In this document: piece by piece, positions 1-64,000 of the stretch
Numbering within the stretch: the first letter of the stretch is position 1
Layout of the letters: the number at the start of each line of letters is the position of its first letter
Virus record (IMG/VR): IMGVR_UViG_3300037755_000512
Length of the DNA stretch: 64,000 bases
Origin: a virus
Reading direction: 5' to 3' (one strand)
Notes under the pieces: generated by a model
The model's input: the letters and a program-made list of their open reading frames with translations, nothing else
What the model was told of the DNA's origin: nothing
Database searches by the model: none
Translations under genes and position numbers: made by a program

Positions 1-173
1 TTCTTAAAATCCTATGGGATGCTGTTCTATGACTGTATTTTTTTAATCAAGCCAAGGAGGTTCTCAAGAGGATTGAGGAAAGGTCAGCCCAAATTCTAAT
101 CGAAATGTACCCCTAAACTCATGACGGGACACAACAATCCCGCCGTCTTTGTCAAACCAAAACAATACAAATC

Positions 174-359
174 ATGGAAATCACCAGTAACGAGAGAAGG
201 CGTATAGCCGACTGTCCAAACCATCGCATGGTCATGATCAGTTCAGAGATGATCTGGGATAACAAATGGCAGTACGGGAATCCCGTTCTAAACAAAGTCA
301 CCTACAAGTGCAACGGGTCATGCGAACATACCCTTACTTATGAATTCAAGGAGGCGTGA
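174..359 (+). CDS. hypothetical small protein (Cys/His-containing)
   Basis: 61-aa ORF; a TCTTTGTCAAAC promoter-like box lies ~25 bp upstream of the ATG; no recognisable domain. Confidence 0.3.
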   Translation: MEITSNERRRIADCPNHRMVMISSEMIWDNKWQYGNPVLNKVTYKCNGSCEHTLTYEFKEA

Positions 360-398
360 AAAACCTCCTGTCTTTGTCAAACTTTAATCCAAATTTTT

Positions 399-863
399 AT
401 GCAAAAACTAATGGACAGCCCATCCGCTATGAGTAGATTCAGAGCGCAACACGGCTTAGGTGTTTCTTATTCCAACACAGGCTCCTCTTACATTTTCACA
501 TCTAAGATCAAGAAGATTCTTAAGAGTGAAATAACCAAGGAGGTTTTCATGGAAATGAGAAAAAAGTTCTTTTCGCCAAACACTGATGTGCCTTACGAAG
601 TGTTCATAGATCGGTTGATCTCTAAGATCGACGGATTCTCTTCGACCATGCTACAGTACGCTCTTCTTGTTTATGAAGAAGAGGGAGTCGAAAAGCTTGT
701 TGTTACTCTGCGCCAGCCACTAGTCAAAATCAAGAAAGCGTCCGAGCAGCTCAGCAAAGAAACCAAGGACAATTACGAATTTGACAAGACGGTTCTTACG
801 TCTGATCTGGTTATTCCAGAAGATATAGATGATCTTCAGCAAAACATTGAGCCGTGGGAATAA
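399..863 (+). CDS. hypothetical protein
   Basis: 154-aa ORF preceded by the same TCTTTGTCAAAC box at 372-383; consistent coding frame. Confidence 0.45.
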   Translation: MQKLMDSPSAMSRFRAQHGLGVSYSNTGSSYIFTSKIKKILKSEITKEVFMEMRKKFFSPNTDVPYEVFIDRLISKIDGFSSTMLQYALLVYEEEGVEKLVVTLRQPLVKIKKASEQLSKETKDNYEFDKTVLTSDLVIPEDIDDLQQNIEPWE

Positions 864-1042
864 CTTATTTTACATTGGTCATTCTGGTCATTACAGCAAT
901 CTGGATGGCGACTCACAAAAAGTCCGATCCCCGCATTTGCCCGTCCTGTGGGTATTCGTACATGTTCAGGATCAGCAAAAAATTGTACGAATGCCAAAAA
1001 TGTAGTCAATTACTGGTCATCAAGGATGTGGAAAACGATTAA
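854..1042 (+). CDS. small membrane-anchored zinc-ribbon protein
   Basis: N-terminal hydrophobic helix followed by CPSCG...CQKC (CxxC..CxxC) motif. Confidence 0.35.
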   Translation: MGITYFTLVILVITAIWMATHKKSDPRICPSCGYSYMFRISKKLYECQKCSQLLVIKDVEND

Positions 1043-1271
1043 GATCACGGACTTCGTGAAGAAAATGCCTCGATACGTATGCCCCGTAACGTATGAGGTT
1101 GATGAGGCGGGGATGATCCGCAAATACAACCCAATTGCCAAGACAGTGAAACATAAGCATGTCTCCCACACGGGGAGGATTACTATCGTGCTGGGGTGGG
1201 CGTACTGTGCGGTCATTCAGGCAACCCTCTCGGTAGAGGATATTGTCAAGAAGTATTTTCCAGAGAATTAA
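948..1271 (+). CDS. hypothetical protein (true start probably near 1026)
   Basis: 107-aa ORF overlapping the previous one in another frame; a later internal Met is the likely start. Confidence 0.3.
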   Translation: MGIRTCSGSAKNCTNAKNVVNYWSSRMWKTIKITDFVKKMPRYVCPVTYEVDEAGMIRKYNPIAKTVKHKHVSHTGRITIVLGWAYCAVIQATLSVEDIVKKYFPEN

Positions 1272-1389
1272 TTTACCTTTGTTCTTACTGGTTACCATCA
1301 TTTTCATGGTGTTGTCCAGTGTTTGACAAAGTGGGGGTGGGGGTGGTTCCTCACCCCTTTCGTTTTTTGTCTCACTTAAAAACAATTTT

Positions 1390-1689
1390 ATGGCAAAATC
1401 AAAATCAATAACGATGCTAAGGGCGTTAAACGGTATGGTGCTGCTTGAGCAGATTAAAGAGGAGGCTAAGACCCAATCTGGTATTATCTTGGCCGAGAAG
1501 GCTGTTAAACGAAGGCCAGCAAAGGGTCTTGTACGCCTTGTAGATTCAGGGGGAGAGGCTAAGGTTAAGATTGGCGAAACTGTTCTATACCCAAGAGGGC
1601 TGGGAACAGAAGTAATCCTGCGTGACACCGATGAATCTGATAAGACCTTTGAGATAATAGACTCTAGGGAACTATGGTTAGTTGTCTAA
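1390..1689 (+). CDS. groES: co-chaperonin GroES (Cpn10)-like
   Basis: 99 aa; pattern MLRALNGMVLLEQIKEEAKTQSGIIL...PAKGLVRLV...GETVLYP...EIIDSRELWLVV follows the Cpn10 spacing of the mobile loop and beta-core; no groEL partner follows. Confidence 0.65.
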   Translation: MAKSKSITMLRALNGMVLLEQIKEEAKTQSGIILAEKAVKRRPAKGLVRLVDSGGEAKVKIGETVLYPRGLGTEVILRDTDESDKTFEIIDSRELWLVV

Positions 1690-2789
1690 AAGTTCAACCC
1701 TCTCGGAACATCGGGAGGGTGTTTTTTAAATCAAAAACTATGAAAACGGAGGGACTAAATTCCAACATCATACAAAAGCGTGATAAAATGGATTATCGTA
1801 CAAAAGCGTGATGAGAGGGGTTGAAACACACCCTCGTCTTTGTCGCAACCTTTCACCTGTATTCTATGCGACCAGACAACAAAACCAGACAACAGGAAAA
1901 ACCCTTAAATGCGTTGATTATTGCGTTTATTGTACGCAACAATCTTGGACGCTACTAAATTGCTTGATTCTAAGCTCCGCTATTAGCCCGACCGGCTTAA
2001 CAGTGGAAGGTTGACGTTCCTGTCGGCCTAAATAAAATCCCCCAATACCCTTTTATACTGCCGTGTATGAGGCTAATACTCTTGAAACAGTTGAAACCAT
2101 TCAACAAGCTATTAGCGAAGGTTGGGTGATTCATAGTTACCAAAGTTTTAAAGAACTTGTTAAGGCGAGTTCTTTTTTTGGGGGGTAGGTGATAAAAAAA
2201 ATTATCAAAAAAGTTTGGAGGGGACGATAAAATTTTTTATCATTGTATATCAATTAACCAAACAAATACGACGATGACAAACGCACACAAACACACACTT
2301 ATCTCCGTTGACGAGTCTGACCTCGTTGACGGAGTATTTTACAACGACAAGGTCACAGAGGTAGCGGACAGATGCTTTTATAACATGCCCTCTTTGAAGA
2401 AGGTCGTATTGCCGAGAGTAACGGTTGTGGGCGGTTACTGAACAGAAACCAAGTCTTAATCCACCATTTTCAAGCGTGTATCTTTGTCAAAACGTTTTGC
2501 CTGACAGAATTGTGTTTGAAACCATTAACCCGCGCGGTGGCGGCAATTTAAAATTTTCTTTCACTGAATGACACTACGAAGAACAAACTATCCCGCGCTT
2601 TCAATGGCATATACACGGTGTTATGTGCTGTATTGCGGGAGCGGTGGGGCAAGGGCGTGAGCGTGGAACGTGCGTGGCTCCTGCCGGAAGCCCTTGTTCA
2701 GAGGAGCAATATTGCACATAATTGCACTTATACACATAGTAAGTCTTTGGGATTTCACATAATTAAATTGTCCCCAGATAGAACATCCG

Positions 2790-2822
2790 TTCTTTTGGCA
2801 TCAGCCGGTGGATGTTTTTGAA
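2790..2822 (+). terminator. stem-loop plus T-run (putative Rho-independent terminator)
   Basis: acatcc...ggatgt stem followed by ttttt; ends a GC-rich possible small transcript from 2600-2822. Confidence 0.3.
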
Positions 2823-3245
2823 ATCAAAATTGCCTAACTTTGGTTTGAAACAAGAAAACACTTCATTGATAACGCTTGAGCAAATACAGGAAGTACTAGA
2901 CCGACGGGTAAGCCCAGACGACACTAATGGTCTTGAGGGAAAGCTCGTGGCCCGCAGGGGGGACACGAAGGCTTTCGACTCGGTCAAGGACTGAGTCGAG
3001 GGCAAGCCAAAGCAGGAAATTGATGTTAACCAGGACATCACCTGGGAAGGGGTGAAGACTTACGTAGAGGAACGCGACAAAAAGAAGAAAAAATGACGCG
3101 TGTATGTCACCCATAAAAGCCTCAGCACTAGTCAAGGTTCTAGCTTGCTTTCAGCGTCGATTGCCGTCCATGTCCAAATGTCGCCCGCTCCTTTATTTCA
3201 AACTTTATTTCGTAATCTTTACGACATATCGTAAATTATTCCCTA

Positions 3246-3313
3246 TTCAGACAACGGCTTCAGACAACAGTTAAAACAAAATTGCTACCAGACAACAGAA
3301 ACCAGACAACAGA
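3246..3313 (+). repeat. iteron array (four copies of CAGACAAC) abutting the integrase start codon
   Basis: tcagacaacgg, tcagacaacag, accagacaacag, accagacaacaga, the last ending 3 bp before the ATG at 3314; a similar tandem pair at 1866-1897 and a single copy at 62167. Confidence 0.6.
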
Positions 3314-4651
3314 ATGAAAATCACGATCAGCTACTTCCAAAAACCACAACAAAAAAAGCTTATGGCCAGAGTCCGCTCTAGCGGGAAGATCATAACCGAT
3401 GTGTCCACAGGGCTTGATGCAGAGACATTTGACTTTTCAAAAAGGAGATTTACAGACACGCTTAACGCATCGCTACTGCTCGACTTTGAGAAGGGTGTGT
3501 ACGACAGGGTTGCCAAGGCGACCAAATCCGGATTAGTGCCGCGTGACGTGCTGATTTTCGCCGTAAAAACCAAGCGTGAGAGGGTTGAAAAAAGAGAAGT
3601 AAAACTCACTCTATCCTCAATGATAGGTGAGTATGAGTACAGGTTACAGCATAGCCTTATATTCAACTCAAAGACAGGGCGCAGGCTCGCTAGTGCATCT
3701 GTCACAACCCTCTTGGAGACCTGTCGGTTATTCAGGAAATACCTTGAGTCTGATGGGGTAAACATGGACTTCGATAAGTACAACATCGAGTCAATGGGTT
3801 ACTACGGCAAATCTCAGGTACACAGCGTATATGAGAAGTTCACCGGCACATTCAAGTCGTTCCTGATTGACAGGGGGTTAAGTGAATACACCATATTCAA
3901 GACCGTTTACAAGATGAAGCAAATGATCAGGTATTTCTGCGAGAAAGAATCTGTGGAATTGGGATCGCTGCTGAACGACTTGAAATTCCAGAAAGTTCAG
4001 CGAGAGGTGGAGGTAATCTCAGAAGAACAAATCAACTTCATACTGTCCAATTACCACAGAATGGTAAGGGATTGCCTGACTGAAGAACAAAAGAATACGG
4101 TTGACTATATGGTGATTGGGATACTTATGGCTGCCAGACGTAGTGACATGGATAACTGGGACAAAGCCAATCTATACGAGAATGGCGGGGCAACGTACCT
4201 AAAGTTCAAACCACAAAAGACCACTAATTCAAGTGGGGTCATAGTTGATGTTCCGGTACCGCCGATGGCCTTAAGCATATTCAAGGCCAACCTCAAAAAA
4301 CACAGCAAACTAATGCCACCATTAAGCCAGAGCATTAACAAGCGACTGAAGGCCATAACCAGACGGTATGATATATTCCACAATGAGGTCCAGATATACC
4401 GGAAAGGCAGGTATGTCAAGGTCCGACAGTGTGACGCGATTCATATCCACCAACTCAGGGCTTCAGGAACATCGCATAGGCTGATGCAAAAAATGCCAGA
4501 GGCCGCAGTGCGTGACATGACTGGTCACACACACGATTCAGAGGCCTTCGCCAGATACATAAAGGTATCCAGAGAGGCCAAGGCTAAATTTGCTGATGAG
4601 TATCTAGGAACCTTACCTCCTGAGGTTTCTGTCCCCCTCACCGAAGAGTAA
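3314..4651 (+). CDS. int: tyrosine-type site-specific integrase
   Basis: C-terminal catalytic signature HIHQLRASGTSHRLMQ...MTGHTHDSEAFARYIKV (R...HxxR...Y of tyrosine recombinases); 445 aa. Confidence 0.8.
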   Translation: MKITISYFQKPQQKKLMARVRSSGKIITDVSTGLDAETFDFSKRRFTDTLNASLLLDFEKGVYDRVAKATKSGLVPRDVLIFAVKTKRERVEKREVKLTLSSMIGEYEYRLQHSLIFNSKTGRRLASASVTTLLETCRLFRKYLESDGVNMDFDKYNIESMGYYGKSQVHSVYEKFTGTFKSFLIDRGLSEYTIFKTVYKMKQMIRYFCEKESVELGSLLNDLKFQKVQREVEVISEEQINFILSNYHRMVRDCLTEEQKNTVDYMVIGILMAARRSDMDNWDKANLYENGGATYLKFKPQKTTNSSGVIVDVPVPPMALSIFKANLKKHSKLMPPLSQSINKRLKAITRRYDIFHNEVQIYRKGRYVKVRQCDAIHIHQLRASGTSHRLMQKMPEAAVRDMTGHTHDSEAFARYIKVSREAKAKFADEYLGTLPPEVSVPLTEE

Positions 4652-5095
4652 CCACACTGGGTTTACCTTGTGTTTTTTCACAATTCTCTTGAGTAGCGGG
4701 ATCGTTACAGATGAGCGATTGCTTTCAATAAAGGATACAACATCTCTGGTTGTGCCGATAGAATCAGCGAACAAAGCTTGTGACACGCCTAGGTCGTACC
4801 TAATCGCTTTAACCCTTGCGTTTACTTCGGAGTCAAGAAGTGGCTCGTATTGCTGTTCCGAGTATTTGTATTCCTCGATATCCTTCAGTGTAAAAGGGTT
4901 TCCGTTTCCGAGTAACAGCCACTCCTCTGACACAGGAAAAATTGATACGATAGACTTAATCATCTTAAACGATGGATCGTCGTTCCTTGTTGCAGACAGG
5001 ACATTAATAATAGCCGATTTGGAGCTTCCGATTTTTTTGGCAAAAGATAGTGTACGCCCCAGTGCCCTTAGGGGTTTTGTGTTTTGCTTTTTCAT
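4613..5095 (-). CDS. XRE/CI-like transcriptional repressor with two HTH domains
   Basis: Two helix-turn-helix units (LRALGRTLSFAKKIGSSKSAIINVLS and IRYDLGVSQALFADSIGTTRDVVSFIESNRSSVTIPLLKRI); divergent from plus-strand early genes across an operator-like region 5096-5267 rich in TGTCAA repeats. Confidence 0.75.
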   Translation of the reverse strand: MKKQNTKPLRALGRTLSFAKKIGSSKSAIINVLSATRNDDPSFKMIKSIVSIFPVSEEWLLLGNGNPFTLKDIEEYKYSEQQYEPLLDSEVNARVKAIRYDLGVSQALFADSIGTTRDVVSFIESNRSSVTIPLLKRIVKKHKVNPVWLLFGEGDRNLRR

Positions 5096-5267
5096 TTTAG
5101 TTTACTTGGTTAAATTATGGGTGTCAACAATATCATGGGCTCTGTTTTCGTTTAAGTCAAAAATAAGCACAACTTGTGTCAATGTCAATAGTTGTCATAG
5201 AATATATTTTACGACACCCCCTTGTTTTAATTATAAGTATTACGTAAATTAGCATACTACACATTTA

Positions 5268-5480
5268 ATGATGACAGAAATCGGAACCCTTTCTATTGCC
5301 GCGTACAAGTTGTATGCGGTGATAAACGACGAAACGATCAAGGAGTCTGTAAGAAGGCTGTGCTTAGGGGAGGTAACAGAAATTAACAAGAAAATTTCAC
5401 GGTTATCAACTCAGCGTGGCGATAAGGATTATCCCAACCCAACAGGAAGTACTCCGAAACGGTCTGTACTTCACTATTAA
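5268..5480 (+). CDS. hypothetical small protein (Cro or antirepressor position)
   Basis: 70-aa ORF divergent from the repressor gene. Confidence 0.35.
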   Translation: MMTEIGTLSIAAYKLYAVINDETIKESVRRLCLGEVTEINKKISRLSTQRGDKDYPNPTGSTPKRSVLHY

Positions 5481-5667
5481 TCAAATCAAAAAAGTCTACG
5501 GACATTTTGTGACACAACCTTACATGAACAAATTCGTAATTCACAAAAGGTTCAACTCGGCAAGTGGAGAGATTGTGCGTAAATACGCATGGGACTCTGC
5601 ACTTGCTGAAATGAGGGCAGACGGAACTCTCGATAAAATACTGGATCATCTTGAAGAGAAAGAGTAG
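5416..5667 (+). CDS. hypothetical protein
   Basis: 83-aa ORF partly overlapping the previous one; true start probably internal. Confidence 0.3.
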   Translation: MAIRIIPTQQEVLRNGLYFTINQIKKVYGHFVTQPYMNKFVIHKRFNSASGEIVRKYAWDSALAEMRADGTLDKILDHLEEKE

Positions 5668-5965
5668 CAAAGATTTTTTCATGGAAATCTGGAACCAGAG
5701 ACCCCACTACAGTGAAGTCTCTGGAAAATACCTCGGCGAAGAACCGATGGCTTATTTTTTTGCGCATGTATGCTCAAAGGGGGCCCATCCAAAACTCAAA
5801 TTCGAAAAGAGAAACATTATGCTTATGACGCTTGTCGAGCACATAATATGGGACACTAGAGTTCCAGAGGGAAAGATGTGGGATAAGGTCAAAGACCGAA
5901 AAGAGGAAATGCAAAAATTATCTGCAAGTTTTCATAGGACACCCCTTTTATTTAATCCAAAATAG
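5651..5965 (+). CDS. hypothetical protein
   Basis: 104-aa ORF in the early operon. Confidence 0.4.
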   Translation: MKRKSSKDFFMEIWNQRPHYSEVSGKYLGEEPMAYFFAHVCSKGAHPKLKFEKRNIMLMTLVEHIIWDTRVPEGKMWDKVKDRKEEMQKLSASFHRTPLLFNPK

Positions 5966-5980
5966 AGTAATCTTTACGCA

Positions 5981-6979
5981 ATGAACGTACTGAATAAGCA
6001 CGGTCTGGAGCTGATCCCGACGCATGACATGTCGCGTGAAGAGTGGTTAATGAGAAGAAGGGAGGGTATAGGGGGTTCTGACATGGGCACTATAATGGGT
6101 GCCAACAAAAACTTCTCAAGATTGGAACTTTTCTATCAGAAATGCGGAGCGATCTCTGAGAGCGTTGAACAAAACTCCCCTATGTTCTGGGGGTCAGTGT
6201 TGGAGGAGAATGTCAGGGATATTGCTCAGTATCTCGACATGGAAACCGGTGAATATATCTCCAATTATGAGGCTGGGAATAAATTGAGGAAGCTGTCTGC
6301 ATTTAAGTACATGGTCAAAAATCCTTCCTATCCTTGGTTGATCGCTAACGTGGACGCCTTGGAGGGATTCAAGCCCAGATCATTTAAGGCAGAGGGAATC
6401 GGTGAGATTAAAACCATCTCCCGTCAGTCAGCTGAGATGTGGGAAACCTTCCCAATCTATCACTGGTTTCAGGTTGAAATGTACCACACGGTACTCAAGC
6501 CGATACTTACCACGGATGACAACAAAATATTTTATCTGGAGGACGGCAGGATACTTAGGGGTTTTGGTGTGTCTTGGTCTGAATCAATTTGCGATATCAT
6601 GCTCACTGAGTCACACGACTTTTGGGAGTTGGTTAAAAAAGGAAAGGAGATAGTTAGAAACACGCCAGAAAAAGATAAGCAACTGACCTACCTCTCACAG
6701 ATCGAACCAGAGCCAGAAGGGACACAGGTTTATCTGGACTTCTTGTCTGACCTGTACAAGATGAAGCTCAACTACAAGACAATAAAAGGCAACGAGAAAG
6801 ATAAGGATCACGCGATGACTTACGTCATGCTGGGCAGGGAAATGACCGAGCTTAAAAAACAAAGGGATTTGTCAAGAGTACACATCATTAAACGACTCAA
6901 GGATGAGAGTGCTAACGTCATGAAGTTTGACGACAAAGGAAAAATCACATACAACAGAAAGCTTTATGTTAACATCTAA
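5981..6979 (+). CDS. YqaJ-like viral recombination exonuclease (PD-(D/E)XK)
   Basis: N-terminal EWLMRRREGIGGSDMGTIMGANKNFSRLELFYQK matches the YqaJ/lambda-exonuclease-family signature; sits beside the SSB gene. Confidence 0.7.
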   Translation: MNVLNKHGLELIPTHDMSREEWLMRRREGIGGSDMGTIMGANKNFSRLELFYQKCGAISESVEQNSPMFWGSVLEENVRDIAQYLDMETGEYISNYEAGNKLRKLSAFKYMVKNPSYPWLIANVDALEGFKPRSFKAEGIGEIKTISRQSAEMWETFPIYHWFQVEMYHTVLKPILTTDDNKIFYLEDGRILRGFGVSWSESICDIMLTESHDFWELVKKGKEIVRNTPEKDKQLTYLSQIEPEPEGTQVYLDFLSDLYKMKLNYKTIKGNEKDKDHAMTYVMLGREMTELKKQRDLSRVHIIKRLKDESANVMKFDDKGKITYNRKLYVNI

Positions 6980-7301
6980 AAGGCCGTCTCTGTGGTTGAT
7001 CAGGGAAGCAGTACTCAAAAACACTTGTCGTCCATTACCTGAAGAGAGCGACCCTCTCGACCGAAAAGCATTGCGCGTATCGTCCATGAGGGAGGGGGAT
7101 TCTCAGCTGGGCCTGATGATCTTCATTGGATTGGCGACGCATTACGGTTATGGGGCCGATGAAATATCTCTTGCTGAAGGCATTGAAGAGAAAGTGATCA
7201 GGTCAAAGAGTAAAAAGTTTCACGAGAAGTGGGCGACTAAGATGGACGGAAAATTTGTCAACAAGGTAAAGTTGGTTTCTAACTACATCAATCTGAAATG
7301 A
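6927..7301 (+). CDS. hypothetical protein
   Basis: 124-aa ORF. Confidence 0.4.
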   Translation: MTTKEKSHTTESFMLTSKRPSLWLIREAVLKNTCRPLPEESDPLDRKALRVSSMREGDSQLGLMIFIGLATHYGYGADEISLAEGIEEKVIRSKSKKFHEKWATKMDGKFVNKVKLVSNYINLK

Positions 7302-7648
7302 GGACGGGGATGTATAAACAATACCGTGTCGGGAAAATCAAGTATGTGACCAATAAAAGACTTGGCAATCCGCACATACTGCTTGATGCGTGGGAGCATT
7401 GCTTGGATACGCAGGGCGCCGGATATGTGGCCACTTACAACTTGTGGATCGCTCTTGACGACAAAACAGACATTACCCGTGACGATGTGGGGAGGTTTTG
7501 TGAGGTGGGCTTTTATACACAGTCATTCAGGGTAAGGGATATGAATGATTCTTACAACACGGTACTGTCCTTGAGGAGCTTCAAATTCCTAATGGATGAA
7601 GATGAGGCCGTGCTTCGGGCAATCGAGATACGTAAATCAATTTTCTAA
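7298..7648 (+). CDS. hypothetical protein
   Basis: 116-aa ORF with 4-bp start/stop overlap with the upstream gene. Confidence 0.45.
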   Translation: MRTGMYKQYRVGKIKYVTNKRLGNPHILLDAWEHCLDTQGAGYVATYNLWIALDDKTDITRDDVGRFCEVGFYTQSFRVRDMNDSYNTVLSLRSFKFLMDEDEAVLRAIEIRKSIF

Positions 7649-7667
7649 ACATAAACTAAAATTCCAA

Positions 7668-8375
7668 ATGAGAGGCAATCCAGAACAAAACGACGACGCA
7701 TTATTCTTTCTATCCATAAGAGGGTTGAAACAAGGCGAGACGGTGCACATTACACAGGTACAGACCACAGAAACAAAAGGAGTATACAAAGAGCTGCCTA
7801 ATATCAATCAGGTTTCCGGTGTGCTTGTAAGGACAGAGACAAAAACTAGGGAGTATAAAGACGGAAGTCAGAGTGAAGAGGTCAGGCTGTGGCTAAGGGA
7901 TCCTAACGAAAAAGAGACTTACATCTTAAGCGTCGGCCTAAACATGATTGGCAGGTCAATCATTAACCTACTAGCTGGTGTTGAAGGTAAAATTGGAGAT
8001 GTGATGATTAGGGTGTATAACAATAAAGACACAGGACGTCAGGCTGTGTATATGGAGGTTGATGGCACAAAGTCACAATGGAAATACAACTACAACGAAG
8101 AAACTGTCTTGGAAGACAAAACAGTTCCGCCGCTATCTACTATGGTTACACCGATCAAGAAAAAGAAAAAGGTTGACGGTAAAATGAAAGAGGTCGTTGA
8201 GAACGATTACTTCGAGCTGAATGAATTCATGCTGAAGGTCTTCCGCGAAGAAGTGGCCTATAAAGTAGACAAGGCTGCTGCATACGTGCCGAGTTCGGTG
8301 CCACCAACTACTGCCGTCGCCATAAATGATGGGGCTGAGCCAAATGATGAGTCTGGCGACGATCTGCCATTTTAA
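7668..8375 (+). CDS. ssb: single-stranded DNA-binding protein
   Basis: OB-fold-like core and an acidic C-terminal tail ending ...ESGDDLPF (the canonical SSB D-D-D-I/L-P-F tip); start taken at the internal Met at 7668. Confidence 0.65.
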   Translation: MRGNPEQNDDALFFLSIRGLKQGETVHITQVQTTETKGVYKELPNINQVSGVLVRTETKTREYKDGSQSEEVRLWLRDPNEKETYILSVGLNMIGRSIINLLAGVEGKIGDVMIRVYNNKDTGRQAVYMEVDGTKSQWKYNYNEETVLEDKTVPPLSTMVTPIKKKKKVDGKMKEVVENDYFELNEFMLKVFREEVAYKVDKAAAYVPSSVPPTTAVAINDGAEPNDESGDDLPF

Positions 8376-8403
8376 AAAGCCTCCCAGATTGCCCCTAGTT
8401 TGA

Positions 8404-8847
8404 ATGGGAAAGACGTTAGAAATTAAAGGCTCCGGAGGGAGTATTATCCTGTCCGGTCAAATCTCTGTACAGGCTGTGGGTGAGGAGTTATTTCCTATAG
8501 AAATATCAACAGATGATCTATACAAAAAGATCAAGGGGAAGGACTTGGACAACCCTCTCGGACTTCAGAGAGTTATTGATCTCAAAATTCAATTCAATGA
8601 ATTCTGGGATAAGTACAAGCGCAAAGAGGGAAAGAAAGGATCGTTCAGGATATGGTGCAAGCTGAAGGATGAGGATCGCAAAGCAATACTCGATACTGTT
8701 GAGTTGTTTGTTCTTGCCCATCCGGATGTGCAGTTCCGCCCGATGCCTGAGACATATTTGAACGGCAGGAGATGGGAGGACGAGTTGCCTAAGCATTTTC
8801 AGAAAACAAAAAGCCCAGCATGGGCAAAACCCAATACTTGGTCATAA
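8404..8847 (+). CDS. hypothetical protein
   Basis: 147-aa ORF. Confidence 0.4.
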   Translation: MGKTLEIKGSGGSIILSGQISVQAVGEELFPIEISTDDLYKKIKGKDLDNPLGLQRVIDLKIQFNEFWDKYKRKEGKKGSFRIWCKLKDEDRKAILDTVELFVLAHPDVQFRPMPETYLNGRRWEDELPKHFQKTKSPAWAKPNTWS

Positions 8848-8851
8848 AACA

Positions 8852-9967
8852 ATGGAGCAACTATTTTCAGGAACCATATTACTGTCGGCTCTGATGTACT
8901 TGGGGTATCAGGTAAAAGAGTTACCGAAACTTCTGTATGATCAGGTTAAAAAACGAGTCATCTATACGGTTACTATCGAGGAGACCAGTGACATGTTTAA
9001 TTATCTGGAAGTATGGATGAAAAAGAATTTCGAAAACAAGTATCGAAATGTAAAGGTCAGACTATATAATGGCAATGTTTTAACCAGCCATTACGAAGAC
9101 ATGTTCTGGATCAGGTTTAACGGCAAAAGGCTATGGGTGTCAAAGGGTGTAGAGAAGTTTGAGAACGCGAAAGACTTTCATTCGGCGTTCTTTAACAAGT
9201 TCACCATATACGGTGTCTTTGCTAAAAACCACATCATGGAAATGCTAGACGAGGTAGTTAGTTATAACGCATCAATCCGGAAAAAAGAACCCCCAACTAT
9301 TTATGTTAGTGACAATATGGGTGGATGGAGGTGGTTCGGCACGGCCAGAGGTAAAGAATTATCATCTATAATCATCGAAGGTAAGGACAGGATTGTTGAT
9401 GACATAAGCAACTTCCTGTCCCGAGAGGGTTGGTACGCAAAAAGAGGACTTCCATACAAAAGAAGTTACATGTTTTCCGGAAGGCCGGGCAACGGAAAGT
9501 CCACACTGGCTATTGCGCTTGCTAAACACTTCGACAGGGATATATACTTTTTGAACTTCGGAGACCTAGACAAGGATATGTCTCTGATAAATTCATTCAT
9601 TGGTCTGGCTTCCAAAAGCTTATTGGTGCTGGAAGATATCGACAGGATTGTAGGTAAAAACAAAAAGGTATCTATGTCTGCATTGTTGAATTGTATGGAC
9701 GGTGCCCTGTCCAAGCATGGCATTATAACAATACTCACAACAAATCATCCTGAAAAATTAGATCCGGCATTAGTCAGGGAGGGCAGGGTTGACATAAGTC
9801 TTAATGTTGATAATCCATCTATAAAACAAGTTCAGGAATACTTGTCGGTATTTTACGATCAAAAAGTTTCTCTGGACAGTTATCCGAATGATTTTCCCAT
9901 GACCAAAATTCAGGAGATATGTATGCAAAACAACCTGAACGACACTATGAGCATTCTAAGTAAGTGA
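8852..9967 (+). CDS. AAA+ family ATPase
   Basis: Walker A GRPGNGKST, Walker B LLVLEDIDR, sensor region ILTTNHPEKLDPALVREGRVD. Confidence 0.7.
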   Translation: MEQLFSGTILLSALMYLGYQVKELPKLLYDQVKKRVIYTVTIEETSDMFNYLEVWMKKNFENKYRNVKVRLYNGNVLTSHYEDMFWIRFNGKRLWVSKGVEKFENAKDFHSAFFNKFTIYGVFAKNHIMEMLDEVVSYNASIRKKEPPTIYVSDNMGGWRWFGTARGKELSSIIIEGKDRIVDDISNFLSREGWYAKRGLPYKRSYMFSGRPGNGKSTLAIALAKHFDRDIYFLNFGDLDKDMSLINSFIGLASKSLLVLEDIDRIVGKNKKVSMSALLNCMDGALSKHGIITILTTNHPEKLDPALVREGRVDISLNVDNPSIKQVQEYLSVFYDQKVSLDSYPNDFPMTKIQEICMQNNLNDTMSILSK

Positions 9968-11772
9968 CAGAGCGTAAAGGAGACACTATTATAGGGGACT
10001 CGTGGGACGAGCTACAGGTCGATGTGCCAGCGTCTAAATACGCATCGGCAAACAACCTCAAGATACGTATGTGTCCTGAGTGCAAAGCTCAAAACAAGAA
10101 GAGGCCCAACGACTACTCGCTCTCCATAATCCCAATCGAAGGAAAGGGAAAATGCCACAAGTGTGGAACTAGTTTTATAGTACGAAAGAAACCAGAAGTG
10201 ACACCTCAATACGCGCCTCCATCCCGAAAAAATCTCACAAAGTTATCGGTTAAAGGATTGGGGCTATTCACTGATCGACATATCTCACAAGAAGCTGTTG
10301 TTCGCCATAAGATCGTGGAGCGGAAGGGGTCTATTGCATTCCCATACATGCTCAATGGTGAATGTGTAAACATTAAGTTCAGAAACATTGAGGATAAGGG
10401 ATTCTCACAGTCGCCCAACGGGTTGCACGTCATGTACAATCACGACAACTGCAAGGAGTGTATGGACTCATCTGGGGATTTTAGTATTGTTGTGGTAGAG
10501 GGCGAATTCGATTCTTTAGCCTATGAAACAGCTGGGGTTCATTGCTCTGTATCGGTTGATTCTGGGGCGCCAAACCCAAACGACAAGATCGAAAAGAAGT
10601 TGGAGTGCATCACTAATTCATTCGAGTTGTTCGAACAGGCTGAACTTATTTACATAGCCGTTGATAATGATGAGAATGGAAAGAGACTGGAGCAGGAATT
10701 AATCAGAAGATTAGCCTTCGACAAAATTCGGCTGGTAAACTTTGGCAAACACAAGGATGCTAATGAGTTTCTGAGGTGGGAAGGCCGTGAAGCTTTAGCT
10801 GCCACACTAAAGAAAGCCAAGCAACTCAAGATGGAGGGTATATTTACCGTGGAAGATATTGAGGACAAGTTGTTTGATATGTACAATAACGGTCTGCCTA
10901 AGGGCCAAACAACACACTTTCCATCAATTGATAAGCATTGGAAAATAAGAGAGGGAGAGGTTACTATTTTTACTGGATACAACAATGAGGGCAAGTCAAA
11001 CATTCTTCATAACATACTGATAATCAAGGCGATGGCAGACGAGTGGCCATCTGGTCTCTACACGCCTGAGAATTACCCTCTGGAGGAATGGTTTGAAGAC
11101 GCTATACATACCTATATAGGAAAGTCAGCTGACATTGATTTTGGTGGAAGGATGAGCGGTGAAGAATTTAAGGAGGGGATTGATTTTCTGCGATCAAAAT
11201 TCTTTCTGGTTCAGCCGGAGCATAGTAGCTCCGTTGACGCTCTTTTTGAGAGATTTGATTACTTGGTGAGAAAGCACGGCATAAGGGTTATTGTGATTGA
11301 CCCGTACAATCAAGTTGAACATCTGTTTCAGGGTGGCGAGACAATTGACTTATACGTGTCTCGTTTCATGGGTCGGCTGAAAAAGTTTGCGGTATCAAGA
11401 AGAGTTGCGGTTATTCTTGTCGCCCACCAGAATCCGCCAAAAACCCGAGATGCTAACGGCAACTATCCTGAGCCTGATATATACACGATCAAAGGCGGTG
11501 GTACGTTTGCAGATAAAGCAGATAATGTTGTGTCTATATGGAGACCATTCCGTCGGTCAGATGAGTCCAACCCTCTTGTGAGATGGATATCTGGTAAGAT
11601 CAAGAAAAAGAAGTTGACAGGGATTGTGGGCGAGTGTGATCTGGCTTACGACTGGAAGTCCAACAGATACTTGGACGAATTACTTGGCGGTAAAAGCCCC
11701 CTTGATGTAAGGCTCGCCTTGGTTGAAGAGGTAAGAAAACAACAATACGAAACTAAATCACTATTTGAATGA
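9964..11772 (+). CDS. DNA primase/helicase (zinc-finger, TOPRIM and DnaB-like ATPase domains)
   Basis: CPECK...CHKCG zinc ribbon, TOPRIM acidic motif VVVEGEFDSLAYE, Walker A FTGYNNEGKSN, and helicase motifs in the C-terminal half. Confidence 0.7.
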   Translation: MTERKGDTIIGDSWDELQVDVPASKYASANNLKIRMCPECKAQNKKRPNDYSLSIIPIEGKGKCHKCGTSFIVRKKPEVTPQYAPPSRKNLTKLSVKGLGLFTDRHISQEAVVRHKIVERKGSIAFPYMLNGECVNIKFRNIEDKGFSQSPNGLHVMYNHDNCKECMDSSGDFSIVVVEGEFDSLAYETAGVHCSVSVDSGAPNPNDKIEKKLECITNSFELFEQAELIYIAVDNDENGKRLEQELIRRLAFDKIRLVNFGKHKDANEFLRWEGREALAATLKKAKQLKMEGIFTVEDIEDKLFDMYNNGLPKGQTTHFPSIDKHWKIREGEVTIFTGYNNEGKSNILHNILIIKAMADEWPSGLYTPENYPLEEWFEDAIHTYIGKSADIDFGGRMSGEEFKEGIDFLRSKFFLVQPEHSSSVDALFERFDYLVRKHGIRVIVIDPYNQVEHLFQGGETIDLYVSRFMGRLKKFAVSRRVAVILVAHQNPPKTRDANGNYPEPDIYTIKGGGTFADKADNVVSIWRPFRRSDESNPLVRWISGKIKKKKLTGIVGECDLAYDWKSNRYLDELLGGKSPLDVRLALVEEVRKQQYETKSLFE

Positions 11773-12317
11773 CCTTTCCGGAATTCCAAGGATTCCCAAA
11801 GATAGCAAGGCTATCAAGGGACATTATCATCACAGAAAAAATCGATGGCACTAACGCCCAAATCTATATAGATGACTGGGGTGAAATTTTTGCCGGTAGT
11901 CGCAACAGATGGGTTACACCGCAAGATGATAACTATGGGTTTGCCAGATGGGTTGAGGGCAATAAGACTGAATTATTGAAGCTTGGAGAGGGTCGTCACT
12001 TTGGAGAATGGTGGGGACAAGGGATACAAAGGGGGTATGGCTTAAAAGAGAAAAGGTTTTCGTTGTTTAATGTCGCCAGATGGATTCCTGAGGAAGTGGT
12101 GCCTGAGGGTGTATTTACAGTTCCAATGCTATACACCGGTGAGTTTGACACGTCGGCAATAAACAGAGCACTAATGGTCTTGAGATCTGAAGGCAGCATG
12201 GCAGCTGAAGGGTTTATGGATCCGGAAGGAATAGTTGTGTATCACACGGCTGGAAATGTAGGATTCAAAAAGACTATTGAGAACGATGACCAGCCCAAAT
12301 CTTTTATCCAAAGTTGA
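11769..12317 (+). CDS. minimal ligase-like nucleotidyltransferase (putative RNA/DNA ligase adenylyltransferase domain)
   Basis: Motif I EKIDGTN (KxDG), motif IV-like PEGIVVYH (EGxV), motif V-like VGFKKT (KxK) in the correct order within 182 aa. Confidence 0.4.
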   Translation: MTFPEFQGFPKIARLSRDIIITEKIDGTNAQIYIDDWGEIFAGSRNRWVTPQDDNYGFARWVEGNKTELLKLGEGRHFGEWWGQGIQRGYGLKEKRFSLFNVARWIPEEVVPEGVFTVPMLYTGEFDTSAINRALMVLRSEGSMAAEGFMDPEGIVVYHTAGNVGFKKTIENDDQPKSFIQS

Positions 12318-12700
12318 GACGTATTACGGCGGTCGGAAAGACCGAAACTATTGGCAACAAAACGAGATACTGGCGTTCCGGTTGGGAGAGGAAGTATGCG
12401 AAGTTTCTCCAGTGGTCTAAGGAGAGGGGAGATATAAAGGACTGGGATTTTGAGTGTGAGACATTTTGGTTCCTCAATATTAAGCGAGGAACCCGTTCGT
12501 ACCTGCCTGACTTTAGGGTGATCACTAAGAACGGAGAGGTGGAGTTCCATGAAGTTAAGGGTTACATGGATGCGAAATCAAAAACCAAGCTTAAAAGGAT
12601 GGCCAAATACTATCCTGAAGTCAAATTAAAGGTGATTGACAAAAAGTGGTTCACCGCAAACAAAAACTTAGCACTAATCATTAAAGGATGGGTTACGTAG
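12314..12700 (+). CDS. DUF1064-like PD-(D/E)XK nuclease-fold protein
   Basis: Pattern ...YLPDFRV...EVEFHEVKGYMDAKSK... typical of small phage restriction-endonuclease-fold proteins. Confidence 0.35.
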   Translation: MRRITAVGKTETIGNKTRYWRSGWERKYAKFLQWSKERGDIKDWDFECETFWFLNIKRGTRSYLPDFRVITKNGEVEFHEVKGYMDAKSKTKLKRMAKYYPEVKLKVIDKKWFTANKNLALIIKGWVT

Positions 12701-13065
12701 ATCCAAAGAAACAAAGAGAGTACACAAAAAGATGGCGAGACAAAAACAAAAGTTACTGGAGGGAGTATTACAAGAAGAATAAGGAAAAAATCGGAAGCAC
12801 CAAAAGGCGACGACTTTACGGGATAACAGACGATGTTTTCCTTACGATGATCGAGGCTCAGCATGGCGTGTGTCTTATATGTGAGAGTCCTATAAATGCC
12901 AAGACTGCGCATGTGGATCATTGCCACTCAAAAGGGCATGTGAGAGGCTTGTTATGTAAGCGCTGCAATTTCCTTCTTGGGCAAGCTAAAGAAAACATTG
13001 AAACGTTAATTAAGGCATCAGAATACTTACGGCACCACGGAACAGATCAGTACAAATACAAATGA
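12688..13065 (+). CDS. endonuclease VII-type (HNH-like) Holliday junction resolvase
   Basis: HGVCLICESPI...HVDHCHSKGHVRGLLCKRCNFLLG matches the recombination endonuclease VII zinc-binding/HNH core. Confidence 0.7.
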   Translation: MGYVDPKKQREYTKRWRDKNKSYWREYYKKNKEKIGSTKRRRLYGITDDVFLTMIEAQHGVCLICESPINAKTAHVDHCHSKGHVRGLLCKRCNFLLGQAKENIETLIKASEYLRHHGTDQYKYK

Positions 13066-13547
13066 GAGGATCACCAAAAGAAATCAGAACCCTTCAGGGG
13101 GCCCATGAAAGGGGGCGAAGAGCAGAAAATGAGTTTAGGGCAACCCTCTCGGATAATGCCAGAGAGTCCACACAGCTGGAAGACATGTTTGAGCATTGGG
13201 ATTTAATGGATGACGGGGTTACCTATGATATCAAGAACATCAAAACTGTTGATGCCCACGGAAAATCTGTACATCACTGGATAGAATTTAGAAATGTAAA
13301 GGGCAAGAGTGGATCTATCGAGGGTAAGGCTGATATGATGGTGTTTGAAGATCGTGACGATTGGATAATCATCGACAGAATAAAACTCAAGAAGTTCTGC
13401 GAAGATAAAGCTGTTGGTATACTGGGTGAAGGTAAGAAGCCCTACTACTGGTATTCGAGAGGGTTGGATAAAACCATGCTTGTACCCACGTCCGACTTAA
13501 GGGTGATTGCAAATGAGTTAAGATCTAAAGTGAAACTAAAAGATTAA
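13062..13547 (+). CDS. hypothetical protein
   Basis: 161-aa ORF, last gene of the plus-strand module. Confidence 0.45.
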   Translation: MRGSPKEIRTLQGAHERGRRAENEFRATLSDNARESTQLEDMFEHWDLMDDGVTYDIKNIKTVDAHGKSVHHWIEFRNVKGKSGSIEGKADMMVFEDRDDWIIIDRIKLKKFCEDKAVGILGEGKKPYYWYSRGLDKTMLVPTSDLRVIANELRSKVKLKD

Positions 13548-13729
13548 AAGCGGGGTATACAAAGAAGCAACTGTAACCGTAAACTTTAACACAATATGAA
13601 ACCAACAGAATTTAAAGAACAGAACAACCGGAATACTTACCACTCCCTGCCTATAGAAGTAACACACAGAAAGGTGAAATGTTTGTACTACCTACTGCGC
13701 GATGGTGGCAATTTTTTTAATGGCCCTAC

Positions 13730-14368
13730 CTAGAAAATCCTGTAGTAGATTCCCCCAGCGACAATCGGTGACAGACCTTTGTTGGTGACTCCATACCCAA
13801 CCATAACACCAATACCCCAGCGTCTTTCTTCAGGAATAATGTCTATGCTCCGAATTCCGGTTAAGGTCACCTTTGGATTATAACTTATGGCCTCGGTGGT
13901 GTACTTGGTTTTTAAATTTAAAAACCCGGAGCGCTTTCCTGAACTAACCAGAGCCAAACTATCTCTTATTGAAATGGACAACGTGGCGTTCTGGTTAAGC
14001 TTAAACTCGTTCCATTGATCTCTATATAGAAAGCTGAGAGGGTTGCTGACAGGAAATGGTATTGTGTCTCGCACAACCGTAGTGACTGTTACGATGCTTT
14101 TAATTGTCTTTGGTTTGACTTTAGCGAAGTCCTTCTTAATAGAATCAAGAAGGGCTGGCATTACCTCCCTGAGCTCCTTATTGGTCAGCTGGAGCCTCTC
14201 TATTTCGGCATGAGACCGGCCTTCCTTATCCTTCCAGATGTCGGCTTTTAACTCTGTGATCCGAAGGTTTTCCCTCAGTCTGTTCTGGGCCTTGTTGACT
14301 TTTAGAATATGTCCTGCGAGCAGAAGTACGAGGACTATTAGCCCAGCTATTATTAGTTTTGTTTTCAT
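13730..14368 (-). CDS. membrane-anchored coiled-coil protein (spanin-like, lysis cassette)
   Basis: N-terminal signal-anchor MKTKLIIAGLIVLVLLLAG, coiled-coil segment, beta-rich C-terminus; overlaps the upstream membrane-protein gene as spanin pairs do. Confidence 0.35.
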   Translation of the reverse strand: MKTKLIIAGLIVLVLLLAGHILKVNKAQNRLRENLRITELKADIWKDKEGRSHAEIERLQLTNKELREVMPALLDSIKKDFAKVKPKTIKSIVTVTTVVRDTIPFPVSNPLSFLYRDQWNEFKLNQNATLSISIRDSLALVSSGKRSGFLNLKTKYTTEAISYNPKVTLTGIRSIDIIPEERRWGIGVMVGYGVTNKGLSPIVAGGIYYRIF

Positions 14369-14663
14369 TTCCTTTTAAATGGAGGAACATCTCTACGATT
14401 TTTCTTAATCCGAAGCCGTACATCACAATAACAGCCACAACACCGAACTTAAAGTCATTGAACACCTGATTCTCGGTAGTTCTTTGAGACTCTTCTACAA
14501 GCATCCAGATCAGCACAGGAGTGAAAATCATCCCAGCTATCTCGTAATTGTCTATGCGGCCAAACGCCTCACGCAGCAGAGCGAAGATCTTCTTGGTTTG
14601 AGTAAGTAGCCAGATTACTCCGGTTGCCTTTAACGCCAGCAAGAACCAGTCGTCCCAAGTCAT
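14226..14663 (-). CDS. multi-TM membrane protein (holin/lysis-associated)
   Basis: Hydrophobic helices; lies within the lysis cluster. Confidence 0.35.
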   Translation of the reverse strand: MTWDDWFLLALKATGVIWLLTQTKKIFALLREAFGRIDNYEIAGMIFTPVLIWMLVEESQRTTENQVFNDFKFGVVAVIVMYGFGLRKIVEMFLHLKGNENKTNNSWANSPRTSARRTYSKSQQGPEQTEGKPSDHRVKSRHLEG

Positions 14664-14860
14664 TTTTTCAGTTTCTTTTTAGCCCATCGAAGGGCTTCTG
14701 TGACAAGCCAACCACCAGCCGCACCTATGGAGGCTAATATTATTGTATCAAAAGCCAGTTGCCACGTGATTTGTCCTGTAAATAAATTGAGTCCCTCGAC
14801 TCCCTTAATAATACCTGCCAAAAAACCAATTCCGGTGCCTGCTGCGTGTTGTGAATCCAT
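14660..14860 (-). CDS. small TM protein (holin-like)
   Basis: 66 aa, hydrophobic core, basic C-terminal KKKLKK. Confidence 0.35.
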   Translation of the reverse strand: MDSQHAAGTGIGFLAGIIKGVEGLNLFTGQITWQLAFDTIILASIGAAGGWLVTEALRWAKKKLKK

Positions 14861-15267
14861 TACCTTTTTTCTGAGATTGTGAGTAAAAATTCTTCAGGAA
14901 GATTCTCTGTCATCCACGTCAGCTTCACAGAGCTTTGGGCCATGTCTGGAACCCCATCCCCATTGAAGTCATGGAACCTTGATCCAACACCGATACACCC
15001 GCGCAGATCTTCCACGTAGGTGATTCTGTGTAGCAAAATTCCGCTTCTGTTAGGCACATCTAGCACCCTGAAATAAGGATAAGGTCTGGATTCTTTTGGT
15101 GGTTGCAGGATTACCTTGTAGGTTCCCTCGGGTATGCATGATACGTTGCGGTTATTGTTACGCCACGGCAACTCCATAGTCTTGCAGATTAACTCACCAT
15201 CTATGTCATAGATGCTTCCAAGTGTCTCGGTTTCAAGGTAAACTCGCTTAAGAGATAGCTCTTCCAT
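14860..15267 (-). CDS. putative cell-wall hydrolase with L,D-transpeptidase-like H...GC catalytic motif
   Basis: ILLHRITYVEDLRGCIGVGS resembles the YkuD-fold His ... Gly-Cys active-site spacing; adjacent to holin-like genes. Confidence 0.3.
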   Translation of the reverse strand: MEELSLKRVYLETETLGSIYDIDGELICKTMELPWRNNNRNVSCIPEGTYKVILQPPKESRPYPYFRVLDVPNRSGILLHRITYVEDLRGCIGVGSRFHDFNGDGVPDMAQSSVKLTWMTENLPEEFLLTISEKR

Positions 15268-15313
15268 AAGGCGTAAAGGTACGATAAATCAACGCAACAT
15301 GCGTAAATTATAC

Positions 15314-18300
15314 CTATTCCTCCTTGATCTCTTTTACAATCCTCTCGGCCTCCGTGCTGGAGTATGCCTCTTTCTCGAAGTACTTGTAGGTTTTATTGAA
15401 GGGATTCAGTGATGCCTCGTTTTCAGATATGGATTTTAGCACCCGAGCTTTTACATATTCACGCGCCGCTCGGTTATAGACCTGATTAATACTGCTTAAC
15501 ACCAATATCTTTTCTTCGTCAGAATACTCCGTCCATTCATCACCCTCTACGAATGTGGCGATGAATGCTCTCTTGGTTTGTCCGGCGATTTGCTGCGCAG
15601 CCACATAATCCTTCTCATCTAGTTTGACGTTGACTTTTTTAATCCTTACATCTTCTTCGTCATACTCACCGTCTATCGGCAGTACCCTTCCATCTTTGTC
15701 CTCTATGTAGGGTATTTCAATGTTTGGATCTGGATGCGTTATAGGAAAGCCCTCATCGTTCTTTTTTACCAGATTATACAGGTCGATTGTAAGTGGGTCT
15801 GTTAGTTTCTCAGATCTGAACACATTGAAGAATTGGTTCATGATTGGGTTGCCTTCACTTCTGTTCTGCTTAACCTTCTCACCCCACATGCTCAGGATTG
15901 GATAAACACCTGTTCTTGAATCTTCGAGTGAGGGAAAGAATGGATCTTTTAATGACTGTTTCTCAAGCCACGCCTCAATAATGTCGTTATCTTTGCCTGT
16001 AAGAATATATTCACGCCTTCCTCTTGCAACAGCCGCAGCAACGTTAGGTATAGCTACAGATGACATTGTGTCCATAATGCTGGTGACAAGGTGCTGGAAT
16101 CCGTCAGCCTCAGCGGCCTTGATCATGTTGGCTGTGCCCTGCATGAAAGGAATCTCAAGTGAAGTTCTGAATACAGCCGAAAGCAAGGACAATTGTCTGT
16201 CGAAACTAAAATCACTCAGAGACTCAAACTCAATGCCCTCTTTTTTCTTCATTCTCTCAGCCGCATTTGCTCTGGCGAGAATCGCAACTCCTATAGGACC
16301 AAGTTTTTCCATGCCCCATATAGTATCACCCTTCTGCTGCCCCCTTTCTTTAGCTAGATTAGTACCGTTAAGTACATCATAGAAAGCCAGCATGGCAAGC
16401 GTGACATTTACTTTGTTTCCACCACCGAATAACTGGTATTTTATACCCCTCTCTTTATCATCATCATCACCAAGGGTAGCGACAACAGCTCCGGACGAAA
16501 TCATGATGTCGGCTATTTTTGCGACGCCAAACGCGACAGCTGCACGAGTCATATATTTAGTTGCCTCCTGTATGTGTTTAGCCCTTTCTTCACCCTTTGT
16601 TTTAATGGCTCTGCCAGAGTGGTATAAACTGGCAGAAAAAGGAATAGCAGGCATGGTCATCTCGATGGTCATTTGTATCAGATTAGCAGGTACCTGCACG
16701 AACGGCGCCATAGCGCTGAAAGCAAGTTTACCCACCGTCCCAACAACCGGTAGTTTTTGTATAGTCTCGTCACCTATACCCTTAGCGGCTTTAATGAATT
16801 TCTTTGTGCCCTCAGACAAAGTTCTTTTGTCAGTCCAAGTAGCTTCTCTTTCAGCCACCTCCAACTGATCTAGCATCTCGCCGGTCATGTTGGCCAAGAA
16901 TTTATGGAAGTCAAGACTGAATACATTTCCCCTTCCTCCCTTTTGGGCATATATCCTGAATGCCTGAGCGCGGCGTGCGGCTATGCGGAAAGGAGCGTCG
17001 GTTGCATATAGTGCTCTGAACCAAAACGTAGCAGGCACACCTATAGTGCCCTCTGCTAATTTACTCAGGTACGTGAGTAATTTTACGTTACCCCTAGCAT
17101 TAACCGGCAGAGTAGATCTTCCTTTCTTAGTCAGTAACTGCCACCATGCTACCAGCGGACGCAAAGTACCCGCTCGTTCAACTTTTTCGGACTCCACCAT
17201 TGAAGTCTCGCCGGCCCATGTGTTCTTAAGGATGGTGGGTGTGTGTACGATGGCCTCAACAATAGCTCCAGCTGCGGCTTGCAGAGATACCGATACAGGA
17301 ATTTTCTTCGCTTCTTTTGTTGAGGCGAAAGAGACAACGTCTTTCGCGGCTAACTCAGCCTGACGAGCGGGGACAAATACAATGTTACCAACAACGTTAG
17401 TAACTATCGATACAGGGGCCATAAGGTTGCCCTTAAGTATCGTGCCAAGCAAATCGCTTTGCGGTAACAGTAACCCAACAAAGTTGTGTATCTTATCGAA
17501 TGCCTCTGACTTTTTCTTTTCAATTTCTTCGATTTTGTCTTCACCTTGCTTGCTTGGGTTTTTAATAAAGTCGTCAATTGCCTTTTGATGTTCTCCCTTG
17601 GCTTTCAGAAACTCATCGGACAGTTTGGTTAACTCAGTTTCCTGTTCATCTGTCAGGAACTGATTTGAATTACCCAAGTACTCCTTCACGTAATCAATAA
17701 TTCCCTCAGGGGTTTCTGTACTAAACTCTGCGATCTGCCTCAACACCTGACCGGCGAACGTGCCTAGTTTTTTGATCTGATCGAACAGTGGTTTAGTATC
17801 CTGACCCATAGCTCGGGCAAGGTTCATTGCATTGATGAATGTCAGAACGCCGATATTATTGTTAAGATCAATCTTGCCAAGCATATCCGTATAGTCATCC
17901 ATGATGCGCTGCCTTTCGGCTCTCGTCATTCTACTGATGTCACCGGTGGCCTCGGCGATATTAATCACCTTATGCTTGTAGTCGTCAGGATTTTCAAGGA
18001 CATTCTTGCGAAGGTCACTCCATACCGTACTAACATCATTGCCAACACGCCATGCCGTTCTGTTGATCAGTCGGTCGTTTTCGTCTTTGGTGTACTTGAG
18101 CTTTTGGGTTTTGCCTTTCTTGGATGTGGATACATCTTCGCTGTCGATGACAGCTGCCTGATCCGAATCAGGTCTTCTAGGCGCTTTTTTGGCTGCCTGC
18201 ACGGATTCTTTGGCTGTAGCTGATTTACCAACCTTAATCGCTCGGCCCTCATTGAACGCTTGAGATATTGTTCTGGCAACATCTTTTAATGTAGCCGCAT

Positions 18301-21181
18301 CATTAAGGTCCAGACCCAGCGTCTCAGCGCTTAATCCGATGGCCTCCAAAAATTGGACAACAACCTTCTTGACGCGAGTTGTGAAATCAGGCTGATCGAA
18401 ATGTCCGTCAGCAAAGTCGCCTAGGAAATCCACAAGCTGTTCATCGATAGGCTCTCCCTCGTTTCTTTTTGCATAAGACTCCATAGCACCCTCACCGGTA
18501 ACAAAAAGAACCTTGCCAGCCTCTTCAGCTAAAGCCCTGAACCTTTCTGGATTCTCAGCGGCCAAAGCATTGATAATAGGGTGAATAGCCTCATGGAATG
18601 GAGTATCGGATGTGTAATCAGGATGGTTAATATATATGGTTTTTGATTTTGGGTCATAGAAACCATTCTTACCGTCAGTGTCCTGACCTAGACCTTCCAG
18701 TATTTTTGCGCCAGCTTCATCGCCCTCGTATAACGCAAACTTGACATCAGGAACAATAACCCCAAGCGCCTTCCGTGAAGCGCCAATAACACCAGCGAGT
18801 CTCTTTCCTCTTGGTGTGGTTTGAGACTCCTGAAACTGTTTTAATTGAGTATCGTCAGAGATGATTTGTACCCCTGACTCATCAATGTCCACTTTTTGCT
18901 CCTGTTCACGTTCCGTGAACGTCTCGGTTTTCTGAACACCCTTTCTTTCCCTTACGAGGTCAATTATCTTGTCGCCAAGCTCCTTGTCGTTGTATATGGT
19001 TACACCTGTAAGATTTCCTTCTTCAATCCTCTTAGACACCTCTTCTTTCGTGGACTCCTTGTCGTCGATAAGATAGACAGGCTCCGCAGCCTCAGGCACC
19101 TTCACACCGGATATATCGTCAAGTACTTTTGCAACCCTTTCGGACTGAATTCCCTGTTCCTTGAATGCAGCCTCAAGCATAGGCATGTACTTAGCTTTAT
19201 CTTCTGCGACCAATCTTATAGCCTCATTATAGTTACTGTCAAGGTTAACTGCTTTTCTGACAGAAGCCCCAGCTGCTGGCAAACCAGACACAATGCTCGT
19301 CAAAACAAATGTCTCAAGTGATTGCTCAAAGAAGCTCTCGTTGCTCAGGTCATCACGACCGGTTATATGATTCGTGTATGATCTTACGGCCAGATCAGAT
19401 AGATTCTGAGAAAATTCCTGAAGATTTTCTCCGGCGATCTGTTTAGTTGTAAATACACCCGCCTCCTTGAGTGCCTCCTTGCGACTCATTCCCGCCCTAA
19501 TATTCTTGAGAAAACCCTTTGCCGCGTTATTTGTGTCAGCCCACAAGTATTTCTGTGGAGATATAAGCTCCAGAAGTGACTGCCCCGCAGCCGAGGTGTG
19601 AGCAAACCAATGCGCTTCGTCAGGACTTAACCCTTCGCTAATCGCAGTTTTTTTGTATTTATCAAAAGTCTGCAAGTATGAAGACCCAAACAAACCTATC
19701 GCAGAAGAAGCTTCAGACCCAACCCCTATGAATTTAGTTGCAGCCGATAGTTTGCTGGCACCATAAAACAAAGCAGCCATATCACCCCCAAGCTTAGCAG
19801 CCTTAGGAATTATAAGGTCAGACTGCCACACCTCATTACCATTTTTATCTATGTATACAAGTGGGCTGTTGTATTTTGATGGGATGGGAAACAGGGTGTC
19901 ATCAACAAAATTTGTCACTTCATCAACAGTGTCAACCCATTTATCCACAGCTCCATACTTGTTGTCAGCGTCAATAAAAGAAGGTAGCTTCAATATGTTA
20001 GCAAAAAACTCGGTAGCTGATCGTCCAAGCTGACTTCCTACGCCTTTCGCAAGTCCCTTTACTGGACCGAATCCATCAAACTGTGCATCTATCTTCTTTT
20101 GATTATTGATTTTGTCAAGCCTTTCGGAAAGCCTTTCATCAATTATTCCCTGATGGTTCTCAACAATAGACTTTGCTTCGCCAGATAACATCTCCTGATG
20201 CTTATACAGATTGCTCAGTTTGGCTAAACCAGGATCTTGGACCATTTTATTATAGGTCTGTACTAATGAGTTATGCCTGTCAGCATCTTCCTGAGATGTG
20301 ATTTTCTTTTCTGATTCGGATATGGTCTTTTGTATATCCTCAATAGCCTTTATCTTATTAGCAAAATCACCAGACTTCAATAAGCTCTCAGCCTTAGCGT
20401 TAAGAATAGCCTGATTAAACTGAATAGCTTCTTCTTTTAGTTGAAGACCTGTTTGTGTAGCTTCAGCATCTCGGTTCTTTGACGTCCATTCCTTTGCGGA
20501 CGCAAGCAACTCAGGACTTACTTCGTCAGGGTGCTCAATGGCGTATTCAGCCATATTGATTGCGTTGGCCTTATTTTTACTTTCCTCTATAGCCTTACTT
20601 TCAAGGTAATCTATCCTTCCTGATCTGCCTTCCTTTGCAGACCAGTCTTTGTACATTGAATAAATTAAAGAGGGATCATCGCTTTGTTCAAGCTCAGGCT
20701 CAACAGAATCATAATACTCGACAAACTTTCTTTTCTGAGCATCTTCATCCTCTGTCCCTGTGTATTTTTGTGCTGAAGAAAGCAACTCAGGACTTACTTC
20801 TTCGGGATGACTCAGGATGTACTCCTTCATCCCTTTAGCGGTTTTCTGCTCGTGGGTAGGTTCTTCTTTCTTATTCTCTTTTTGTTCCTTTTGAACCGGA
20901 GTAAGCCCTAGTTGACTTCGTAGGGTTGGATCATCTCTAAGAGCCTGTAAACCAGAAGGGGAGTAATCTATTGAGGAAGAACTTTTTTTTTTAAGTCCTA
21001 ATGTTTCTGCGAATGACTCATAAGTATCTGGGGCGTCAAGTCCAGAAGATTTTACGTAATCGTAATATTTCTTTGCGAACTCTTCGTCCTGAAGAGTGCG
21101 TGAGAAAGATTCAAATGTGTCCGGCACATCAGCCCCTGATTCCTTGAGGTAGTCGTAATATTTTTGTAGTTCTTCGTTCAT
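15314..21181 (-). CDS. giant virion protein (1955 aa; internal/ejection or tape-measure-like) with embedded HExxH motif
   Basis: Uninterrupted 5.9-kb ORF; N-terminal tandem ~30-aa repeats (KYYDYLKESGADVPDTFESF / KYYDYVKSSGLDAPDTYESF); long helical regions; FHEAIHPI zincin-like motif encoded near 18577-18600. Confidence 0.7.
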   Translation of the reverse strand: MNEELQKYYDYLKESGADVPDTFESFSRTLQDEEFAKKYYDYVKSSGLDAPDTYESFAETLGLKKKSSSSIDYSPSGLQALRDDPTLRSQLGLTPVQKEQKENKKEEPTHEQKTAKGMKEYILSHPEEVSPELLSSAQKYTGTEDEDAQKRKFVEYYDSVEPELEQSDDPSLIYSMYKDWSAKEGRSGRIDYLESKAIEESKNKANAINMAEYAIEHPDEVSPELLASAKEWTSKNRDAEATQTGLQLKEEAIQFNQAILNAKAESLLKSGDFANKIKAIEDIQKTISESEKKITSQEDADRHNSLVQTYNKMVQDPGLAKLSNLYKHQEMLSGEAKSIVENHQGIIDERLSERLDKINNQKKIDAQFDGFGPVKGLAKGVGSQLGRSATEFFANILKLPSFIDADNKYGAVDKWVDTVDEVTNFVDDTLFPIPSKYNSPLVYIDKNGNEVWQSDLIIPKAAKLGGDMAALFYGASKLSAATKFIGVGSEASSAIGLFGSSYLQTFDKYKKTAISEGLSPDEAHWFAHTSAAGQSLLELISPQKYLWADTNNAAKGFLKNIRAGMSRKEALKEAGVFTTKQIAGENLQEFSQNLSDLAVRSYTNHITGRDDLSNESFFEQSLETFVLTSIVSGLPAAGASVRKAVNLDSNYNEAIRLVAEDKAKYMPMLEAAFKEQGIQSERVAKVLDDISGVKVPEAAEPVYLIDDKESTKEEVSKRIEEGNLTGVTIYNDKELGDKIIDLVRERKGVQKTETFTEREQEQKVDIDESGVQIISDDTQLKQFQESQTTPRGKRLAGVIGASRKALGVIVPDVKFALYEGDEAGAKILEGLGQDTDGKNGFYDPKSKTIYINHPDYTSDTPFHEAIHPIINALAAENPERFRALAEEAGKVLFVTGEGAMESYAKRNEGEPIDEQLVDFLGDFADGHFDQPDFTTRVKKVVVQFLEAIGLSAETLGLDLNDAATLKDVARTISQAFNEGRAIKVGKSATAKESVQAAKKAPRRPDSDQAAVIDSEDVSTSKKGKTQKLKYTKDENDRLINRTAWRVGNDVSTVWSDLRKNVLENPDDYKHKVINIAEATGDISRMTRAERQRIMDDYTDMLGKIDLNNNIGVLTFINAMNLARAMGQDTKPLFDQIKKLGTFAGQVLRQIAEFSTETPEGIIDYVKEYLGNSNQFLTDEQETELTKLSDEFLKAKGEHQKAIDDFIKNPSKQGEDKIEEIEKKKSEAFDKIHNFVGLLLPQSDLLGTILKGNLMAPVSIVTNVVGNIVFVPARQAELAAKDVVSFASTKEAKKIPVSVSLQAAAGAIVEAIVHTPTILKNTWAGETSMVESEKVERAGTLRPLVAWWQLLTKKGRSTLPVNARGNVKLLTYLSKLAEGTIGVPATFWFRALYATDAPFRIAARRAQAFRIYAQKGGRGNVFSLDFHKFLANMTGEMLDQLEVAEREATWTDKRTLSEGTKKFIKAAKGIGDETIQKLPVVGTVGKLAFSAMAPFVQVPANLIQMTIEMTMPAIPFSASLYHSGRAIKTKGEERAKHIQEATKYMTRAAVAFGVAKIADIMISSGAVVATLGDDDDKERGIKYQLFGGGNKVNVTLAMLAFYDVLNGTNLAKERGQQKGDTIWGMEKLGPIGVAILARANAAERMKKKEGIEFESLSDFSFDRQLSLLSAVFRTSLEIPFMQGTANMIKAAEADGFQHLVTSIMDTMSSVAIPNVAAAVARGRREYILTGKDNDIIEAWLEKQSLKDPFFPSLEDSRTGVYPILSMWGEKVKQNRSEGNPIMNQFFNVFRSEKLTDPLTIDLYNLVKKNDEGFPITHPDPNIEIPYIEDKDGRVLPIDGEYDEEDVRIKKVNVKLDEKDYVAAQQIAGQTKRAFIATFVEGDEWTEYSDEEKILVLSSINQVYNRAAREYVKARVLKSISENEASLNPFNKTYKYFEKEAYSSTEAERIVKEIKEE

Positions 21182-22474
21182 TTATTTCCATTTACGTTCC
21201 CTGCTGTACCCGTTGGGTTTGGTCACCTGCGATCCGGATGGCGTTCCTTTGTCCTTAACCCAGCCCAAGAAATTCTGAACTGTAGATGGATTTGAAAGAT
21301 CAACAGTAAAAGAAACCTCTCCTGAAGCTGGTTTCTTTCCAGCGCGGACGTTATTGAAAATGTCTTTGCTGTATCTCAATGGCGTAATGGTTAGCAGCGA
21401 TCCGTTCCTTTTTACATCAAAACCAGAAACACTTCCGCTGGAAGCCTTATTCTCAACATAAGGAGCCAGAGCTTGCTCGGGATTAATCTTTAAGTTCTCG
21501 AAGAAATCCAAGGCCGCTTTCTTCTCTTCCTCAGCCTTTTTGTCTGAGGCTGTTGGTCTGGTTATAATCTTCTCTATTCCCTTTGTTTCTCTTGCTTTAA
21601 GCTCTTCAACTTTACCCACGTACTGTCTGGCGAATTCAAGCGTTGCTTGGTGCTTAGCCTCGGTGTTACCCGAATCAACAGCACCCTTGGCCTTATTTGA
21701 TTCTAGGGCCATATTCTCCATGACAGCCCAAAACCTCGGGTCTTTTTCCGCCAGCTGCTCGATTGTTTCATTTGAGATAGTAAGAACTTCTTTACCATTT
21801 TCATCCATCGAATAAACAGTTGGAAGAAATTCCTTCTGTCCACTGTAAAGAATATTGTTAGTTATACGACGATATGGCGACACAGATCTCTTGCCACTAC
21901 CAAGTTCTTTGGTAATAAAGTCAACCGCATTAAAATACTGTGGATCGGTACTGAATTCATTCACAAGGTCGATACCACCCCTATCCTGAACAGGTAGGTT
22001 GATATACTCTTCAAGTCTTTTCCTCATTTCAAGCTGTTTACCATGAGGGGCGTTCTTCATAAACTCACGTGCGGCTGTAGCAACATTCTTAGAGGTAGTT
22101 AACCCATTGCGGATCGACATAAGCTCCTTTTTTTTATCAAAAAGCTTTTTCTGGAATTCTGGAGTGTTGTAGTCTTTTAATTTTTTGCCCCTGAATATAT
22201 TAGTAAACTCATCACGGGCAGCAACAACAGATTGCATCATTGACTCGTAATCTTTCCCCTCAAGACCATCGACCAGTTTGTTTAGGTTATCAGTCTCAGC
22301 TCTCTGAAGATCATAGAAGTCAGTGCTGTCTTTGTATTTCTTGTCGACAGCAGCCTGAACATCCTTTGATGCCTGCTGGAACTGGTCAAATTCCTGATCA
22401 AGATTCACACTCAAAGCAGGGGCTCTGAAGTCCCTTTCTCCGCTACGAATAGTTTCTACTCTTGGCGTGTACAT
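21182..22474 (-). CDS. virion structural protein (430 aa)
   Basis: ORF tightly packed (adjacent coordinates) with flanking structural genes. Confidence 0.5.
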   Translation of the reverse strand: MYTPRVETIRSGERDFRAPALSVNLDQEFDQFQQASKDVQAAVDKKYKDSTDFYDLQRAETDNLNKLVDGLEGKDYESMMQSVVAARDEFTNIFRGKKLKDYNTPEFQKKLFDKKKELMSIRNGLTTSKNVATAAREFMKNAPHGKQLEMRKRLEEYINLPVQDRGGIDLVNEFSTDPQYFNAVDFITKELGSGKRSVSPYRRITNNILYSGQKEFLPTVYSMDENGKEVLTISNETIEQLAEKDPRFWAVMENMALESNKAKGAVDSGNTEAKHQATLEFARQYVGKVEELKARETKGIEKIITRPTASDKKAEEEKKAALDFFENLKINPEQALAPYVENKASSGSVSGFDVKRNGSLLTITPLRYSKDIFNNVRAGKKPASGEVSFTVDLSNPSTVQNFLGWVKDKGTPSGSQVTKPNGYSRERKWK

Positions 22475-23130
22475 TATGCCTGTTGTTTAGCTGAATACAG
22501 GCCACCAAGGAAACTTCCGGCTCCTGAGATAAGATTGCCAGTAAGTCCGGATGAGTCGATTTCAGCTTGAGTTGCGGCACCCTTCAATGAATAGCCAGCT
22601 GCTATTTTCCCCTGAGCCAATTCAAGTCTTTGAAGAAACGGCATATTGACGTTTTGGTCGTATTGGATCCCATGATAGTCGGCCAGAAGCTGATTGGCGT
22701 TCAATACATTTCCGATATCCTGATTTCTCTCCTGAGCGCCAGCAACGGCTGCCTGAGTGTTTAGCTCGTTAGTTTGACCTTGTAGTTTTGATATTGCCGC
22801 CAAAGCATCTGATCCGGATGTCGCAGTTCTTTTAACAAGTCCGGCAGAACTAGCCAGAGCAGCGTTGTTTTTCTCCTCAAGAGCCTGCTGGATTCTGTTT
22901 GTGCCTAATTCATTCTGAGCCAATGCGAGAGATGCCCTTGCTTCATCGGGGATCTCAAAAGGATTTTCTTCCCTGAAGGCCAAAGCCTTTTCCGCCGCAG
23001 CTTCGCCCCGTCTAATGAGTTTACTGCCCTCACGCGACCTTCTTTTGGCAGCTCTTCTTTTTCCGATACCAGAAAATAGTCCGCCTATTAATTTTGCTCC
23101 ACCTGCTATTGCTGCTGCTGTTACCGGCAT
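22474..23130 (-). CDS. virion protein with Gly-rich N-terminus (218 aa)
   Basis: MPVTAAAIAGGAKLIGGLFSGIGK... then a coiled-coil region. Confidence 0.5.
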   Translation of the reverse strand: MPVTAAAIAGGAKLIGGLFSGIGKRRAAKRRSREGSKLIRRGEAAAEKALAFREENPFEIPDEARASLALAQNELGTNRIQQALEEKNNAALASSAGLVKRTATSGSDALAAISKLQGQTNELNTQAAVAGAQERNQDIGNVLNANQLLADYHGIQYDQNVNMPFLQRLELAQGKIAAGYSLKGAATQAEIDSSGLTGNLISGAGSFLGGLYSAKQQA

Positions 23131-23543
23131 AATTGTAATCTTGTTATTGAATTATTGGATTCTACTACCTGCATACCCATGCGTTTTAACCATTTAATTG
23201 CTCTGGTGTTATTGCTCCATAAAAAGCATCCGAACCGATTCCCCAAATTAGACACTATCTCTTCCCAGAATTTTTGCAACCCTCTCGGAGATCGGTTGTT
23301 GATGTTGAGACCAAAACTCACCAGTAACACAGGGTCCTTCATCCAAAATATGTAGCCGGTCTCAAGAGTTTTAAAAGCACACTCTCCCAATTTTAGATAC
23401 TGATCTATCTTTTTGCAAACGTCGTTAACCAGTTCATCCAGATCACTGTATTCTATGTTTGGATCTGAGAATTTACTCATCAGCTCCCCATCACCCTTAA
23501 AGGCGTCACGTATACTGGTCTTAAAGCCGTCTATTGTACGCAA
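23121..23543 (-). CDS. hypothetical protein
   Basis: 140-aa ORF; the TACGCAAAGATAGT promoter-like box lies just upstream (23548-23561). Confidence 0.45.
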   Translation of the reverse strand: MRTIDGFKTSIRDAFKGDGELMSKFSDPNIEYSDLDELVNDVCKKIDQYLKLGECAFKTLETGYIFWMKDPVLLVSFGLNINNRSPRGLQKFWEEIVSNLGNRFGCFLWSNNTRAIKWLKRMGMQVVESNNSITRLQLCR

Positions 23544-23574
23544 AGATAGTATAAATTACGTGTAAAATAAGAAT

Positions 23575-26500
23575 TTAAAGCTCGTGGCCTCGACTTACCT
23601 CAAACCCTACCTTGGCGTACAGAAGGTATTTATTGATTCCTGACAGCATTGTAATCCGACATTGAGCGGTGTTGCTGTACATAGTGTCCCCATCCAAAAC
23701 TCCGCCGGTGTTTTTGTCGCCCCTGATCTCACCGTATACCATGTTTTCATTCACCTCGAACTCATCCCACAGAATGTCTGTCGTTTGATTGTGTCTGTTG
23801 TATACGTCTGTCTTCAGACCGTTAGTAATCACCTTTTGATCCACACCATTAAAGGCATATAGATTAGGGGAGCACCCAACCCCCAATGAAAGCCACTCCT
23901 TAACAAAGTCAGGACCGTCATTAAATGATAGCTCAACCATAGAGTCAAAATCAACACCATAGAACCTATTGTTGTTAACAGTGTCATTATGTTTGTACAG
24001 CACACCACCCTTTATTGAATACATTGAATTACTTCCGACAACATACCCCTCCGGGGCGAAATCAAAGAACGATATCCATCTCTCTTTCACTAAAGACCAC
24101 CCTATTGTTTTTCTGGTATTTGTAGCAGCGTTGGTAAATGTCACAAACAGGATTTTGTAGAATGGATCATATCCAGTCACCACCTCATCATCCTCACTAT
24201 TCAGAGCAGCCTGATCTTCAAAATGTGTTACTGCCTTGTATTCTGATATAGGGAATATCCCATTGGTAGCGTACCTACAGAATGACCTTGAAAGTTTGTC
24301 GAAGAAATATACATACCCATCCTCTTCATGAACAGACTCCGGATGAAGTGTTCCAAATCCTGACTTTTGTTTTCGAACATCTCCAACAACTTTTGTTGCG
24401 CCTATAAGGAATGAAGAAGTTCCCGTTGTTAATCTTGCCTCATCTATATATATAGAGTACGTATCGGAGTTGGAAACAGCCAATAGCACGTCCCCTTCTG
24501 TTGCTTCCTTGTTTGTTGATTGAAGTCTTTGAATTGTCCCCGATTCAACAGGTATGTTGCCTTCGTCACCAGAATCAAAATCACTCAAGCCATTTATTTT
24601 TGTTCCAGCAATAAACGTAGCTGAATGACGGAAGTATGCAGATTTCAAAACCTCACCAACAGGTGTTTGTATAAATGGACGACCGATGTCAGTGTTCCAA
24701 ATGCTGTTGTTGTCTAGCGATATTGTTTTGAACGCAGCACTTGTGTCGGTCTTCTCTACCTCGGTGTTCTGAACATACACCTCTCTGCCGGTTATTACGG
24801 TATCACCCTCTATTACGCCTGACGTTACAGAAAACAATGGCGTAGTGGATGTTTGTATGATTTTGTAAGTATGACCTATTTCATAGAACACCACATCAGC
24901 CCCCCCCGTGGTTATTGGCCTGTATATTTCTATCTCGTTGTAGGCGAGTTCGGTTAATGGAACCTCCATATCGCCGCGTTCGCACAACAGGTATTCACCG
25001 TCGAATGACTTGATAACAAGATCAAGGTCGTACTTGGTAGACGTGCCGACTTGCTTCAGTAAAATTCTGTCACCCTCAACAAAGGAATAACTCAATCCGT
25101 TTAATGGAAAATTTTTAATATTAACCCTTACGTAAGGATAGTTTTTATACAGATTAGATCCGTCGCCATGATATATGTCTTCGCTTGAGTCGCTTTTAAC
25201 TCTATAATAATGAACATCAATAGAGTAATTCTCTACGAACCAACTCTTTTTCAAGTTCTTCGTAAGAACAATGCTAAACGTATCAGCCCACGAAGGTATG
25301 TTATCATGAGTGCTTAGCGACCAATTAATCTTGATGCTGTTAACTTTCCTGTCCGGCGTGTCAATTTGAAGCGACTCTTTAGTGAGTACGCCGCACTTTT
25401 GTCCTTCGCTGTCGCTATATAATATACCAAGCTTATACGAACTATCAGATGGAAATGTCTTTGTTCCTTCAAGATCAGATAGTAAAGGATTGAAGTTCAC
25501 CAACACATCGGCCTGAGTCAACACATAGGTATAGGTATAGTACTGCTCTCCTCCGGCATGTGGTGATGGTGGTGGTGTTTGGCTTGTATAATCACTCTGA
25601 GGAATGTTTGTAAACCCTGAATGCCTTGAAAGCGGAGCATCCCCTGTCCCCCATGTAGGGGTGTACTCAACAACATCAATAACGCCGTCCCTCTTTATTA
25701 TATATTGAAAAGACGTGTCCCATACAACGGTTTCAGTGGATATTAGAATCCACTTCCAAGGCGGTCCATTGCCAAGTGCTTCGTAGGTTTTTTTTACCAA
25801 CGTATAAACACTGTATGTAGATGGGGTTGCTGACTCAGCAACCTCAATACCATACTCAAGATCTACATCCTCTGGCGTGTCATACCCCTCTAATATGTTA
25901 CCCATCCATAATCTACTCTTACTCAATGACATAGATCCAGCGCGTCTTGGCACCAAAGAGTATGGCTGAGACAAGAATGGATCTAACAGGTTGCCGTTGG
26001 TATTGTTATAAAAATCAAAATACAGCACATCAAACACACCAGCACTTCGCTTTAATCTTCCTATTTCAAAGAAAGAGCCGGTGTTGTTTACCCGCGCCGA
26101 AATGACTATCTCCTTAACCTTAACTGGTATCTCTTCATCTGCGGGAATAGTTACCCTTACTTTCTTGTAATCCTCCTGAATAACACTTCTTGTGCATAGC
26201 GATGAGTATGGTGAGAGCACAGAAATTTGGTTGTCATAGTATTCATAATGATAAGCATATTGAAAACTAAAGTCATTGATCAGGTTAGCTAAAATATACT
26301 CATGAACCTTAACGGTTCCTGTTTCACCAACTGGTGACGGAGAAACTCCAGCAAACGTATTTGATGAAAACGAATTGTATGTGTATACATTCCCATTAAT
26401 GACAATATTGCCCCGTTGAGGCAACGACGGATCTATTGTTGTTGTTACCGAGAGGGTTGTTGTTGTTGTCGAAGACTCAGTGTAAGAACCAAGCTCATCA

Positions 26501-27024
26501 CCATAAAATAGCTTCTCGAATGTAGGCGGAAGGGTAGGCCCTCTATGAATAACTAAAATCTCCTCTTCCTTGACAGGCGGAGTTACGGCATGTCTTGTTC
26601 TGTGAATGCAACGTGGTTTGTTAAAATTGTCTGTCAGGAATATAAGGTCACCAGCGATTCCTCCTCCGTTAATTCTATGCTCCTTCAATGGGCTGAAGTT
26701 CAATCCAGACCATGTTATTACATTTGTAACTACATCTTTATTTAACTCAAGGACACAATTCTTGTCGGGGTCCGTGTTATAGAAACAAAGAAAATGTACA
26801 TCGTCAGTTACAGACCTGATACCCCCTATAAACTTGGAGTTTGTGTCAAGAAAAGATCCTGTATTAACAACAGTAGTCCCACGAACATTCTCAATAGCGC
26901 CTCTTTGGGAGGCCTGAGAACGACCGGAAATAAAGTTGGCCGCGAACTGATAGTCATCAGGAGATAAAATCTCAACCGAATCGTCGGTATTGAGACCACC
27001 AGTAAACGTTCTGATTTGTTCCAT
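23575..27024 (-). CDS. tail fibre/tailspike-like protein (1149 aa)
   Basis: Large beta-rich ORF with poly-Thr linker and a GVSPSPVGETGTV module shared with the 265-aa protein at 27764-28561. Confidence 0.6.
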   Translation of the reverse strand: MEQIRTFTGGLNTDDSVEILSPDDYQFAANFISGRSQASQRGAIENVRGTTVVNTGSFLDTNSKFIGGIRSVTDDVHFLCFYNTDPDKNCVLELNKDVVTNVITWSGLNFSPLKEHRINGGGIAGDLIFLTDNFNKPRCIHRTRHAVTPPVKEEEILVIHRGPTLPPTFEKLFYGDELGSYTESSTTTTTLSVTTTIDPSLPQRGNIVINGNVYTYNSFSSNTFAGVSPSPVGETGTVKVHEYILANLINDFSFQYAYHYEYYDNQISVLSPYSSLCTRSVIQEDYKKVRVTIPADEEIPVKVKEIVISARVNNTGSFFEIGRLKRSAGVFDVLYFDFYNNTNGNLLDPFLSQPYSLVPRRAGSMSLSKSRLWMGNILEGYDTPEDVDLEYGIEVAESATPSTYSVYTLVKKTYEALGNGPPWKWILISTETVVWDTSFQYIIKRDGVIDVVEYTPTWGTGDAPLSRHSGFTNIPQSDYTSQTPPPSPHAGGEQYYTYTYVLTQADVLVNFNPLLSDLEGTKTFPSDSSYKLGILYSDSEGQKCGVLTKESLQIDTPDRKVNSIKINWSLSTHDNIPSWADTFSIVLTKNLKKSWFVENYSIDVHYYRVKSDSSEDIYHGDGSNLYKNYPYVRVNIKNFPLNGLSYSFVEGDRILLKQVGTSTKYDLDLVIKSFDGEYLLCERGDMEVPLTELAYNEIEIYRPITTGGADVVFYEIGHTYKIIQTSTTPLFSVTSGVIEGDTVITGREVYVQNTEVEKTDTSAAFKTISLDNNSIWNTDIGRPFIQTPVGEVLKSAYFRHSATFIAGTKINGLSDFDSGDEGNIPVESGTIQRLQSTNKEATEGDVLLAVSNSDTYSIYIDEARLTTGTSSFLIGATKVVGDVRKQKSGFGTLHPESVHEEDGYVYFFDKLSRSFCRYATNGIFPISEYKAVTHFEDQAALNSEDDEVVTGYDPFYKILFVTFTNAATNTRKTIGWSLVKERWISFFDFAPEGYVVGSNSMYSIKGGVLYKHNDTVNNNRFYGVDFDSMVELSFNDGPDFVKEWLSLGVGCSPNLYAFNGVDQKVITNGLKTDVYNRHNQTTDILWDEFEVNENMVYGEIRGDKNTGGVLDGDTMYSNTAQCRITMLSGINKYLLYAKVGFEVSRGHEL

Positions 27025-27764
27025 TAACCCTTAACAGCTAGATTTACATTTCTACGCATAGCCCTCTTGATTTCGGTTGCGGTCATTTTTCCCTTTCTGG
27101 CGCGCAGCTTTCTGTATTCGTTATAGAATTCTCTCCTGCGATAATCAATCTCCCTGTATTCCTTGAAGTACACGGCTTTCTGCCATCCTATAAACTCAAG
27201 CACAGCTCGTTGAGCAAATGGATGGATCACCGATTTGTTGGACGTCTTCTTCGGTAGAGTGAGATATGAAAGATGAACCTCTGTCGCTGAGTTTTTGTTG
27301 TCGATACGGATGATTCCCAACTCGAGATTAACAGTGTATCCTTCGTCCCAAGTTACGTTTCTTCCGAACTGCTTCCCCTTATAGTTGCCGTACTCATTAT
27401 AGAAATTCTCCAGATATGTACCGATGTTGTTAAAGTTCTGGCCATACACATATTGGTCTGATGTGCTTGGAAATGCTGCGCCACTATTGTCTCTTGGGTT
27501 AAGCCTCCTGTCGAAACCGAAATCTCGTATCTTATCACCCGTCTCATAACCAACCGCTACAACCTCAACACAATCACTTGGAATAGTTACCTCATTACCA
27601 TCGCTTACAGGCAACACAACCCTCTTCAGCTTCCCAACAGAATCGAAGTGCATTTCATCCAGTCCCTGCTTTGCAATAACAAGCATAGGCACATAGTAGT
27701 GCATAGGCAACCTAGCCAAGCTAAGGTATCGTCTTATAATAGCATCTAATGTTATGTCTACCAT
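27024..27764 (-). CDS. virion/tail protein (246 aa)
   Basis: ORF abutting (stop/start adjacent) the structural genes on both sides. Confidence 0.5.
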   Translation of the reverse strand: MVDITLDAIIRRYLSLARLPMHYYVPMLVIAKQGLDEMHFDSVGKLKRVVLPVSDGNEVTIPSDCVEVVAVGYETGDKIRDFGFDRRLNPRDNSGAAFPSTSDQYVYGQNFNNIGTYLENFYNEYGNYKGKQFGRNVTWDEGYTVNLELGIIRIDNKNSATEVHLSYLTLPKKTSNKSVIHPFAQRAVLEFIGWQKAVYFKEYREIDYRRREFYNEYRKLRARKGKMTATEIKRAMRRNVNLAVKG

Positions 27765-28561
27765 TATGCTTTAGGTTTTTCGGGTTGAACACCAGCGCCG
27801 ACTATGAGCTCTAAGGCTCTCTGTAGAACTGTGGCTTCATACTCGGGCGGAACAGGGTACGGATCGTTCTCACCAAGAAGGGCAGGGTCAATGATAAGCA
27901 GTTTAACCTTTACGGTCGGAGAGGGTTGATCCGTAAACATCACCTTCCGGCCCTCTACATAAAACCCAACAGAGTCTTCGAGTAGCGCTTCATCGAGTGA
28001 TCCTAGTAAATCCCAAGCCGCAGTCGTTATAGGTATATATGCCAAGCCAGCAGAAGACACTACAGACCACACCCCCATATCCTGAGGGAGGTGTATAGGA
28101 TATGCTGGTAGTTTAAGTAAGAATCTTACAATTACAGACAATGTTCCGGTCTCTCCTGTAGGATCTGGTGATACACCAGAGAATACCGATCCGGCAAATG
28201 AATCGTAACTGTATATACTGTTCCCTATCTTAACAAACCCACTCGACGGAACTTCTGTTGTTGATATGGATGAGTCAACCGTTATTGAATTTGTGGTGAC
28301 GGTACTTATTGTATATGTGGTCGTTGCCAGTTTCTGAGATACTGTCTGATTATCATAAGTGGCAATCATACAGGAAGGAATCTCAATCTCTGCCAGTCTT
28401 GCTTTCTTCTTTGGCTCCATAGCAAGAGTTTCGTGAGTCGCCTGAACAACATAAAGCTTCGCCTCACGATCCTCGAGGGTAGGCTTGATGTTTTCACCCT
28501 CGCCGACGAATCTGGCGTAATTTCTTCTCAGCTGCTCGGTTAACTTATTGAGTGTTGTCAT
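27764..28561 (-). CDS. tail-associated protein sharing an N-terminal module with the 1149-aa fibre
   Basis: ...SIYSYDSFAGSVFSGVSPDPTGETGTLSV... parallels ...NVYTYNSFSSNTFAGVSPSPVGETGTVKV... in the neighbouring gene. Confidence 0.55.
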   Translation of the reverse strand: MTTLNKLTEQLRRNYARFVGEGENIKPTLEDREAKLYVVQATHETLAMEPKKKARLAEIEIPSCMIATYDNQTVSQKLATTTYTISTVTTNSITVDSSISTTEVPSSGFVKIGNSIYSYDSFAGSVFSGVSPDPTGETGTLSVIVRFLLKLPAYPIHLPQDMGVWSVVSSAGLAYIPITTAAWDLLGSLDEALLEDSVGFYVEGRKVMFTDQPSPTVKVKLLIIDPALLGENDPYPVPPEYEATVLQRALELIVGAGVQPEKPKA

Positions 28562-29187
28562 TATTTGCTTGGAGGGTTGTCAGACATACCGATTACAACA
28601 GCCTCTTGATTTTGAGTGCCAGCACCTAAGTACAATAAGGCTCTACGGATTATTTCGCCTGACACGGTGGTGTCAAACTCTACATCAATTGAATTTCCCG
28701 CATCAAATGTTTCGCCACGACCGTCTCCGTCAGGGGTGGTTGCATAAACAAAATCAACCGGCGCTCGGAAGTAGTCTAGGTCGATCGATGGGTATTCTTC
28801 TGGCTCGATAATAATTTGATTGTCCTGTATTTTTCCGATAGAATTATCGTCGTCAGGACCAAGGATATAGGAAGTAACCCTGTCTTGAAACTCCTCCTGC
28901 GTGAGGATTGTCCCTTCTTTTCCTGTATTGGTGACAAAGTTAATTTCCCTTACGAAATCAGACGGCAGGGGGCCTGCGCCAGAAGTTAGTGTTACAGAAC
29001 CCGTCTTTACAAACCGCTTAATCTTGGATGATATAAGGCCGGTTTGCCTGTATAAATCTAACTCAGAATTATACAGGTCATTGACCGCCATCTTAACAGC
29101 GGTAGAGATCATGGATTTCTTCACGAATCCACGTCTGGTCTTATTCAGGACAAGTCGTATTGAAGAGAATATGTGATCGATTACCAT
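28561..29187 (-). CDS. virion/tail protein (208 aa)
   Basis: ORF abutting the flanking structural genes. Confidence 0.5.
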   Translation of the reverse strand: MVIDHIFSSIRLVLNKTRRGFVKKSMISTAVKMAVNDLYNSELDLYRQTGLISSKIKRFVKTGSVTLTSGAGPLPSDFVREINFVTNTGKEGTILTQEEFQDRVTSYILGPDDDNSIGKIQDNQIIIEPEEYPSIDLDYFRAPVDFVYATTPDGDGRGETFDAGNSIDVEFDTTVSGEIIRRALLYLGAGTQNQEAVVIGMSDNPPSK

Positions 29188-29254
29188 CGTTTATACCATT
29201 GCGTGAATTCTACACAAAGGTACAAACGATGGTATTGATTACAGGATTTTCGGC

Positions 29255-29560
29255 CTACTTGTTTTTTGCTGGGATTTTGGTGGCGGCCGCCTTGACTTCG
29301 GAGGTGTAGGATAAAATTTGGGCTTTAACCAAAACAGTCAACGTTGCAGCCTGCTCAACGATGGTCGTCAATACTTCAAAGTCAGTGCTGTCCAGCTCAA
29401 GAGGTTTGTCGTTGTACAGTTTCAGGGCCCAATCCCAGAGCTTAATGGAGTTACCTTTGTTTTCTTGAGAAAGTGCCCCCGCGAGTACTTTTCCGGCTGA
29501 CGTTCCTGTGATCTCTTCCCCAGACAGGTGTTTTAGCGTAAAATTTAAATCTAGCTTCAT
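29255..29560 (-). CDS. hypothetical virion protein
   Basis: 101-aa ORF; palindromic GCGTAAATATAACGC box upstream at 29590. Confidence 0.45.
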   Translation of the reverse strand: MKLDLNFTLKHLSGEEITGTSAGKVLAGALSQENKGNSIKLWDWALKLYNDKPLELDSTDFEVLTTIVEQAATLTVLVKAQILSYTSEVKAAATKIPAKNK

Positions 29561-29627
29561 TTTTTGTTTGTGTTAATGATTACGATTAAGGCGTAAATAT
29601 AACGCAATGAGTCATATAAAACAAGGG

Positions 29628-29963
29628 TTAGGTAGTAATAATTGCTGGCCCTGACAGGCCATCATTATACACCTTTCTCTTCCATGCTTGGTTATGGTTG
29701 ATAAGGGAGGTTCTTAGCTTGTCATCAATCCAAGCTTGAGCGAATTGACCTTTTGTTTGCGGGTTAGGCACCTGATTTCCGTTACCGTCATTAACTGTGT
29801 CTGTATATCCATTAAGATAACATACACCGTCAAGGGTGTTGTTAACCTCTGCGTCCGGAATTTGTGCATTTGCTGAAAGTGTTAGTGGCATATTCGTATT
29901 ATTTAGTTTATGATATGTTAAAAATTCTTCTTGTTGCAGGAGGCGCGGCGTCTGGGATCTCAA
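29628..29963 (-). CDS. hypothetical protein
   Basis: 111-aa ORF. Confidence 0.4.
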   Translation of the reverse strand: MRSQTPRLLQQEEFLTYHKLNNTNMPLTLSANAQIPDAEVNNTLDGVCYLNGYTDTVNDGNGNQVPNPQTKGQFAQAWIDDKLRTSLINHNQAWKRKVYNDGLSGPAIITT

Positions 29964-30402
29964 ACACTACCCAGCTAATTTCAACAGTCCTCCTGTTTCC
30001 ACCAGCTCCACCGGTGGTGCCCGTTGATGTTAATTGAAGTGTTAAATCTGAATAATCAGTTACTGATTCGGTAATTACAATCTCAATCGTAGTAAATTCA
30101 TCCGTAAGATTCGCCTCTACTGTGCCAGATTGAACTGATACACCACCTTGTAATAAATCATAATCAAGACCACGCTGATTTCCACCTTCCGCCCCTTTTC
30201 TTGTTCGAACATATAAGCTACGAACACCAGACTCTGGCGTACTGACTGCGCCCATATCCAATTCGCAGGTAGTATTAGAACTGTTTGGACATTCAATAAA
30301 ATCTATATCGTCAGGGTCACCCTCATCCAGTTTGCTCCATAATGGAGATGTGAACCATGTTCCAAATGATATATCGTCTTCTGGTCTGCTAAACTGTGCC
30401 AT
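29908..30402 (-). CDS. hypothetical tail-associated protein
   Basis: 164-aa ORF immediately downstream of the giant fibre gene. Confidence 0.45.
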   Translation of the reverse strand: MAQFSRPEDDISFGTWFTSPLWSKLDEGDPDDIDFIECPNSSNTTCELDMGAVSTPESGVRSLYVRTRKGAEGGNQRGLDYDLLQGGVSVQSGTVEANLTDEFTTIEIVITESVTDYSDLTLQLTSTGTTGGAGGNRRTVEISWVVFEIPDAAPPATRRIFNIS

Positions 30403-33400
30403 TAATCTTCAGTATAACTTAGTGTAACATTTAGCTCGTCAACCGTGCCAGATTGCGCTGTGGTTTCCAGCCATACCCAGCTTCCTGCGGGTATAGTCGC
30501 ATCTGAGAACGATCCAGATGTAAACTCTGATCCCGTGGTTTGTCCTGTTATAGCCTGAGCAGATGTTAGAATCGCATTACCGGCAGCACTTCTGTCTGTG
30601 CTGTGTCTTACTTGAATGGTTACGGACGGCGTAGTTCCACGAACAACAGCATTAATTTGATGTACTGTTATTGCTTTATCCGTGAACCACATTGTAATAT
30701 CTTCTGCATTCGTAGGGCTTTCTACAGTAACACCCTTGGTTAACAAACTCTGAAGATTATAAACTCTTCCTGTTGTGTCCTTACTCTTTAGTACACCACT
30801 TTCGCTGTAGATGTATGCAGAGCTCGTTGGTGTTGATGGCACCGAACTAGTATTATTAACAAGTATATTTCCATCAGAATCAACGCTAAATCTATCTATT
30901 CCTCCAGCAGCCTCAAGCAATAATAGCGTTCCAGAAAAATTCCCCCTCACCTGAAGAGTTGCTGAAAGAGCTGTGTTTTCTAATAAACCAACACCAAACT
31001 GCGTATTTGCTATATCATTAGAAACTGAAGCTCCCTGACCAAGCAATTTATACAAATAAATGCCATTATTAGCATGGCTTATTACCATGTCATACCTACG
31101 ACCTGTTGCAGTATCTACATCTAATGTCATACTGTCATCATGCCACGAAATACCAAGACCAGAAGAATCTCCTGTAAGGGAGAGTATTCCTCGTTTTGTG
31201 CCTGACGAATCTCTTACACCAACGCCAAATGCGCCGTCGGCACTAATTCTAACAACCTTGGTTGCTTGGGTATATAATTCTATTGAAGCGTCGGCGTTTG
31301 AGAACAAGTCAGTGGTCACTCTAAAATTACCTCTGCTTGTTATCCGTATAATCTCATCATACGCTCCACCATTAATAGACGCTAGAAGCCTCCAGTCACC
31401 TGTTGGGGCAGCTGCGCCCTGTACAGGCAAAACATAAGTTGCAAATCGAACCGACTGACTTGCTGCTGTTGCATTTGTTTTCCATCCCTGCCCCTCCCAC
31501 ACTACTGAAGGAGATATTTGTTGAACACCATCAGCAGCAGCTGTAGTGTTGACGAATAGCGCCCCAGCACCATTTGTTTGAGTTGTTCCAAGAGAATCAA
31601 ATTGATAAGACAGGATATTTGTAGCTGTTCCTACTATTGTGTTTGCTCCAGTAAGAGTTCCTCCACTGGCTAATAGCCATGATGGGGCTCCGCCAAGCGA
31701 TCCAGCTGTACGATATTTAATCTCTCCTGTTGACCCATCACGAACCAGCACCTGAGTAAGGGTATCATCATTTGCCGGCGCTTCTACAATCGCAATTTTA
31801 CCGGACCCGAAATATGCGGCCCAGTGAGTACCTAGAACTGAAGTAACTGTTGGGTTATAGTATATTCCATAAGCATTACCAGTTGCTGCAACTGTAAAAT
31901 TATAAGTAGGCGAAAGCTCAATAGCTGCTACATTACCTACGTTTGTATCGTCTGCCCAATTCCATGTTATATTGAAGGCATAGGGTCTGGTCGCATTAGC
32001 AGTTACTCCAGTGTTATCTAATTTGAATTTATAACCTGAGTTTGTGAATCTTAGATTCAGAGTATTTGTATCTATACTCTTCATTCCACCTACAGTAATC
32101 CAATCAATACCACCTTGAAATCCAACATCTACACCAATAATATTTGATCCATAACTTATTAAACCTCCGTTTGTATTCGAAATTACCCATCCTGAAGCGG
32201 CAGCTTGTCGTTCAAATCTTACAATATTTGAATATGAGGAGCTTCCTTTCACCGTAATTAATGCTGTATTTGGAGTTGCGGTGTTAAATATAACAGCCCC
32301 ATCGTTCTGAACAGTTAAGATTGGAGTGTTTGCATCATCAGCAAATCTAGCAATGTTGCCTCCACTAATACCGTTTACTGCTAATGAAGTATTAGTTACA
32401 GGAGCTGTTCTAACAGATACTTCACCATCAGAATTAATTTGAAAAGCATCTGTCCAAGTTATTACACCATCAGCAGTTCCTGATTGGGCTACCCTCATTA
32501 GAAAACCAAAATTATCCCCAATCCTTAGTGTATTTGCCGACCCAGTAGCTTTATATCGCCAATTGCCATCATGATAAGCATTTGTTGCCAAATTAGAAAA
32601 TGCAGCACTTCCAGATAAACCATAAAACCAAGCAACACCGGGCATTTCAATAGCATTTCCTGAACTCCACGCCTCAATATCAGTGGTGTTAACACCTAAA
32701 TTACCGTCTCCACGAATAGTAAATTTTCTATCTGAGTTTACATTAACTCCACCATTATTATTGATTGCAAAAGCAAATTCTACTGGAACAGTTGATTCGC
32801 TAATTGCTCCGTTGGACATTAAAGCCAATGTAGCATAAAGAGCATAAGTAGTTGTATTTCTTACCTCCCATATAAATTGACCAAGACGATCACCGTTATC
32901 TACCACAGTTGGAGATGATCTTGACCCCCTTGACGTCTTAATATTAACTACAGCATGATTTAAATTACTTACGTGAGATCCTAATGTAAAGAATCTGTCA
33001 CTAGTTATAGCACTTTCTGTATACCACTCAAATGAACCGACAGGAGTGTCAATGTTTGGGCCGATACCAAAATATCCTGAATTAAGAAGAACAACTTTTG
33101 GAGAGTCACTATCATCAGCAATCCTAAGAGCATTACCACCGCTTATTCCTCTTACATCAAGAGTAGTAGCAGCTGTAATTGTTCCAGTACTACCAACAAG
33201 AGCGCTAACTGCTATTTTTGTATTATCTACACTTAGTGTGTTAGTTCCTGCAATGTATTCAAATCCTGCTTCTGCACTTAAGCTTGCAACAACGCTAGAA
33301 TTATAATATGGTATTCTGTTAGCAGCATAAGAACCTGTTACAACTACTTCTCTAGTAATTGCTTGTTGTACTTTGAGGTTGCCATTATTAGTTAATATCC

Positions 33401-35981
33401 AAATGTCCCCTTGTACAGGAGTGGATGGATCACTCACCACATTACCTACATTAACCCCCGCTATAGTAGCATCAGGGGTAAAAGTTGTCCTGAATCCTCC
33501 ATCAATAGTAACATCACCTGTTAGAGTGGTTGTACCAGCTACCTTCCAAAACGCGGCGTTAGCTTGTGCTTGTGTGTATGCATCAGTTATTCCGTATCCT
33601 GCAAGAGTAGTGGGCGTGCTTGTGATCTTACCCCATGCTACGTCAGTTACTTTCGCGTCTGTAACGGCTCCTGCTGCCAGCTTGGCAGTAGTAACACCTA
33701 GATCGGCTATACCTACAACGCTGGCGTTATTGCCAACATCATCAATAGCATCTAAACCGTCTGTGAAATTGAGGTTAGTTCTGGCTGTTAATGGTGTTCC
33801 TGAATCTTGGATAGTGTGACCGCTTCCGCCACCAGCTCCTAGCGATATCCAAAAAGAGTTAATGTAAGCACGAAGCAGGTTATTGGTGCTGTCGTAATAC
33901 ACATCTCCATTTATAGGAGATGATGGATCAGCTGTGTGTGACCCAACATTAAGTCCTGCGTTTGTTGCGTCGGGATTAAATGTAATCCTTAGCCCATCTG
34001 TTATAGACGGTGCCACTGACCATACAGTACCAGATCCAAGGGTTTTGTTTGTAAGTGTTGCAGCAAGAGACTCTAGTACAAAAACACCATCTGCATCAGG
34101 GAATGTAAACGTTCTGGTTGTGGCCGCAGAAATTGATCCAGCCTCAAACTTTGCGACCTTCGTTTGTACAGCGCTATCAAGAATGCTGAAATTCGCATCA
34201 AGGAATGAGTGCGTACCAGTCCAAGCATAGTTGTCGCCAAGGGCTATTGTAAGCCCAGAGCTTAAAAGTAATTGCCAATTCGCTAGTATAGCGGGGTCTG
34301 TTCCTAATAACCTGTAAGAGTCAGATGTATCGGTACGAACAGCAATGTCGCCTTTCTTTGCAGAGAGAGCGAGCATGTTGGCTTCAGACGAAACCACAAA
34401 AGTATCTTGTCCGGTTACGTCGGTGATTTTAGTAAACGCAAGTGAAGTAATCCAAGATGGGTTTGGATAAGATCCAGCTATGGAAACAACAGCACCCGAA
34501 TCCAACTCAAGAGCACTTCCTGTAAATTGCAGGCCATACCCAAGAGATATTTCAGCGACATTAGCCAGAGCACCGCTTGCGTTACCAAGCAGACTAGAGG
34601 CTGTTACCTGTTGTATCTTCCCATAACTCCATAAATTATTTGGGGCCATACCCACAGTCAAAGAACCAAAGCTCAGTGTGCCTGATGTTCTTCGTAATAC
34701 CTGTTCATCGGCAGACGCAGTTATGTCTGCGACATCAGCCAGCGACGCCGTGGCATTGCCAATAACAGATCTGGCGACAGACTGACGGATGTGCGTGTTA
34801 AGCACAGCGTTAGTTCCTATGCCAACCACACTCGCGTCGTTGCCAGAGTCGTCAATAGCAACAAGTCCATTGTTGAAATTTAAGCTAGATCTGTTGGTTA
34901 ACGGAGATCCGTCATTCTGAATAGTGTGTCCCGTGCCGCCCGTTAGATCAAAGGTTATTGTCTTTCCAGAGGCTGATATGCTCAACCCTGTCCCGCCTAC
35001 GAATTTGAATGCGTCTGAAGGCTGGTTAACCACAGCCGCACCGTTAGATGTGATAATAGAGGCTAGGTCATTCTTTTCTTTTGATACACCAACAAGACCA
35101 GATTGTATTACAATATCGTCAAGCTGGAATCCAGTGGCATTACTTCCTTTCAATTCAATATACAGCGTGTCGAATTGACCGTTGTTAATTACAAGATCCT
35201 TTACAGGAATAGATATCAATTGATAAGTTCCGACAACACTTTGATCAAACCCGTATCGGCCATCGGTTACCGTAACGCCTGAAGAGACTTCAGTGGCACC
35301 GCTATATAATTTAACGACAAAACCTGCTGATGCGCCGAACGCCGCCTTCAGGTTTACATAAAATCTTATTACATCGTAGTCGGCAAACTCCTTAGGAGTG
35401 TCTACAAACTTTATGAACTGGCCATTAGTAAACGCACCTACATCAACATGTTTGGTTCCGGATAATGGATTGGTTGTTGCGGCAAAATTGACAGTACCAT
35501 TATCTGAACTGCCAGTCCACTCGGTATTCTCCAGATATACATCTTCGTTTATAACTCCCGCCGGTACTGTTGTTGCGGCATTAACACGAGCCGTGGTGAT
35601 GGCGATCTGAGTCAAAACATCAACCATAGCCCTGACAGGGTTGACCGAAGGAACACCTGTAATTTTTATTGCGCCGGTAGCGTCTATCGCAATTGTATCA
35701 AGTCTTGGGTTGGCTGGATCTGCGGCGTCAAGTGTTACCTGAGTTGATCCGGCTGGATAACGGACTCCCTGAATGTAGTATACCGGCCAGCGAACATCAA
35801 ATGTAAGGCCTGTTCCGGTCCATGTTGCTGTAGCAATCCCAGTAAACCCTGTATATGGGTTCCAGTCTTGTCCTGTCTGATATAACTCGTCAGCGTTATC
35901 ATTAATCTTGATAAACGCATTTCTTAAAAGATCACCAGTTCCGTCGTTAGGAGCTGCACCAACATTTACAAGTTGCTTCAT
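30402..35981 (-). CDS. giant tail fibre protein (1859 aa) with internal duplicated modules
   Basis: 5.6-kb ORF, Gly/Ser/Thr/Asn-rich beta composition; duplicated segment GGTGHTIQNDGSPLTNRSSLNFNNGLVAIDDSGNDASVVGI vs GGGSGHTIQDSGTPLTARTNLNFTDGLDAIDDVGNNASVVGI. Confidence 0.65.
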   Translation of the reverse strand: MKQLVNVGAAPNDGTGDLLRNAFIKINDNADELYQTGQDWNPYTGFTGIATATWTGTGLTFDVRWPVYYIQGVRYPAGSTQVTLDAADPANPRLDTIAIDATGAIKITGVPSVNPVRAMVDVLTQIAITTARVNAATTVPAGVINEDVYLENTEWTGSSDNGTVNFAATTNPLSGTKHVDVGAFTNGQFIKFVDTPKEFADYDVIRFYVNLKAAFGASAGFVVKLYSGATEVSSGVTVTDGRYGFDQSVVGTYQLISIPVKDLVINNGQFDTLYIELKGSNATGFQLDDIVIQSGLVGVSKEKNDLASIITSNGAAVVNQPSDAFKFVGGTGLSISASGKTITFDLTGGTGHTIQNDGSPLTNRSSLNFNNGLVAIDDSGNDASVVGIGTNAVLNTHIRQSVARSVIGNATASLADVADITASADEQVLRRTSGTLSFGSLTVGMAPNNLWSYGKIQQVTASSLLGNASGALANVAEISLGYGLQFTGSALELDSGAVVSIAGSYPNPSWITSLAFTKITDVTGQDTFVVSSEANMLALSAKKGDIAVRTDTSDSYRLLGTDPAILANWQLLLSSGLTIALGDNYAWTGTHSFLDANFSILDSAVQTKVAKFEAGSISAATTRTFTFPDADGVFVLESLAATLTNKTLGSGTVWSVAPSITDGLRITFNPDATNAGLNVGSHTADPSSPINGDVYYDSTNNLLRAYINSFWISLGAGGGSGHTIQDSGTPLTARTNLNFTDGLDAIDDVGNNASVVGIADLGVTTAKLAAGAVTDAKVTDVAWGKITSTPTTLAGYGITDAYTQAQANAAFWKVAGTTTLTGDVTIDGGFRTTFTPDATIAGVNVGNVVSDPSTPVQGDIWILTNNGNLKVQQAITREVVVTGSYAANRIPYYNSSVVASLSAEAGFEYIAGTNTLSVDNTKIAVSALVGSTGTITAATTLDVRGISGGNALRIADDSDSPKVVLLNSGYFGIGPNIDTPVGSFEWYTESAITSDRFFTLGSHVSNLNHAVVNIKTSRGSRSSPTVVDNGDRLGQFIWEVRNTTTYALYATLALMSNGAISESTVPVEFAFAINNNGGVNVNSDRKFTIRGDGNLGVNTTDIEAWSSGNAIEMPGVAWFYGLSGSAAFSNLATNAYHDGNWRYKATGSANTLRIGDNFGFLMRVAQSGTADGVITWTDAFQINSDGEVSVRTAPVTNTSLAVNGISGGNIARFADDANTPILTVQNDGAVIFNTATPNTALITVKGSSSYSNIVRFERQAAASGWVISNTNGGLISYGSNIIGVDVGFQGGIDWITVGGMKSIDTNTLNLRFTNSGYKFKLDNTGVTANATRPYAFNITWNWADDTNVGNVAAIELSPTYNFTVAATGNAYGIYYNPTVTSVLGTHWAAYFGSGKIAIVEAPANDDTLTQVLVRDGSTGEIKYRTAGSLGGAPSWLLASGGTLTGANTIVGTATNILSYQFDSLGTTQTNGAGALFVNTTAAADGVQQISPSVVWEGQGWKTNATAASQSVRFATYVLPVQGAAAPTGDWRLLASINGGAYDEIIRITSRGNFRVTTDLFSNADASIELYTQATKVVRISADGAFGVGVRDSSGTKRGILSLTGDSSGLGISWHDDSMTLDVDTATGRRYDMVISHANNGIYLYKLLGQGASVSNDIANTQFGVGLLENTALSATLQVRGNFSGTLLLLEAAGGIDRFSVDSDGNILVNNTSSVPSTPTSSAYIYSESGVLKSKDTTGRVYNLQSLLTKGVTVESPTNAEDITMWFTDKAITVHQINAVVRGTTPSVTIQVRHSTDRSAAGNAILTSAQAITGQTTGSEFTSGSFSDATIPAGSWVWLETTAQSGTVDELNVTLSYTED

Positions 35982-36193
35982 AAGCTATAGTCAGCGGTAA
36001 TTAAAGTTGTGTCGGCCTTCAGCAACGTTGTGTCGGCCCTGTGTATTTGTTGTTGAGACTCTGGCGCCTGAGCTAAAATCAGATCACCTATCTCTGAGTT
36101 TCCGTGGACAGATAGCGCCCCTTGTTCAGATCTTTTTCCGCGGACAAATAGATTTGAACCCTCGGATTGCCCAACTATAAACAGCTCATCCAT
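35978..36193 (-). CDS. hypothetical small protein
   Basis: 71-aa ORF with 4-bp overlaps to both neighbours. Confidence 0.35.
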   Translation of the reverse strand: MDELFIVGQSEGSNLFVRGKRSEQGALSVHGNSEIGDLILAQAPESQQQIHRADTTLLKADTTLITADYSL

Positions 36194-36570
36194 TACGGCA
36201 CATTTTCAACATCGAGCAGTTCTTCGTCTACTATTATCGTATAGGCAGAATCTTCGAGGTCAGCGTCAGGGACAACGAATGTGTAATAGGCAACCACCTT
36301 TCCCCCTTTGAACTTGGATGATACAGTGGTTGATATCTCAAGTTCAATCTCGTTGAGAGCAGTACCTGCCCTTAAATAGCTATCCGGAAAGGCATAAGAC
36401 TGGATAGTAACCCCGTTTTGAACCAAGTCAACAGACATAGTTGTAAACTCGGTTCTGTTAAAGTCTGTCTTGTCTTTTTTCTTTAGAAACCTTTTGATTA
36501 AGGCATTCTCACCCTTCTTGATATTCAGCATAGATTTAGACTGTTTCTTCCTCCCATTCGAATTCCACAT
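36193..36570 (-). CDS. hypothetical virion protein
   Basis: 125-aa ORF. Confidence 0.45.
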   Translation of the reverse strand: MWNSNGRKKQSKSMLNIKKGENALIKRFLKKKDKTDFNRTEFTTMSVDLVQNGVTIQSYAFPDSYLRAGTALNEIELEISTTVSSKFKGGKVVAYYTFVVPDADLEDSAYTIIVDEELLDVENVP

Positions 36571-37060
36571 TCACCGTAACAGCTGTTGCTGGAGCCGTTG
36601 TAAACCTAAGACCAAGGCCTTCAGTTGCGGATCTTAGGATGGGCGCATTGTCATCATCAAACCTAAACACATGCTCTTCTGGACGCCCCGCCGCTGCGGG
36701 GGTTGTGGCCTGAGCTAAAAATCTTTTGCTGGCAATATCACCAACCAGTGTTCCTCCTGTGTTAACGGCAGTGTAACCTTTAAGCAAGGTTAAGATGGAT
36801 GCGGGAGAGATTAAGTCAATAGGTACTTTTGTTCCTTCTGTCGATGTGCCACCTGTTGGGAGGGCAGAGTATTTGCCTATAGCAAGAGACAGATAAGCAA
36901 TAGCGGTCAGTGTAGCGCCCGAGATTTTGATTGACCTTAATCTTATGATCTTTTTATTAGTGCCACCCATGACCGTGAATGGCTGAGTGGATGCAGGCGC
37001 CACCAAGGCGTTAAATACAGATCTGTATGTTCCTGTGTATTTTGATATGCTTCTCTTCAT
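36536..37060 (-). CDS. virion protein (174 aa, possible tail tube or decoration protein)
   Basis: Beta-rich; TACGCAAAGATAGT box upstream at 37078. Confidence 0.5.
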   Translation of the reverse strand: MKRSISKYTGTYRSVFNALVAPASTQPFTVMGGTNKKIIRLRSIKISGATLTAIAYLSLAIGKYSALPTGGTSTEGTKVPIDLISPASILTLLKGYTAVNTGGTLVGDIASKRFLAQATTPAAAGRPEEHVFRFDDDNAPILRSATEGLGLRFTTAPATAVTVNVEFEWEEETV

Positions 37061-37106
37061 TAACTTTGCGGATTATTTACGCAAAGATAGTGAGAAGTGT
37101 TTATGA

Positions 37107-37409
37107 TTACGGAAATTCGGGGTTGTTGCGGTTTCTGGCAGCTTCTAGTTTTTCAACCCTCTCGGTTAAGTTTTGGATGTGTTGTGTAAGAACCGATATC
37201 AATTGTGTGTACGCCACTGATTTGATGCCATCCCTGTTGGAATACACCAGATTTGCATACTCAGTTTCCTCCATGTCCTGAGCAATAAATCCGTATTGCA
37301 GCTTACTTCCGCCCTTCAGGGTAAACTGAACAGGCATGAGCTCCAGCAGTGTGCCAGTGTTTTTGATTGGCTCAATGTTTTCTTTGAGTGTTCTGTCAGA
37401 AATGTCCAT
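37107..37409 (-). CDS. hypothetical protein
   Basis: 100-aa ORF, followed on the plus strand by a GGGGCT...AGCCCC hairpin at 37421-37441. Confidence 0.45.
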   Translation of the reverse strand: MDISDRTLKENIEPIKNTGTLLELMPVQFTLKGGSKLQYGFIAQDMEETEYANLVYSNRDGIKSVAYTQLISVLTQHIQNLTERVEKLEAARNRNNPEFP

Positions 37410-37471
37410 TGTTAAAAAAAATAGGGGCTGTATTTCAAGCCCCCAGAATAGTGCCTTTTTGCAGGTAGATT

Positions 37472-38338
37472 TTATTCTTCGATTTTTCCTTCGTTGGCAC
37501 CCTCAAGCCCCTTGAGTTTCACCAATGATTCGGCGCCTTTCTTGGTGGTCAGGAATTTTGCAAAATCACCAACAGGTGACTTACCTATACCCTTGTCGAG
37601 TATGAATAGCAACGTGCCGTCCTTTGCGGTCCATGATCTTGTTGTTTTGTCATAAGCAATCCTCTCCGACTTCTTAAGGGCTTCGATTGTTTTGGCGTGG
37701 TCAGCGCCTGTAGGCTCAGAAGAAACTGAGGATTTCAGTAGTTTTTCAGCTTCACCCTTTTCGATCATCTCTTCCACTGTATCCCTGCGCGCAAACTCAG
37801 AAGATCCGACAGGCATGTTGTTGGCCCTCAGGAATGAAGTAATCTCTTCATCTGACATTGTGTCAACAAGATTGAATGCTTGCTGCTTATTTTTACGAAT
37901 CTTACGTAGTGTGTTGGAGTCGGTCGACTCATCGACGCGCTCAATTAGGATTGGAGCAGACTGATCCCTATTAGGATTATCGGCTAAATAATTTGACATC
38001 TCAATGAAGTCATAAATTTTTCTATGTTGAACCCTATTCCCGTGCAGCGTGAATTGACACAAGCCGGTTGCATCGAACCAAATATCGCCGAATACTGGCT
38101 GCATATTCGGGCCATAGTTCTTCACAAAAGCAATTTCGTAGGTCTTCCCCGTTTCAGGATCCGTTACGATATCCCTATTCGGAATACAAACATCCCTCAG
38201 ATTGTATTTTTTTGTGACAGGATTGTAAGAGTTGTAAAGCCTGTATTTAACTGTATCTTTTGAGCCTAGCGGCTTGATACGCTTCCTGATTTTAGAATCA
38301 TCAGGAACTTTGTTGATCTCGATAGCGATCTGTTGCAT
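37472..38338 (-). CDS. virion protein (288 aa) downstream of the capsid gene
   Basis: ORF position in the head-module gene order. Confidence 0.5.
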   Translation of the reverse strand: MQQIAIEINKVPDDSKIRKRIKPLGSKDTVKYRLYNSYNPVTKKYNLRDVCIPNRDIVTDPETGKTYEIAFVKNYGPNMQPVFGDIWFDATGLCQFTLHGNRVQHRKIYDFIEMSNYLADNPNRDQSAPILIERVDESTDSNTLRKIRKNKQQAFNLVDTMSDEEITSFLRANNMPVGSSEFARRDTVEEMIEKGEAEKLLKSSVSSEPTGADHAKTIEALKKSERIAYDKTTRSWTAKDGTLLFILDKGIGKSPVGDFAKFLTTKKGAESLVKLKGLEGANEGKIEE

Positions 38339-38420
38339 ATTAAATTATTGTTTGATTTTTCGAAATAATTAAAAGAAGAAGGAGGCCCCCTTTGTTGAAC
38401 CTCCTGCTTTTTATTCAGGA

Positions 38421-39773
38421 CTAGGCTGCTGCTTTGCTAAAGATACCGAATTGACGGATACCTAAAGCTTGCAGACCCATTACTGACTGATAGCCTACCT
38501 TAAGCGAGGCTTCGTCATCTGTAGGCACAGGTGCCAATTTCCCAGTCAACGTCTCCAAGTGCTTAAGATCTGTACCATCGCCGCTCATATATCTCATACA
38601 CAGGCGATCTTGCATATTGCCACTCTTGTCAGCTTTGATTTTCCCAGTAGGGATAAGATATCCTTCAGCTGCGAAATCAAAATTTGTAGCCCCAAATACC
38701 TGTGGGTTATCATAAGCCATTAGGTCTTTGATGTGGAATGTGCGTCCATAAAGTTTTACAGAATCAACACCAAGATCAAATGCTCTTTTCTTCCCGTCGC
38801 CAATTCCCCATGAATTGTAAACGATACCCACATCAACTCCGGGGAGCTGAAGTAACACATCGTTTAGGTCAGCACGAAGATCTCCTCCTGACCATAGCCA
38901 GAACTCCTTAGGAGCACCACGCTTATCAAGCGCACGGCTCATTGTACGGAAGTTAGCTTGTGTTACGGCAGCAGTCAAAGGAAGATCGACACCGCCGGAT
39001 GTATTAACAACTCCATCACCACCAAGAATGTATTTACGGATGCCCTGTGTGAAGTACACATCTTCACCAGTGTTAGGGTCGGCAATTTTAGCTTGCTTTC
39101 CAACAAGGATCTGGTGAGCGATATCGGCACGGTGCTTTTGAAGTGTATCGTGCTGAAGTTTATACATAACGTAAGGCTTGCCACCGTATGTTACCTCAAT
39201 CTTAGAAACCTTCTGCAAGTCAGTGATTTTAGCAGCTGTCTTGAAGATTTGAACAGAGTTCTGAGAACGAGTGAACCTTGGACGACGACCTTCAGGATCA
39301 TTAGAACCTTCTGGGCTGGCGTTAGAGTAGAAGATAACAGTTTCCCCTACCTCTGTCGGTGTTGCAGCAGGAGAAAGTGCATCTGCCGCAGTAGCCCCAA
39401 GAGGAGCTACGTCAACGACTAGCGTTGATTTATTTACCGATTGAACAAGGCCTTCGCGCTTGTTTTCGAACATGGCGATCTCGTTAACAACAGGAAGCTC
39501 ATCTTCAGTGGTTAGGGTGATACGAAGAACCTCGTTGGTTTCTCCGTTAAGTGTCACATCGATAGCTGCGATCACACCTGATTGATACAGGTATTGGTTT
39601 TCAAAATGGTCATATAACGGAACATCGGTTACCTTGAACCGGTTCGTCATCTCCATAATATCGAGGATCGTAGCGTCTTCAGACGTTACGTCCAGTACTT
39701 CTGCAAGAATGTCACGCTTATCAAGAAAGTTGATAGACGAGATATAATTCTTATTGGTTGATCCAATTAACAT
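38421..39773 (-). CDS. putative major capsid protein
   Basis: 450-aa ORF immediately after the scaffold-like gene in a portal-scaffold-capsid order; assignment by synteny only. Confidence 0.5.
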   Translation of the reverse strand: MLIGSTNKNYISSINFLDKRDILAEVLDVTSEDATILDIMEMTNRFKVTDVPLYDHFENQYLYQSGVIAAIDVTLNGETNEVLRITLTTEDELPVVNEIAMFENKREGLVQSVNKSTLVVDVAPLGATAADALSPAATPTEVGETVIFYSNASPEGSNDPEGRRPRFTRSQNSVQIFKTAAKITDLQKVSKIEVTYGGKPYVMYKLQHDTLQKHRADIAHQILVGKQAKIADPNTGEDVYFTQGIRKYILGGDGVVNTSGGVDLPLTAAVTQANFRTMSRALDKRGAPKEFWLWSGGDLRADLNDVLLQLPGVDVGIVYNSWGIGDGKKRAFDLGVDSVKLYGRTFHIKDLMAYDNPQVFGATNFDFAAEGYLIPTGKIKADKSGNMQDRLCMRYMSGDGTDLKHLETLTGKLAPVPTDDEASLKVGYQSVMGLQALGIRQFGIFSKAAA

Positions 39774-39798
39774 TTAAGTTTTCTTAGTTTAAAATGGT

Positions 39799-40974
39799 TT
39801 AACTTTTCTTTTGCTGCTTAGCGGCTTGTAAGAATCCATCCCTCCAATCTCCAGAACCAACGGCTGGTAACTTGGTTTTGTCATCAAGATTTCCATCTGT
39901 GTTTCTTTTCTCCTTCAGCGTCTTTTCTACCGCCAGCGTTTTCCCGAACTCCACCAATTGCTTTTCATAAGCCGCAGGATTTTTTGCGAAAGCGTAAACC
40001 TTTGCTTGTTTTGAGTGATCAACAACCCCTTTGTCGTTGATGAACAATTTCCAGAACTGCCTGTCATCAACCATCATCTCGATTATTGAGTCAGGGTTCT
40101 CCACTTCGTAACCAAACTTGGTTCCGTCTTCTTTTTCTACAGCAACCTCCAGCAGTTTGCTTTCACGGAACTTGGCCAAGTCCACGTTTTCACCTAATTG
40201 CTTCTTCCAAGTTTCCTGTTGAACCTTGGGGTCTGCCGCAGATTCTGCGGCCTTACGCTTTACTTCCGGAATAACGAACTTTGCCTGCTGTTCCTTGAAG
40301 TTGGTTCTGGCCTTTGTAGCATCTCGCTTTAAAAGCGCCTGACCAATCTTGTGGGCTTGCGACTCGGTATCTATTTCCTCCGGAGAGGCGTTCAGGTCAA
40401 TTTTGTATTTGTTCTGAAGCTCATCCTGAAACAACATATCTCTTGTTGCTTGGTCGAGATCAGAGTTCTCTTTGTCGAATTGCTTACTAAGCACAGATAA
40501 ATCATCCTGCTTATCCCAATCAATTGCCTTGGCCTCTAAATATGCCGTGGCGTCCCCTGTAGCTTCGTAGTGATCCAAGAATCCCTTGAGGAATTCGTTT
40601 GAATCAATTTTTGCAACCCTCTCGGCTAATTGATCTCTCTCTTGTAGAAGAGAGTTGACTGATCTGCTTTCGCCATTCACTTCCACCTCATACTCATCCA
40701 GATTTAATTCTGCTGGAGGTGTTGGCTCTGGGATTGGATCAGGTTCCGGATCAACGGGTTCAGGCGCTGGTTCCGGATCAACGGGTTCAGGCGCTGGTTC
40801 TGGATCAACCGGGTCCGGATCAGGAGTCGGGTCAGTTGGAACCGGCTCAGGTTCAGGATTCGGATCTACCGGATCAGGCGTTGGATCAGCTGGATCTGTC
40901 GGCGTTGGATCAGGAGTTGGTTCAGTTGGTTCGCCATTACTCTTTGCGAGTAGAGCGTCGATATCAATTGCCAT
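39799..40974 (-). CDS. scaffolding-like protein with Pro/Glu/Asp-rich tandem repeats
   Basis: N-terminal PEPEPVPTDPTPDPDPVDPEPAPEPVDPEPAPEPVDP... (DNA tandem repeats 40733-40925) followed by a coiled-coil-rich region; sits between the portal and capsid genes. Confidence 0.5.
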   Translation of the reverse strand: MAIDIDALLAKSNGEPTEPTPDPTPTDPADPTPDPVDPNPEPEPVPTDPTPDPDPVDPEPAPEPVDPEPAPEPVDPEPDPIPEPTPPAELNLDEYEVEVNGESRSVNSLLQERDQLAERVAKIDSNEFLKGFLDHYEATGDATAYLEAKAIDWDKQDDLSVLSKQFDKENSDLDQATRDMLFQDELQNKYKIDLNASPEEIDTESQAHKIGQALLKRDATKARTNFKEQQAKFVIPEVKRKAAESAADPKVQQETWKKQLGENVDLAKFRESKLLEVAVEKEDGTKFGYEVENPDSIIEMMVDDRQFWKLFINDKGVVDHSKQAKVYAFAKNPAAYEKQLVEFGKTLAVEKTLKEKRNTDGNLDDKTKLPAVGSGDWRDGFLQAAKQQKKS

Positions 40975-41037
40975 AAATATTTTTTGGGTTTGCTTTCAAT
41001 GAATAGTGATGGCAAAGCTACGACCATAAAGTGAATA

Positions 41038-43332
41038 TTACACAATTTTGGGCGCGTTTGCTTTTTCCTTAGATTTAATCAATGCAGTTTCTCTGGTAGC
41101 ATCAGCAGCAGTTTGCGCTACCGTTTTCTTTGCCTCGTTCTGCTCAGAAGATACTCCACCCTTCAGTTCCCATTCGCGTTCTAACAGAACCAATTTCCAT
41201 TGATTCTCCTTATCCACAAGAGTGCCTTTAACCATAGCCTCAAGCTCAAACGTTTTCCTTTTCTCTTCTTCTGCTGCCCGAGCGGCTATGGCAGATGCTT
41301 CGGCATTACCCATTTTGTCTGCCTGAGCAAGGGCCGCTTGTTTTTCTTGGTTCTTCTGAATTCTGAACGCAAGCAGCAGCTCCGCTTGCTTTAAGTTCCG
41401 GACACGCTTAATCGCTATCGAGTCTGCAATTGTTATTTGTCCTGACTGAATAGCAAGGTTGATCATATTTTGTAAATTAATCTTCTCTTCGCTGTCAGCG
41501 TCATACTCAATTGCAATTCCATAAATTCTATGCAGCGGACCTTCATCTTGCTTAAGACTCTTGATATTTGATGGAGCAACTATGTTTCTGTAAACAGAGT
41601 TCTTTTTGAAGGTCATCGAATCATGCACTCTTACCGCTATCTCGTCTGCCAGAACTTCAATCAAGTATCTCTCCGCCATTAACAGGTGGTGGAGCGCGTT
41701 AGATGTTGCTTCTTGGGCCAGTCCAGCCACCCCATTTAGAAGTTTGGGGTCTGGCGTAGATCCATCGGTAACCTCATTCATACCTATAAGTCCAGCCATG
41801 TAAGACATGAACTTGTCTATTACAGCAAAGTACTCTGCGGCCTCAGTCCCAAGACCGTTCTTCAATTCCTCAATAGGCCTGTAGTTTGATGCTGTACCAT
41901 CTGGTGCCAGCTTTCTATACACCAGCACACCGGTCTGTGTAAACATGTCAAGAATAGACAGGGGCGACATGGCGGCGGATTCATCCCCACCCTCACCTAG
42001 TGATATATCCTCAAGGGCTCCGATTTCAATCAGAATACCTTTAGGTCTCGCTTTCGCTATTACGTTTTGAAGTTTGTACCACGCCAGAACAACCTGATCA
42101 ACAATTGGCATCATTTGCTCAATCATTGGGTTGGTCTCCATAGCGTTTAGCTCAGGAGCTACAGCCAAGTAACTTAGCCTTGTGTCCCAGATGTGAGAAT
42201 CTTTCCTGTAGACATCAGACTTCAGGCCATAGTTGAACATTATGTCAGTGTCAATGATCCATTTATGCCTATACACAACAATATCGGTATCCGAATAATA
42301 CTCTCGATCAGATTTCCTTGATGGTCCCTCCACTCCTCCTATGACCGGATTACCCCTTTTGTCCCACCTCTTTTCGTACCAGTATTTATTGCATGACAAG
42401 AACTCGCCGTCATACACGGGTATCTTTACACTGTCGTAGGCGAAAGACCCAATAGCGCCAACAGAATAACTGTTCTTATTTCCATGATTCCCTATGTGCT
42501 TTTGGGCAATACTCTCAAGCTGATCCTCACTCACATCAACACCACTCGCCTTGCACTCTCTCCTTATTTCATCAATAGTCATTAACACCGCTTCGCCTGC
42601 ATACCAGATGTCTTTGAAGTATGGATCGAGGGTAGGGGAGACAATAAAATTATTTGGATTAACAACCCTAAACCCAACCTTGCCAGTCTCAAGGTCAGTG
42701 AAGGCCTTGAAGATAGCCACCCCAGAATCAAACAGCCTATCACGTATAACCGTCAAGGCCTCTTTTATTCTGCCGTCAGTAAATACAGCGTCCACCTTTT
42801 TCTCAATGTCAATGGCCATGTTGTGCTTGTAACCAAACTCCATTTTGATAGCCAGCTCTTCTTCTTCTATTGGTTGGTCAAACTCTCCACTCGATAACAC
42901 ATCAACCGGCAGCCCTAGCTCGGTGAGCATATCACGAACTTTGATGTTTGCCTGCTCTGTTGCCTCATAGTCCAATTTGTCCTCAAGCGCATAGTTGTCA
43001 ATGGCTTGAGCGTTAATTACAAAATCGATCTTTGAGTGTTTGTTATTGATGATTCTCTTGAACCTTGGAATGATTGCCGGTGGAGACAAATCCAGATTAA
43101 CAAAAGATGTGTTCGTATCGTCAGATACCTCAAACATTGGTTTGTATATGTCGTTAGGCTGTTTCCCAAGAGAATAAAGCCTGTTGAGATTGTACCTATC
43201 GGCACCCTTGTTGAAGCTTTTTATCGACTGATTGTCGAATTCCTCCCAGATAGCCTTGATCATCTGGAGCATCCACTTCTCACCCTTTTCTTTTGGGTTG
43301 ACGTAATGATTTGGAAAGGTGTAATTTGCCAT
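41038..43332 (-). CDS. putative portal protein
   Basis: 764-aa ORF directly downstream of the large terminase gene with overlapping stop/start; assignment by size and synteny. Confidence 0.5.
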   Translation of the reverse strand: MANYTFPNHYVNPKEKGEKWMLQMIKAIWEEFDNQSIKSFNKGADRYNLNRLYSLGKQPNDIYKPMFEVSDDTNTSFVNLDLSPPAIIPRFKRIINNKHSKIDFVINAQAIDNYALEDKLDYEATEQANIKVRDMLTELGLPVDVLSSGEFDQPIEEEELAIKMEFGYKHNMAIDIEKKVDAVFTDGRIKEALTVIRDRLFDSGVAIFKAFTDLETGKVGFRVVNPNNFIVSPTLDPYFKDIWYAGEAVLMTIDEIRRECKASGVDVSEDQLESIAQKHIGNHGNKNSYSVGAIGSFAYDSVKIPVYDGEFLSCNKYWYEKRWDKRGNPVIGGVEGPSRKSDREYYSDTDIVVYRHKWIIDTDIMFNYGLKSDVYRKDSHIWDTRLSYLAVAPELNAMETNPMIEQMMPIVDQVVLAWYKLQNVIAKARPKGILIEIGALEDISLGEGGDESAAMSPLSILDMFTQTGVLVYRKLAPDGTASNYRPIEELKNGLGTEAAEYFAVIDKFMSYMAGLIGMNEVTDGSTPDPKLLNGVAGLAQEATSNALHHLLMAERYLIEVLADEIAVRVHDSMTFKKNSVYRNIVAPSNIKSLKQDEGPLHRIYGIAIEYDADSEEKINLQNMINLAIQSGQITIADSIAIKRVRNLKQAELLLAFRIQKNQEKQAALAQADKMGNAEASAIAARAAEEEKRKTFELEAMVKGTLVDKENQWKLVLLEREWELKGGVSSEQNEAKKTVAQTAADATRETALIKSKEKANAPKIV

Positions 43333-45358
43333 TCTTTTTTAGTTTATATCTTCTTTGAAACTTGTTGGGGTTAATTCTTCCCCTGCTTTGTAGTGTTTGA
43401 TGACGGCGCTTAATTCTTTTGGCCGCAATCAAAGCGTACCCCGACGCCATGCCTAGGTCAAACTTTTCAGTGTCATCAAGCTTAAAATCCTTCCAATCTC
43501 TCAATAGTTCTGGATGGTTTACCCTGTGGCAATGCTCGTCTATAAATAATTCCGTATGCTCTACAATTGATTGGTGAGACTTGGTTGACGCAGAAATGCC
43601 CTCGTTTCCTTTTTCATCAACCATGATAAACGCCGCATAACCCCTGTCATGGAAATACGCTCTGATCCCCTGCTTCTGATCTTCAAACAGCATCTGACAT
43701 CCGAAATAATGGCAGAGCTTAATCATGTCCTCGTAAAATATCGCCGCAGTTTGTGGTCGGTTTGCGTAGATAGCCACAAAGTTATCTGAGTCACCCTGAT
43801 CGAACGGATCAAACTTTCTGTATACCGCCGCAGCCCCTTTAGAAAATCTCCCTGTCTTAGTCCTGTTGTGATCGTATGGGTCAATTCCAATTACGAAATG
43901 AAGTATGTTCTTTGGGATCACATTAGTTCCTCGGATATGTACATTGTTTGCCTTATCCGGATCCTCGAATATCCAGCTAAACTGGAATCTTCCCTTCGAT
44001 GTTTTTACCAGCTTTACTTTTGTTTTTTCTTCATCCTCCCATAACAGATCGTATCTGGTTTCGTAATCTTTCTTCCAATTCAACAAGTCAAGACGGTCAT
44101 CTATTTTGATCGCGTTGTATAAACAGTTGTCGCCATCAGTTCTGAAGGCTTCCTGCCATGTAGTCGGGTTTTTGCGGATGAAAGAAGCGAGTGCCCTCGG
44201 ATCATCTATAAGATCCAGTCTCCTCTTCATTAAGTGTTCCAGTCCTCTCTTGCTATCAGGAATCCCGTACTTATCAAGGTAGATCATATCCTGAGCCGGA
44301 GTAAAGAATCTGTACAGTCCAGATTTAGTCCTGCTGTCAGACTGTCTCTTGCTTTGATCTGAGTCTTTCCATAATTGCTCGTAAGACTCAAGGTATCCTT
44401 CCATATCTTCTACGGTGGAAGTATAAATAGCCTTACCTAAAATTGTCCATCCATCTGAGTCTTCGAAACACGGCTTAACCTGATAGTGCCTCTTCAAAAC
44501 GTCAAGATCTATTGTCTTGAACACCTCGTCACACATGTATCTGGTTAGTTTCTCTCCGTCATAAGCCTCAGGTTTTGAGTTTCTATAATTGATCAACGAC
44601 TCTAATTCTGAATCGACATCGTACTGGTTTGAATCTAACTCTCCCCTCTTAGAAGATTTATAGAATCTTAATTCCCTCTTCGGCACATCGCCCTGAGACC
44701 TGTCGTATTGTGGTTTGAAAAAGTCTGGCAGTTTTCTGAAGGGCTGAACACACGCCTTTCCAAACACACTCTTTGCGTCCGCCTCGACCTTTGACTGGAT
44801 GCCGGACCACGAGTTAGGAACCCTTGTGGCATGTTCAGTAATGAAGCATCCTGCCCAAAAAGTTTTTCCAATCCGACGTTTAGTTATCTCAATTAGCCCA
44901 TAAGCATCAGGATCATTAACCACATAATCAGTTATGTAGGCTTTTTTTAAGTCTGGAAGACGAAACTTCGGCAGCCCAATATCTATCCGCCAGTGCGTGA
45001 GGTAGTAATAGTACAACCCTGTCAAATAAGTCATCTTTCCATTGTTCAGGAACCAAGCCCCGAACTTGCGACGATGCCATTCTCTGGCTCTGTACTTTTG
45101 AAGATCAGTGTCAACGTAGTTGGCATCAAGTCTCTTCATCTCCTTCTCCCTTGACATTCTACGGGAGTAATCCTTTGACGGGGTGGGTGGCTCCCAGAAT
45201 TGCTCGGTCTTAATTGTAGACCGAACTATTACATCGGTGTCGTCAAGCCTTCCTGTTTCATAATTCCACACCTTTCCTTCTGGTGGTAAATACACCCTTA
45301 TAGCAAGGTCTCCCTCGCCAACAACCATCGATGACCCTCCTTTAATTTTATTGTACAT
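43280..45358 (-). CDS. terL: terminase large subunit
   Basis: 692-aa ORF; ATPase-like ...ITKRRIGKTFWAG... and a nuclease-domain-like VIGIDPYDH acidic motif; first gene of the structural operon. Confidence 0.55.
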   Translation of the reverse strand: MYNKIKGGSSMVVGEGDLAIRVYLPPEGKVWNYETGRLDDTDVIVRSTIKTEQFWEPPTPSKDYSRRMSREKEMKRLDANYVDTDLQKYRAREWHRRKFGAWFLNNGKMTYLTGLYYYYLTHWRIDIGLPKFRLPDLKKAYITDYVVNDPDAYGLIEITKRRIGKTFWAGCFITEHATRVPNSWSGIQSKVEADAKSVFGKACVQPFRKLPDFFKPQYDRSQGDVPKRELRFYKSSKRGELDSNQYDVDSELESLINYRNSKPEAYDGEKLTRYMCDEVFKTIDLDVLKRHYQVKPCFEDSDGWTILGKAIYTSTVEDMEGYLESYEQLWKDSDQSKRQSDSRTKSGLYRFFTPAQDMIYLDKYGIPDSKRGLEHLMKRRLDLIDDPRALASFIRKNPTTWQEAFRTDGDNCLYNAIKIDDRLDLLNWKKDYETRYDLLWEDEEKTKVKLVKTSKGRFQFSWIFEDPDKANNVHIRGTNVIPKNILHFVIGIDPYDHNRTKTGRFSKGAAAVYRKFDPFDQGDSDNFVAIYANRPQTAAIFYEDMIKLCHYFGCQMLFEDQKQGIRAYFHDRGYAAFIMVDEKGNEGISASTKSHQSIVEHTELFIDEHCHRVNHPELLRDWKDFKLDDTEKFDLGMASGYALIAAKRIKRRHQTLQSRGRINPNKFQRRYKLKKNGKLHLSKSLRQPKRKG

Positions 45359-45982
45359 TTAACGTTTTGCTTGACCTTCTGGTGAGTAATCGATATTCAA
45401 GTGCTCTGCGACTTCACCTGATCCAAATAGCATTTGGTAGTATTTATCAATCCTCTCCGAGGTGTTGCTTGACTCCTCCATGAGTTTTGATTTGATCGCC
45501 ACTGCCGTGAGGCGATCTCTGTCAGTTGTAGCCAAAACCTCGGTAAGCAACACCTTTTGGAACTCGTAAAAGGTTTGTTCATTTGACACAATCATGCTCC
45601 ACACCCTAGAGTTCTGATCTTTCAAGAACTCTATCACCATTGCAGCAAACTCGGGGTCTGTGAAGTTGAAGATGCCGGTAAGTATATCTTTATCTTTTTC
45701 AAGATCATACCCAGCGTATGCCGCACATTCCTTTTTACGCAGATCAACATCCTGAAAAACCTTTGTGAATGGGGATTTCTTGTCGTACATAATCACAACA
45801 AACTTTATCAGCTTATCAAGATCAGCACGAAGTGGCGTTGTGAATGACTCGAACTTGTTTAGTTCGGGCAGACTCTCAAGCAACGGTTTGGTTTTTGGGG
45901 CGGCAAACACATTATACTTGAGGGATAAAAGACTGTCTGGATTAAATATAGAGTACTCCATGTAAATGCAAAAGTACCCCAA
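45359..45982 (-). CDS. hypothetical protein upstream of terL (small-terminase position)
   Basis: 207-aa ORF abutting the terL start. Confidence 0.4.
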   Translation of the reverse strand: MGYFCIYMEYSIFNPDSLLSLKYNVFAAPKTKPLLESLPELNKFESFTTPLRADLDKLIKFVVIMYDKKSPFTKVFQDVDLRKKECAAYAGYDLEKDKDILTGIFNFTDPEFAAMVIEFLKDQNSRVWSMIVSNEQTFYEFQKVLLTEVLATTDRDRLTAVAIKSKLMEESSNTSERIDKYYQMLFGSGEVAEHLNIDYSPEGQAKR

Positions 45983-46146
45983 CTTATTTGAAAATGTAGA
46001 AATTACGCAATAAGTGCTATATTTACATATTCAAAACAAACACAAATCATGGCAAACTACAGAAAAGCAAAATTGAAAGACAAAGAAAAAAAACAGGCGC
46101 CCTCAAAAAAGAAAGCGCCTGTTGCGAAGCGGGTTGGTGGTAAGTA

Positions 46147-46395
46147 CTAAACTCTGTTCTGGCCCTCGACATTTCTGGCAACCCTGTCAAGGGTTCTTTT
46201 GTTGAGCCACATTAGGGCCTCCTCAAGTTTTGTTATGGCTAAAGAATTTTCACGACAAGAAAATTTTTTATTCAGGTAATTCAGTCTGTCTATCAATATA
46301 GCAATAAATGCCAAAGAGCAATACCAATGAGCTTCTTTGATAAGCATTACGGAAAGGCTGTCTTTAATCCAGACTAAAGACAGGATCAACATCAA
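46147..46395 (-). CDS. hypothetical protein
   Basis: 82-aa ORF. Confidence 0.3.
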   Translation of the reverse strand: MMLILSLVWIKDSLSVMLIKEAHWYCSLAFIAILIDRLNYLNKKFSCRENSLAITKLEEALMWLNKRTLDRVARNVEGQNRV

Positions 46396-47006
46396 AAGCC
46401 TGTGCTACTTTGATTTCTAAAGTATTGGCTAATTGACTAATAACTTCTCTGTCAGTTGATTCATTGAGACTCTGGGCTAATGCAATAATCTCTTTTGCTA
46501 TTGGTGTTGTAATATCTGGCAATGGGTATCGCTCAACATATTGGGTGAAATATCTTCTCCGACCAGAATAAAGCTTATTGTTGAAGACTAAGTCATGATA
46601 TTTTGTCATAAGCTTTGAATTAGCAATGCCTTGAATCAGTAAGAGTCTTTCAACTTCTTCTTCGTTTTGCGCGACAATCCAGTAGCAATTTCCATTTACT
46701 ATCTTTCCTCCCTTTATCAAAATAAAATCTTGGAGCTAGGCTAATGTCAGGAAATACAAGCTTGGGCAGTGACCAAAATTCCGGTCTATGGGGTACCCAT
46801 ATTTCAAACCATTGCCTTCCAGCTTCAATGACATATTTCCGTGATTTCAACTGCGCTTCATGAAGCAGGAAGTAATTCTTAGCCTTTGGAAACTTCTCAA
46901 TATCAATTGTAAACTTTGTTCCGTTCTTTCCATAGTGTGGATAAAGAACCTTAAGGCTTAGATTTTCAGTTGCGCTCCACGCCTCAATATTTTCCTGAGA
47001 AATCAA
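46364..47006 (-). pseudogene. frameshifted fragment of a DNA-methyltransferase target-recognition (TaqI_C / Eco57I-type) domain
   Basis: Two overlapping ORFs in different frames (46650-47006 and 46364-46720) together encode ...GRQWFEIWVPHRPEFW..KLVFPDIS..PRFYFDKG.. / ..CYWIVAQNEEE..LLLIQGIANSKL..YSGRRRYFTQYVERYPLPD; no methyltransferase catalytic domain upstream. Confidence 0.4.
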
Positions 47007-47085
47007 TTCCTTTAATAACTCTTCTTCAGGTTTCTTATCCCCTAAAGCCTCCCATTTATCACCTATAAAAACTTTGTCAGCCTAG

Positions 47086-47271
47086 TTATAAGTTTATGTT
47101 TGTTAATTCCCACCCCTGAGCGATCAGATAATTGACCATCTCCTCGGTAAGACGACAGTCGTCATCACCGTTTATCTCGTACTGGAGCTGTTCCCACAGC
47201 TCTTCCTGAGTCGCCTCTATTGATTCCTCTTCCATGTTCTGCTGATTTTTTTGATTGTTACATTCATCCAT
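47086..47271 (-). CDS. small acidic hypothetical protein
   Basis: 61-aa ORF. Confidence 0.3.
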   Translation of the reverse strand: MDECNNQKNQQNMEEESIEATQEELWEQLQYEINGDDDCRLTEEMVNYLIAQGWELTNINL

Positions 47272-47702
47272 TTACCGGTGTTTCGAGAGGACTGATGAAA
47301 TAATAAATCACCTCTGTTTCGGTACCTTCTGTTCATGGTGTCATGCACTATCCAATAACCATCTATCTCAGGGTCATTAGCAGTAATTAGCACCGTGTCC
47401 CCATAGACAAATGTTTTGCTACGAATGATATCTTGAGACAAAGCCATCCACCTGATTTCACCAGACTTAAGCCTTGCTAGGTTTATCCTTGCTCCAGAAG
47501 CAGTTATCAACGGCGCGTCATCTGTTTGACTCGGGACAGGGTTGTATACAGTCAGCACGTCCAGCACAATCCTCTCCGGTGTGGCCTCCCTAGAAGAAAA
47601 GCTGATCATTATGAATAGAAATAGCAATATTCTCATGAGCTTGGTTTTAAGTGAAACTTTCTTCATCTTCTTACAAAATCTTTTCTCTCTTTCTATTGTC
47701 AT
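47217..47702 (-). CDS. secreted 3D-domain (MltA-like) peptidoglycan hydrolase
   Basis: N-terminal signal/TM (MKKVSLKTKLMRILLFLFIMISF), then DDAPLITASGARI...GDTVLITANDPEIDGYWIVHDTMNRRYRNRGDLLF with the three conserved Asp of the 3D domain. Confidence 0.5.
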   Translation of the reverse strand: MTIEREKRFCKKMKKVSLKTKLMRILLFLFIMISFSSREATPERIVLDVLTVYNPVPSQTDDAPLITASGARINLARLKSGEIRWMALSQDIIRSKTFVYGDTVLITANDPEIDGYWIVHDTMNRRYRNRGDLLFHQSSRNTGKWMNVTIKKISRTWKRNQ

Positions 47703-48646
47703 ACTAACTCCTTAAGATCTTTGATTCGTTTATACCCAACATCATATCTTTGGTTATGAGCAGCATCCATCAGGTATGTACACACACCACCTTTGTTTAA
47801 TTCGACAAACGTCTCAAACCTGTCGTCAACAAAAATTTCTATTCCGGATGACTTGGCGATATCAAGCTTTGAGTTATTGTGGCCTACGGTATACACGGGC
47901 GCTTTTGGAAAACCATAAATATCCAACCACTCCATAGTTACCTCACTCGGAACGGTTCGGCTGGTTATGTAGCAATGCGGTTCGAAAGGGAGTCCGAGAG
48001 GGTTGACTTTGACCGGAATACTCATCCAAAAATAAATATCATTGGCAACCTCAGAGAACCTCTTGGATAAAAGAGGATCGTTCCAGTAAACAGGACGTGT
48101 TTTGATTTCTGGAAACCTGAGCATCATAGCGCCAATAAAGTCGGCAAGCACTTCATCGACATCCAGTCCGATCTTGCGGCGTTGCAGATATAAATGATTT
48201 CGGTTGTCAAACTCAGGATGGGTTTTTTCAAACTCCATTAACGCCAGCAGACCCCATCCAGCATTTGCCAAGTGTTTTGTTTTTAAGTCAGGATCAAGAT
48301 CTTCTCCGTTTTTCCATGCGGTAATATGGCGCTCAACACTCTCCATGCACTCAAGCCACCCCTGACCCTTGCGCCAGTTGTCTGCGCCAGACTCAATGAC
48401 GGTCAGCCTTTTTTTTGCGACATCATTGATCGGTATATCCTTACCCAGCACTCTGTTTCCTTCCTCGTCCCCGTACACAGTATATTTATGTGCCCCCTCA
48501 GTATAAACATCAACTATTGACTTGATCGGAGACGTTGGAACTAAACCATACCTTGGTTTTCCTGCGTTGTATCTTTTTGCCTGTTCTGCCATAATATTTA
48601 TTCCAAGACTGACATTACCGTATTGAGAACTTTTGGGTCTAACCAT
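47699..48646 (-). CDS. fusion protein: N-terminal nucleotide pyrophosphohydrolase-like region + C-terminal HAD-superfamily 5'-deoxynucleotidase
   Basis: HAD motif I IGLDVDEVLADF (DxDxV) and motif IV FVDDR in the C-terminal half; N-terminal ~130 aa helical (MazG-like?) region. Confidence 0.5.
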   Translation of the reverse strand: MVRPKSSQYGNVSLGINIMAEQAKRYNAGKPRYGLVPTSPIKSIVDVYTEGAHKYTVYGDEEGNRVLGKDIPINDVAKKRLTVIESGADNWRKGQGWLECMESVERHITAWKNGEDLDPDLKTKHLANAGWGLLALMEFEKTHPEFDNRNHLYLQRRKIGLDVDEVLADFIGAMMLRFPEIKTRPVYWNDPLLSKRFSEVANDIYFWMSIPVKVNPLGLPFEPHCYITSRTVPSEVTMEWLDIYGFPKAPVYTVGHNNSKLDIAKSSGIEIFVDDRFETFVELNKGGVCTYLMDAAHNQRYDVGYKRIKDLKELV

Positions 48647-48894
48647 TTGTGGAGATAAGACCTAACCCCAAGTTTTCCTCCCCGAAGAAATGCAAGCTGT
48701 AGTTTCCGTTTATGATCTTGACGTATGATCACCGGCACCTCCATTTCGTACATCCTGTTTGGAATTATCTTTTCGTCATTGATCTCTTTCTGGCCTGATA
48801 AGAGGAGGTCTGATCCGGATATTAACTCAGTGGTCTTTTTTACGTCCTGCTTAAGCTTCGGGTAGACTATCTCAATGAATTCATCTATCGTCAT
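48598..48894 (-). CDS. hypothetical protein
   Basis: 98-aa ORF. Confidence 0.4.
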   Translation of the reverse strand: MTIDEFIEIVYPKLKQDVKKTTELISGSDLLLSGQKEINDEKIIPNRMYEMEVPVIIRQDHKRKLQLAFLRGGKLGVRSYLHKWLDPKVLNTVMSVLE

Positions 48895-49277
48895 AAATCG
48901 GTTGTTACAGTCATTACATCATTAAAATCTAAGTAGGCGTAGATTGCTTTTTCAACCCTCTTGAGCCTATTGTGTTGAGGGGCATCAAAGACGTCTATGA
49001 ATATTTTTCCCTTCAGTTTTTCTTCCGCCAACGATCTGAGGTCCTTTGTTTTTGCAGCGTACTGCAATCCGTTAAGAGTAAAAGCAACCATTCTGACGTC
49101 GGAGTACAACCATCCCAATTCTCCATTTTGGTCTTTCACCTCCACCTCAAACACTAGCCGTCCAGTTAAATCGCCCAGCCAATAAGCCTCAAAACTCACC
49201 CTAGCTTTTATAGGGATGCTCTGATCGGCCTTGGCCACCAAGTCAAGGCAGTGCATAAATGAATCTTTAAGAAACAT
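48891..49277 (-). CDS. hypothetical protein (target of the leader-proximal CRISPR spacer)
   Basis: 128-aa ORF; protospacer at 48968-48997. Confidence 0.45.
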   Translation of the reverse strand: MFLKDSFMHCLDLVAKADQSIPIKARVSFEAYWLGDLTGRLVFEVEVKDQNGELGWLYSDVRMVAFTLNGLQYAAKTKDLRSLAEEKLKGKIFIDVFDAPQHNRLKRVEKAIYAYLDFNDVMTVTTDL

Positions 49278-49831
49278 TAGTAGTCGAGTGAGTCTTCTGT
49301 TTCGCCAGTCAGTTGCATGTATGGGAAAAAGCGGTCAATTACGACCTGAGCATCTTCGGTAGAGTTAGCCCAAATACCCTTGCCTTCCGACTCTTCGATT
49401 TTTCCATTTTTGTCGAGATATGATATCGTTGTCTTATAGCACTTTGACTCCTTTTTATCAGAGATCATGTCCATAATCGCCGAGAATGCTTTTTCATAAG
49501 AATCGTATTCAACTGAATTCCCCTCCGTGTTCTCCACAGCAACCTTGTTATTGTATGTGGCGAATACATTTATTCCACTGATTCTAGCGAGAGCCTTAAT
49601 AAAGTCGTTCTCGATAGAGTTGTGGGTCACCTTGTCTGTTAAGAAATTCCCAGCAATTAATTCGCTATAAAATTTGGGCGCTCGCTCTCGGAGATACTCC
49701 AAGAATTTTCTTTTCCGGTCAATACCGGACGCTAGTTTTAGTATTGGATTCATGATTGTTTTGGTTCGTGCATTAATATGTCTTCCTGAGTCATGCAGAA
49801 ATATTTCTTGCCCATAATTTCGTTCTCCCAA
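49277..49831 (-). CDS. hypothetical protein
   Basis: 184-aa ORF. Confidence 0.45.
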   Translation of the reverse strand: MGERNYGQEIFLHDSGRHINARTKTIMNPILKLASGIDRKRKFLEYLRERAPKFYSELIAGNFLTDKVTHNSIENDFIKALARISGINVFATYNNKVAVENTEGNSVEYDSYEKAFSAIMDMISDKKESKCYKTTISYLDKNGKIEESEGKGIWANSTEDAQVVIDRFFPYMQLTGETEDSLDY

Positions 49832-50397
49832 TCCGCATCTCTCGGGTATGCGATTACATCTCCAATTTTTACCGAAAGGGTTGGCGATCCTTTTAGCGGT
49901 GTTCCTATGTGGGAGAGGGTTGCAAATTTTGCATCATGTGGAACGTTGATAGCTGTTATTATCCCCGATGGTGATTTAATTACATTTATACCATCGTCAT
50001 TAACCACCCCTTCAGCCTGAATCGCCTCGCACAGAACTCGGCCTCCGATCATAACTATCTCTCCATTCCTTATGGCGGCAAATATGTACTCGTATGGCAC
50101 GAGATACAATCGCTCCCCGTTGTGCTCAATAGCCATTGTGTCGTCGATCGCCGAATAGTGTAAAACTACGTCGTCGTCCACCTGTACCTCGGGTACGATG
50201 TACTTATAAGGTATGCCGTTACTCATTCCACGTGGAACATTTACGACATGCCCCATAGTCTGGGCGTACTTACTCACGTCCTCAAGCCCCTCCGTGCCTG
50301 CCACCTTCAGCTCGAGTGAACCGTAGTGAATCATGTCTACTTTCTCTGATTCAACGGTGACAAGCACATGGTTGAGAATGGGCTGCGGGTAAGTCAT
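49750..50397 (-). CDS. hypothetical protein (215 aa)
   Basis: ORF; possible duplicated beta-barrel segments. Confidence 0.4.
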   Translation of the reverse strand: MTYPQPILNHVLVTVESEKVDMIHYGSLELKVAGTEGLEDVSKYAQTMGHVVNVPRGMSNGIPYKYIVPEVQVDDDVVLHYSAIDDTMAIEHNGERLYLVPYEYIFAAIRNGEIVMIGGRVLCEAIQAEGVVNDDGINVIKSPSGIITAINVPHDAKFATLSHIGTPLKGSPTLSVKIGDVIAYPRDADWENEIMGKKYFCMTQEDILMHEPKQS

Positions 50398-50402
50398 TAT
50401 CC

Positions 50403-50870
50403 TTAAAACCCTTCATTTATCTCTACGCCGGCACGGCGAAACTCGTTCTCGAAGTACTTCCCAAACAGCTGCTCAAAGAGTTTTTTCTTCTGCTCAAGTT
50501 CGTCGGTTTCGGCTCTCTTCTTCTCGATCTCAGAATTGAACCTATCAAGAACTTGTTGCTTGCTGACTGGCAAGTCCCAATCATTCAACGGGCAAATCTC
50601 AGCGGTCTTTGTGGTGCTATTGAAATAAAGGAACTTAATCGTGGCCGAGCTATATTCAGTCTCCAGATAAGCGATTACAATTGTCGGATGCTGTTCGAAC
50701 TGGTCAAACCCAATGATTGTTCCTATGTAAGACTTGAATGTATCACCATAAGATTCCTTAATAAGAACCTTGATGTTGTCGCCAACCTTGTAGTTATCAA
50801 CTACTTTAGCATGCCTGAGATCGACCTCCATCTTGACGCCGTTAATCTCTATGATTTTAGTCTGTACCAT
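50403..50870 (-). CDS. hypothetical protein
   Basis: 155-aa ORF; palindromic GCGTAAATATTACGC box upstream at 50913-50927. Confidence 0.45.
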   Translation of the reverse strand: MVQTKIIEINGVKMEVDLRHAKVVDNYKVGDNIKVLIKESYGDTFKSYIGTIIGFDQFEQHPTIVIAYLETEYSSATIKFLYFNSTTKTAEICPLNDWDLPVSKQQVLDRFNSEIEKKRAETDELEQKKKLFEQLFGKYFENEFRRAGVEINEGF

Positions 50871-51180
50871 GATGCAAATAAAGGAAAAGCTTATATATAA
50901 TACAAGGGTAGTGCGTAAATATTACGCCTACCGAGAGGGTTGAAAAAATAAAACATCCGGAAAATGTTGCATTATAGGATTATACGCAGTATATTTGTGT
51001 TAATATTACATTATGAAAAGAAGTTTACGCCACAGTTATCAGCTACCCTTGTCCTCACCGACACAGGAGGCCTACGCTATGGAGTAAATTCAAAATACTA
51101 GTTTGACAAAACCCATTACTCCCCCGCTTAGGCCTTGACGAAAGTTGAGGCCTTTGTTTTTTGTGTGGGTTAAATTAAAT

Positions 51181-51257
51181 CGCGGAGCGATCCACAAAGA
51201 GAGAGGTTACCCGCCTTGGAAGCGGGGTTATTGCAAGTTCGAGTCTTGCCTTCGCGA
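51181..51257 (+). tRNA. tRNA-Pro (anticodon TGG), irregular D-arm
   Basis: Hand-folded: acceptor cgcggag/cttcgcg, anticodon arm cccgc-cttggaa-gcggg, T-arm gcaag-ttcgagt-cttgc; D-arm lacks the usual GG and pairs poorly. Confidence 0.4.
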
Positions 51258-51327
51258 CGGAACGTATTTCTGGCTCGAGTCCAGACGAAGGTCGGTCAGG
51301 GATTTCTGTAGTGTAATCGGCAACACG

Positions 51328-51412
51328 CGTTCATATCCTGATCCGCCAGAGCTGGGACTGTCTGTAAAACAGTTGCCTTCTGGCTGAGTGGGTTCGAATC
51401 CCACGTGATGGA
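51328..51412 (+). tRNA. tRNA-Tyr-like (anticodon GTA), long variable arm; 5' end uncertain
   Basis: Anticodon arm actgt-ctgtaaa-acagt at 51357-51373, T-arm gtggg-ttcgaat-cccac at 51386-51404; could not pair a clean acceptor stem. Confidence 0.3.
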
Positions 51413-51419
51413 CTAATAT

Positions 51420-51492
51420 TTCTGGTTAGTATAACGGCAAGTACGCCTGACTTTGACTCAGGTATCTGTCAGTTCGACTCCGACCTTTCACC
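51420..51492 (+). tRNA. tRNA-Gln-like (anticodon TTG), acceptor stem apparently unpaired (possible pseudo-tRNA)
   Basis: D-arm gtat-aacggcaa-gtac, anticodon arm cctga-ctttgac-tcagg, T-arm gtcag-ttcgact-ccgac; the 5'/3' ends do not form a 7-bp stem. Confidence 0.3.
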
Positions 51493-51555
51493 CTTAATGG
51501 AAAATATTATTTACAATAAACGGCTGTTTTTGTAAAGAATATTTGACAACACTAT

Positions 51556-51600
51556 CCTCCTGTAGTTTAACTGGTCGGGGTTCGAATCCCCGCAGGAGGC
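51556..51600 (+). other. 45-nt tRNA-like minihelix (acceptor stem + consensus T-arm only)
   Basis: cctcctg ... cgggg-ttcgaat-ccccg caggagg c: perfect 7-bp acceptor-like stem plus canonical GGTTCGAATCC T-loop, with no D or anticodon arm. Confidence 0.3.
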
Positions 51601-51621
51601 CTGAGAGGATTGCAAAAAAGA

Positions 51622-51710
51622 GCCCCAGTGATGGAATTGGCGAGACATGTCAGATTTAGACTCTGATGCGAAATAACAGTAGCGTGTAGGTTCGGGTCCT
51701 ACTTGGGGTA
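51622..51710 (+). tRNA. tRNA-Leu (anticodon TAG), type II
   Basis: Acceptor gccccag/ttggggt (2 G-U), D-stem atg/cat, anticodon arm tcaga-tttagac-tctga, long variable arm, T-arm gtagg-ttcgggt-cctac. Confidence 0.55.
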
Positions 51711-51715
51711 CTTAT

Positions 51716-51805
51716 AGGCTCATGGTGAAAACGGTAAACACGTCAGGCTTAAACCCTGATGCGAACTAAAAAATAAGCTTGCCGGTTCGAGTCCGGCTGG
51801 GCCTA
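51716..51805 (+). tRNA. tRNA-Leu (anticodon TAA), type II
   Basis: Acceptor aggctca/tgggcct, D-stem gtg/cac with GG loop, anticodon arm tcagg-cttaaac-cctga, long variable arm, T-arm gccgg-ttcgagt-ccggc. Confidence 0.55.
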
Positions 51806-51941
51806 CTATATGGAGAGTAAACCTGCTAGGGTAGGGGCGCTCTGCTAAGGCGCACGTGCGGTAATACGCATGTGGATCATGACCACTGCTCTCCGCGTTC
51901 ATTACAGTAAACGAACGTTTACTAATTTTGTTTAATGTTAC

Positions 51942-52024
51942 GGAGGTCGTCCGAATGAACGAGGACACTATTTTGAAAACAGCTGGGCTTAACGGCTTTG
52001 GGGGTTCGATTCCCTTGGCCTCCG
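51942..52024 (+). tRNA. tRNA-like gene, identity unresolved
   Basis: Acceptor ggaggtc/ggcctcc and T-loop ttcgatt present; anticodon arm could not be resolved by hand. Confidence 0.3.
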
Positions 52025-52159
52025 CTGACCAAGGGATATATTAAAGATGTTAAGAGAAGGGATGGAGCTCTACCCCCCACCCTTCCATTCATTGTATGCT
52101 TTTAAATATATAACCGCAAAAACACTAAAAAATATATGCTTTTACGTCGGTCTCCCCAG

Positions 52160-52226
52160 AGTTCATGGTGAGATTCGAACTCACGCTTCGAGTTTTGCAG
52201 ACCCGATTTTGCACCGAGCCATGAAC
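52160..52226 (-). tRNA. tRNA-Cys-like (anticodon GCA) with a shortened D region
   Basis: Minus strand: acceptor gttcatg/catgaac, anticodon arm cgggt-ctgcaaa-actcg, T-arm gtgag-ttcgaat-ctcac; only ~14 nt where a D-arm should be. Confidence 0.25.
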
Positions 52227-52354
52227 TTAAAAAAACCCCACAAGGTGCGCTTGGATCAGAGGCGTATGGGGTGTGTTGGGCGACAGGAGAGGGTTGAAGC
52301 AAAAGACTCGTTCTTGGGGCGCTGTTCTTATGGGTGAGCGTGGCGAGTACTTCG

Positions 52355-52426
52355 TGCAAAGGGCTGGAGTCGAACCAACGGCCACCGGCTTTTCAGACCG
52401 GCACTCTACCACTGAGTTACCGATGC
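52355..52426 (-). tRNA. tRNA-Phe (anticodon GAA); acceptor stem has 2 central mismatches
   Basis: Minus strand: gcatcgg-ta-actcagtggtagagt..., anticodon arm ccggt-ctgaaaa-gccgg, T-arm gttgg-ttcgact-ccagc, 3' acceptor cctttgc. Confidence 0.45.
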
Positions 52427-52435
52427 AATTTAGTA

Positions 52436-52522
52436 GCGGAGGTGGGAATCGAACCCAGTAGAAGTGCTTATGAGACACCCAAGCTCACCAGAGCTGCCTA
52501 CAACCGCAATTTTGTAGTGATG
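52436..52522 (-). tRNA. tRNA-Met/Ile-like (anticodon CAT); acceptor pairing not found
   Basis: Minus strand: D-stem aggc/gctt, anticodon arm ggtgt-ctcataa-gcact, T-loop ttcgatt; possible pseudo-tRNA. Confidence 0.25.
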
Positions 52523-52595
52523 ATAGGTTACGATCCTACTCTCTCGAACGTATCAGATTCGCGCTTTCCCGATTAAGCTACATCACTATTTTTAG

Positions 52596-52670
52596 TTCCG
52601 CCGGTGGGAATCGAACTCACTTTTTGTCTGGTTAAAAGCCAGAAGCAATACCAAATTTTGCTACGACGGA
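52596..52670 (-). tRNA. tRNA-Lys (anticodon TTT)
   Basis: Minus strand: acceptor tccgtcg/cggcgga, anticodon stem ctgg/ccag with loop cttttaa, T-arm gtgag-ttcgatt-cccac. Confidence 0.5.
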
Positions 52671-52851
52671 GTAAACCTTGTCGTAGTCCTTTTTATTTGT
52701 TTTCATATTAGCTTTTGTTTGCTGTTACTATTTTTAACCTTTAATGTAACAATCTTGTTAGTTACAACTTTGTTAGTTGGCCCTGCGGGTACCGATCCCA
52801 CGCCCTGTTCATTATGAGTGAACTGCTCCTCCATTAAGCTAAGGGCCGATG

Positions 52852-52923
52852 AACTCCTGTCGGGATTCGAACCCGAACTGATGAGGTAGAAACACATAGT
52901 TCTTCCGATTAAACTACAGGAGT
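52852..52923 (-). tRNA. tRNA-Arg-like (anticodon TCT)
   Basis: Minus strand: perfect acceptor actcctg/caggagt, D-stem agtt/aact, anticodon loop tttctac, T-arm tcggg-ttcgaat-cccga. Confidence 0.4.
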
Positions 52924-52957
52924 TTATTAGAATAATCTATGTCTTCTTCTTTCCATG

Positions 52958-53030
52958 AGGTCCCTCAGAGAATCGAACTCTGTATCTTCTGGTTACAAAT
53001 CAGTGGCATCGCCAGCAATGCTTAGGAACC
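52958..53030 (-). tRNA. tRNA-like gene, anticodon unresolved
   Basis: Minus strand: acceptor ggttcct/agggacc, D-stem gcat/atgc, T-arm cagag-ttcgatt-ctctg; anticodon arm irregular (ctg-atttgtaac-cag). Confidence 0.3.
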
Positions 53031-53055
53031 TTTTTATTTCGCATTTCGCGAATTG

Positions 53056-53127
53056 CACGGGTGGTAGGACTCGAACCTACAGTCACGGTTTTGGAGACCG
53101 TTGGTTTACCGATTAACCGACACCGGT
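53056..53127 (-). tRNA. tRNA-Trp (anticodon CCA)
   Basis: Minus strand: D-stem ggtt/aacc, anticodon arm acggt-ctccaaa-accgt, T-arm gtagg-ttcgagt-cctac; one C-C mismatch in the acceptor stem. Confidence 0.5.
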
Positions 53128-53161
53128 GTTTTGAGAGGTTGTAAATGCAATCCTCTCGGTG

Positions 53162-53233
53162 AGGGAAGGGAATGATTCGAACATTCGTAAGGCACATTAA
53201 CAGTGTGCTGCCTGACCACTAGGCTACCAACCC
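53162..53233 (-). tRNA. tRNA-Asn (anticodon GTT); acceptor has 2 U-U mismatches
   Basis: Minus strand: gggttgg-ta-gcct-agtggtc-aggc, anticodon arm gcaca-ctgttaa-tgtgc, T-arm gaatg-ttcgaat-cattc. Confidence 0.45.
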
Positions 53234-53242
53234 TTTTTATTG

Positions 53243-53315
53243 CAGTACTGACGGGAGTCGAACCCGCTCCGTTCTTCGTGACAGGAAGACATCTTATCCA
53301 TTTGACCTCAGCACT
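53243..53315 (-). tRNA. tRNA-Asp (anticodon GTC)
   Basis: Minus strand: acceptor agtgctg/cagtact, anticodon arm tcttc-ctgtcac-gaaga, T-arm gcggg-ttcgact-cccgt. Confidence 0.5.
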
Positions 53316-53425
53316 GTGATAGTCCGACAGGGTCGAGCGGTTGACCTGACGCTTTTGATCCGCAACTCCCAGTTGAATGTACGCTTTACTGGGCACGTCA
53401 TTTCGACCCTGTCGGAACTTTGTTG

Positions 53426-53500
53426 TGGAACCATAGGGGATCGAACCCTACTCGCGGATCTTGCAAGGATCTGCCGCCAAGCCGAGGAACATGTGGCCCC
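53426..53500 (-). tRNA. tRNA-Ala (anticodon TGC)
   Basis: Minus strand: acceptor ggggcca/tggttcc (2 G-U), anticodon loop cttgcaa, T-arm taggg-ttcgatc-cccta. Confidence 0.45.
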
Positions 53501-53673
53501 AAATTAAAAAGCTCCAGATTTTACTTTGGAGCTTTTTTGTCGACATCTATTCACCTTACTAAATGAGTTGCTCCAATGGAATACCTCCCTTGCCCCAATT
53601 AATTGTGGCGCCGTTCATTCTCGCGATATTAAAGCAACTCATTTTCATTTCATGTAGTTTTATACCAAAAATA

Positions 53674-53720
53674 TATACATCATATCTGTCAGGGGACTTG
53701 TGAAGTCCCCTGACAGATAT
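53674..53720. promoter_or_regulatory. perfect 19-bp inverted repeat with 9-bp loop (bidirectional terminator or recombination/regulatory site)
   Basis: catcatatctgtcagggga-cttgtgaag-tcccctgacagatatgatg. Confidence 0.6.
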
Positions 53721-53807
53721 GATGTCATTGCCTTTTGATAGCTTTCAAACTCATCGTTAGAAGCGTAATTCAATTGGATAGAGCGTCGTTGGTGGTAACA
53801 CGGTTAG

Positions 53808-53882
53808 TACTGCTGACGAGACTCGAACTCGCTAGTACACGCCTTGAAAGGGCGCGGCCTCGACCACTTCGGCTTCAGCAGC
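53808..53882 (-). tRNA. tRNA-Glu (anticodon TTC)
   Basis: Minus strand: acceptor gctgctg/cagcagt, anticodon arm gcgcc-ctttcaa-ggcgt, T-arm gcgag-ttcgagt-ctcgt. Confidence 0.45.
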
Positions 53883-54095
53883 GTAACGCTCCTCAGCTTC
53901 AGTTTGTTCGAATGAGATCAGCAGTTCTTTTTTCATCATGGCGTAAATATAACGCAATAAATTTGATAATGTAACATTTCCGGATGTTTTATTTTCTAAA
54001 TGTCTTCCCGCACCGGCGACACTTGTATCTTATTGTGAATCTGCCGGTGTGAATCATTTCGAGTTTGTGATCGAAAAGAAAACACAGTATCTGTT

Positions 54096-54470
54096 TCATT
54101 TTGCCAGAAATATAAATAGCCTTTCCCCAAGGTACCCCGCCAGATAAGCTTGGGGCTCGTCGTTTTCTATGTCATGAGCGATCCCTCTTGTTATACATAG
54201 GTAATTAACCGCGTGAATAATTTCATGGAAGACAACATTAACGCTAAGCTCGTCCTCTTGAAAAACCATACATAAAACCCCCTTATTGTCTACATATGTC
54301 ATGGCCGCAGCATCCTCGGCTTCCAGACCAAGCGCGTCGACTATATCCACCACCACAACCTGCCGCACCTCCATGTTGTAAATAGGGATTACGTAGGTTG
54401 TATCATTCAGAATTTGCGCACTTCCGGATATCGACACTAGCAGAAAGAAAGTCATAAGAAGTCTTTTCAT
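54096..54470 (-). CDS. small secreted HExxH protein (putative minimal zinc metallopeptidase)
   Basis: Signal peptide MKRLLMTFFLLVSISGSAQ; single HEIIHAV motif with downstream acidic HDIENDE; start trimmed to the signal-peptide Met so that it is coupled by a 4-bp overlap to the upstream SPFH gene. Confidence 0.4.
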   Translation of the reverse strand: MKRLLMTFFLLVSISGSAQILNDTTYVIPIYNMEVRQVVVVDIVDALGLEAEDAAAMTYVDNKGVLCMVFQEDELSVNVVFHEIIHAVNYLCITRGIAHDIENDEPQAYLAGYLGERLFIFLAK

Positions 54471-54979
54471 TGCATTAACCTTATGGTTGGAATTTTTCCC
54501 AAAGACTTTATTGTGACCTTGACGACTTTGATCCCCCATTGTGTAGCTTCTTTTTTCGCCAGCTTTATAATCTCGTCTTCAAGATCCAGATTGTTCACGC
54601 TTGCATAGGGCGTGGCGATGATCACCGACCTTATTATGGCTTGGGTCAGTTCCGCCACAGCATCCACTTCATTATCCACGTCGAGCAAGGCAACGGCGGG
54701 ATTTTTTATTTCGTACTTAACTATCGCCTGAAGGCCTACTGTTACGCCGTCAGCAGTGGTTATGGTTTGTACGCCGAGCTCTTTTACCGACGGGACATGA
54801 TTGATAGTTAGGATTTTGTCGAACTTAAATGGGAGCTGCCAGTGTAACCCCTCGGTGAGAATTTTTCTGTTTGATTTTCCGAACCTTATCCTTACGCCCT
54901 GCTCGTAAGGATCTATCACTTCCCAAAACCTGAACAAGTCAAGGCAGTCGATCAGTAGCTCTACTAGTTTATCAAACAT
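54467..54979 (-). CDS. SPFH/band-7 (stomatin/prohibitin-like) domain protein
   Basis: ...GVRIRFGK...LHWQLPF...KILTINHVPSVKELGVQTITTADGVTVGLQAIVKYEI... matches the SPFH core. Confidence 0.6.
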   Translation of the reverse strand: MFDKLVELLIDCLDLFRFWEVIDPYEQGVRIRFGKSNRKILTEGLHWQLPFKFDKILTINHVPSVKELGVQTITTADGVTVGLQAIVKYEIKNPAVALLDVDNEVDAVAELTQAIIRSVIIATPYASVNNLDLEDEIIKLAKKEATQWGIKVVKVTIKSLGKIPTIRLMQ

Positions 54980-55325
54980 TCTTAATGATTTAAGAGTTTA
55001 GGTTCTAAAAAACTCTGCTTTTAGATTCTCAGTTGGTTTTGAGGAGCTTTCATATAACCCCCCTTTCCCCCCATTAAGAAAAATGGACGAAAAGGAAGTT
55101 TTTTGGGCTCAAGAATCTGCTTTTGAGTTCTTCAGTGTTTCGTGTCGCCTCCATCCGATATTAAGAAGATGATCTGTTTAAAGTGCTTCATCGAGGCATA
55201 TCGGAGCCTCCCCCGCACTATAAGACGCAATGTAAGTAAACTTTACGTACAAAACAAATTTTAGTGTACAATTTATTTTACGTGGTCCTCTTGCATATAA
55301 TGTACGCAATGTATACCTTGCACTC

Positions 55326-55865
55326 ATGTTGGCAATAGAACTGAAATCTGACGGCTTGATAATGAAGGCCTATAATTATGCGAGAAAGTGTCATGACGGC
55401 ACTAATCAGGAGTATGACGGCAATTCGTACATGGTCCATGTGATAGGTGCATTTGGGTATGCAGCGAAATATATAGACCTGATATCTAAGCCGGATCGGG
55501 CCACGGTCCTTGCAGCAGTCTTTGCCCATGATGTTATTGAAGACACGCGTCAAACATACGGCGACGTGAAGAAAGAGCTAGGGGAGAGAGTTGCAGAAAT
55601 TGTATATGCTGTAACTAATGAGAAGGGAAAAAACAGGAAAGAGAGAGCTAATGATGTTTATTATTCAAGAATAAGGCGGAAAAAAAACGCCGACTTCGTG
55701 AAGTTGTGTGACAGGCTGTCTAACGTAAGGTATTCGGTCGATCACGGGGCGAGTCAAGCTAAAATGTACAGAAATGAGAATAAGCTATTTGTGTACGAAG
55801 TAACAAATCGCCACGGCCATCTCCAGCCAATGATTAGTGAATTATATTACCTGTTAAGCGAATAA
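55326..55865 (+). CDS. HD-domain (RelA/SpoT-like) small alarmone hydrolase
   Basis: H...HDVIEDT metal-binding signature (VFAHDVIEDTRQTYGD) and spacing typical of (p)ppGpp hydrolase HD domains; 179 aa with no synthetase domain. Confidence 0.65.
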   Translation: MLAIELKSDGLIMKAYNYARKCHDGTNQEYDGNSYMVHVIGAFGYAAKYIDLISKPDRATVLAAVFAHDVIEDTRQTYGDVKKELGERVAEIVYAVTNEKGKNRKERANDVYYSRIRRKKNADFVKLCDRLSNVRYSVDHGASQAKMYRNENKLFVYEVTNRHGHLQPMISELYYLLSE

Positions 55866-55866
55866 T

Positions 55867-56067
55867 ATGAGAAAATTCCTAAAAGAACTTTTTGACAGCA
55901 GCGGAGCAACATCATTGACCGTTGTCGCTGCTGTCACAATAGTTGGTAGCGGCACTTATGACGCTATTACATACGGATATATTGACACAGACGTTCCATT
56001 CTTGATGGGTGGTTTGTATGTGCTGGTCATGCTTTGCGTCTGGATCGACAAAAAAATCAAAGAATGA
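55867..56067 (+). CDS. small membrane protein
   Basis: 66 aa with two hydrophobic helices. Confidence 0.35.
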   Translation: MRKFLKELFDSSGATSLTVVAAVTIVGSGTYDAITYGYIDTDVPFLMGGLYVLVMLCVWIDKKIKE

Positions 56068-56474
56068 TAAGTGTAATTTTATTGTTCGTAGTTGGTTTGG
56101 CTTACTCGTATCGGGAATGGAGAGAGTTCCGAGGAGGATCTCTTGAAAACCGATACGGGTTTTGGGGTAAGGATAGCTGGGTAAGGAAGTATAAATACGA
56201 ATTTTTTCTTGGTGCTTTGTCCTTTGAATGCGTGTCAAAACGAAACCTGTACTACAGGATTTTCGGAATCAGATACAAAGAAGCATTTCCCTTTTCGGCG
56301 ACAGCGCTAGTATGGCTGACCGATTGGTACCATGCCTTTCAGTTTGTAATGCTTAAAGCAATATTTCTAGCAGTGTACTTCCGAGAGGATTGGAACAACT
56401 GGCCGCTGGAAGTTGGGTCGTATGCAGCCGCGTATTATTTGGGGTTCAACCTAATCTGGAAAAGACAGAGGTGA
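56034..56474 (+). CDS. multi-TM membrane protein
   Basis: 146 aa with several hydrophobic segments. Confidence 0.4.
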   Translation: MRLDRQKNQRMISVILLFVVGLAYSYREWREFRGGSLENRYGFWGKDSWVRKYKYEFFLGALSFECVSKRNLYYRIFGIRYKEAFPFSATALVWLTDWYHAFQFVMLKAIFLAVYFREDWNNWPLEVGSYAAAYYLGFNLIWKRQR

Positions 56475-56565
56475 TAATCGCGATGGTATCACTGGCTGTG
56501 ATTGTATACACCTTTCAGGTGGTGTTCTGGTTTGATTGGGTGGTGTTGTGTGGGAAATCAATTAA

Positions 56566-56826
56566 GTGGAGAGCTTCAAAACTAAAGTACCTGATACCGT
56601 TCTTTTTTGTGATAGAAATTATAAACGAAACGAAATGATAATCCAGATTCTTATTCTAGCCTACCTGATCCAATTGTTTTACATCGGATACGTCAAGCTT
56701 TTTGGAGACCCCATTAGCGACAAAGCGTTTTTGGTCTGGATGTTTCCGTTTGTAGCTCCTCTGGTTTATGTGATCGGAGAGTTTACGGGATACTTCGATG
56801 ATGATAACGATACAGGATTCGCATAA
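56566..56826 (+). CDS. small membrane protein
   Basis: 86 aa, hydrophobic helices. Confidence 0.35.
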   Translation: MESFKTKVPDTVLFCDRNYKRNEMIIQILILAYLIQLFYIGYVKLFGDPISDKAFLVWMFPFVAPLVYVIGEFTGYFDDDNDTGFA

Positions 56827-56838
56827 AGCTTAGAAACC

Positions 56839-57099
56839 ATGATAACAATCACAGCGCAGAAAAGACAGGACATTGAGCTTGTTAAGGAAGCTCTAAATCA
56901 CTATGGATTCCAGTATCACGTTGGGGTGACAAAGAAATATAGATTCTTTGGGCCTCCTGTTTTTAAGCTGAAGATGTATTTCTTCCCGTCTATTGAATTT
57001 ATGGAGGAGCTTGTAAAGAAGGCGATTGACGTCGATGATTTTGAGAATGCCGAGCGCATAAGGAGAGTAATTTTTGCACGTAAAAACCAAATACAATGA
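56839..57099 (+). CDS. hypothetical protein
   Basis: 86-aa ORF. Confidence 0.4.
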   Translation: MITITAQKRQDIELVKEALNHYGFQYHVGVTKKYRFFGPPVFKLKMYFFPSIEFMEELVKKAIDVDDFENAERIRRVIFARKNQIQ

Positions 57100-57353
57100 A
57101 TAACATTTTTGAAAACACAGCTGAGAACTTCATGGATCACAGTTTTTTCCTGACAGAGGAAGAAGCAAAGAAAAGCTCAATCTTCACAAAAGCGCATGAG
57201 CTGTTTGGTTTTCTACACAATGGTGGCGGGGATGTCTTAGATGGAGATACACTTCAGGAACACTCAGATAATGTGGTTTTCGCCGCTAAGGAGCTGATCG
57301 ACGCATATAAAGGCAAATTCGTTCGTGAGTACACACCTGTAAGGAAGAAATAG
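57096..57353 (+). CDS. hypothetical protein
   Basis: 85-aa ORF with coupled start/stop. Confidence 0.4.
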   Translation: MNNIFENTAENFMDHSFFLTEEEAKKSSIFTKAHELFGFLHNGGGDVLDGDTLQEHSDNVVFAAKELIDAYKGKFVREYTPVRKK

Positions 57354-57629
57354 ATGTACAGGGATAAGCAATACTTTTTAACAACCCTCTCCGACTTGAC
57401 CGAGCTAGAGCAGAGGTCTCTCATAGAGGCCTTCAATGAGCTGGGTTATAAACTTCCACCAGATGAGAATTTACAGTGTGAGTTGCATAGTGTGGAGAGC
57501 GGGCTGGAGGAGCTTCAGGATGAAGTAAATGATTTGCAGCGCGACATAACCAACCTACAAACGGCGGTGCATGAACGCGACTTGGCGCTGGAGGAAATAA
57601 AAGAACTATCAACAAGATTTGAGAAATAA
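57354..57629 (+). CDS. hypothetical coiled-coil protein
   Basis: 91-aa ORF. Confidence 0.4.
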   Translation: MYRDKQYFLTTLSDLTELEQRSLIEAFNELGYKLPPDENLQCELHSVESGLEELQDEVNDLQRDITNLQTAVHERDLALEEIKELSTRFEK

Positions 57630-57907
57630 TGCTGAACACAAAAACGCCCAACCTTGGCCACGGCCTCAGTCTAGGTACCTTTACGCCAGACCCGTCGGGT
57701 CCTGATTCCACAACAATAGAGATAAAAATCTCGCCATTAACCCACGGATTTGTGTGTGAGATAGGACTTCAAACAATAGCGGTAGAAAGAACTGACGACC
57801 TCATATTAGTACTGCGGAGGTATTTGGAAAACCCAAGCAAAACAGAAAGAGATATTCTGGCACTTAGGAATTTCAAAAACACTTTCTTGAACGTAAAAAT
57901 TCAATGA
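57629..57907 (+). CDS. hypothetical protein
   Basis: 92-aa ORF. Confidence 0.4.
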   Translation: MLNTKTPNLGHGLSLGTFTPDPSGPDSTTIEIKISPLTHGFVCEIGLQTIAVERTDDLILVLRRYLENPSKTERDILALRNFKNTFLNVKIQ

Positions 57908-58212
57908 AAGTCCTGTTGATCATATTCTTTCTGTGGACGGACCAGTATATACTGTTCGATAAGAAATCCAATAAGGTGGGCAGTATGGCTGTTCATGGGG
58001 ATACGTTGTGGCTAAAGATCAACGGATACAAAGCGGACACATTTGTTGTTGAGTTTACTGAGAGGATTGTAGAAGGCAAACACTACGCAGTAAAGAATGA
58101 CTATTCATTTGGCATAATAACAGTAAGGTACGACATAGTACACGTTGACCTGATCATTAGCGGGAATCAGCATTTGTACAGGAGGTATTATTTGAAACGA
58201 AAAACAAATTAA
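57904..58212 (+). CDS. hypothetical protein
   Basis: 102-aa ORF. Confidence 0.4.
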   Translation: MKVLLIIFFLWTDQYILFDKKSNKVGSMAVHGDTLWLKINGYKADTFVVEFTERIVEGKHYAVKNDYSFGIITVRYDIVHVDLIISGNQHLYRRYYLKRKTN

Positions 58213-58309
58213 TTTTTTATGGGACATGTAATTCAGGTGGATATGGATAGTTCTATCAGAAATGCTACAGACTTAGCGTATCGTGAAGTTCTAAGAGCAA
58301 AAGAAAAGC

Positions 58310-58618
58310 ATGGAAACAAGCTGTTTGCATCTATTCATGAAGGATATGCGGTATTACTTGAAGAGGTTTCCTCTACCTAATGCGGGGAATCAATCAAAGA
58401 GGCTAAATATTGGCATGGAACTTATTAAAACCGAACGCCAGCGTCAGATCACAGAAGAAGGATTGGTTCCAGAACTGACGATGCTCATGATTCAGGAGAA
58501 CTTGGGCGTGCCGGTTACTGCTATGAAGCTGTATATTTTTATTCGACTGGGTACGTTTCTCATAATTGGCCGTGGGAAGACAGATGGCGGAAACATAAAG
58601 ATAAGATACGTAATTTAG
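58310..58618 (+). CDS. hypothetical protein
   Basis: 102-aa ORF. Confidence 0.35.
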   Translation: METSCLHLFMKDMRYYLKRFPLPNAGNQSKRLNIGMELIKTERQRQITEEGLVPELTMLMIQENLGVPVTAMKLYIFIRLGTFLIIGRGKTDGGNIKIRYVI

Positions 58619-58830
58619 TCCGCGCAGGCGCTTTGTATTTGGCGGAGTCAGATAAGCAGATTCGTGAAGGCGACACTATTAAAAGTGATTACTGGTATGA
58701 GCGCGCATTACTGACAGCCAAACTTATCGACAGTGATGATAGTGAATTAAAAAAAATCTAAGCATCTCCATAAACAAACAAGAAGCACTTGAGCGCCTTA
58801 CAGCCTAAGAGGGTTGCTAAACTAAACCAC

Positions 58831-59031
58831 ATGGCAAAGAAAAAACTAACAACGAAGAACTTCGATAAGGTTATGGATAATCTTAAGAAATATTTCAAGG
58901 AAGAAATTAAAGGAACGGGAGAGTCAAAACTTTTTCTTATGTATTTCAATAATTGTCTTGATGATTTGGCCGCTGAAGATGCCTTTGGGACTGAGGGTCA
59001 GTTGGATCCAAGGGGAGATCAGAGGGATTAA
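58831..59031 (+). CDS. hypothetical small protein (ATG-initiated part of ORF 58789-59031)
   Basis: MAKKKLTTKNF...; upstream 39-bp sequence duplicated at 60631-60669. Confidence 0.3.
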   Translation: MAKKKLTTKNFDKVMDNLKKYFKEEIKGTGESKLFLMYFNNCLDDLAAEDAFGTEGQLDPRGDQRD

Positions 59032-59040
59032 CTGAGAGGG

Positions 59041-59418
59041 TTGCAGAAAATGCAAGTAATTAAAGATATACTTAGATCTATCACCTGTGATGTCATGGGG
59101 ACGACTGTACAAATAAACGTACACGTCGACAAGACATACGGTTCCAGATTATACCTACAAGCAAGCTACGTGGCGCCATGCACGAAAACTGGGGGATCTG
59201 AGCCGTGGTTTGGCCGGAAATGGTACCTGTCGTCACACATGACCAGAGACGAAGTGGTAAAGACCGCATTCGCTGCATTTAAGGCAGCTGTTGAGCATGA
59301 GGTCATGGAGGGATTTAAGTTCAACGGGAAGATTGTGTTTAATCCGCATGTGTCTTTTGAGGCCCTGCTAAGCATAACGGATCAGGAAGTTTCGCGTCAC
59401 ATAGTTGAAAAAAGATGA
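59041..59418 (+). CDS. hypothetical protein
   Basis: 125-aa ORF. Confidence 0.4.
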   Translation: MQKMQVIKDILRSITCDVMGTTVQINVHVDKTYGSRLYLQASYVAPCTKTGGSEPWFGRKWYLSSHMTRDEVVKTAFAAFKAAVEHEVMEGFKFNGKIVFNPHVSFEALLSITDQEVSRHIVEKR

Positions 59419-60035
59419 TTGATAACATAGACATAATAAAGCCATTATTGAGTTTCGATGATGAGGGTGATTTTTACATGCTATATATATTTGTACGCAA
59501 GAAAGATCAGACCACGGACAAGGCGAATCACCAGTCAGTGAGGACAATCAAATCGTACTGCATTGACTCGACTGAACATTTGGAGAAACGGTACGATGAG
59601 ATAAAAAAGTTGGCAGAAATGTTTCGTGCAAGGGTGTATATCCATATTCAAAAACAAAACCACAAGGACGTGGCGATGGATATGATTGTTGCGATTGCCG
59701 ATAGAATTAAGTCGGGCCAAATTAATCAGAAATATGTTTTTGATTCTGTCGTTGGAAGCGTTAAGGCGAGGGAGAAAAGATGGATTGTTGATGTTGATGT
59801 CGATAAGTTTAATGGATCGAACGCAGAGATGGCATTTTATATAAACGTGCATTGTATGCCGTTTTATCAAAGAAAAATAATCTCTGTTGTTCCAACGCCA
59901 AATGGAGTTCATTTAATAACTAAGGGGTTTGATGTAGCAAAATTCAAAGAGAGGTACCCATACATCGAGATACATAAGAAAAATCCGACGCTGTTGTATT
60001 ATCCGGAGAGCTTGAACGAGTCTGGAGAGGGTTGA
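59415..60035 (+). CDS. hypothetical protein (carries the degenerate target of the oldest CRISPR spacer)
   Basis: 206-aa ORF; imperfect protospacer at 59438-59468. Confidence 0.45.
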   Translation: MIDNIDIIKPLLSFDDEGDFYMLYIFVRKKDQTTDKANHQSVRTIKSYCIDSTEHLEKRYDEIKKLAEMFRARVYIHIQKQNHKDVAMDMIVAIADRIKSGQINQKYVFDSVVGSVKAREKRWIVDVDVDKFNGSNAEMAFYINVHCMPFYQRKIISVVPTPNGVHLITKGFDVAKFKERYPYIEIHKKNPTLLYYPESLNESGEG

Positions 60036-60038
60036 AAA

Positions 60039-60419
60039 ATGGAAGCTAACGAACTCCGCATAGGGAACATGGTAAAGTACTCCGATCAATTCGGGGAAGA
60101 TTTTGATTTTGTGATAGAAATCGGTAGTGAATCTTGTCTGTTGGAGAATTACGGAGAGCTGTTTTATTATAATGGTCTTGAACCCATCCTTCTTACTCCT
60201 GAATGGCTGGAAAGAGCTGGTTTTGAATTAAAAGGAAGTCGTTATTACCACCATAAGTATAGTGGTCTGCCATTAGAATTTGAATTGGGTGCTTGGTTCT
60301 TAAAAATTGATGACCACCCCTATGCTGAACCCCTGTATGTACATCAGCTCCAAAACCTTTATTTCGCACTTACAGGAGAAGAGTTGAGTTTTAATTTAAA
60401 TCAATTTAAAAGAAAGTAA
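60039..60419 (+). CDS. hypothetical protein
   Basis: 126-aa ORF. Confidence 0.45.
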   Translation: MEANELRIGNMVKYSDQFGEDFDFVIEIGSESCLLENYGELFYYNGLEPILLTPEWLERAGFELKGSRYYHHKYSGLPLEFELGAWFLKIDDHPYAEPLYVHQLQNLYFALTGEELSFNLNQFKRK

Positions 60420-60600
60420 TGGCAGACATATCCATGTGCGATAATGCCTTGCGCCCCCTCAGAGAGGGTTTGTTAACTTGGTAAAGAAGATGTAGTGCTC
60501 AAACATCTCTTGGAATCTTCCTTGGCTGGGGGGCAAGAAGTGTTTACTGGGTGAGCATGGAGAAATTAATTTAACCGAAATTTAACCTAACATTAATATC

Positions 60601-60990
60601 ATGGATTTATCCAACAAACCGGCATTCATAAACAAACAAGAAGCACTTGAGCGCCTTACAGCCTTAGAGGCAGAAGCGAAGAAATTAAGAACCGTCATAG
60701 GAAGCGAACCAAAAAAATCAAAAGAAGAGCGATTTTGGGAGCTAATTCTTCGGACGGATTCGGTTAAAATGTGTAAGGAAACATATCCCAATTCAATTTT
60801 TGGGTTCAGGGGTGAGGATTTTTTGTGGGAGTACGATTCAGAAAATCGCCATCTATGGTTAAGTTATAGGCTTATTTGGTCGGTTCTTGAAGATGAATAC
60901 TCACTGCAACACCATGATATTCAGGCATATATAAAGACGGAGGTAGAACAGCGTTTCAAAACACAGGCTGTGACACCTAGACGTCTTTGA
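60601..60990 (+). CDS. hypothetical protein; the 3' end of the ORF runs into the first CRISPR repeat
   Basis: 129-aa ORF; last ~16 codons are translated repeat/spacer sequence (VEQRFKTQAVTP), so the real stop may be earlier or the gene may be disrupted by the array. Confidence 0.3.
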   Translation: MDLSNKPAFINKQEALERLTALEAEAKKLRTVIGSEPKKSKEERFWELILRTDSVKMCKETYPNSIFGFRGEDFLWEYDSENRHLWLSYRLIWSVLEDEYSLQHHDIQAYIKTEVEQRFKTQAVTPRRL

Positions 60991-61689
60991 TGCCCCTCAA
61001 CACAATAGGTAGAACAGCGTTTCAAAACACAGGCTGTGACACCCACACATCCTCGGGATGATCGATCAGTACTGGTAGAACAGCGTTTCAAAACACAGGC
61101 TGTGACACCCCAGCTTTCTATACACCAGCACACCGGTCTGGTAGAACAGCGTTTCAAAACACAGGCTGTGACACCATACTTAGGGGTTTTGGTGTGTCTT
61201 GGTCTGGTAGAACAGCGTTTCAAAACACAGGCTGTGACACCTACTTTTGAAGATCAGTGTCAACGTAGTTGGGTAGAACAGCGTTTCAAAACACAGGCTG
61301 TGACACCGGACCCCGACAAGAATTGTGTCCTTGAGTTGGTAGAACAGCGTTTCAAAACACAGGCTGTGACACCCACGCGCGGTCGAGTACGGTCATGCTA
61401 TAGGGTAGAACAGCGTTTCAAAACACAGGGTGTGACACCAGATTCCTTTCATGCAGGGCACAGCCAACAGGTAGAACAGCATTTCAAAACACAGGGTGTG
61501 ACACCTTTCAGCCGACCCATGAAACGAGACACGTATGGTAGAACAGCATTTCAAAACACAGGGTGTGACACCAAAGCCGTTATTGAGTTTCAATGATGAG
61601 GAGGTAGAACAGCTTTTCGGAGTAAAAATATCCACTAATGTCAAGTTTAAGGTATATAAAACTGGCAGAACAACACTTCAAAACGAAGA
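60942..61689 (+). CRISPR. CRISPR array: 10 intact 36-bp repeats (GGTAGAACAGCGTTTCAAAACACAGGCTGTGACACC), 30-31-bp spacers, plus 2 degenerate terminal repeats
   Basis: Read directly: repeats at 60942, 61008, 61074, 61140, 61206, 61272, 61338, 61404, 61470, 61537; repeats 8-10 carry point mutations and two further decayed copies start at ~61603 and ~61654, so the leader is at the low-coordinate end; no cas gene or anti-repeat seen in the window. Confidence 0.9.
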
Positions 61690-62275
61690 GGGGACGCCTG
61701 ATAGGTGTATCACGGACAAGGCGAGCAGGGTTGTTTCGATAAAAAGGTTAAGGTGATGTATTATGGGGCCAATTACAGGCACAGAGAACGACCACAGTTT
61801 TTAGGCGCAGGGGAAGCTGTGTTTTTGGAGATCTACCGCCACAGAGCCCCTGTTAAAGCCCTGCATGTCGTAATTCTTACGCGAGAATCTTAAGTGTTAA
61901 TTTTACCCAGGATTTGGGCTCCTACAAAAGTGGCGACCTATATACCTGACGGGGACGAAACGAAAAGGAAAAACGCGAATTTCGAGGGGGGTGGGGGTTC
62001 ATTTCTGGCAAAAAAAATAGGAAAATAGGGGAAATGAGAACGAAATTAAGGTATTGGATGGCAAGGCGAAATGACCGCACCGGTCTACCTTGGAAGGTTG
62101 ACCTAATAATGTAAACAGTTGATTATCAGTAGTATTGAGAGAAAAAACACGTTGTCTGACCTATAAACCAGACAACAAATACACATTGGGAATATGCAGC
62201 CATTCGGTTGCATATCCGCGTGTCCATATACCTAACAACCGCAACGCTATAATCCATCCCGATAGCCAGCACTGA

Positions 62276-62323
62276 AGTCAGCCTATAACCTGACAAACTA
62301 CGACCAAAAGTCAGCCTATAACC
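62276..62323. repeat. two direct copies of an 18-bp site with palindromic arms (GTCAGCCTATAACCTGAC), plus a variant at 62155
   Basis: agtcagcctataacctgaca ... agtcagcctataacctgacg; variant gtctgacctataaaccagac at 62155-62174 next to a CCAGACAAC iteron. Confidence 0.5.
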
Positions 62324-62420
62324 TGACGAAATCATCATAACTCGAACAAGCTTTTTCTAGCAACCAGAAAAATAATCTCATTGACTGTGATAAATTATTG
62401 GCAAACTAAACAACAAGACG

Positions 62421-62981
62421 ATGAAAACACCACATCCATCCGGCCAAGCATACAAAAAAATCATCCCATCCGACCGCAAGCATTACGAAAAACGGGCCAA
62501 AGTTTTCGCCGACAAGGCCAAAAGACGTATACACAAGCACCATAGAAAGACCTCGCAGGTATACCGAAACTGGAATATCCAAAAGGTTGGTATTGCGTAC
62601 TCCTATTATACGCTCGACGTGGCGATGGAACATACCCGCAAGGGATTCCAGCAACAGTATGGACAAAAACTTAGACCTGCCTCTATGAGGTTTCTTTGTT
62701 GCGTACATTCATATTGCGCATACACCAACCAAAGTACATTCACCTATACAGACCTGTATGACTGGATTGCAAAGCACGAACATGCACCACGGCTATTAAT
62801 ATTCACACCACGAGAGGTTTCTACCCGTATAGGGGAACTACTGAAGCTTCATTTTCTCAACCCTCTCCCGTACCATGCCTTCACTCCCACGCATCGCATG
62901 AACCTGATCATGAAAATGATGGAGAGTAACCATCGCATGATACTCGACAAGCATTTTCCAATAGACCAACCAGAAAAATAA
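62421..62981 (+). CDS. basic hypothetical protein (186 aa) flanked by ~30-50-bp direct repeats
   Basis: Lys/Arg/His-rich N-terminus; the 3'-terminal sequence caaccagaaaaataatctca[c/t]tgactgtga also occurs 30-60 bp upstream of its start (62361-62392 vs 62968-62999). Confidence 0.45.
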   Translation: MKTPHPSGQAYKKIIPSDRKHYEKRAKVFADKAKRRIHKHHRKTSQVYRNWNIQKVGIAYSYYTLDVAMEHTRKGFQQQYGQKLRPASMRFLCCVHSYCAYTNQSTFTYTDLYDWIAKHEHAPRLLIFTPREVSTRIGELLKLHFLNPLPYHAFTPTHRMNLIMKMMESNHRMILDKHFPIDQPEK

Positions 62982-63447
62982 TCTCACTGACTGTGAGCAA
63001 GTTACGCTCATCGCGTAAAAATTATTTGCGTATTGTTTTGGTGCTTTGAGTAAAACCTACGATCATTGCATATCGAATTGACGCAACAACGCGGGGGCCA
63101 GATGGGCCCACAATTCGCTCCCTCCTTTGAAGTGCTTAACTTCCCATGGTGTTACACGGATATTAACAGGTACACTAAGGACTCATAATAGTTTGCGGTC
63201 ATCGTTGTGAAACGTAGCGAGCAGGAGGCCTTCATAAGGTTTTTAAAAAGCACTTTGACCCGACAAACTGATGAGCGGGACATATTATACCCAAAACGCA
63301 AACTTACGAGGGGTGGTACCCTTTCTGGTAGATGTTCTAACCAGATTAAGTAAGGGAGATGCAGGGCCAAAGATCAATGCTAAAAGCATCGAAACATCCC
63401 ACTAGAAATAGTGGGTGGGTTTTTGTCAAACTAAAACATCAAAAACC

Positions 63448-64000
63448 ATGAAAACAATTTATTTGTATGACGGCCATTCGAACAAAGTTTCGTTTCAGTA
63501 CAATGATATTTCTGAGCTAAAATCAGAGCTAGAAAAAAGAAATATCACCATCGGAAACAGGGTCACCATCGGAGACGGGGCCACCATCGGAGACTGGGCC
63601 ACCATCGGATACGGGGCCACCATCGGATACAGGGCCACCATCGGATACGGGGCCAACATCGGAGACAGGGCTAGAATCGGAGACGGGGCCAGCATCGGAT
63701 ACAGGGCCACCATCGGAAACGAGGCCACCATCGGAGACAGGGCCACCATCGGAAACAGGGCCGGCATCGGAAACGAGGCCACCATCGGAGACGGGGCCAC
63801 CATCGGATACAGGGCCACCATCGGATACAGGGCCACCATCGGATACGGGGCCACCATCGGAGACTGGGCTAGAATCGGATACAGGGCCAACATCGGATAC
63901 AGGGTCACCATCGGAAACGAGGCCACCATCGGAAACGAGGCCACCATCGGAAACAGGGTCAGCGTCGGGTTCGAGGCCACCATCGGGGACTGGGCCACCA
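63448..64000 (+). CDS. hexapeptide-repeat (left-handed beta-helix-like) protein, 3'-truncated by the window end
   Basis: ATG at 63448 preceded by a TTTTGTCAAAC box; after ~35 aa the frame encodes >25 tandem [TA]IG[DNY]xA hexapeptides from an 18-bp DNA tandem repeat (accatcggaNacNgggcc). Confidence 0.45.
   Translation, partial: MKTIYLYDGHSNKVSFQYNDISELKSELEKRNITIGNRVTIGDGATIGDWATIGYGATIGYRATIGYGANIGDRARIGDGASIGYRATIGNEATIGDRATIGNRAGIGNEATIGDGATIGYRATIGYRATIGYGATIGDWARIGYRANIGYRVTIGNEATIGNEATIGNRVSVGFEATIGDWAT
63552..64000 (+). repeat. 18-bp tandem DNA repeat array (>=25 copies) underlying the hexapeptide-repeat ORF
   Basis: accatcggagacggggcc / accatcggatacagggcc ... continuing to the window edge. 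Confidence 0.8.

Follow-up and report, generated by a model that had tools for sequence, protein, structure and literature searches.

A cas-less CRISPR array anchored on a conserved phage gene carries spacers that match its own phage genome beside a NNNT(C/A)AA motif

Analysis of a 64,000-nt stretch of viral DNA (IMG/VR record IMGVR_UViG_3300037755_000512; referred to below as the window) revealed a CRISPR-type array (60942-61572, plus strand) that lies in a phage genome, starts with the 3′ coding end of a phage gene and contains seven spacers identical to sites of the same genome, all of them flanked by the motif NNNT(C/A)AA. The fusion of gene and repeat recurs in other phages. It is probable, in our judgement, that this is a phage-borne array anchored on a gene, whose self-matching spacers were taken at NNNT(C/A)AA sites by type II-like machinery; this machinery is presumed to be that of the host, since the phage encodes none. 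The array looks like a new variant of the virus-borne, cas-less CRISPR arrays.

The array is composed of ten 36-nt repeats (GGTAGAACAGCGTTTCAAAACACAGGCTGTGACACC), which start at positions 60942 (R1), 61008, 61074, 61140, 61206, 61272, 61338, 61404, 61470 and 61537 (R10), and of nine intervening spacers (S1-S9; 60978-61536, plus strand), eight of which are 30 nt and one 31 nt in length. A first-pass annotation of this DNA had described 36-bp repeats and 30-bp spacers, and these were recovered; the dimensions are those of class 2 systems, with the guide placed before the repeat. One substitution is present in R8 and two in each of R9 and R10. Degenerate units follow the array on the plus strand: (i) S10 (61573-61602), the oldest recognisable spacer, identical to 59438-59467 in 27 of its 30 positions, (ii) R11 (61603-61638), a relic repeat that has kept its first 16 nt and has a decayed 3′ half (20/36 identical), and (iii) R12 (61664-61698), a second relic with 23/36 identical positions, the background maximum over 60 kb being 21/36. 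The constant length of the repeats and the unique spacers of near-constant length are those of CRISPR arrays in general. An iteron and a protein-coding tandem repeat were ruled out, because the spacers reproduce exactly, from one strand or the other, sequences located far away in the genome, and stop codons interrupt the reading frame. The same set of spacers was found in contigs from seven samples, with the S4 unit absent from one variant. The repeat starts with GGTAGAA, which lacks the flank motif, and the array itself is therefore no target.

Upstream of R1 we found neither a non-coding AT-rich leader nor adjacent cas genes. This position is occupied by the coding sequence of ORF129 (60601-60990, plus strand), whose 129-aa product belongs to a large, uncharacterised family of phage proteins. 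R1 corresponds to the final 36 nt of coding sequence ahead of the variable tail of the gene, whose stop codon falls within S1.

The array shows signs of polarised growth, with degenerate repeats at its old end, as expected of CRISPR arrays. R9 and R10 encode VEQHFKTQGVTP, which is nearest to the family consensus, R8 differing by one change and R1-R7 by two. Relic repeats occur solely at the gene-distal end. In addition, the array of another contig (L073) equals that of contig L070 plus one gene-proximal unit, for which a deletion in L070 is an alternative explanation. These data support, though they do not prove, the view that new units join at the gene-proximal end and that older ones decay distally. 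The orientation of the guides was inferred from this polarity and from the direction of the flanking gene.

The window represents approximately 95% of the genome of a ~67-kb Bacteroidota-type podophage, in which genes were found for a portal, large terminase, capsid, muzzle-like protein, primase/helicase and RecE-like exonuclease, together with 14 tRNA genes. The closest relatives of the terminase are encoded by Flavobacterium, Cellulophaga, Tenacibaculum and Azobacteroides phages (~29% identity), and neither megablast nor blastn gave a match of the window to the phages of INPHARED. The end of the genome wraps to the start of the window, which yields a length of ~67,052 bp; one contig has 67,582 bp.

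The array belongs to this phage and not to its host, being located in a viral genome, devoid of cas genes and flanked on both sides by phage genes, with junctions identical across contigs from seven samples. Perfect phage matches flanked by a PAM are typical of host arrays, and the phage possesses an integrase-like and an HTH repressor-like gene; these features would suit a host array misassembled onto the phage, or a prophage situated beside a host array, in which case the self-targeting would be ordinary host immunity. We regard this as extremely improbable. Both junctions consist of unique sequence that does not vary between assembly pipelines, including an assembly with k=141, a word far exceeding a 30-nt spacer. 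Moreover, the genome closes at ~67 kb, and a phage gene supplies R1 with its conserved 3′ end, a fusion shared by dozens of unrelated phage contigs. Capture of a host array through recombination between a spacer and its protospacer was likewise ruled out, the junctions being away from the protospacers and the fusion ancient. The location of the array inside the targeted phage had been missed by the first-pass annotation. The biological meaning of the motif changes accordingly, since the array, with a conserved phage gene as its anchor, lies within the genome that it targets.

Seven of the nine intact spacers (S1, S3, S4, S5, S6, S8 and S9) match sites within the window perfectly. Three of these protospacers are on the plus strand: that of S3 (41907-41936; portal gene, antisense) has the 3′ flank gtgtaaac, with TAAA at 41940-41943, that of S4 (6551-6580; RecE/YqaJ-like exonuclease gene, sense) the flank gaatcaat, with TCAA at 6584-6587, and that of S5 (45093-45122; large terminase gene, antisense) the flank gcatcaag, with TCAA at 45126-45129. 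The remaining four, with their motifs, are on the minus strand, namely those of S1 (48968-48997; 128-aa ORF, sense; 3′ flank ggctcaag, TCAA at 48961-48964), S6 (26744-26773; 1149-aa muzzle-like structural gene, sense; aaataaag, TAAA at 26737-26740), S8 (16126-16155; 1955-aa ORF, sense; tgatcaag, TCAA at 16119-16122) and S9 (11352-11382; primase/helicase gene, antisense; aagtcaat, TCAA at 11345-11348). Judged by the ORF list, four spacers (S1, S4, S6 and S8) are thus in the sense and three (S3, S5 and S9) in the antisense orientation, and the earlier statement that both strands of the same genome are targeted holds. The diverged protospacer of S10 (59438-59467, plus strand) lies where a phage gene of 206 aa begins; it has three mismatches, and its flank (tgattttt) has lost the motif. 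For S2 and S7 the window offers no match at up to six mismatches, and neither the remainder of the genome nor IMG/VR has one.

In all seven perfect protospacers T is present at position +4 of the 3′ flank, A or C at +5, and A at +6 and +7. The flanks were recomputed, and the same seven 8-mers on which the first-pass annotation had based a shared NNNT(A/C)AA were obtained, with the motif in seven of seven, far beyond chance. T[AC]AA occurs at 1.25% of positions, and its presence at a fixed offset in 7/7 sites corresponds to p ~5e-14. Among 20,000 random sets (seven sites each, with 15 nt scanned on both sides), none matched the observed information content, and none of 20,000 contained three invariant columns inside a 4-nt window. 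The 5′ flank of the protospacers carries no signal. We conclude that NNNT(C/A)AA is a genuine spacer-acquisition motif or PAM; spacers derived from a mobile element and a conserved adjacent motif are further properties of CRISPR arrays. Its position on the 3′ side, with an offset of 3 nt, was confirmed with the spacers read from the growing end.

Wherever a contig extends over them, six of the seven protospacers proved intact, also in parts of the array-bearing 67.6-kb contig (the region of S6 was uncovered), although in these short-read assemblies the array and the protospacers are not strictly phased. All samples represent one near-clonal genotype, and the array therefore has no evolutionary depth. 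In a second lineage, spacers of contigs L063 and L065 match the related contigs L070 and L071; two protospacers of this lineage lack the NNNT(C/A)AA motif. A second phage of ~68 kb (L084) yielded no self-match of a spacer within the 20 kb covered.

Type II (Cas9) machinery fits the motif and the array best, on account of (i) the 3′ motif with its N3 offset from the growing end, (ii) the spacer length, which is 29-30 nt in 74 of 80 spacers across the wider array family, (iii) the 36-nt repeat and (iv) the lack of a hairpin. RNAalifold found no consensus pairs in 25 distinct repeats. The minimum free energy fold of this repeat has an inner helix with pairing in only 54% of cells, and it does not surpass the folds of shuffled sequences (z -1.4). 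The sole pairing kept is that of the repeat termini, GGU and ACC, which are invariant and can form 3 bp; in this they presumably resemble the repeats of type VI-B. Since type II repeats pair with a tracrRNA instead, the absence of a conserved hairpin makes type II preferable to the hairpin-dependent types.

The PAM-adjacent end of the spacer points away from the growing end of the array. This is the type II-A arrangement, and II-A, whose PAM in S. thermophilus is NNAGAAW, is not typical of Bacteroidota. The opposite orientation is seen in F. columnare, the single Bacteroidota model investigated, in which the PAM-adjacent spacer end faces the leader in both the II-C array, with the PAM NNNNNTAAA, and the VI-B array (PMC8092290).

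This VI-B array of F. columnare, of 36/30 geometry, is filled in trans by the II-C adaptation module and bears the II-C PAM, and its new spacers are not enriched for the mRNA-targeting orientation (PMC8092290). The argument against type VI that the first-pass annotation had drawn from spacers hitting both strands is weak for this reason. The phage array might, in the same manner, mimic one of type VI-B (Cas13b) and be filled by a co-resident type II-C or other module, the motif being irrelevant to RNA interference. Its dimensions are exactly those of the VI-B2 array of P. gingivalis (36/30; PMC13187072), the hosts of VI-B are Bacteroidota, as the relatives of the phage suggest for its own host, and the invariant repeat termini are able to pair. 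With an RNA-targeting effector many self-matches would be tolerable and sense-oriented self spacers harmless; a motive for the phage is also at hand, as overexpressed guide-repeat RNAs can sequester Cas13b and reduce defence ~1000-fold (PMC13187072). We nevertheless consider this reading unlikely. Cas13b recognises a hairpin that spans the whole repeat (PMC13187072), whereas the repeat family has no conserved internal helix and the fold of this repeat does not exceed that of shuffled sequences. The orientation of the PAM end is the reverse of that in F. columnare, and a search of the phage for an adjacent cas13b, with or without csx27/csx28, found none. Finally, three of the seven guides would pair with phage mRNAs if the transcript is plus-strand and four if it is minus-strand. 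Such guides should trigger Cas13b, and the array shows neither their depletion nor any bias toward mRNA-complementary spacers.

With type II adaptation proper the array shares the 36/30 geometry, an A-rich 3′ PAM located several N away, targets on both strands, an unstructured repeat and a repeat 5′ end that lacks the PAM. It differs in its orientation, which is that of II-A and not of the F. columnare II-C system, in its location on the target genome and in the absence of a cas9, cas1 and cas2 locus and of a tracrRNA anti-repeat. Cas9, Cas1, Cas2 and Cas13b were not found in the ~67-kb phage among the scanned ORFs and the precomputed Pfam hits for called genes. Neither local alignment nor RNA duplex energy revealed an anti-repeat or tracrRNA beyond background in the phage, the best candidate (~4741-4800, inside an HTH gene) having -33.8 kcal/mol and the runner-up -30.8; it is possible that the tracrRNA is encoded by the host. 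Rfam gave no CRISPR-DR or tracrRNA match.

Searches for a host array gave a similar picture. The repeat, used as a 34-mer with two degenerate sites and as a 23-nt core, had no exact match in GTDB genomes, IMG/VR or JGI metagenome contigs, these scans being insensitive exact or periodic patterns and the JGI collection evidently lacking those JGI samples in which this phage occurs. Periodic half-repeat patterns retrieved only unrelated repeats from IMG/VR. A protein search with the translated array, aimed at mis-called ORFs on host arrays, had no match, and an exact look-up of the ORF translated from the array returned the phage contig only. No similar repeat is present in the supplements of the PAM-repeat catalogue (PMC8482600). 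The earlier assignment of the motif to a type II (Cas9) system therefore stands in part: the geometry, the side of the motif and the unstructured repeats fit it, and the term Cas9 PAM stays an inferred one, as the phage yielded no Cas9, Cas1, Cas2 or anti-repeat and the collections no host array.

The protein family of ORF129 comprises 2,467 clusters (at 50% identity). Alignments of ORF129 with its homologues extend through the repeat-encoded peptide, and 62 of 115 family ORFs run into at least two copies of this motif, at a spacing of 21-23 aa. The gene end seeds a 36/30 array in 36 of the 45 DNA loci examined; some relatives have the gene-terminal repeat alone, or one spacer and half a repeat. 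The first half of R1 shows twofold synonymous-site conservation in comparison with the rest of the gene (1.18 vs 0.58 bits), and repeat and gene diverge together across the family. Carrier phages range from 67 kb to 503 kb and include two huge phages with gene and array, which, judging by their accession series, may come from the Al-Shayeb data set. The family has no Pfam, PHROG or PADLOC match and was found neither in INPHARED nor in GTDB genomes with the pattern [IV]KxxVEE[HY]FK. Its fold is predicted with confidence, and fold searches gave no informative match.

These properties raise the question of whether the ORF129-family protein, together with an unrecognised phage integrase or recombinase, builds and uses the array without host Cas proteins. 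The result could be an RNA- or DNA-guided regulatory or exclusion system, with the motif as its target preference. The co-inheritance of the fused gene and repeat over ~2,470 clusters and their joint divergence speak for such autonomy, as do the tandem gene-array modules, two or three in number, of several other phages, the confidently predicted but unmatched fold, and the failure to find a host repeat, or a family member in GTDB genomes, by pattern scan. These negatives, however, come from exact-pattern scans of low sensitivity, a protein of 115 aa is too small for an integrase or effector, and the loci seen contain no integrase candidate, Cas1-like or other, that is linked to the module. In addition, four hallmarks of adaptation by Cas1-Cas2 are present, namely the 36/30 ruler, an offset PAM, polarised growth and decay of the terminal repeat. 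We hold autonomous construction of the array to be decidedly improbable.

Under the preferred reading, that of a type II-like machinery supplied by the host, R1 at the end of ORF129 would serve as a seed, beside which new repeat-spacer units would be inserted, while older units would drift and decay at the far end. The seven self-matching spacers would have been cut from the DNA of the phage itself by adaptation machinery choosing NNNT(C/A)AA sites, and inserted into the phage array during infection; host Cas1-Cas2, with the PAM chosen by a Cas9-like protein, is the presumed inserter. If the guides were used by a cognate effector that cleaves DNA, seven intact self-targets with the motif should prove lethal, and the phage presumably tolerates them. 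Interference might be ineffective, owing to current hosts that lack a cognate effector, to an inhibitor or to an incompatible phage repeat. Alternatively, the phage might benefit from the module, which could act as a decoy or sponge or be directed at close relatives.

Arrays or mini-arrays without cas genes have been described in other viruses (Medvedeva et al. 2019; Faure et al. 2019; Al-Shayeb et al. 2020; reviewed in PMC11656645 and PMC7162821). Like them, the present array is compact, presumably relies on host Cas proteins and has spacers matching its own virus lineage. However, viral mini-arrays contain 1-2 spacers directed against related viruses, whereas here there are 9-10, seven of which hit the carrier perfectly. 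Their repeats are those of the host, and no such repeat was found here in the three collections subjected to insensitive pattern scans. A further difference is that a conserved phage gene provides the first repeat with its coding 3′ end, and that a non-coding leader is missing. We found no description of a gene-anchored array, or of such an anti-adaptation mechanism, in the literature searched.

The VI-B array filled by II-C machinery (Hoikkala et al. 2021, PMC8092290) resembles the phage array in its geometry, Bacteroidota setting, borrowed PAM, lack of strand bias at acquisition and tolerance of self spacers, and differs from it by its conserved hairpin, opposite PAM orientation and cas13b gene. 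RNA anti-CRISPRs, solitary repeats and extraneous crRNAs (PMC10651486; PMC13187072) are likewise phage copies of repeats that can load or sequester host Cas proteins, and the last 30 nt of ORF129 with R1 would make one such extraneous crRNA. Racrs, though, are solitary repeats without acquired spacers, whereas the array described here grows and has PAM-selected spacers, and it was not classified with them.

Cas1-Cas2 is able to found an array, or to lengthen one, at non-canonical sites with the look of a leader-repeat junction. Nivala et al., in 2018, reportedly observed such integration of spacers at repeat-like sites, termed neo-CRISPR. Ectopic acquisition of spacers is also known in S. thermophilus (PMC7999890). 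Those events are sporadic and concern host genomes; here, in contrast, a phage gene family has conserved the seeding site, and synonymous positions show additional conservation.

It is conceivable, and we put this forward tentatively, that the ORF129-family gene and its repeat form a dedicated and widespread phage module, which endows the phage's own genome with a CRISPR integration site and with a guide-repeat transcript. Such a module might act as a lightning rod that diverts spacer integration from the host array, as an effector sponge with guides chosen by the phage, or as the core of an autonomous guided system; the self-derived, PAM-flanked spacers would then be the footprint of its activity. 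If it diverts or exploits host adaptation, it would represent a new class of counter-defence and, at the same time, a naturally kept record of spacers integrating into phage DNA. If the array is merely a tolerated by-product, host integrases would still write into phage genomes often enough for arrays to become fixed.

Irrespective of its role, NNNT(C/A)AA provides a concrete acquisition motif for uncharacterised CRISPR machinery associated with Bacteroidota. The stable maintenance by a phage of guides against its own intact, PAM-flanked sites is not predicted by current models of self-targeting or of mini-arrays, and a large phage gene family is revealed in which the 3′ end of the coding sequence is at the same time the first CRISPR repeat.

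A 44-nt copy of codons 9-23 of ORF129 (43/44 identical) was also detected upstream of the gene, at 58769-58812 on the plus strand. It contains an in-frame stop and is probably the relic of a second copy of the ORF129 gene.

The array (60942-61572) comprises ten repeats (R1-R10) of 36 nt with the sequence GGTAGAACAGCGTTTCAAAACACAGGCTGTGACACC (starts 60942 to 61537, spacing 66-67 nt), with one substitution in R8 and two each in R9 and R10. The nine spacers (S1-S9; 60978-61536) are all 30 nt long, apart from S9 (31 nt). A search of each spacer against the window revealed perfect matches for seven of them; these spacers were copied from the carrier's own genome beside a common 3′ motif. The protospacers of S3 (41907-41936; 3′ flank gtgtaaac), S4 (6551-6580; gaatcaat) and S5 (45093-45122; gcatcaag) are located on the plus strand, and those of S1 (48968-48997; ggctcaag), S6 (26744-26773; aaataaag), S8 (16126-16155; tgatcaag) and S9 (11352-11382; aagtcaat) on the minus strand. 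Four spacers are sense and three antisense relative to the targeted gene, which bears out the targeting of both strands proposed in the first-pass annotation.

The seven flanks, recomputed in array orientation, are identical to those listed in that annotation and confirm its motif NNNT(C/A)AA: position +4 is T, +5 is C (5/7) or A (2/7), and +6/+7 are AA. T[AC]AA occurs at 1.25% of positions, which for seven of seven sites at one offset gives p ~5e-14. None of 20,000 random seven-site sets matched the observed information content (both flanks scanned), and none contained three invariant columns inside a 4-nt window. Six protospacers out of seven are intact, motif included, in each contig that covers them, among these parts of a 67.6-kb contig (the S6 region is uncovered), the array and protospacers being read from short-read contigs, which do not phase them.

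The array is phage-borne and anchored in a gene. ORF129 (60601-60990, plus strand), encoding an uncharacterised 129-aa phage protein, continues directly into R1 and has its stop codon within S1. The R1-encoded peptide is VEQRFKTQAVTP; homologues with 48-63% identity align through this segment (consensus VEEHFKCKGVTP), and several repeat the peptide motif 22 residues further on, i.e. with a 66-nt period. A profile search for the family yielded 117 proteins; of 115 family ORFs, 62 extend into two or more periodic copies of the motif; an exhaustive HMM search gave 2,467 clusters at E<=1e-3. At 36 of 45 family DNA loci the 3′-terminal 36 nt of the gene form the first repeat of an array, the repeats in each lineage being copies of its own gene end, and the unique spacers of these arrays (n=80) are mostly of 30 nt (59) or 29 nt (15). 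The gene-array module recurs across many phages, with family members in 229-kb and 503-kb huge phages (three modules within 4 kb in the latter) and tandem modules on other family contigs.

In the first half of R1 third-codon conservation amounts to 1.18 bits, compared with 0.58 elsewhere in the gene, and it begins exactly at repeat position 1; the repeat is therefore under constraint at the nucleic-acid level in addition to the protein level. The fold of the ORF129 protein is confidently predicted (pLDDT 92); structural and family searches gave no informative match.

Several database ORFs of the family (P0118, 760 aa; P0119, 588 aa; P0121, 864 aa; P0120, 346 aa) string together, in one reading frame, between three and seven domains like ORF129, with one or two repeat-encoded motifs after each domain. 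They are tandem gene-array modules without intervening stops, which may be translated as one protein. In the 503-kb phage (L080), an old module (10279-10590) with five mutually diverged repeats, whose peptides are still similar (LETHVKLEDYTP, LETHVKSDGYIP etc.), lies between two uniform-repeat modules of 6 and 4 copies. Within the window, a 44-nt copy of ORF129 codons 9-23 (58769-58812; 43/44 identical) carries an in-frame stop and looks like a relic of a second copy of this array-seeding gene; tandem copies are known in other phages.

Small parts only of other family genomes could be tested for self-matching. Spacers of a second lineage match related phage contigs from the same environment. 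One of them (359-388 in contig L063) matches, with 0-3 mismatches, a multi-copy sequence in the related phage contigs L070, L071 and L072, and therefore targets a dispersed repeat of related genomes.

The repeats also point to polarised growth. The peptide encoded by R9 and R10, VEQHFKTQGVTP, is nearest to the family consensus; the R8 peptide has H changed to R, and those of R1-R7 additionally G to A. Read from R10 to R1, these variants look like a time series of the 3′ end of the gene, with the newest units adjoining it. S10, located beyond R10, is identical to 59438-59467 at 27 of 30 positions, with the motif lost at the match site, and two decaying repeats lie beyond it. In another lineage, one of two contigs has an extra unit next to the gene and is otherwise the same as its partner, a difference that deletion could also yield. 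Growth at the gene-proximal end is supported but not proven; from the repeat gradient, the distal decay and the extra proximal unit, the gene side thus behaves as a leader. The motif-adjacent end of every spacer faces away from it.

The 36/30 ruler, the offset 3′ motif and the polarised growth typify adaptation by Cas1-Cas2 in which a protein specifies the choice of PAM. In type II-A the 3′ PAM points away from the leader, an arrangement that the phage array resembles. In F. columnare, in contrast, the PAM end of both II-C and VI-B spacers is directed toward the leader, and the related motif is NNNNNTAAA (PMC8092290). It is possible that the array is of VI-B type, fed in trans, but its PAM orientation is opposite to that of the F. 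columnare VI-B system, and Cas13b recognises a hairpin made by the whole repeat (PMC13187072), whereas no secondary structure is conserved across the repeat family. In the MFE fold of the GGTAGAACAGCGTTTCAAAACACAGGCTGTGACACC repeat the inner helix is paired in only 54% of cells, and only the terminal GGU/ACC pairing is invariant. This lack of structure fits a tracrRNA-dependent type II system better than VI-B. The repeat start, GGTAGAA, is without the motif; this would be expected of an array that has to avoid becoming a target. On the strength of PAM orientation, unstructured repeats and a motif-free repeat start, a type II-like PAM is the best reading of NNNT(C/A)AA.

The candidate Cas9 PAM of the first-pass annotation stands as a real, offset, 3′-side motif; its assignment to Cas9 is tempered by the possible VI-B alternative and by the searches for machinery. 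No Cas families were found among the scanned phage ORFs or the precomputed Pfam hits of called genes, no anti-repeat rose above background in the phage, and Rfam gave no match for an anti-repeat/tracrRNA-type element. Within the window, the repeat's strongest RNA-duplex partner (~4741-4800, minus strand; -33.8 kcal/mol, runner-up -30.8), a gapped anti-repeat-like match (GTGTCACA..GC..TTTG..CGCTG..TTCTA), is probably due to chance, since it lies inside a coding region (HTH repressor-like ORF, 4613-5095) and is barely an outlier. Likewise no host array was found: exact-pattern scans of GTDB genomes, IMG/VR and the JGI contig collection gave no match elsewhere for the complete repeat, for its core or for periodic patterns of half-repeats.

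Viruses with cas-less arrays and mini-arrays are already known (PMC7162821, PMC11656645, PMC12607003). The phage array differs from these in that its first repeat is the coding end of a conserved gene and in its many perfect, PAM-flanked matches to the carrier itself; neither feature is described in the literature searched.

During infection, a host adaptation complex would capture phage DNA, which would then be integrated at the phage's own repeat, present in many copies. Tolerance of seven intact self-targets may reflect (i) current hosts without the effector, (ii) a phage-carried inhibitor, (iii) a phage repeat incompetent for interference, or (iv) late expression with little effect on a multi-copy, recombination-proficient genome. 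That the module is conserved, even at synonymous sites, argues for a benefit of the repeat to the phage. It may divert spacer integration as a decoy, soak up effectors as a sponge (by analogy with Racrs, PMC10651486, and extraneous crRNAs, PMC13187072), or serve as a weapon against closely related phages, by comparison with viral mini-arrays (PMC11656645).

The carrier encodes a portal, a large terminase, an SU10-type capsid protein, giant structural ORFs, a protein with a crAss muzzle N-terminus, a primase/helicase, a RecE/YqaJ exonuclease and an integrase-like protein. Its host is likely a member of the Bacteroidota, because the closest terminases (~29% identity) belong to Flavobacterium, Cellulophaga, Tenacibaculum and Azobacteroides phages. 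Exact look-ups with its proteins traced this phage to many samples. The array is spanned by contigs from seven samples, whose junctions and spacers are the same, save for one variant (L004, 5831-5963; ERZ27256803) lacking exactly the repeat+S4 unit (66 nt) in an otherwise identical locus; S3 and S4 share a terminal GGTCT. The array is known from one near-clonal genotype. Further phage genes and then the window start follow 3′ of the array, giving a genome of ~67,052 bp; one ENA contig of this phage has 67,582 bp. A chimera with host DNA and a prophage adjoining a host array were both excluded, the junctions being unique sequence, reproduced by different assemblers, with phage DNA on both sides.

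Fourteen tRNA genes (Pro, Leu x2, Phe, Met x2, Ile, Lys, Arg, Thr, Trp, Asn, Asp, Glu) are clustered on both strands at 51181-53882. Precomputed Pfam hits for the same phage in other samples identified an Acb2/Tad1-hairpin protein (46147-46347, minus strand), from a sponge family that takes up anti-phage signalling nucleotides, and a protein with a dGTP-diphosphohydrolase N-terminal domain (47699-48646, minus strand), which suggests further counter-defence or nucleotide-modification genes. The AAA ATPase of the replication module (8852-9967, plus strand) has PADLOC matches to IetA and TRIP13-type ATPases (E ~6e-12), probably reflecting generic AAA+ similarity. Essentially one genotype occurs in all samples, the differences being confined to an ORF of 18-nt tandem repeats (hexapeptide-like GDRATIGY... 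units; window 63449-64000, L001 14529-15047, L005 3695-4003), in which L002 has 44 mismatches and L005 has 22; on other contigs a second copy follows a DUF932 gene. The 800-nt non-coding stretch 3′ of the array contains a 12-bp terminator-like hairpin (62150-62177, minus strand) as well as a 23-nt hairpin-forming repeat that is present twice (62275-62330), and a 30-nt direct repeat (62361-62390 and 62967-62996) flanks the gene at 62421-62981; these could be small RNA or regulatory elements.
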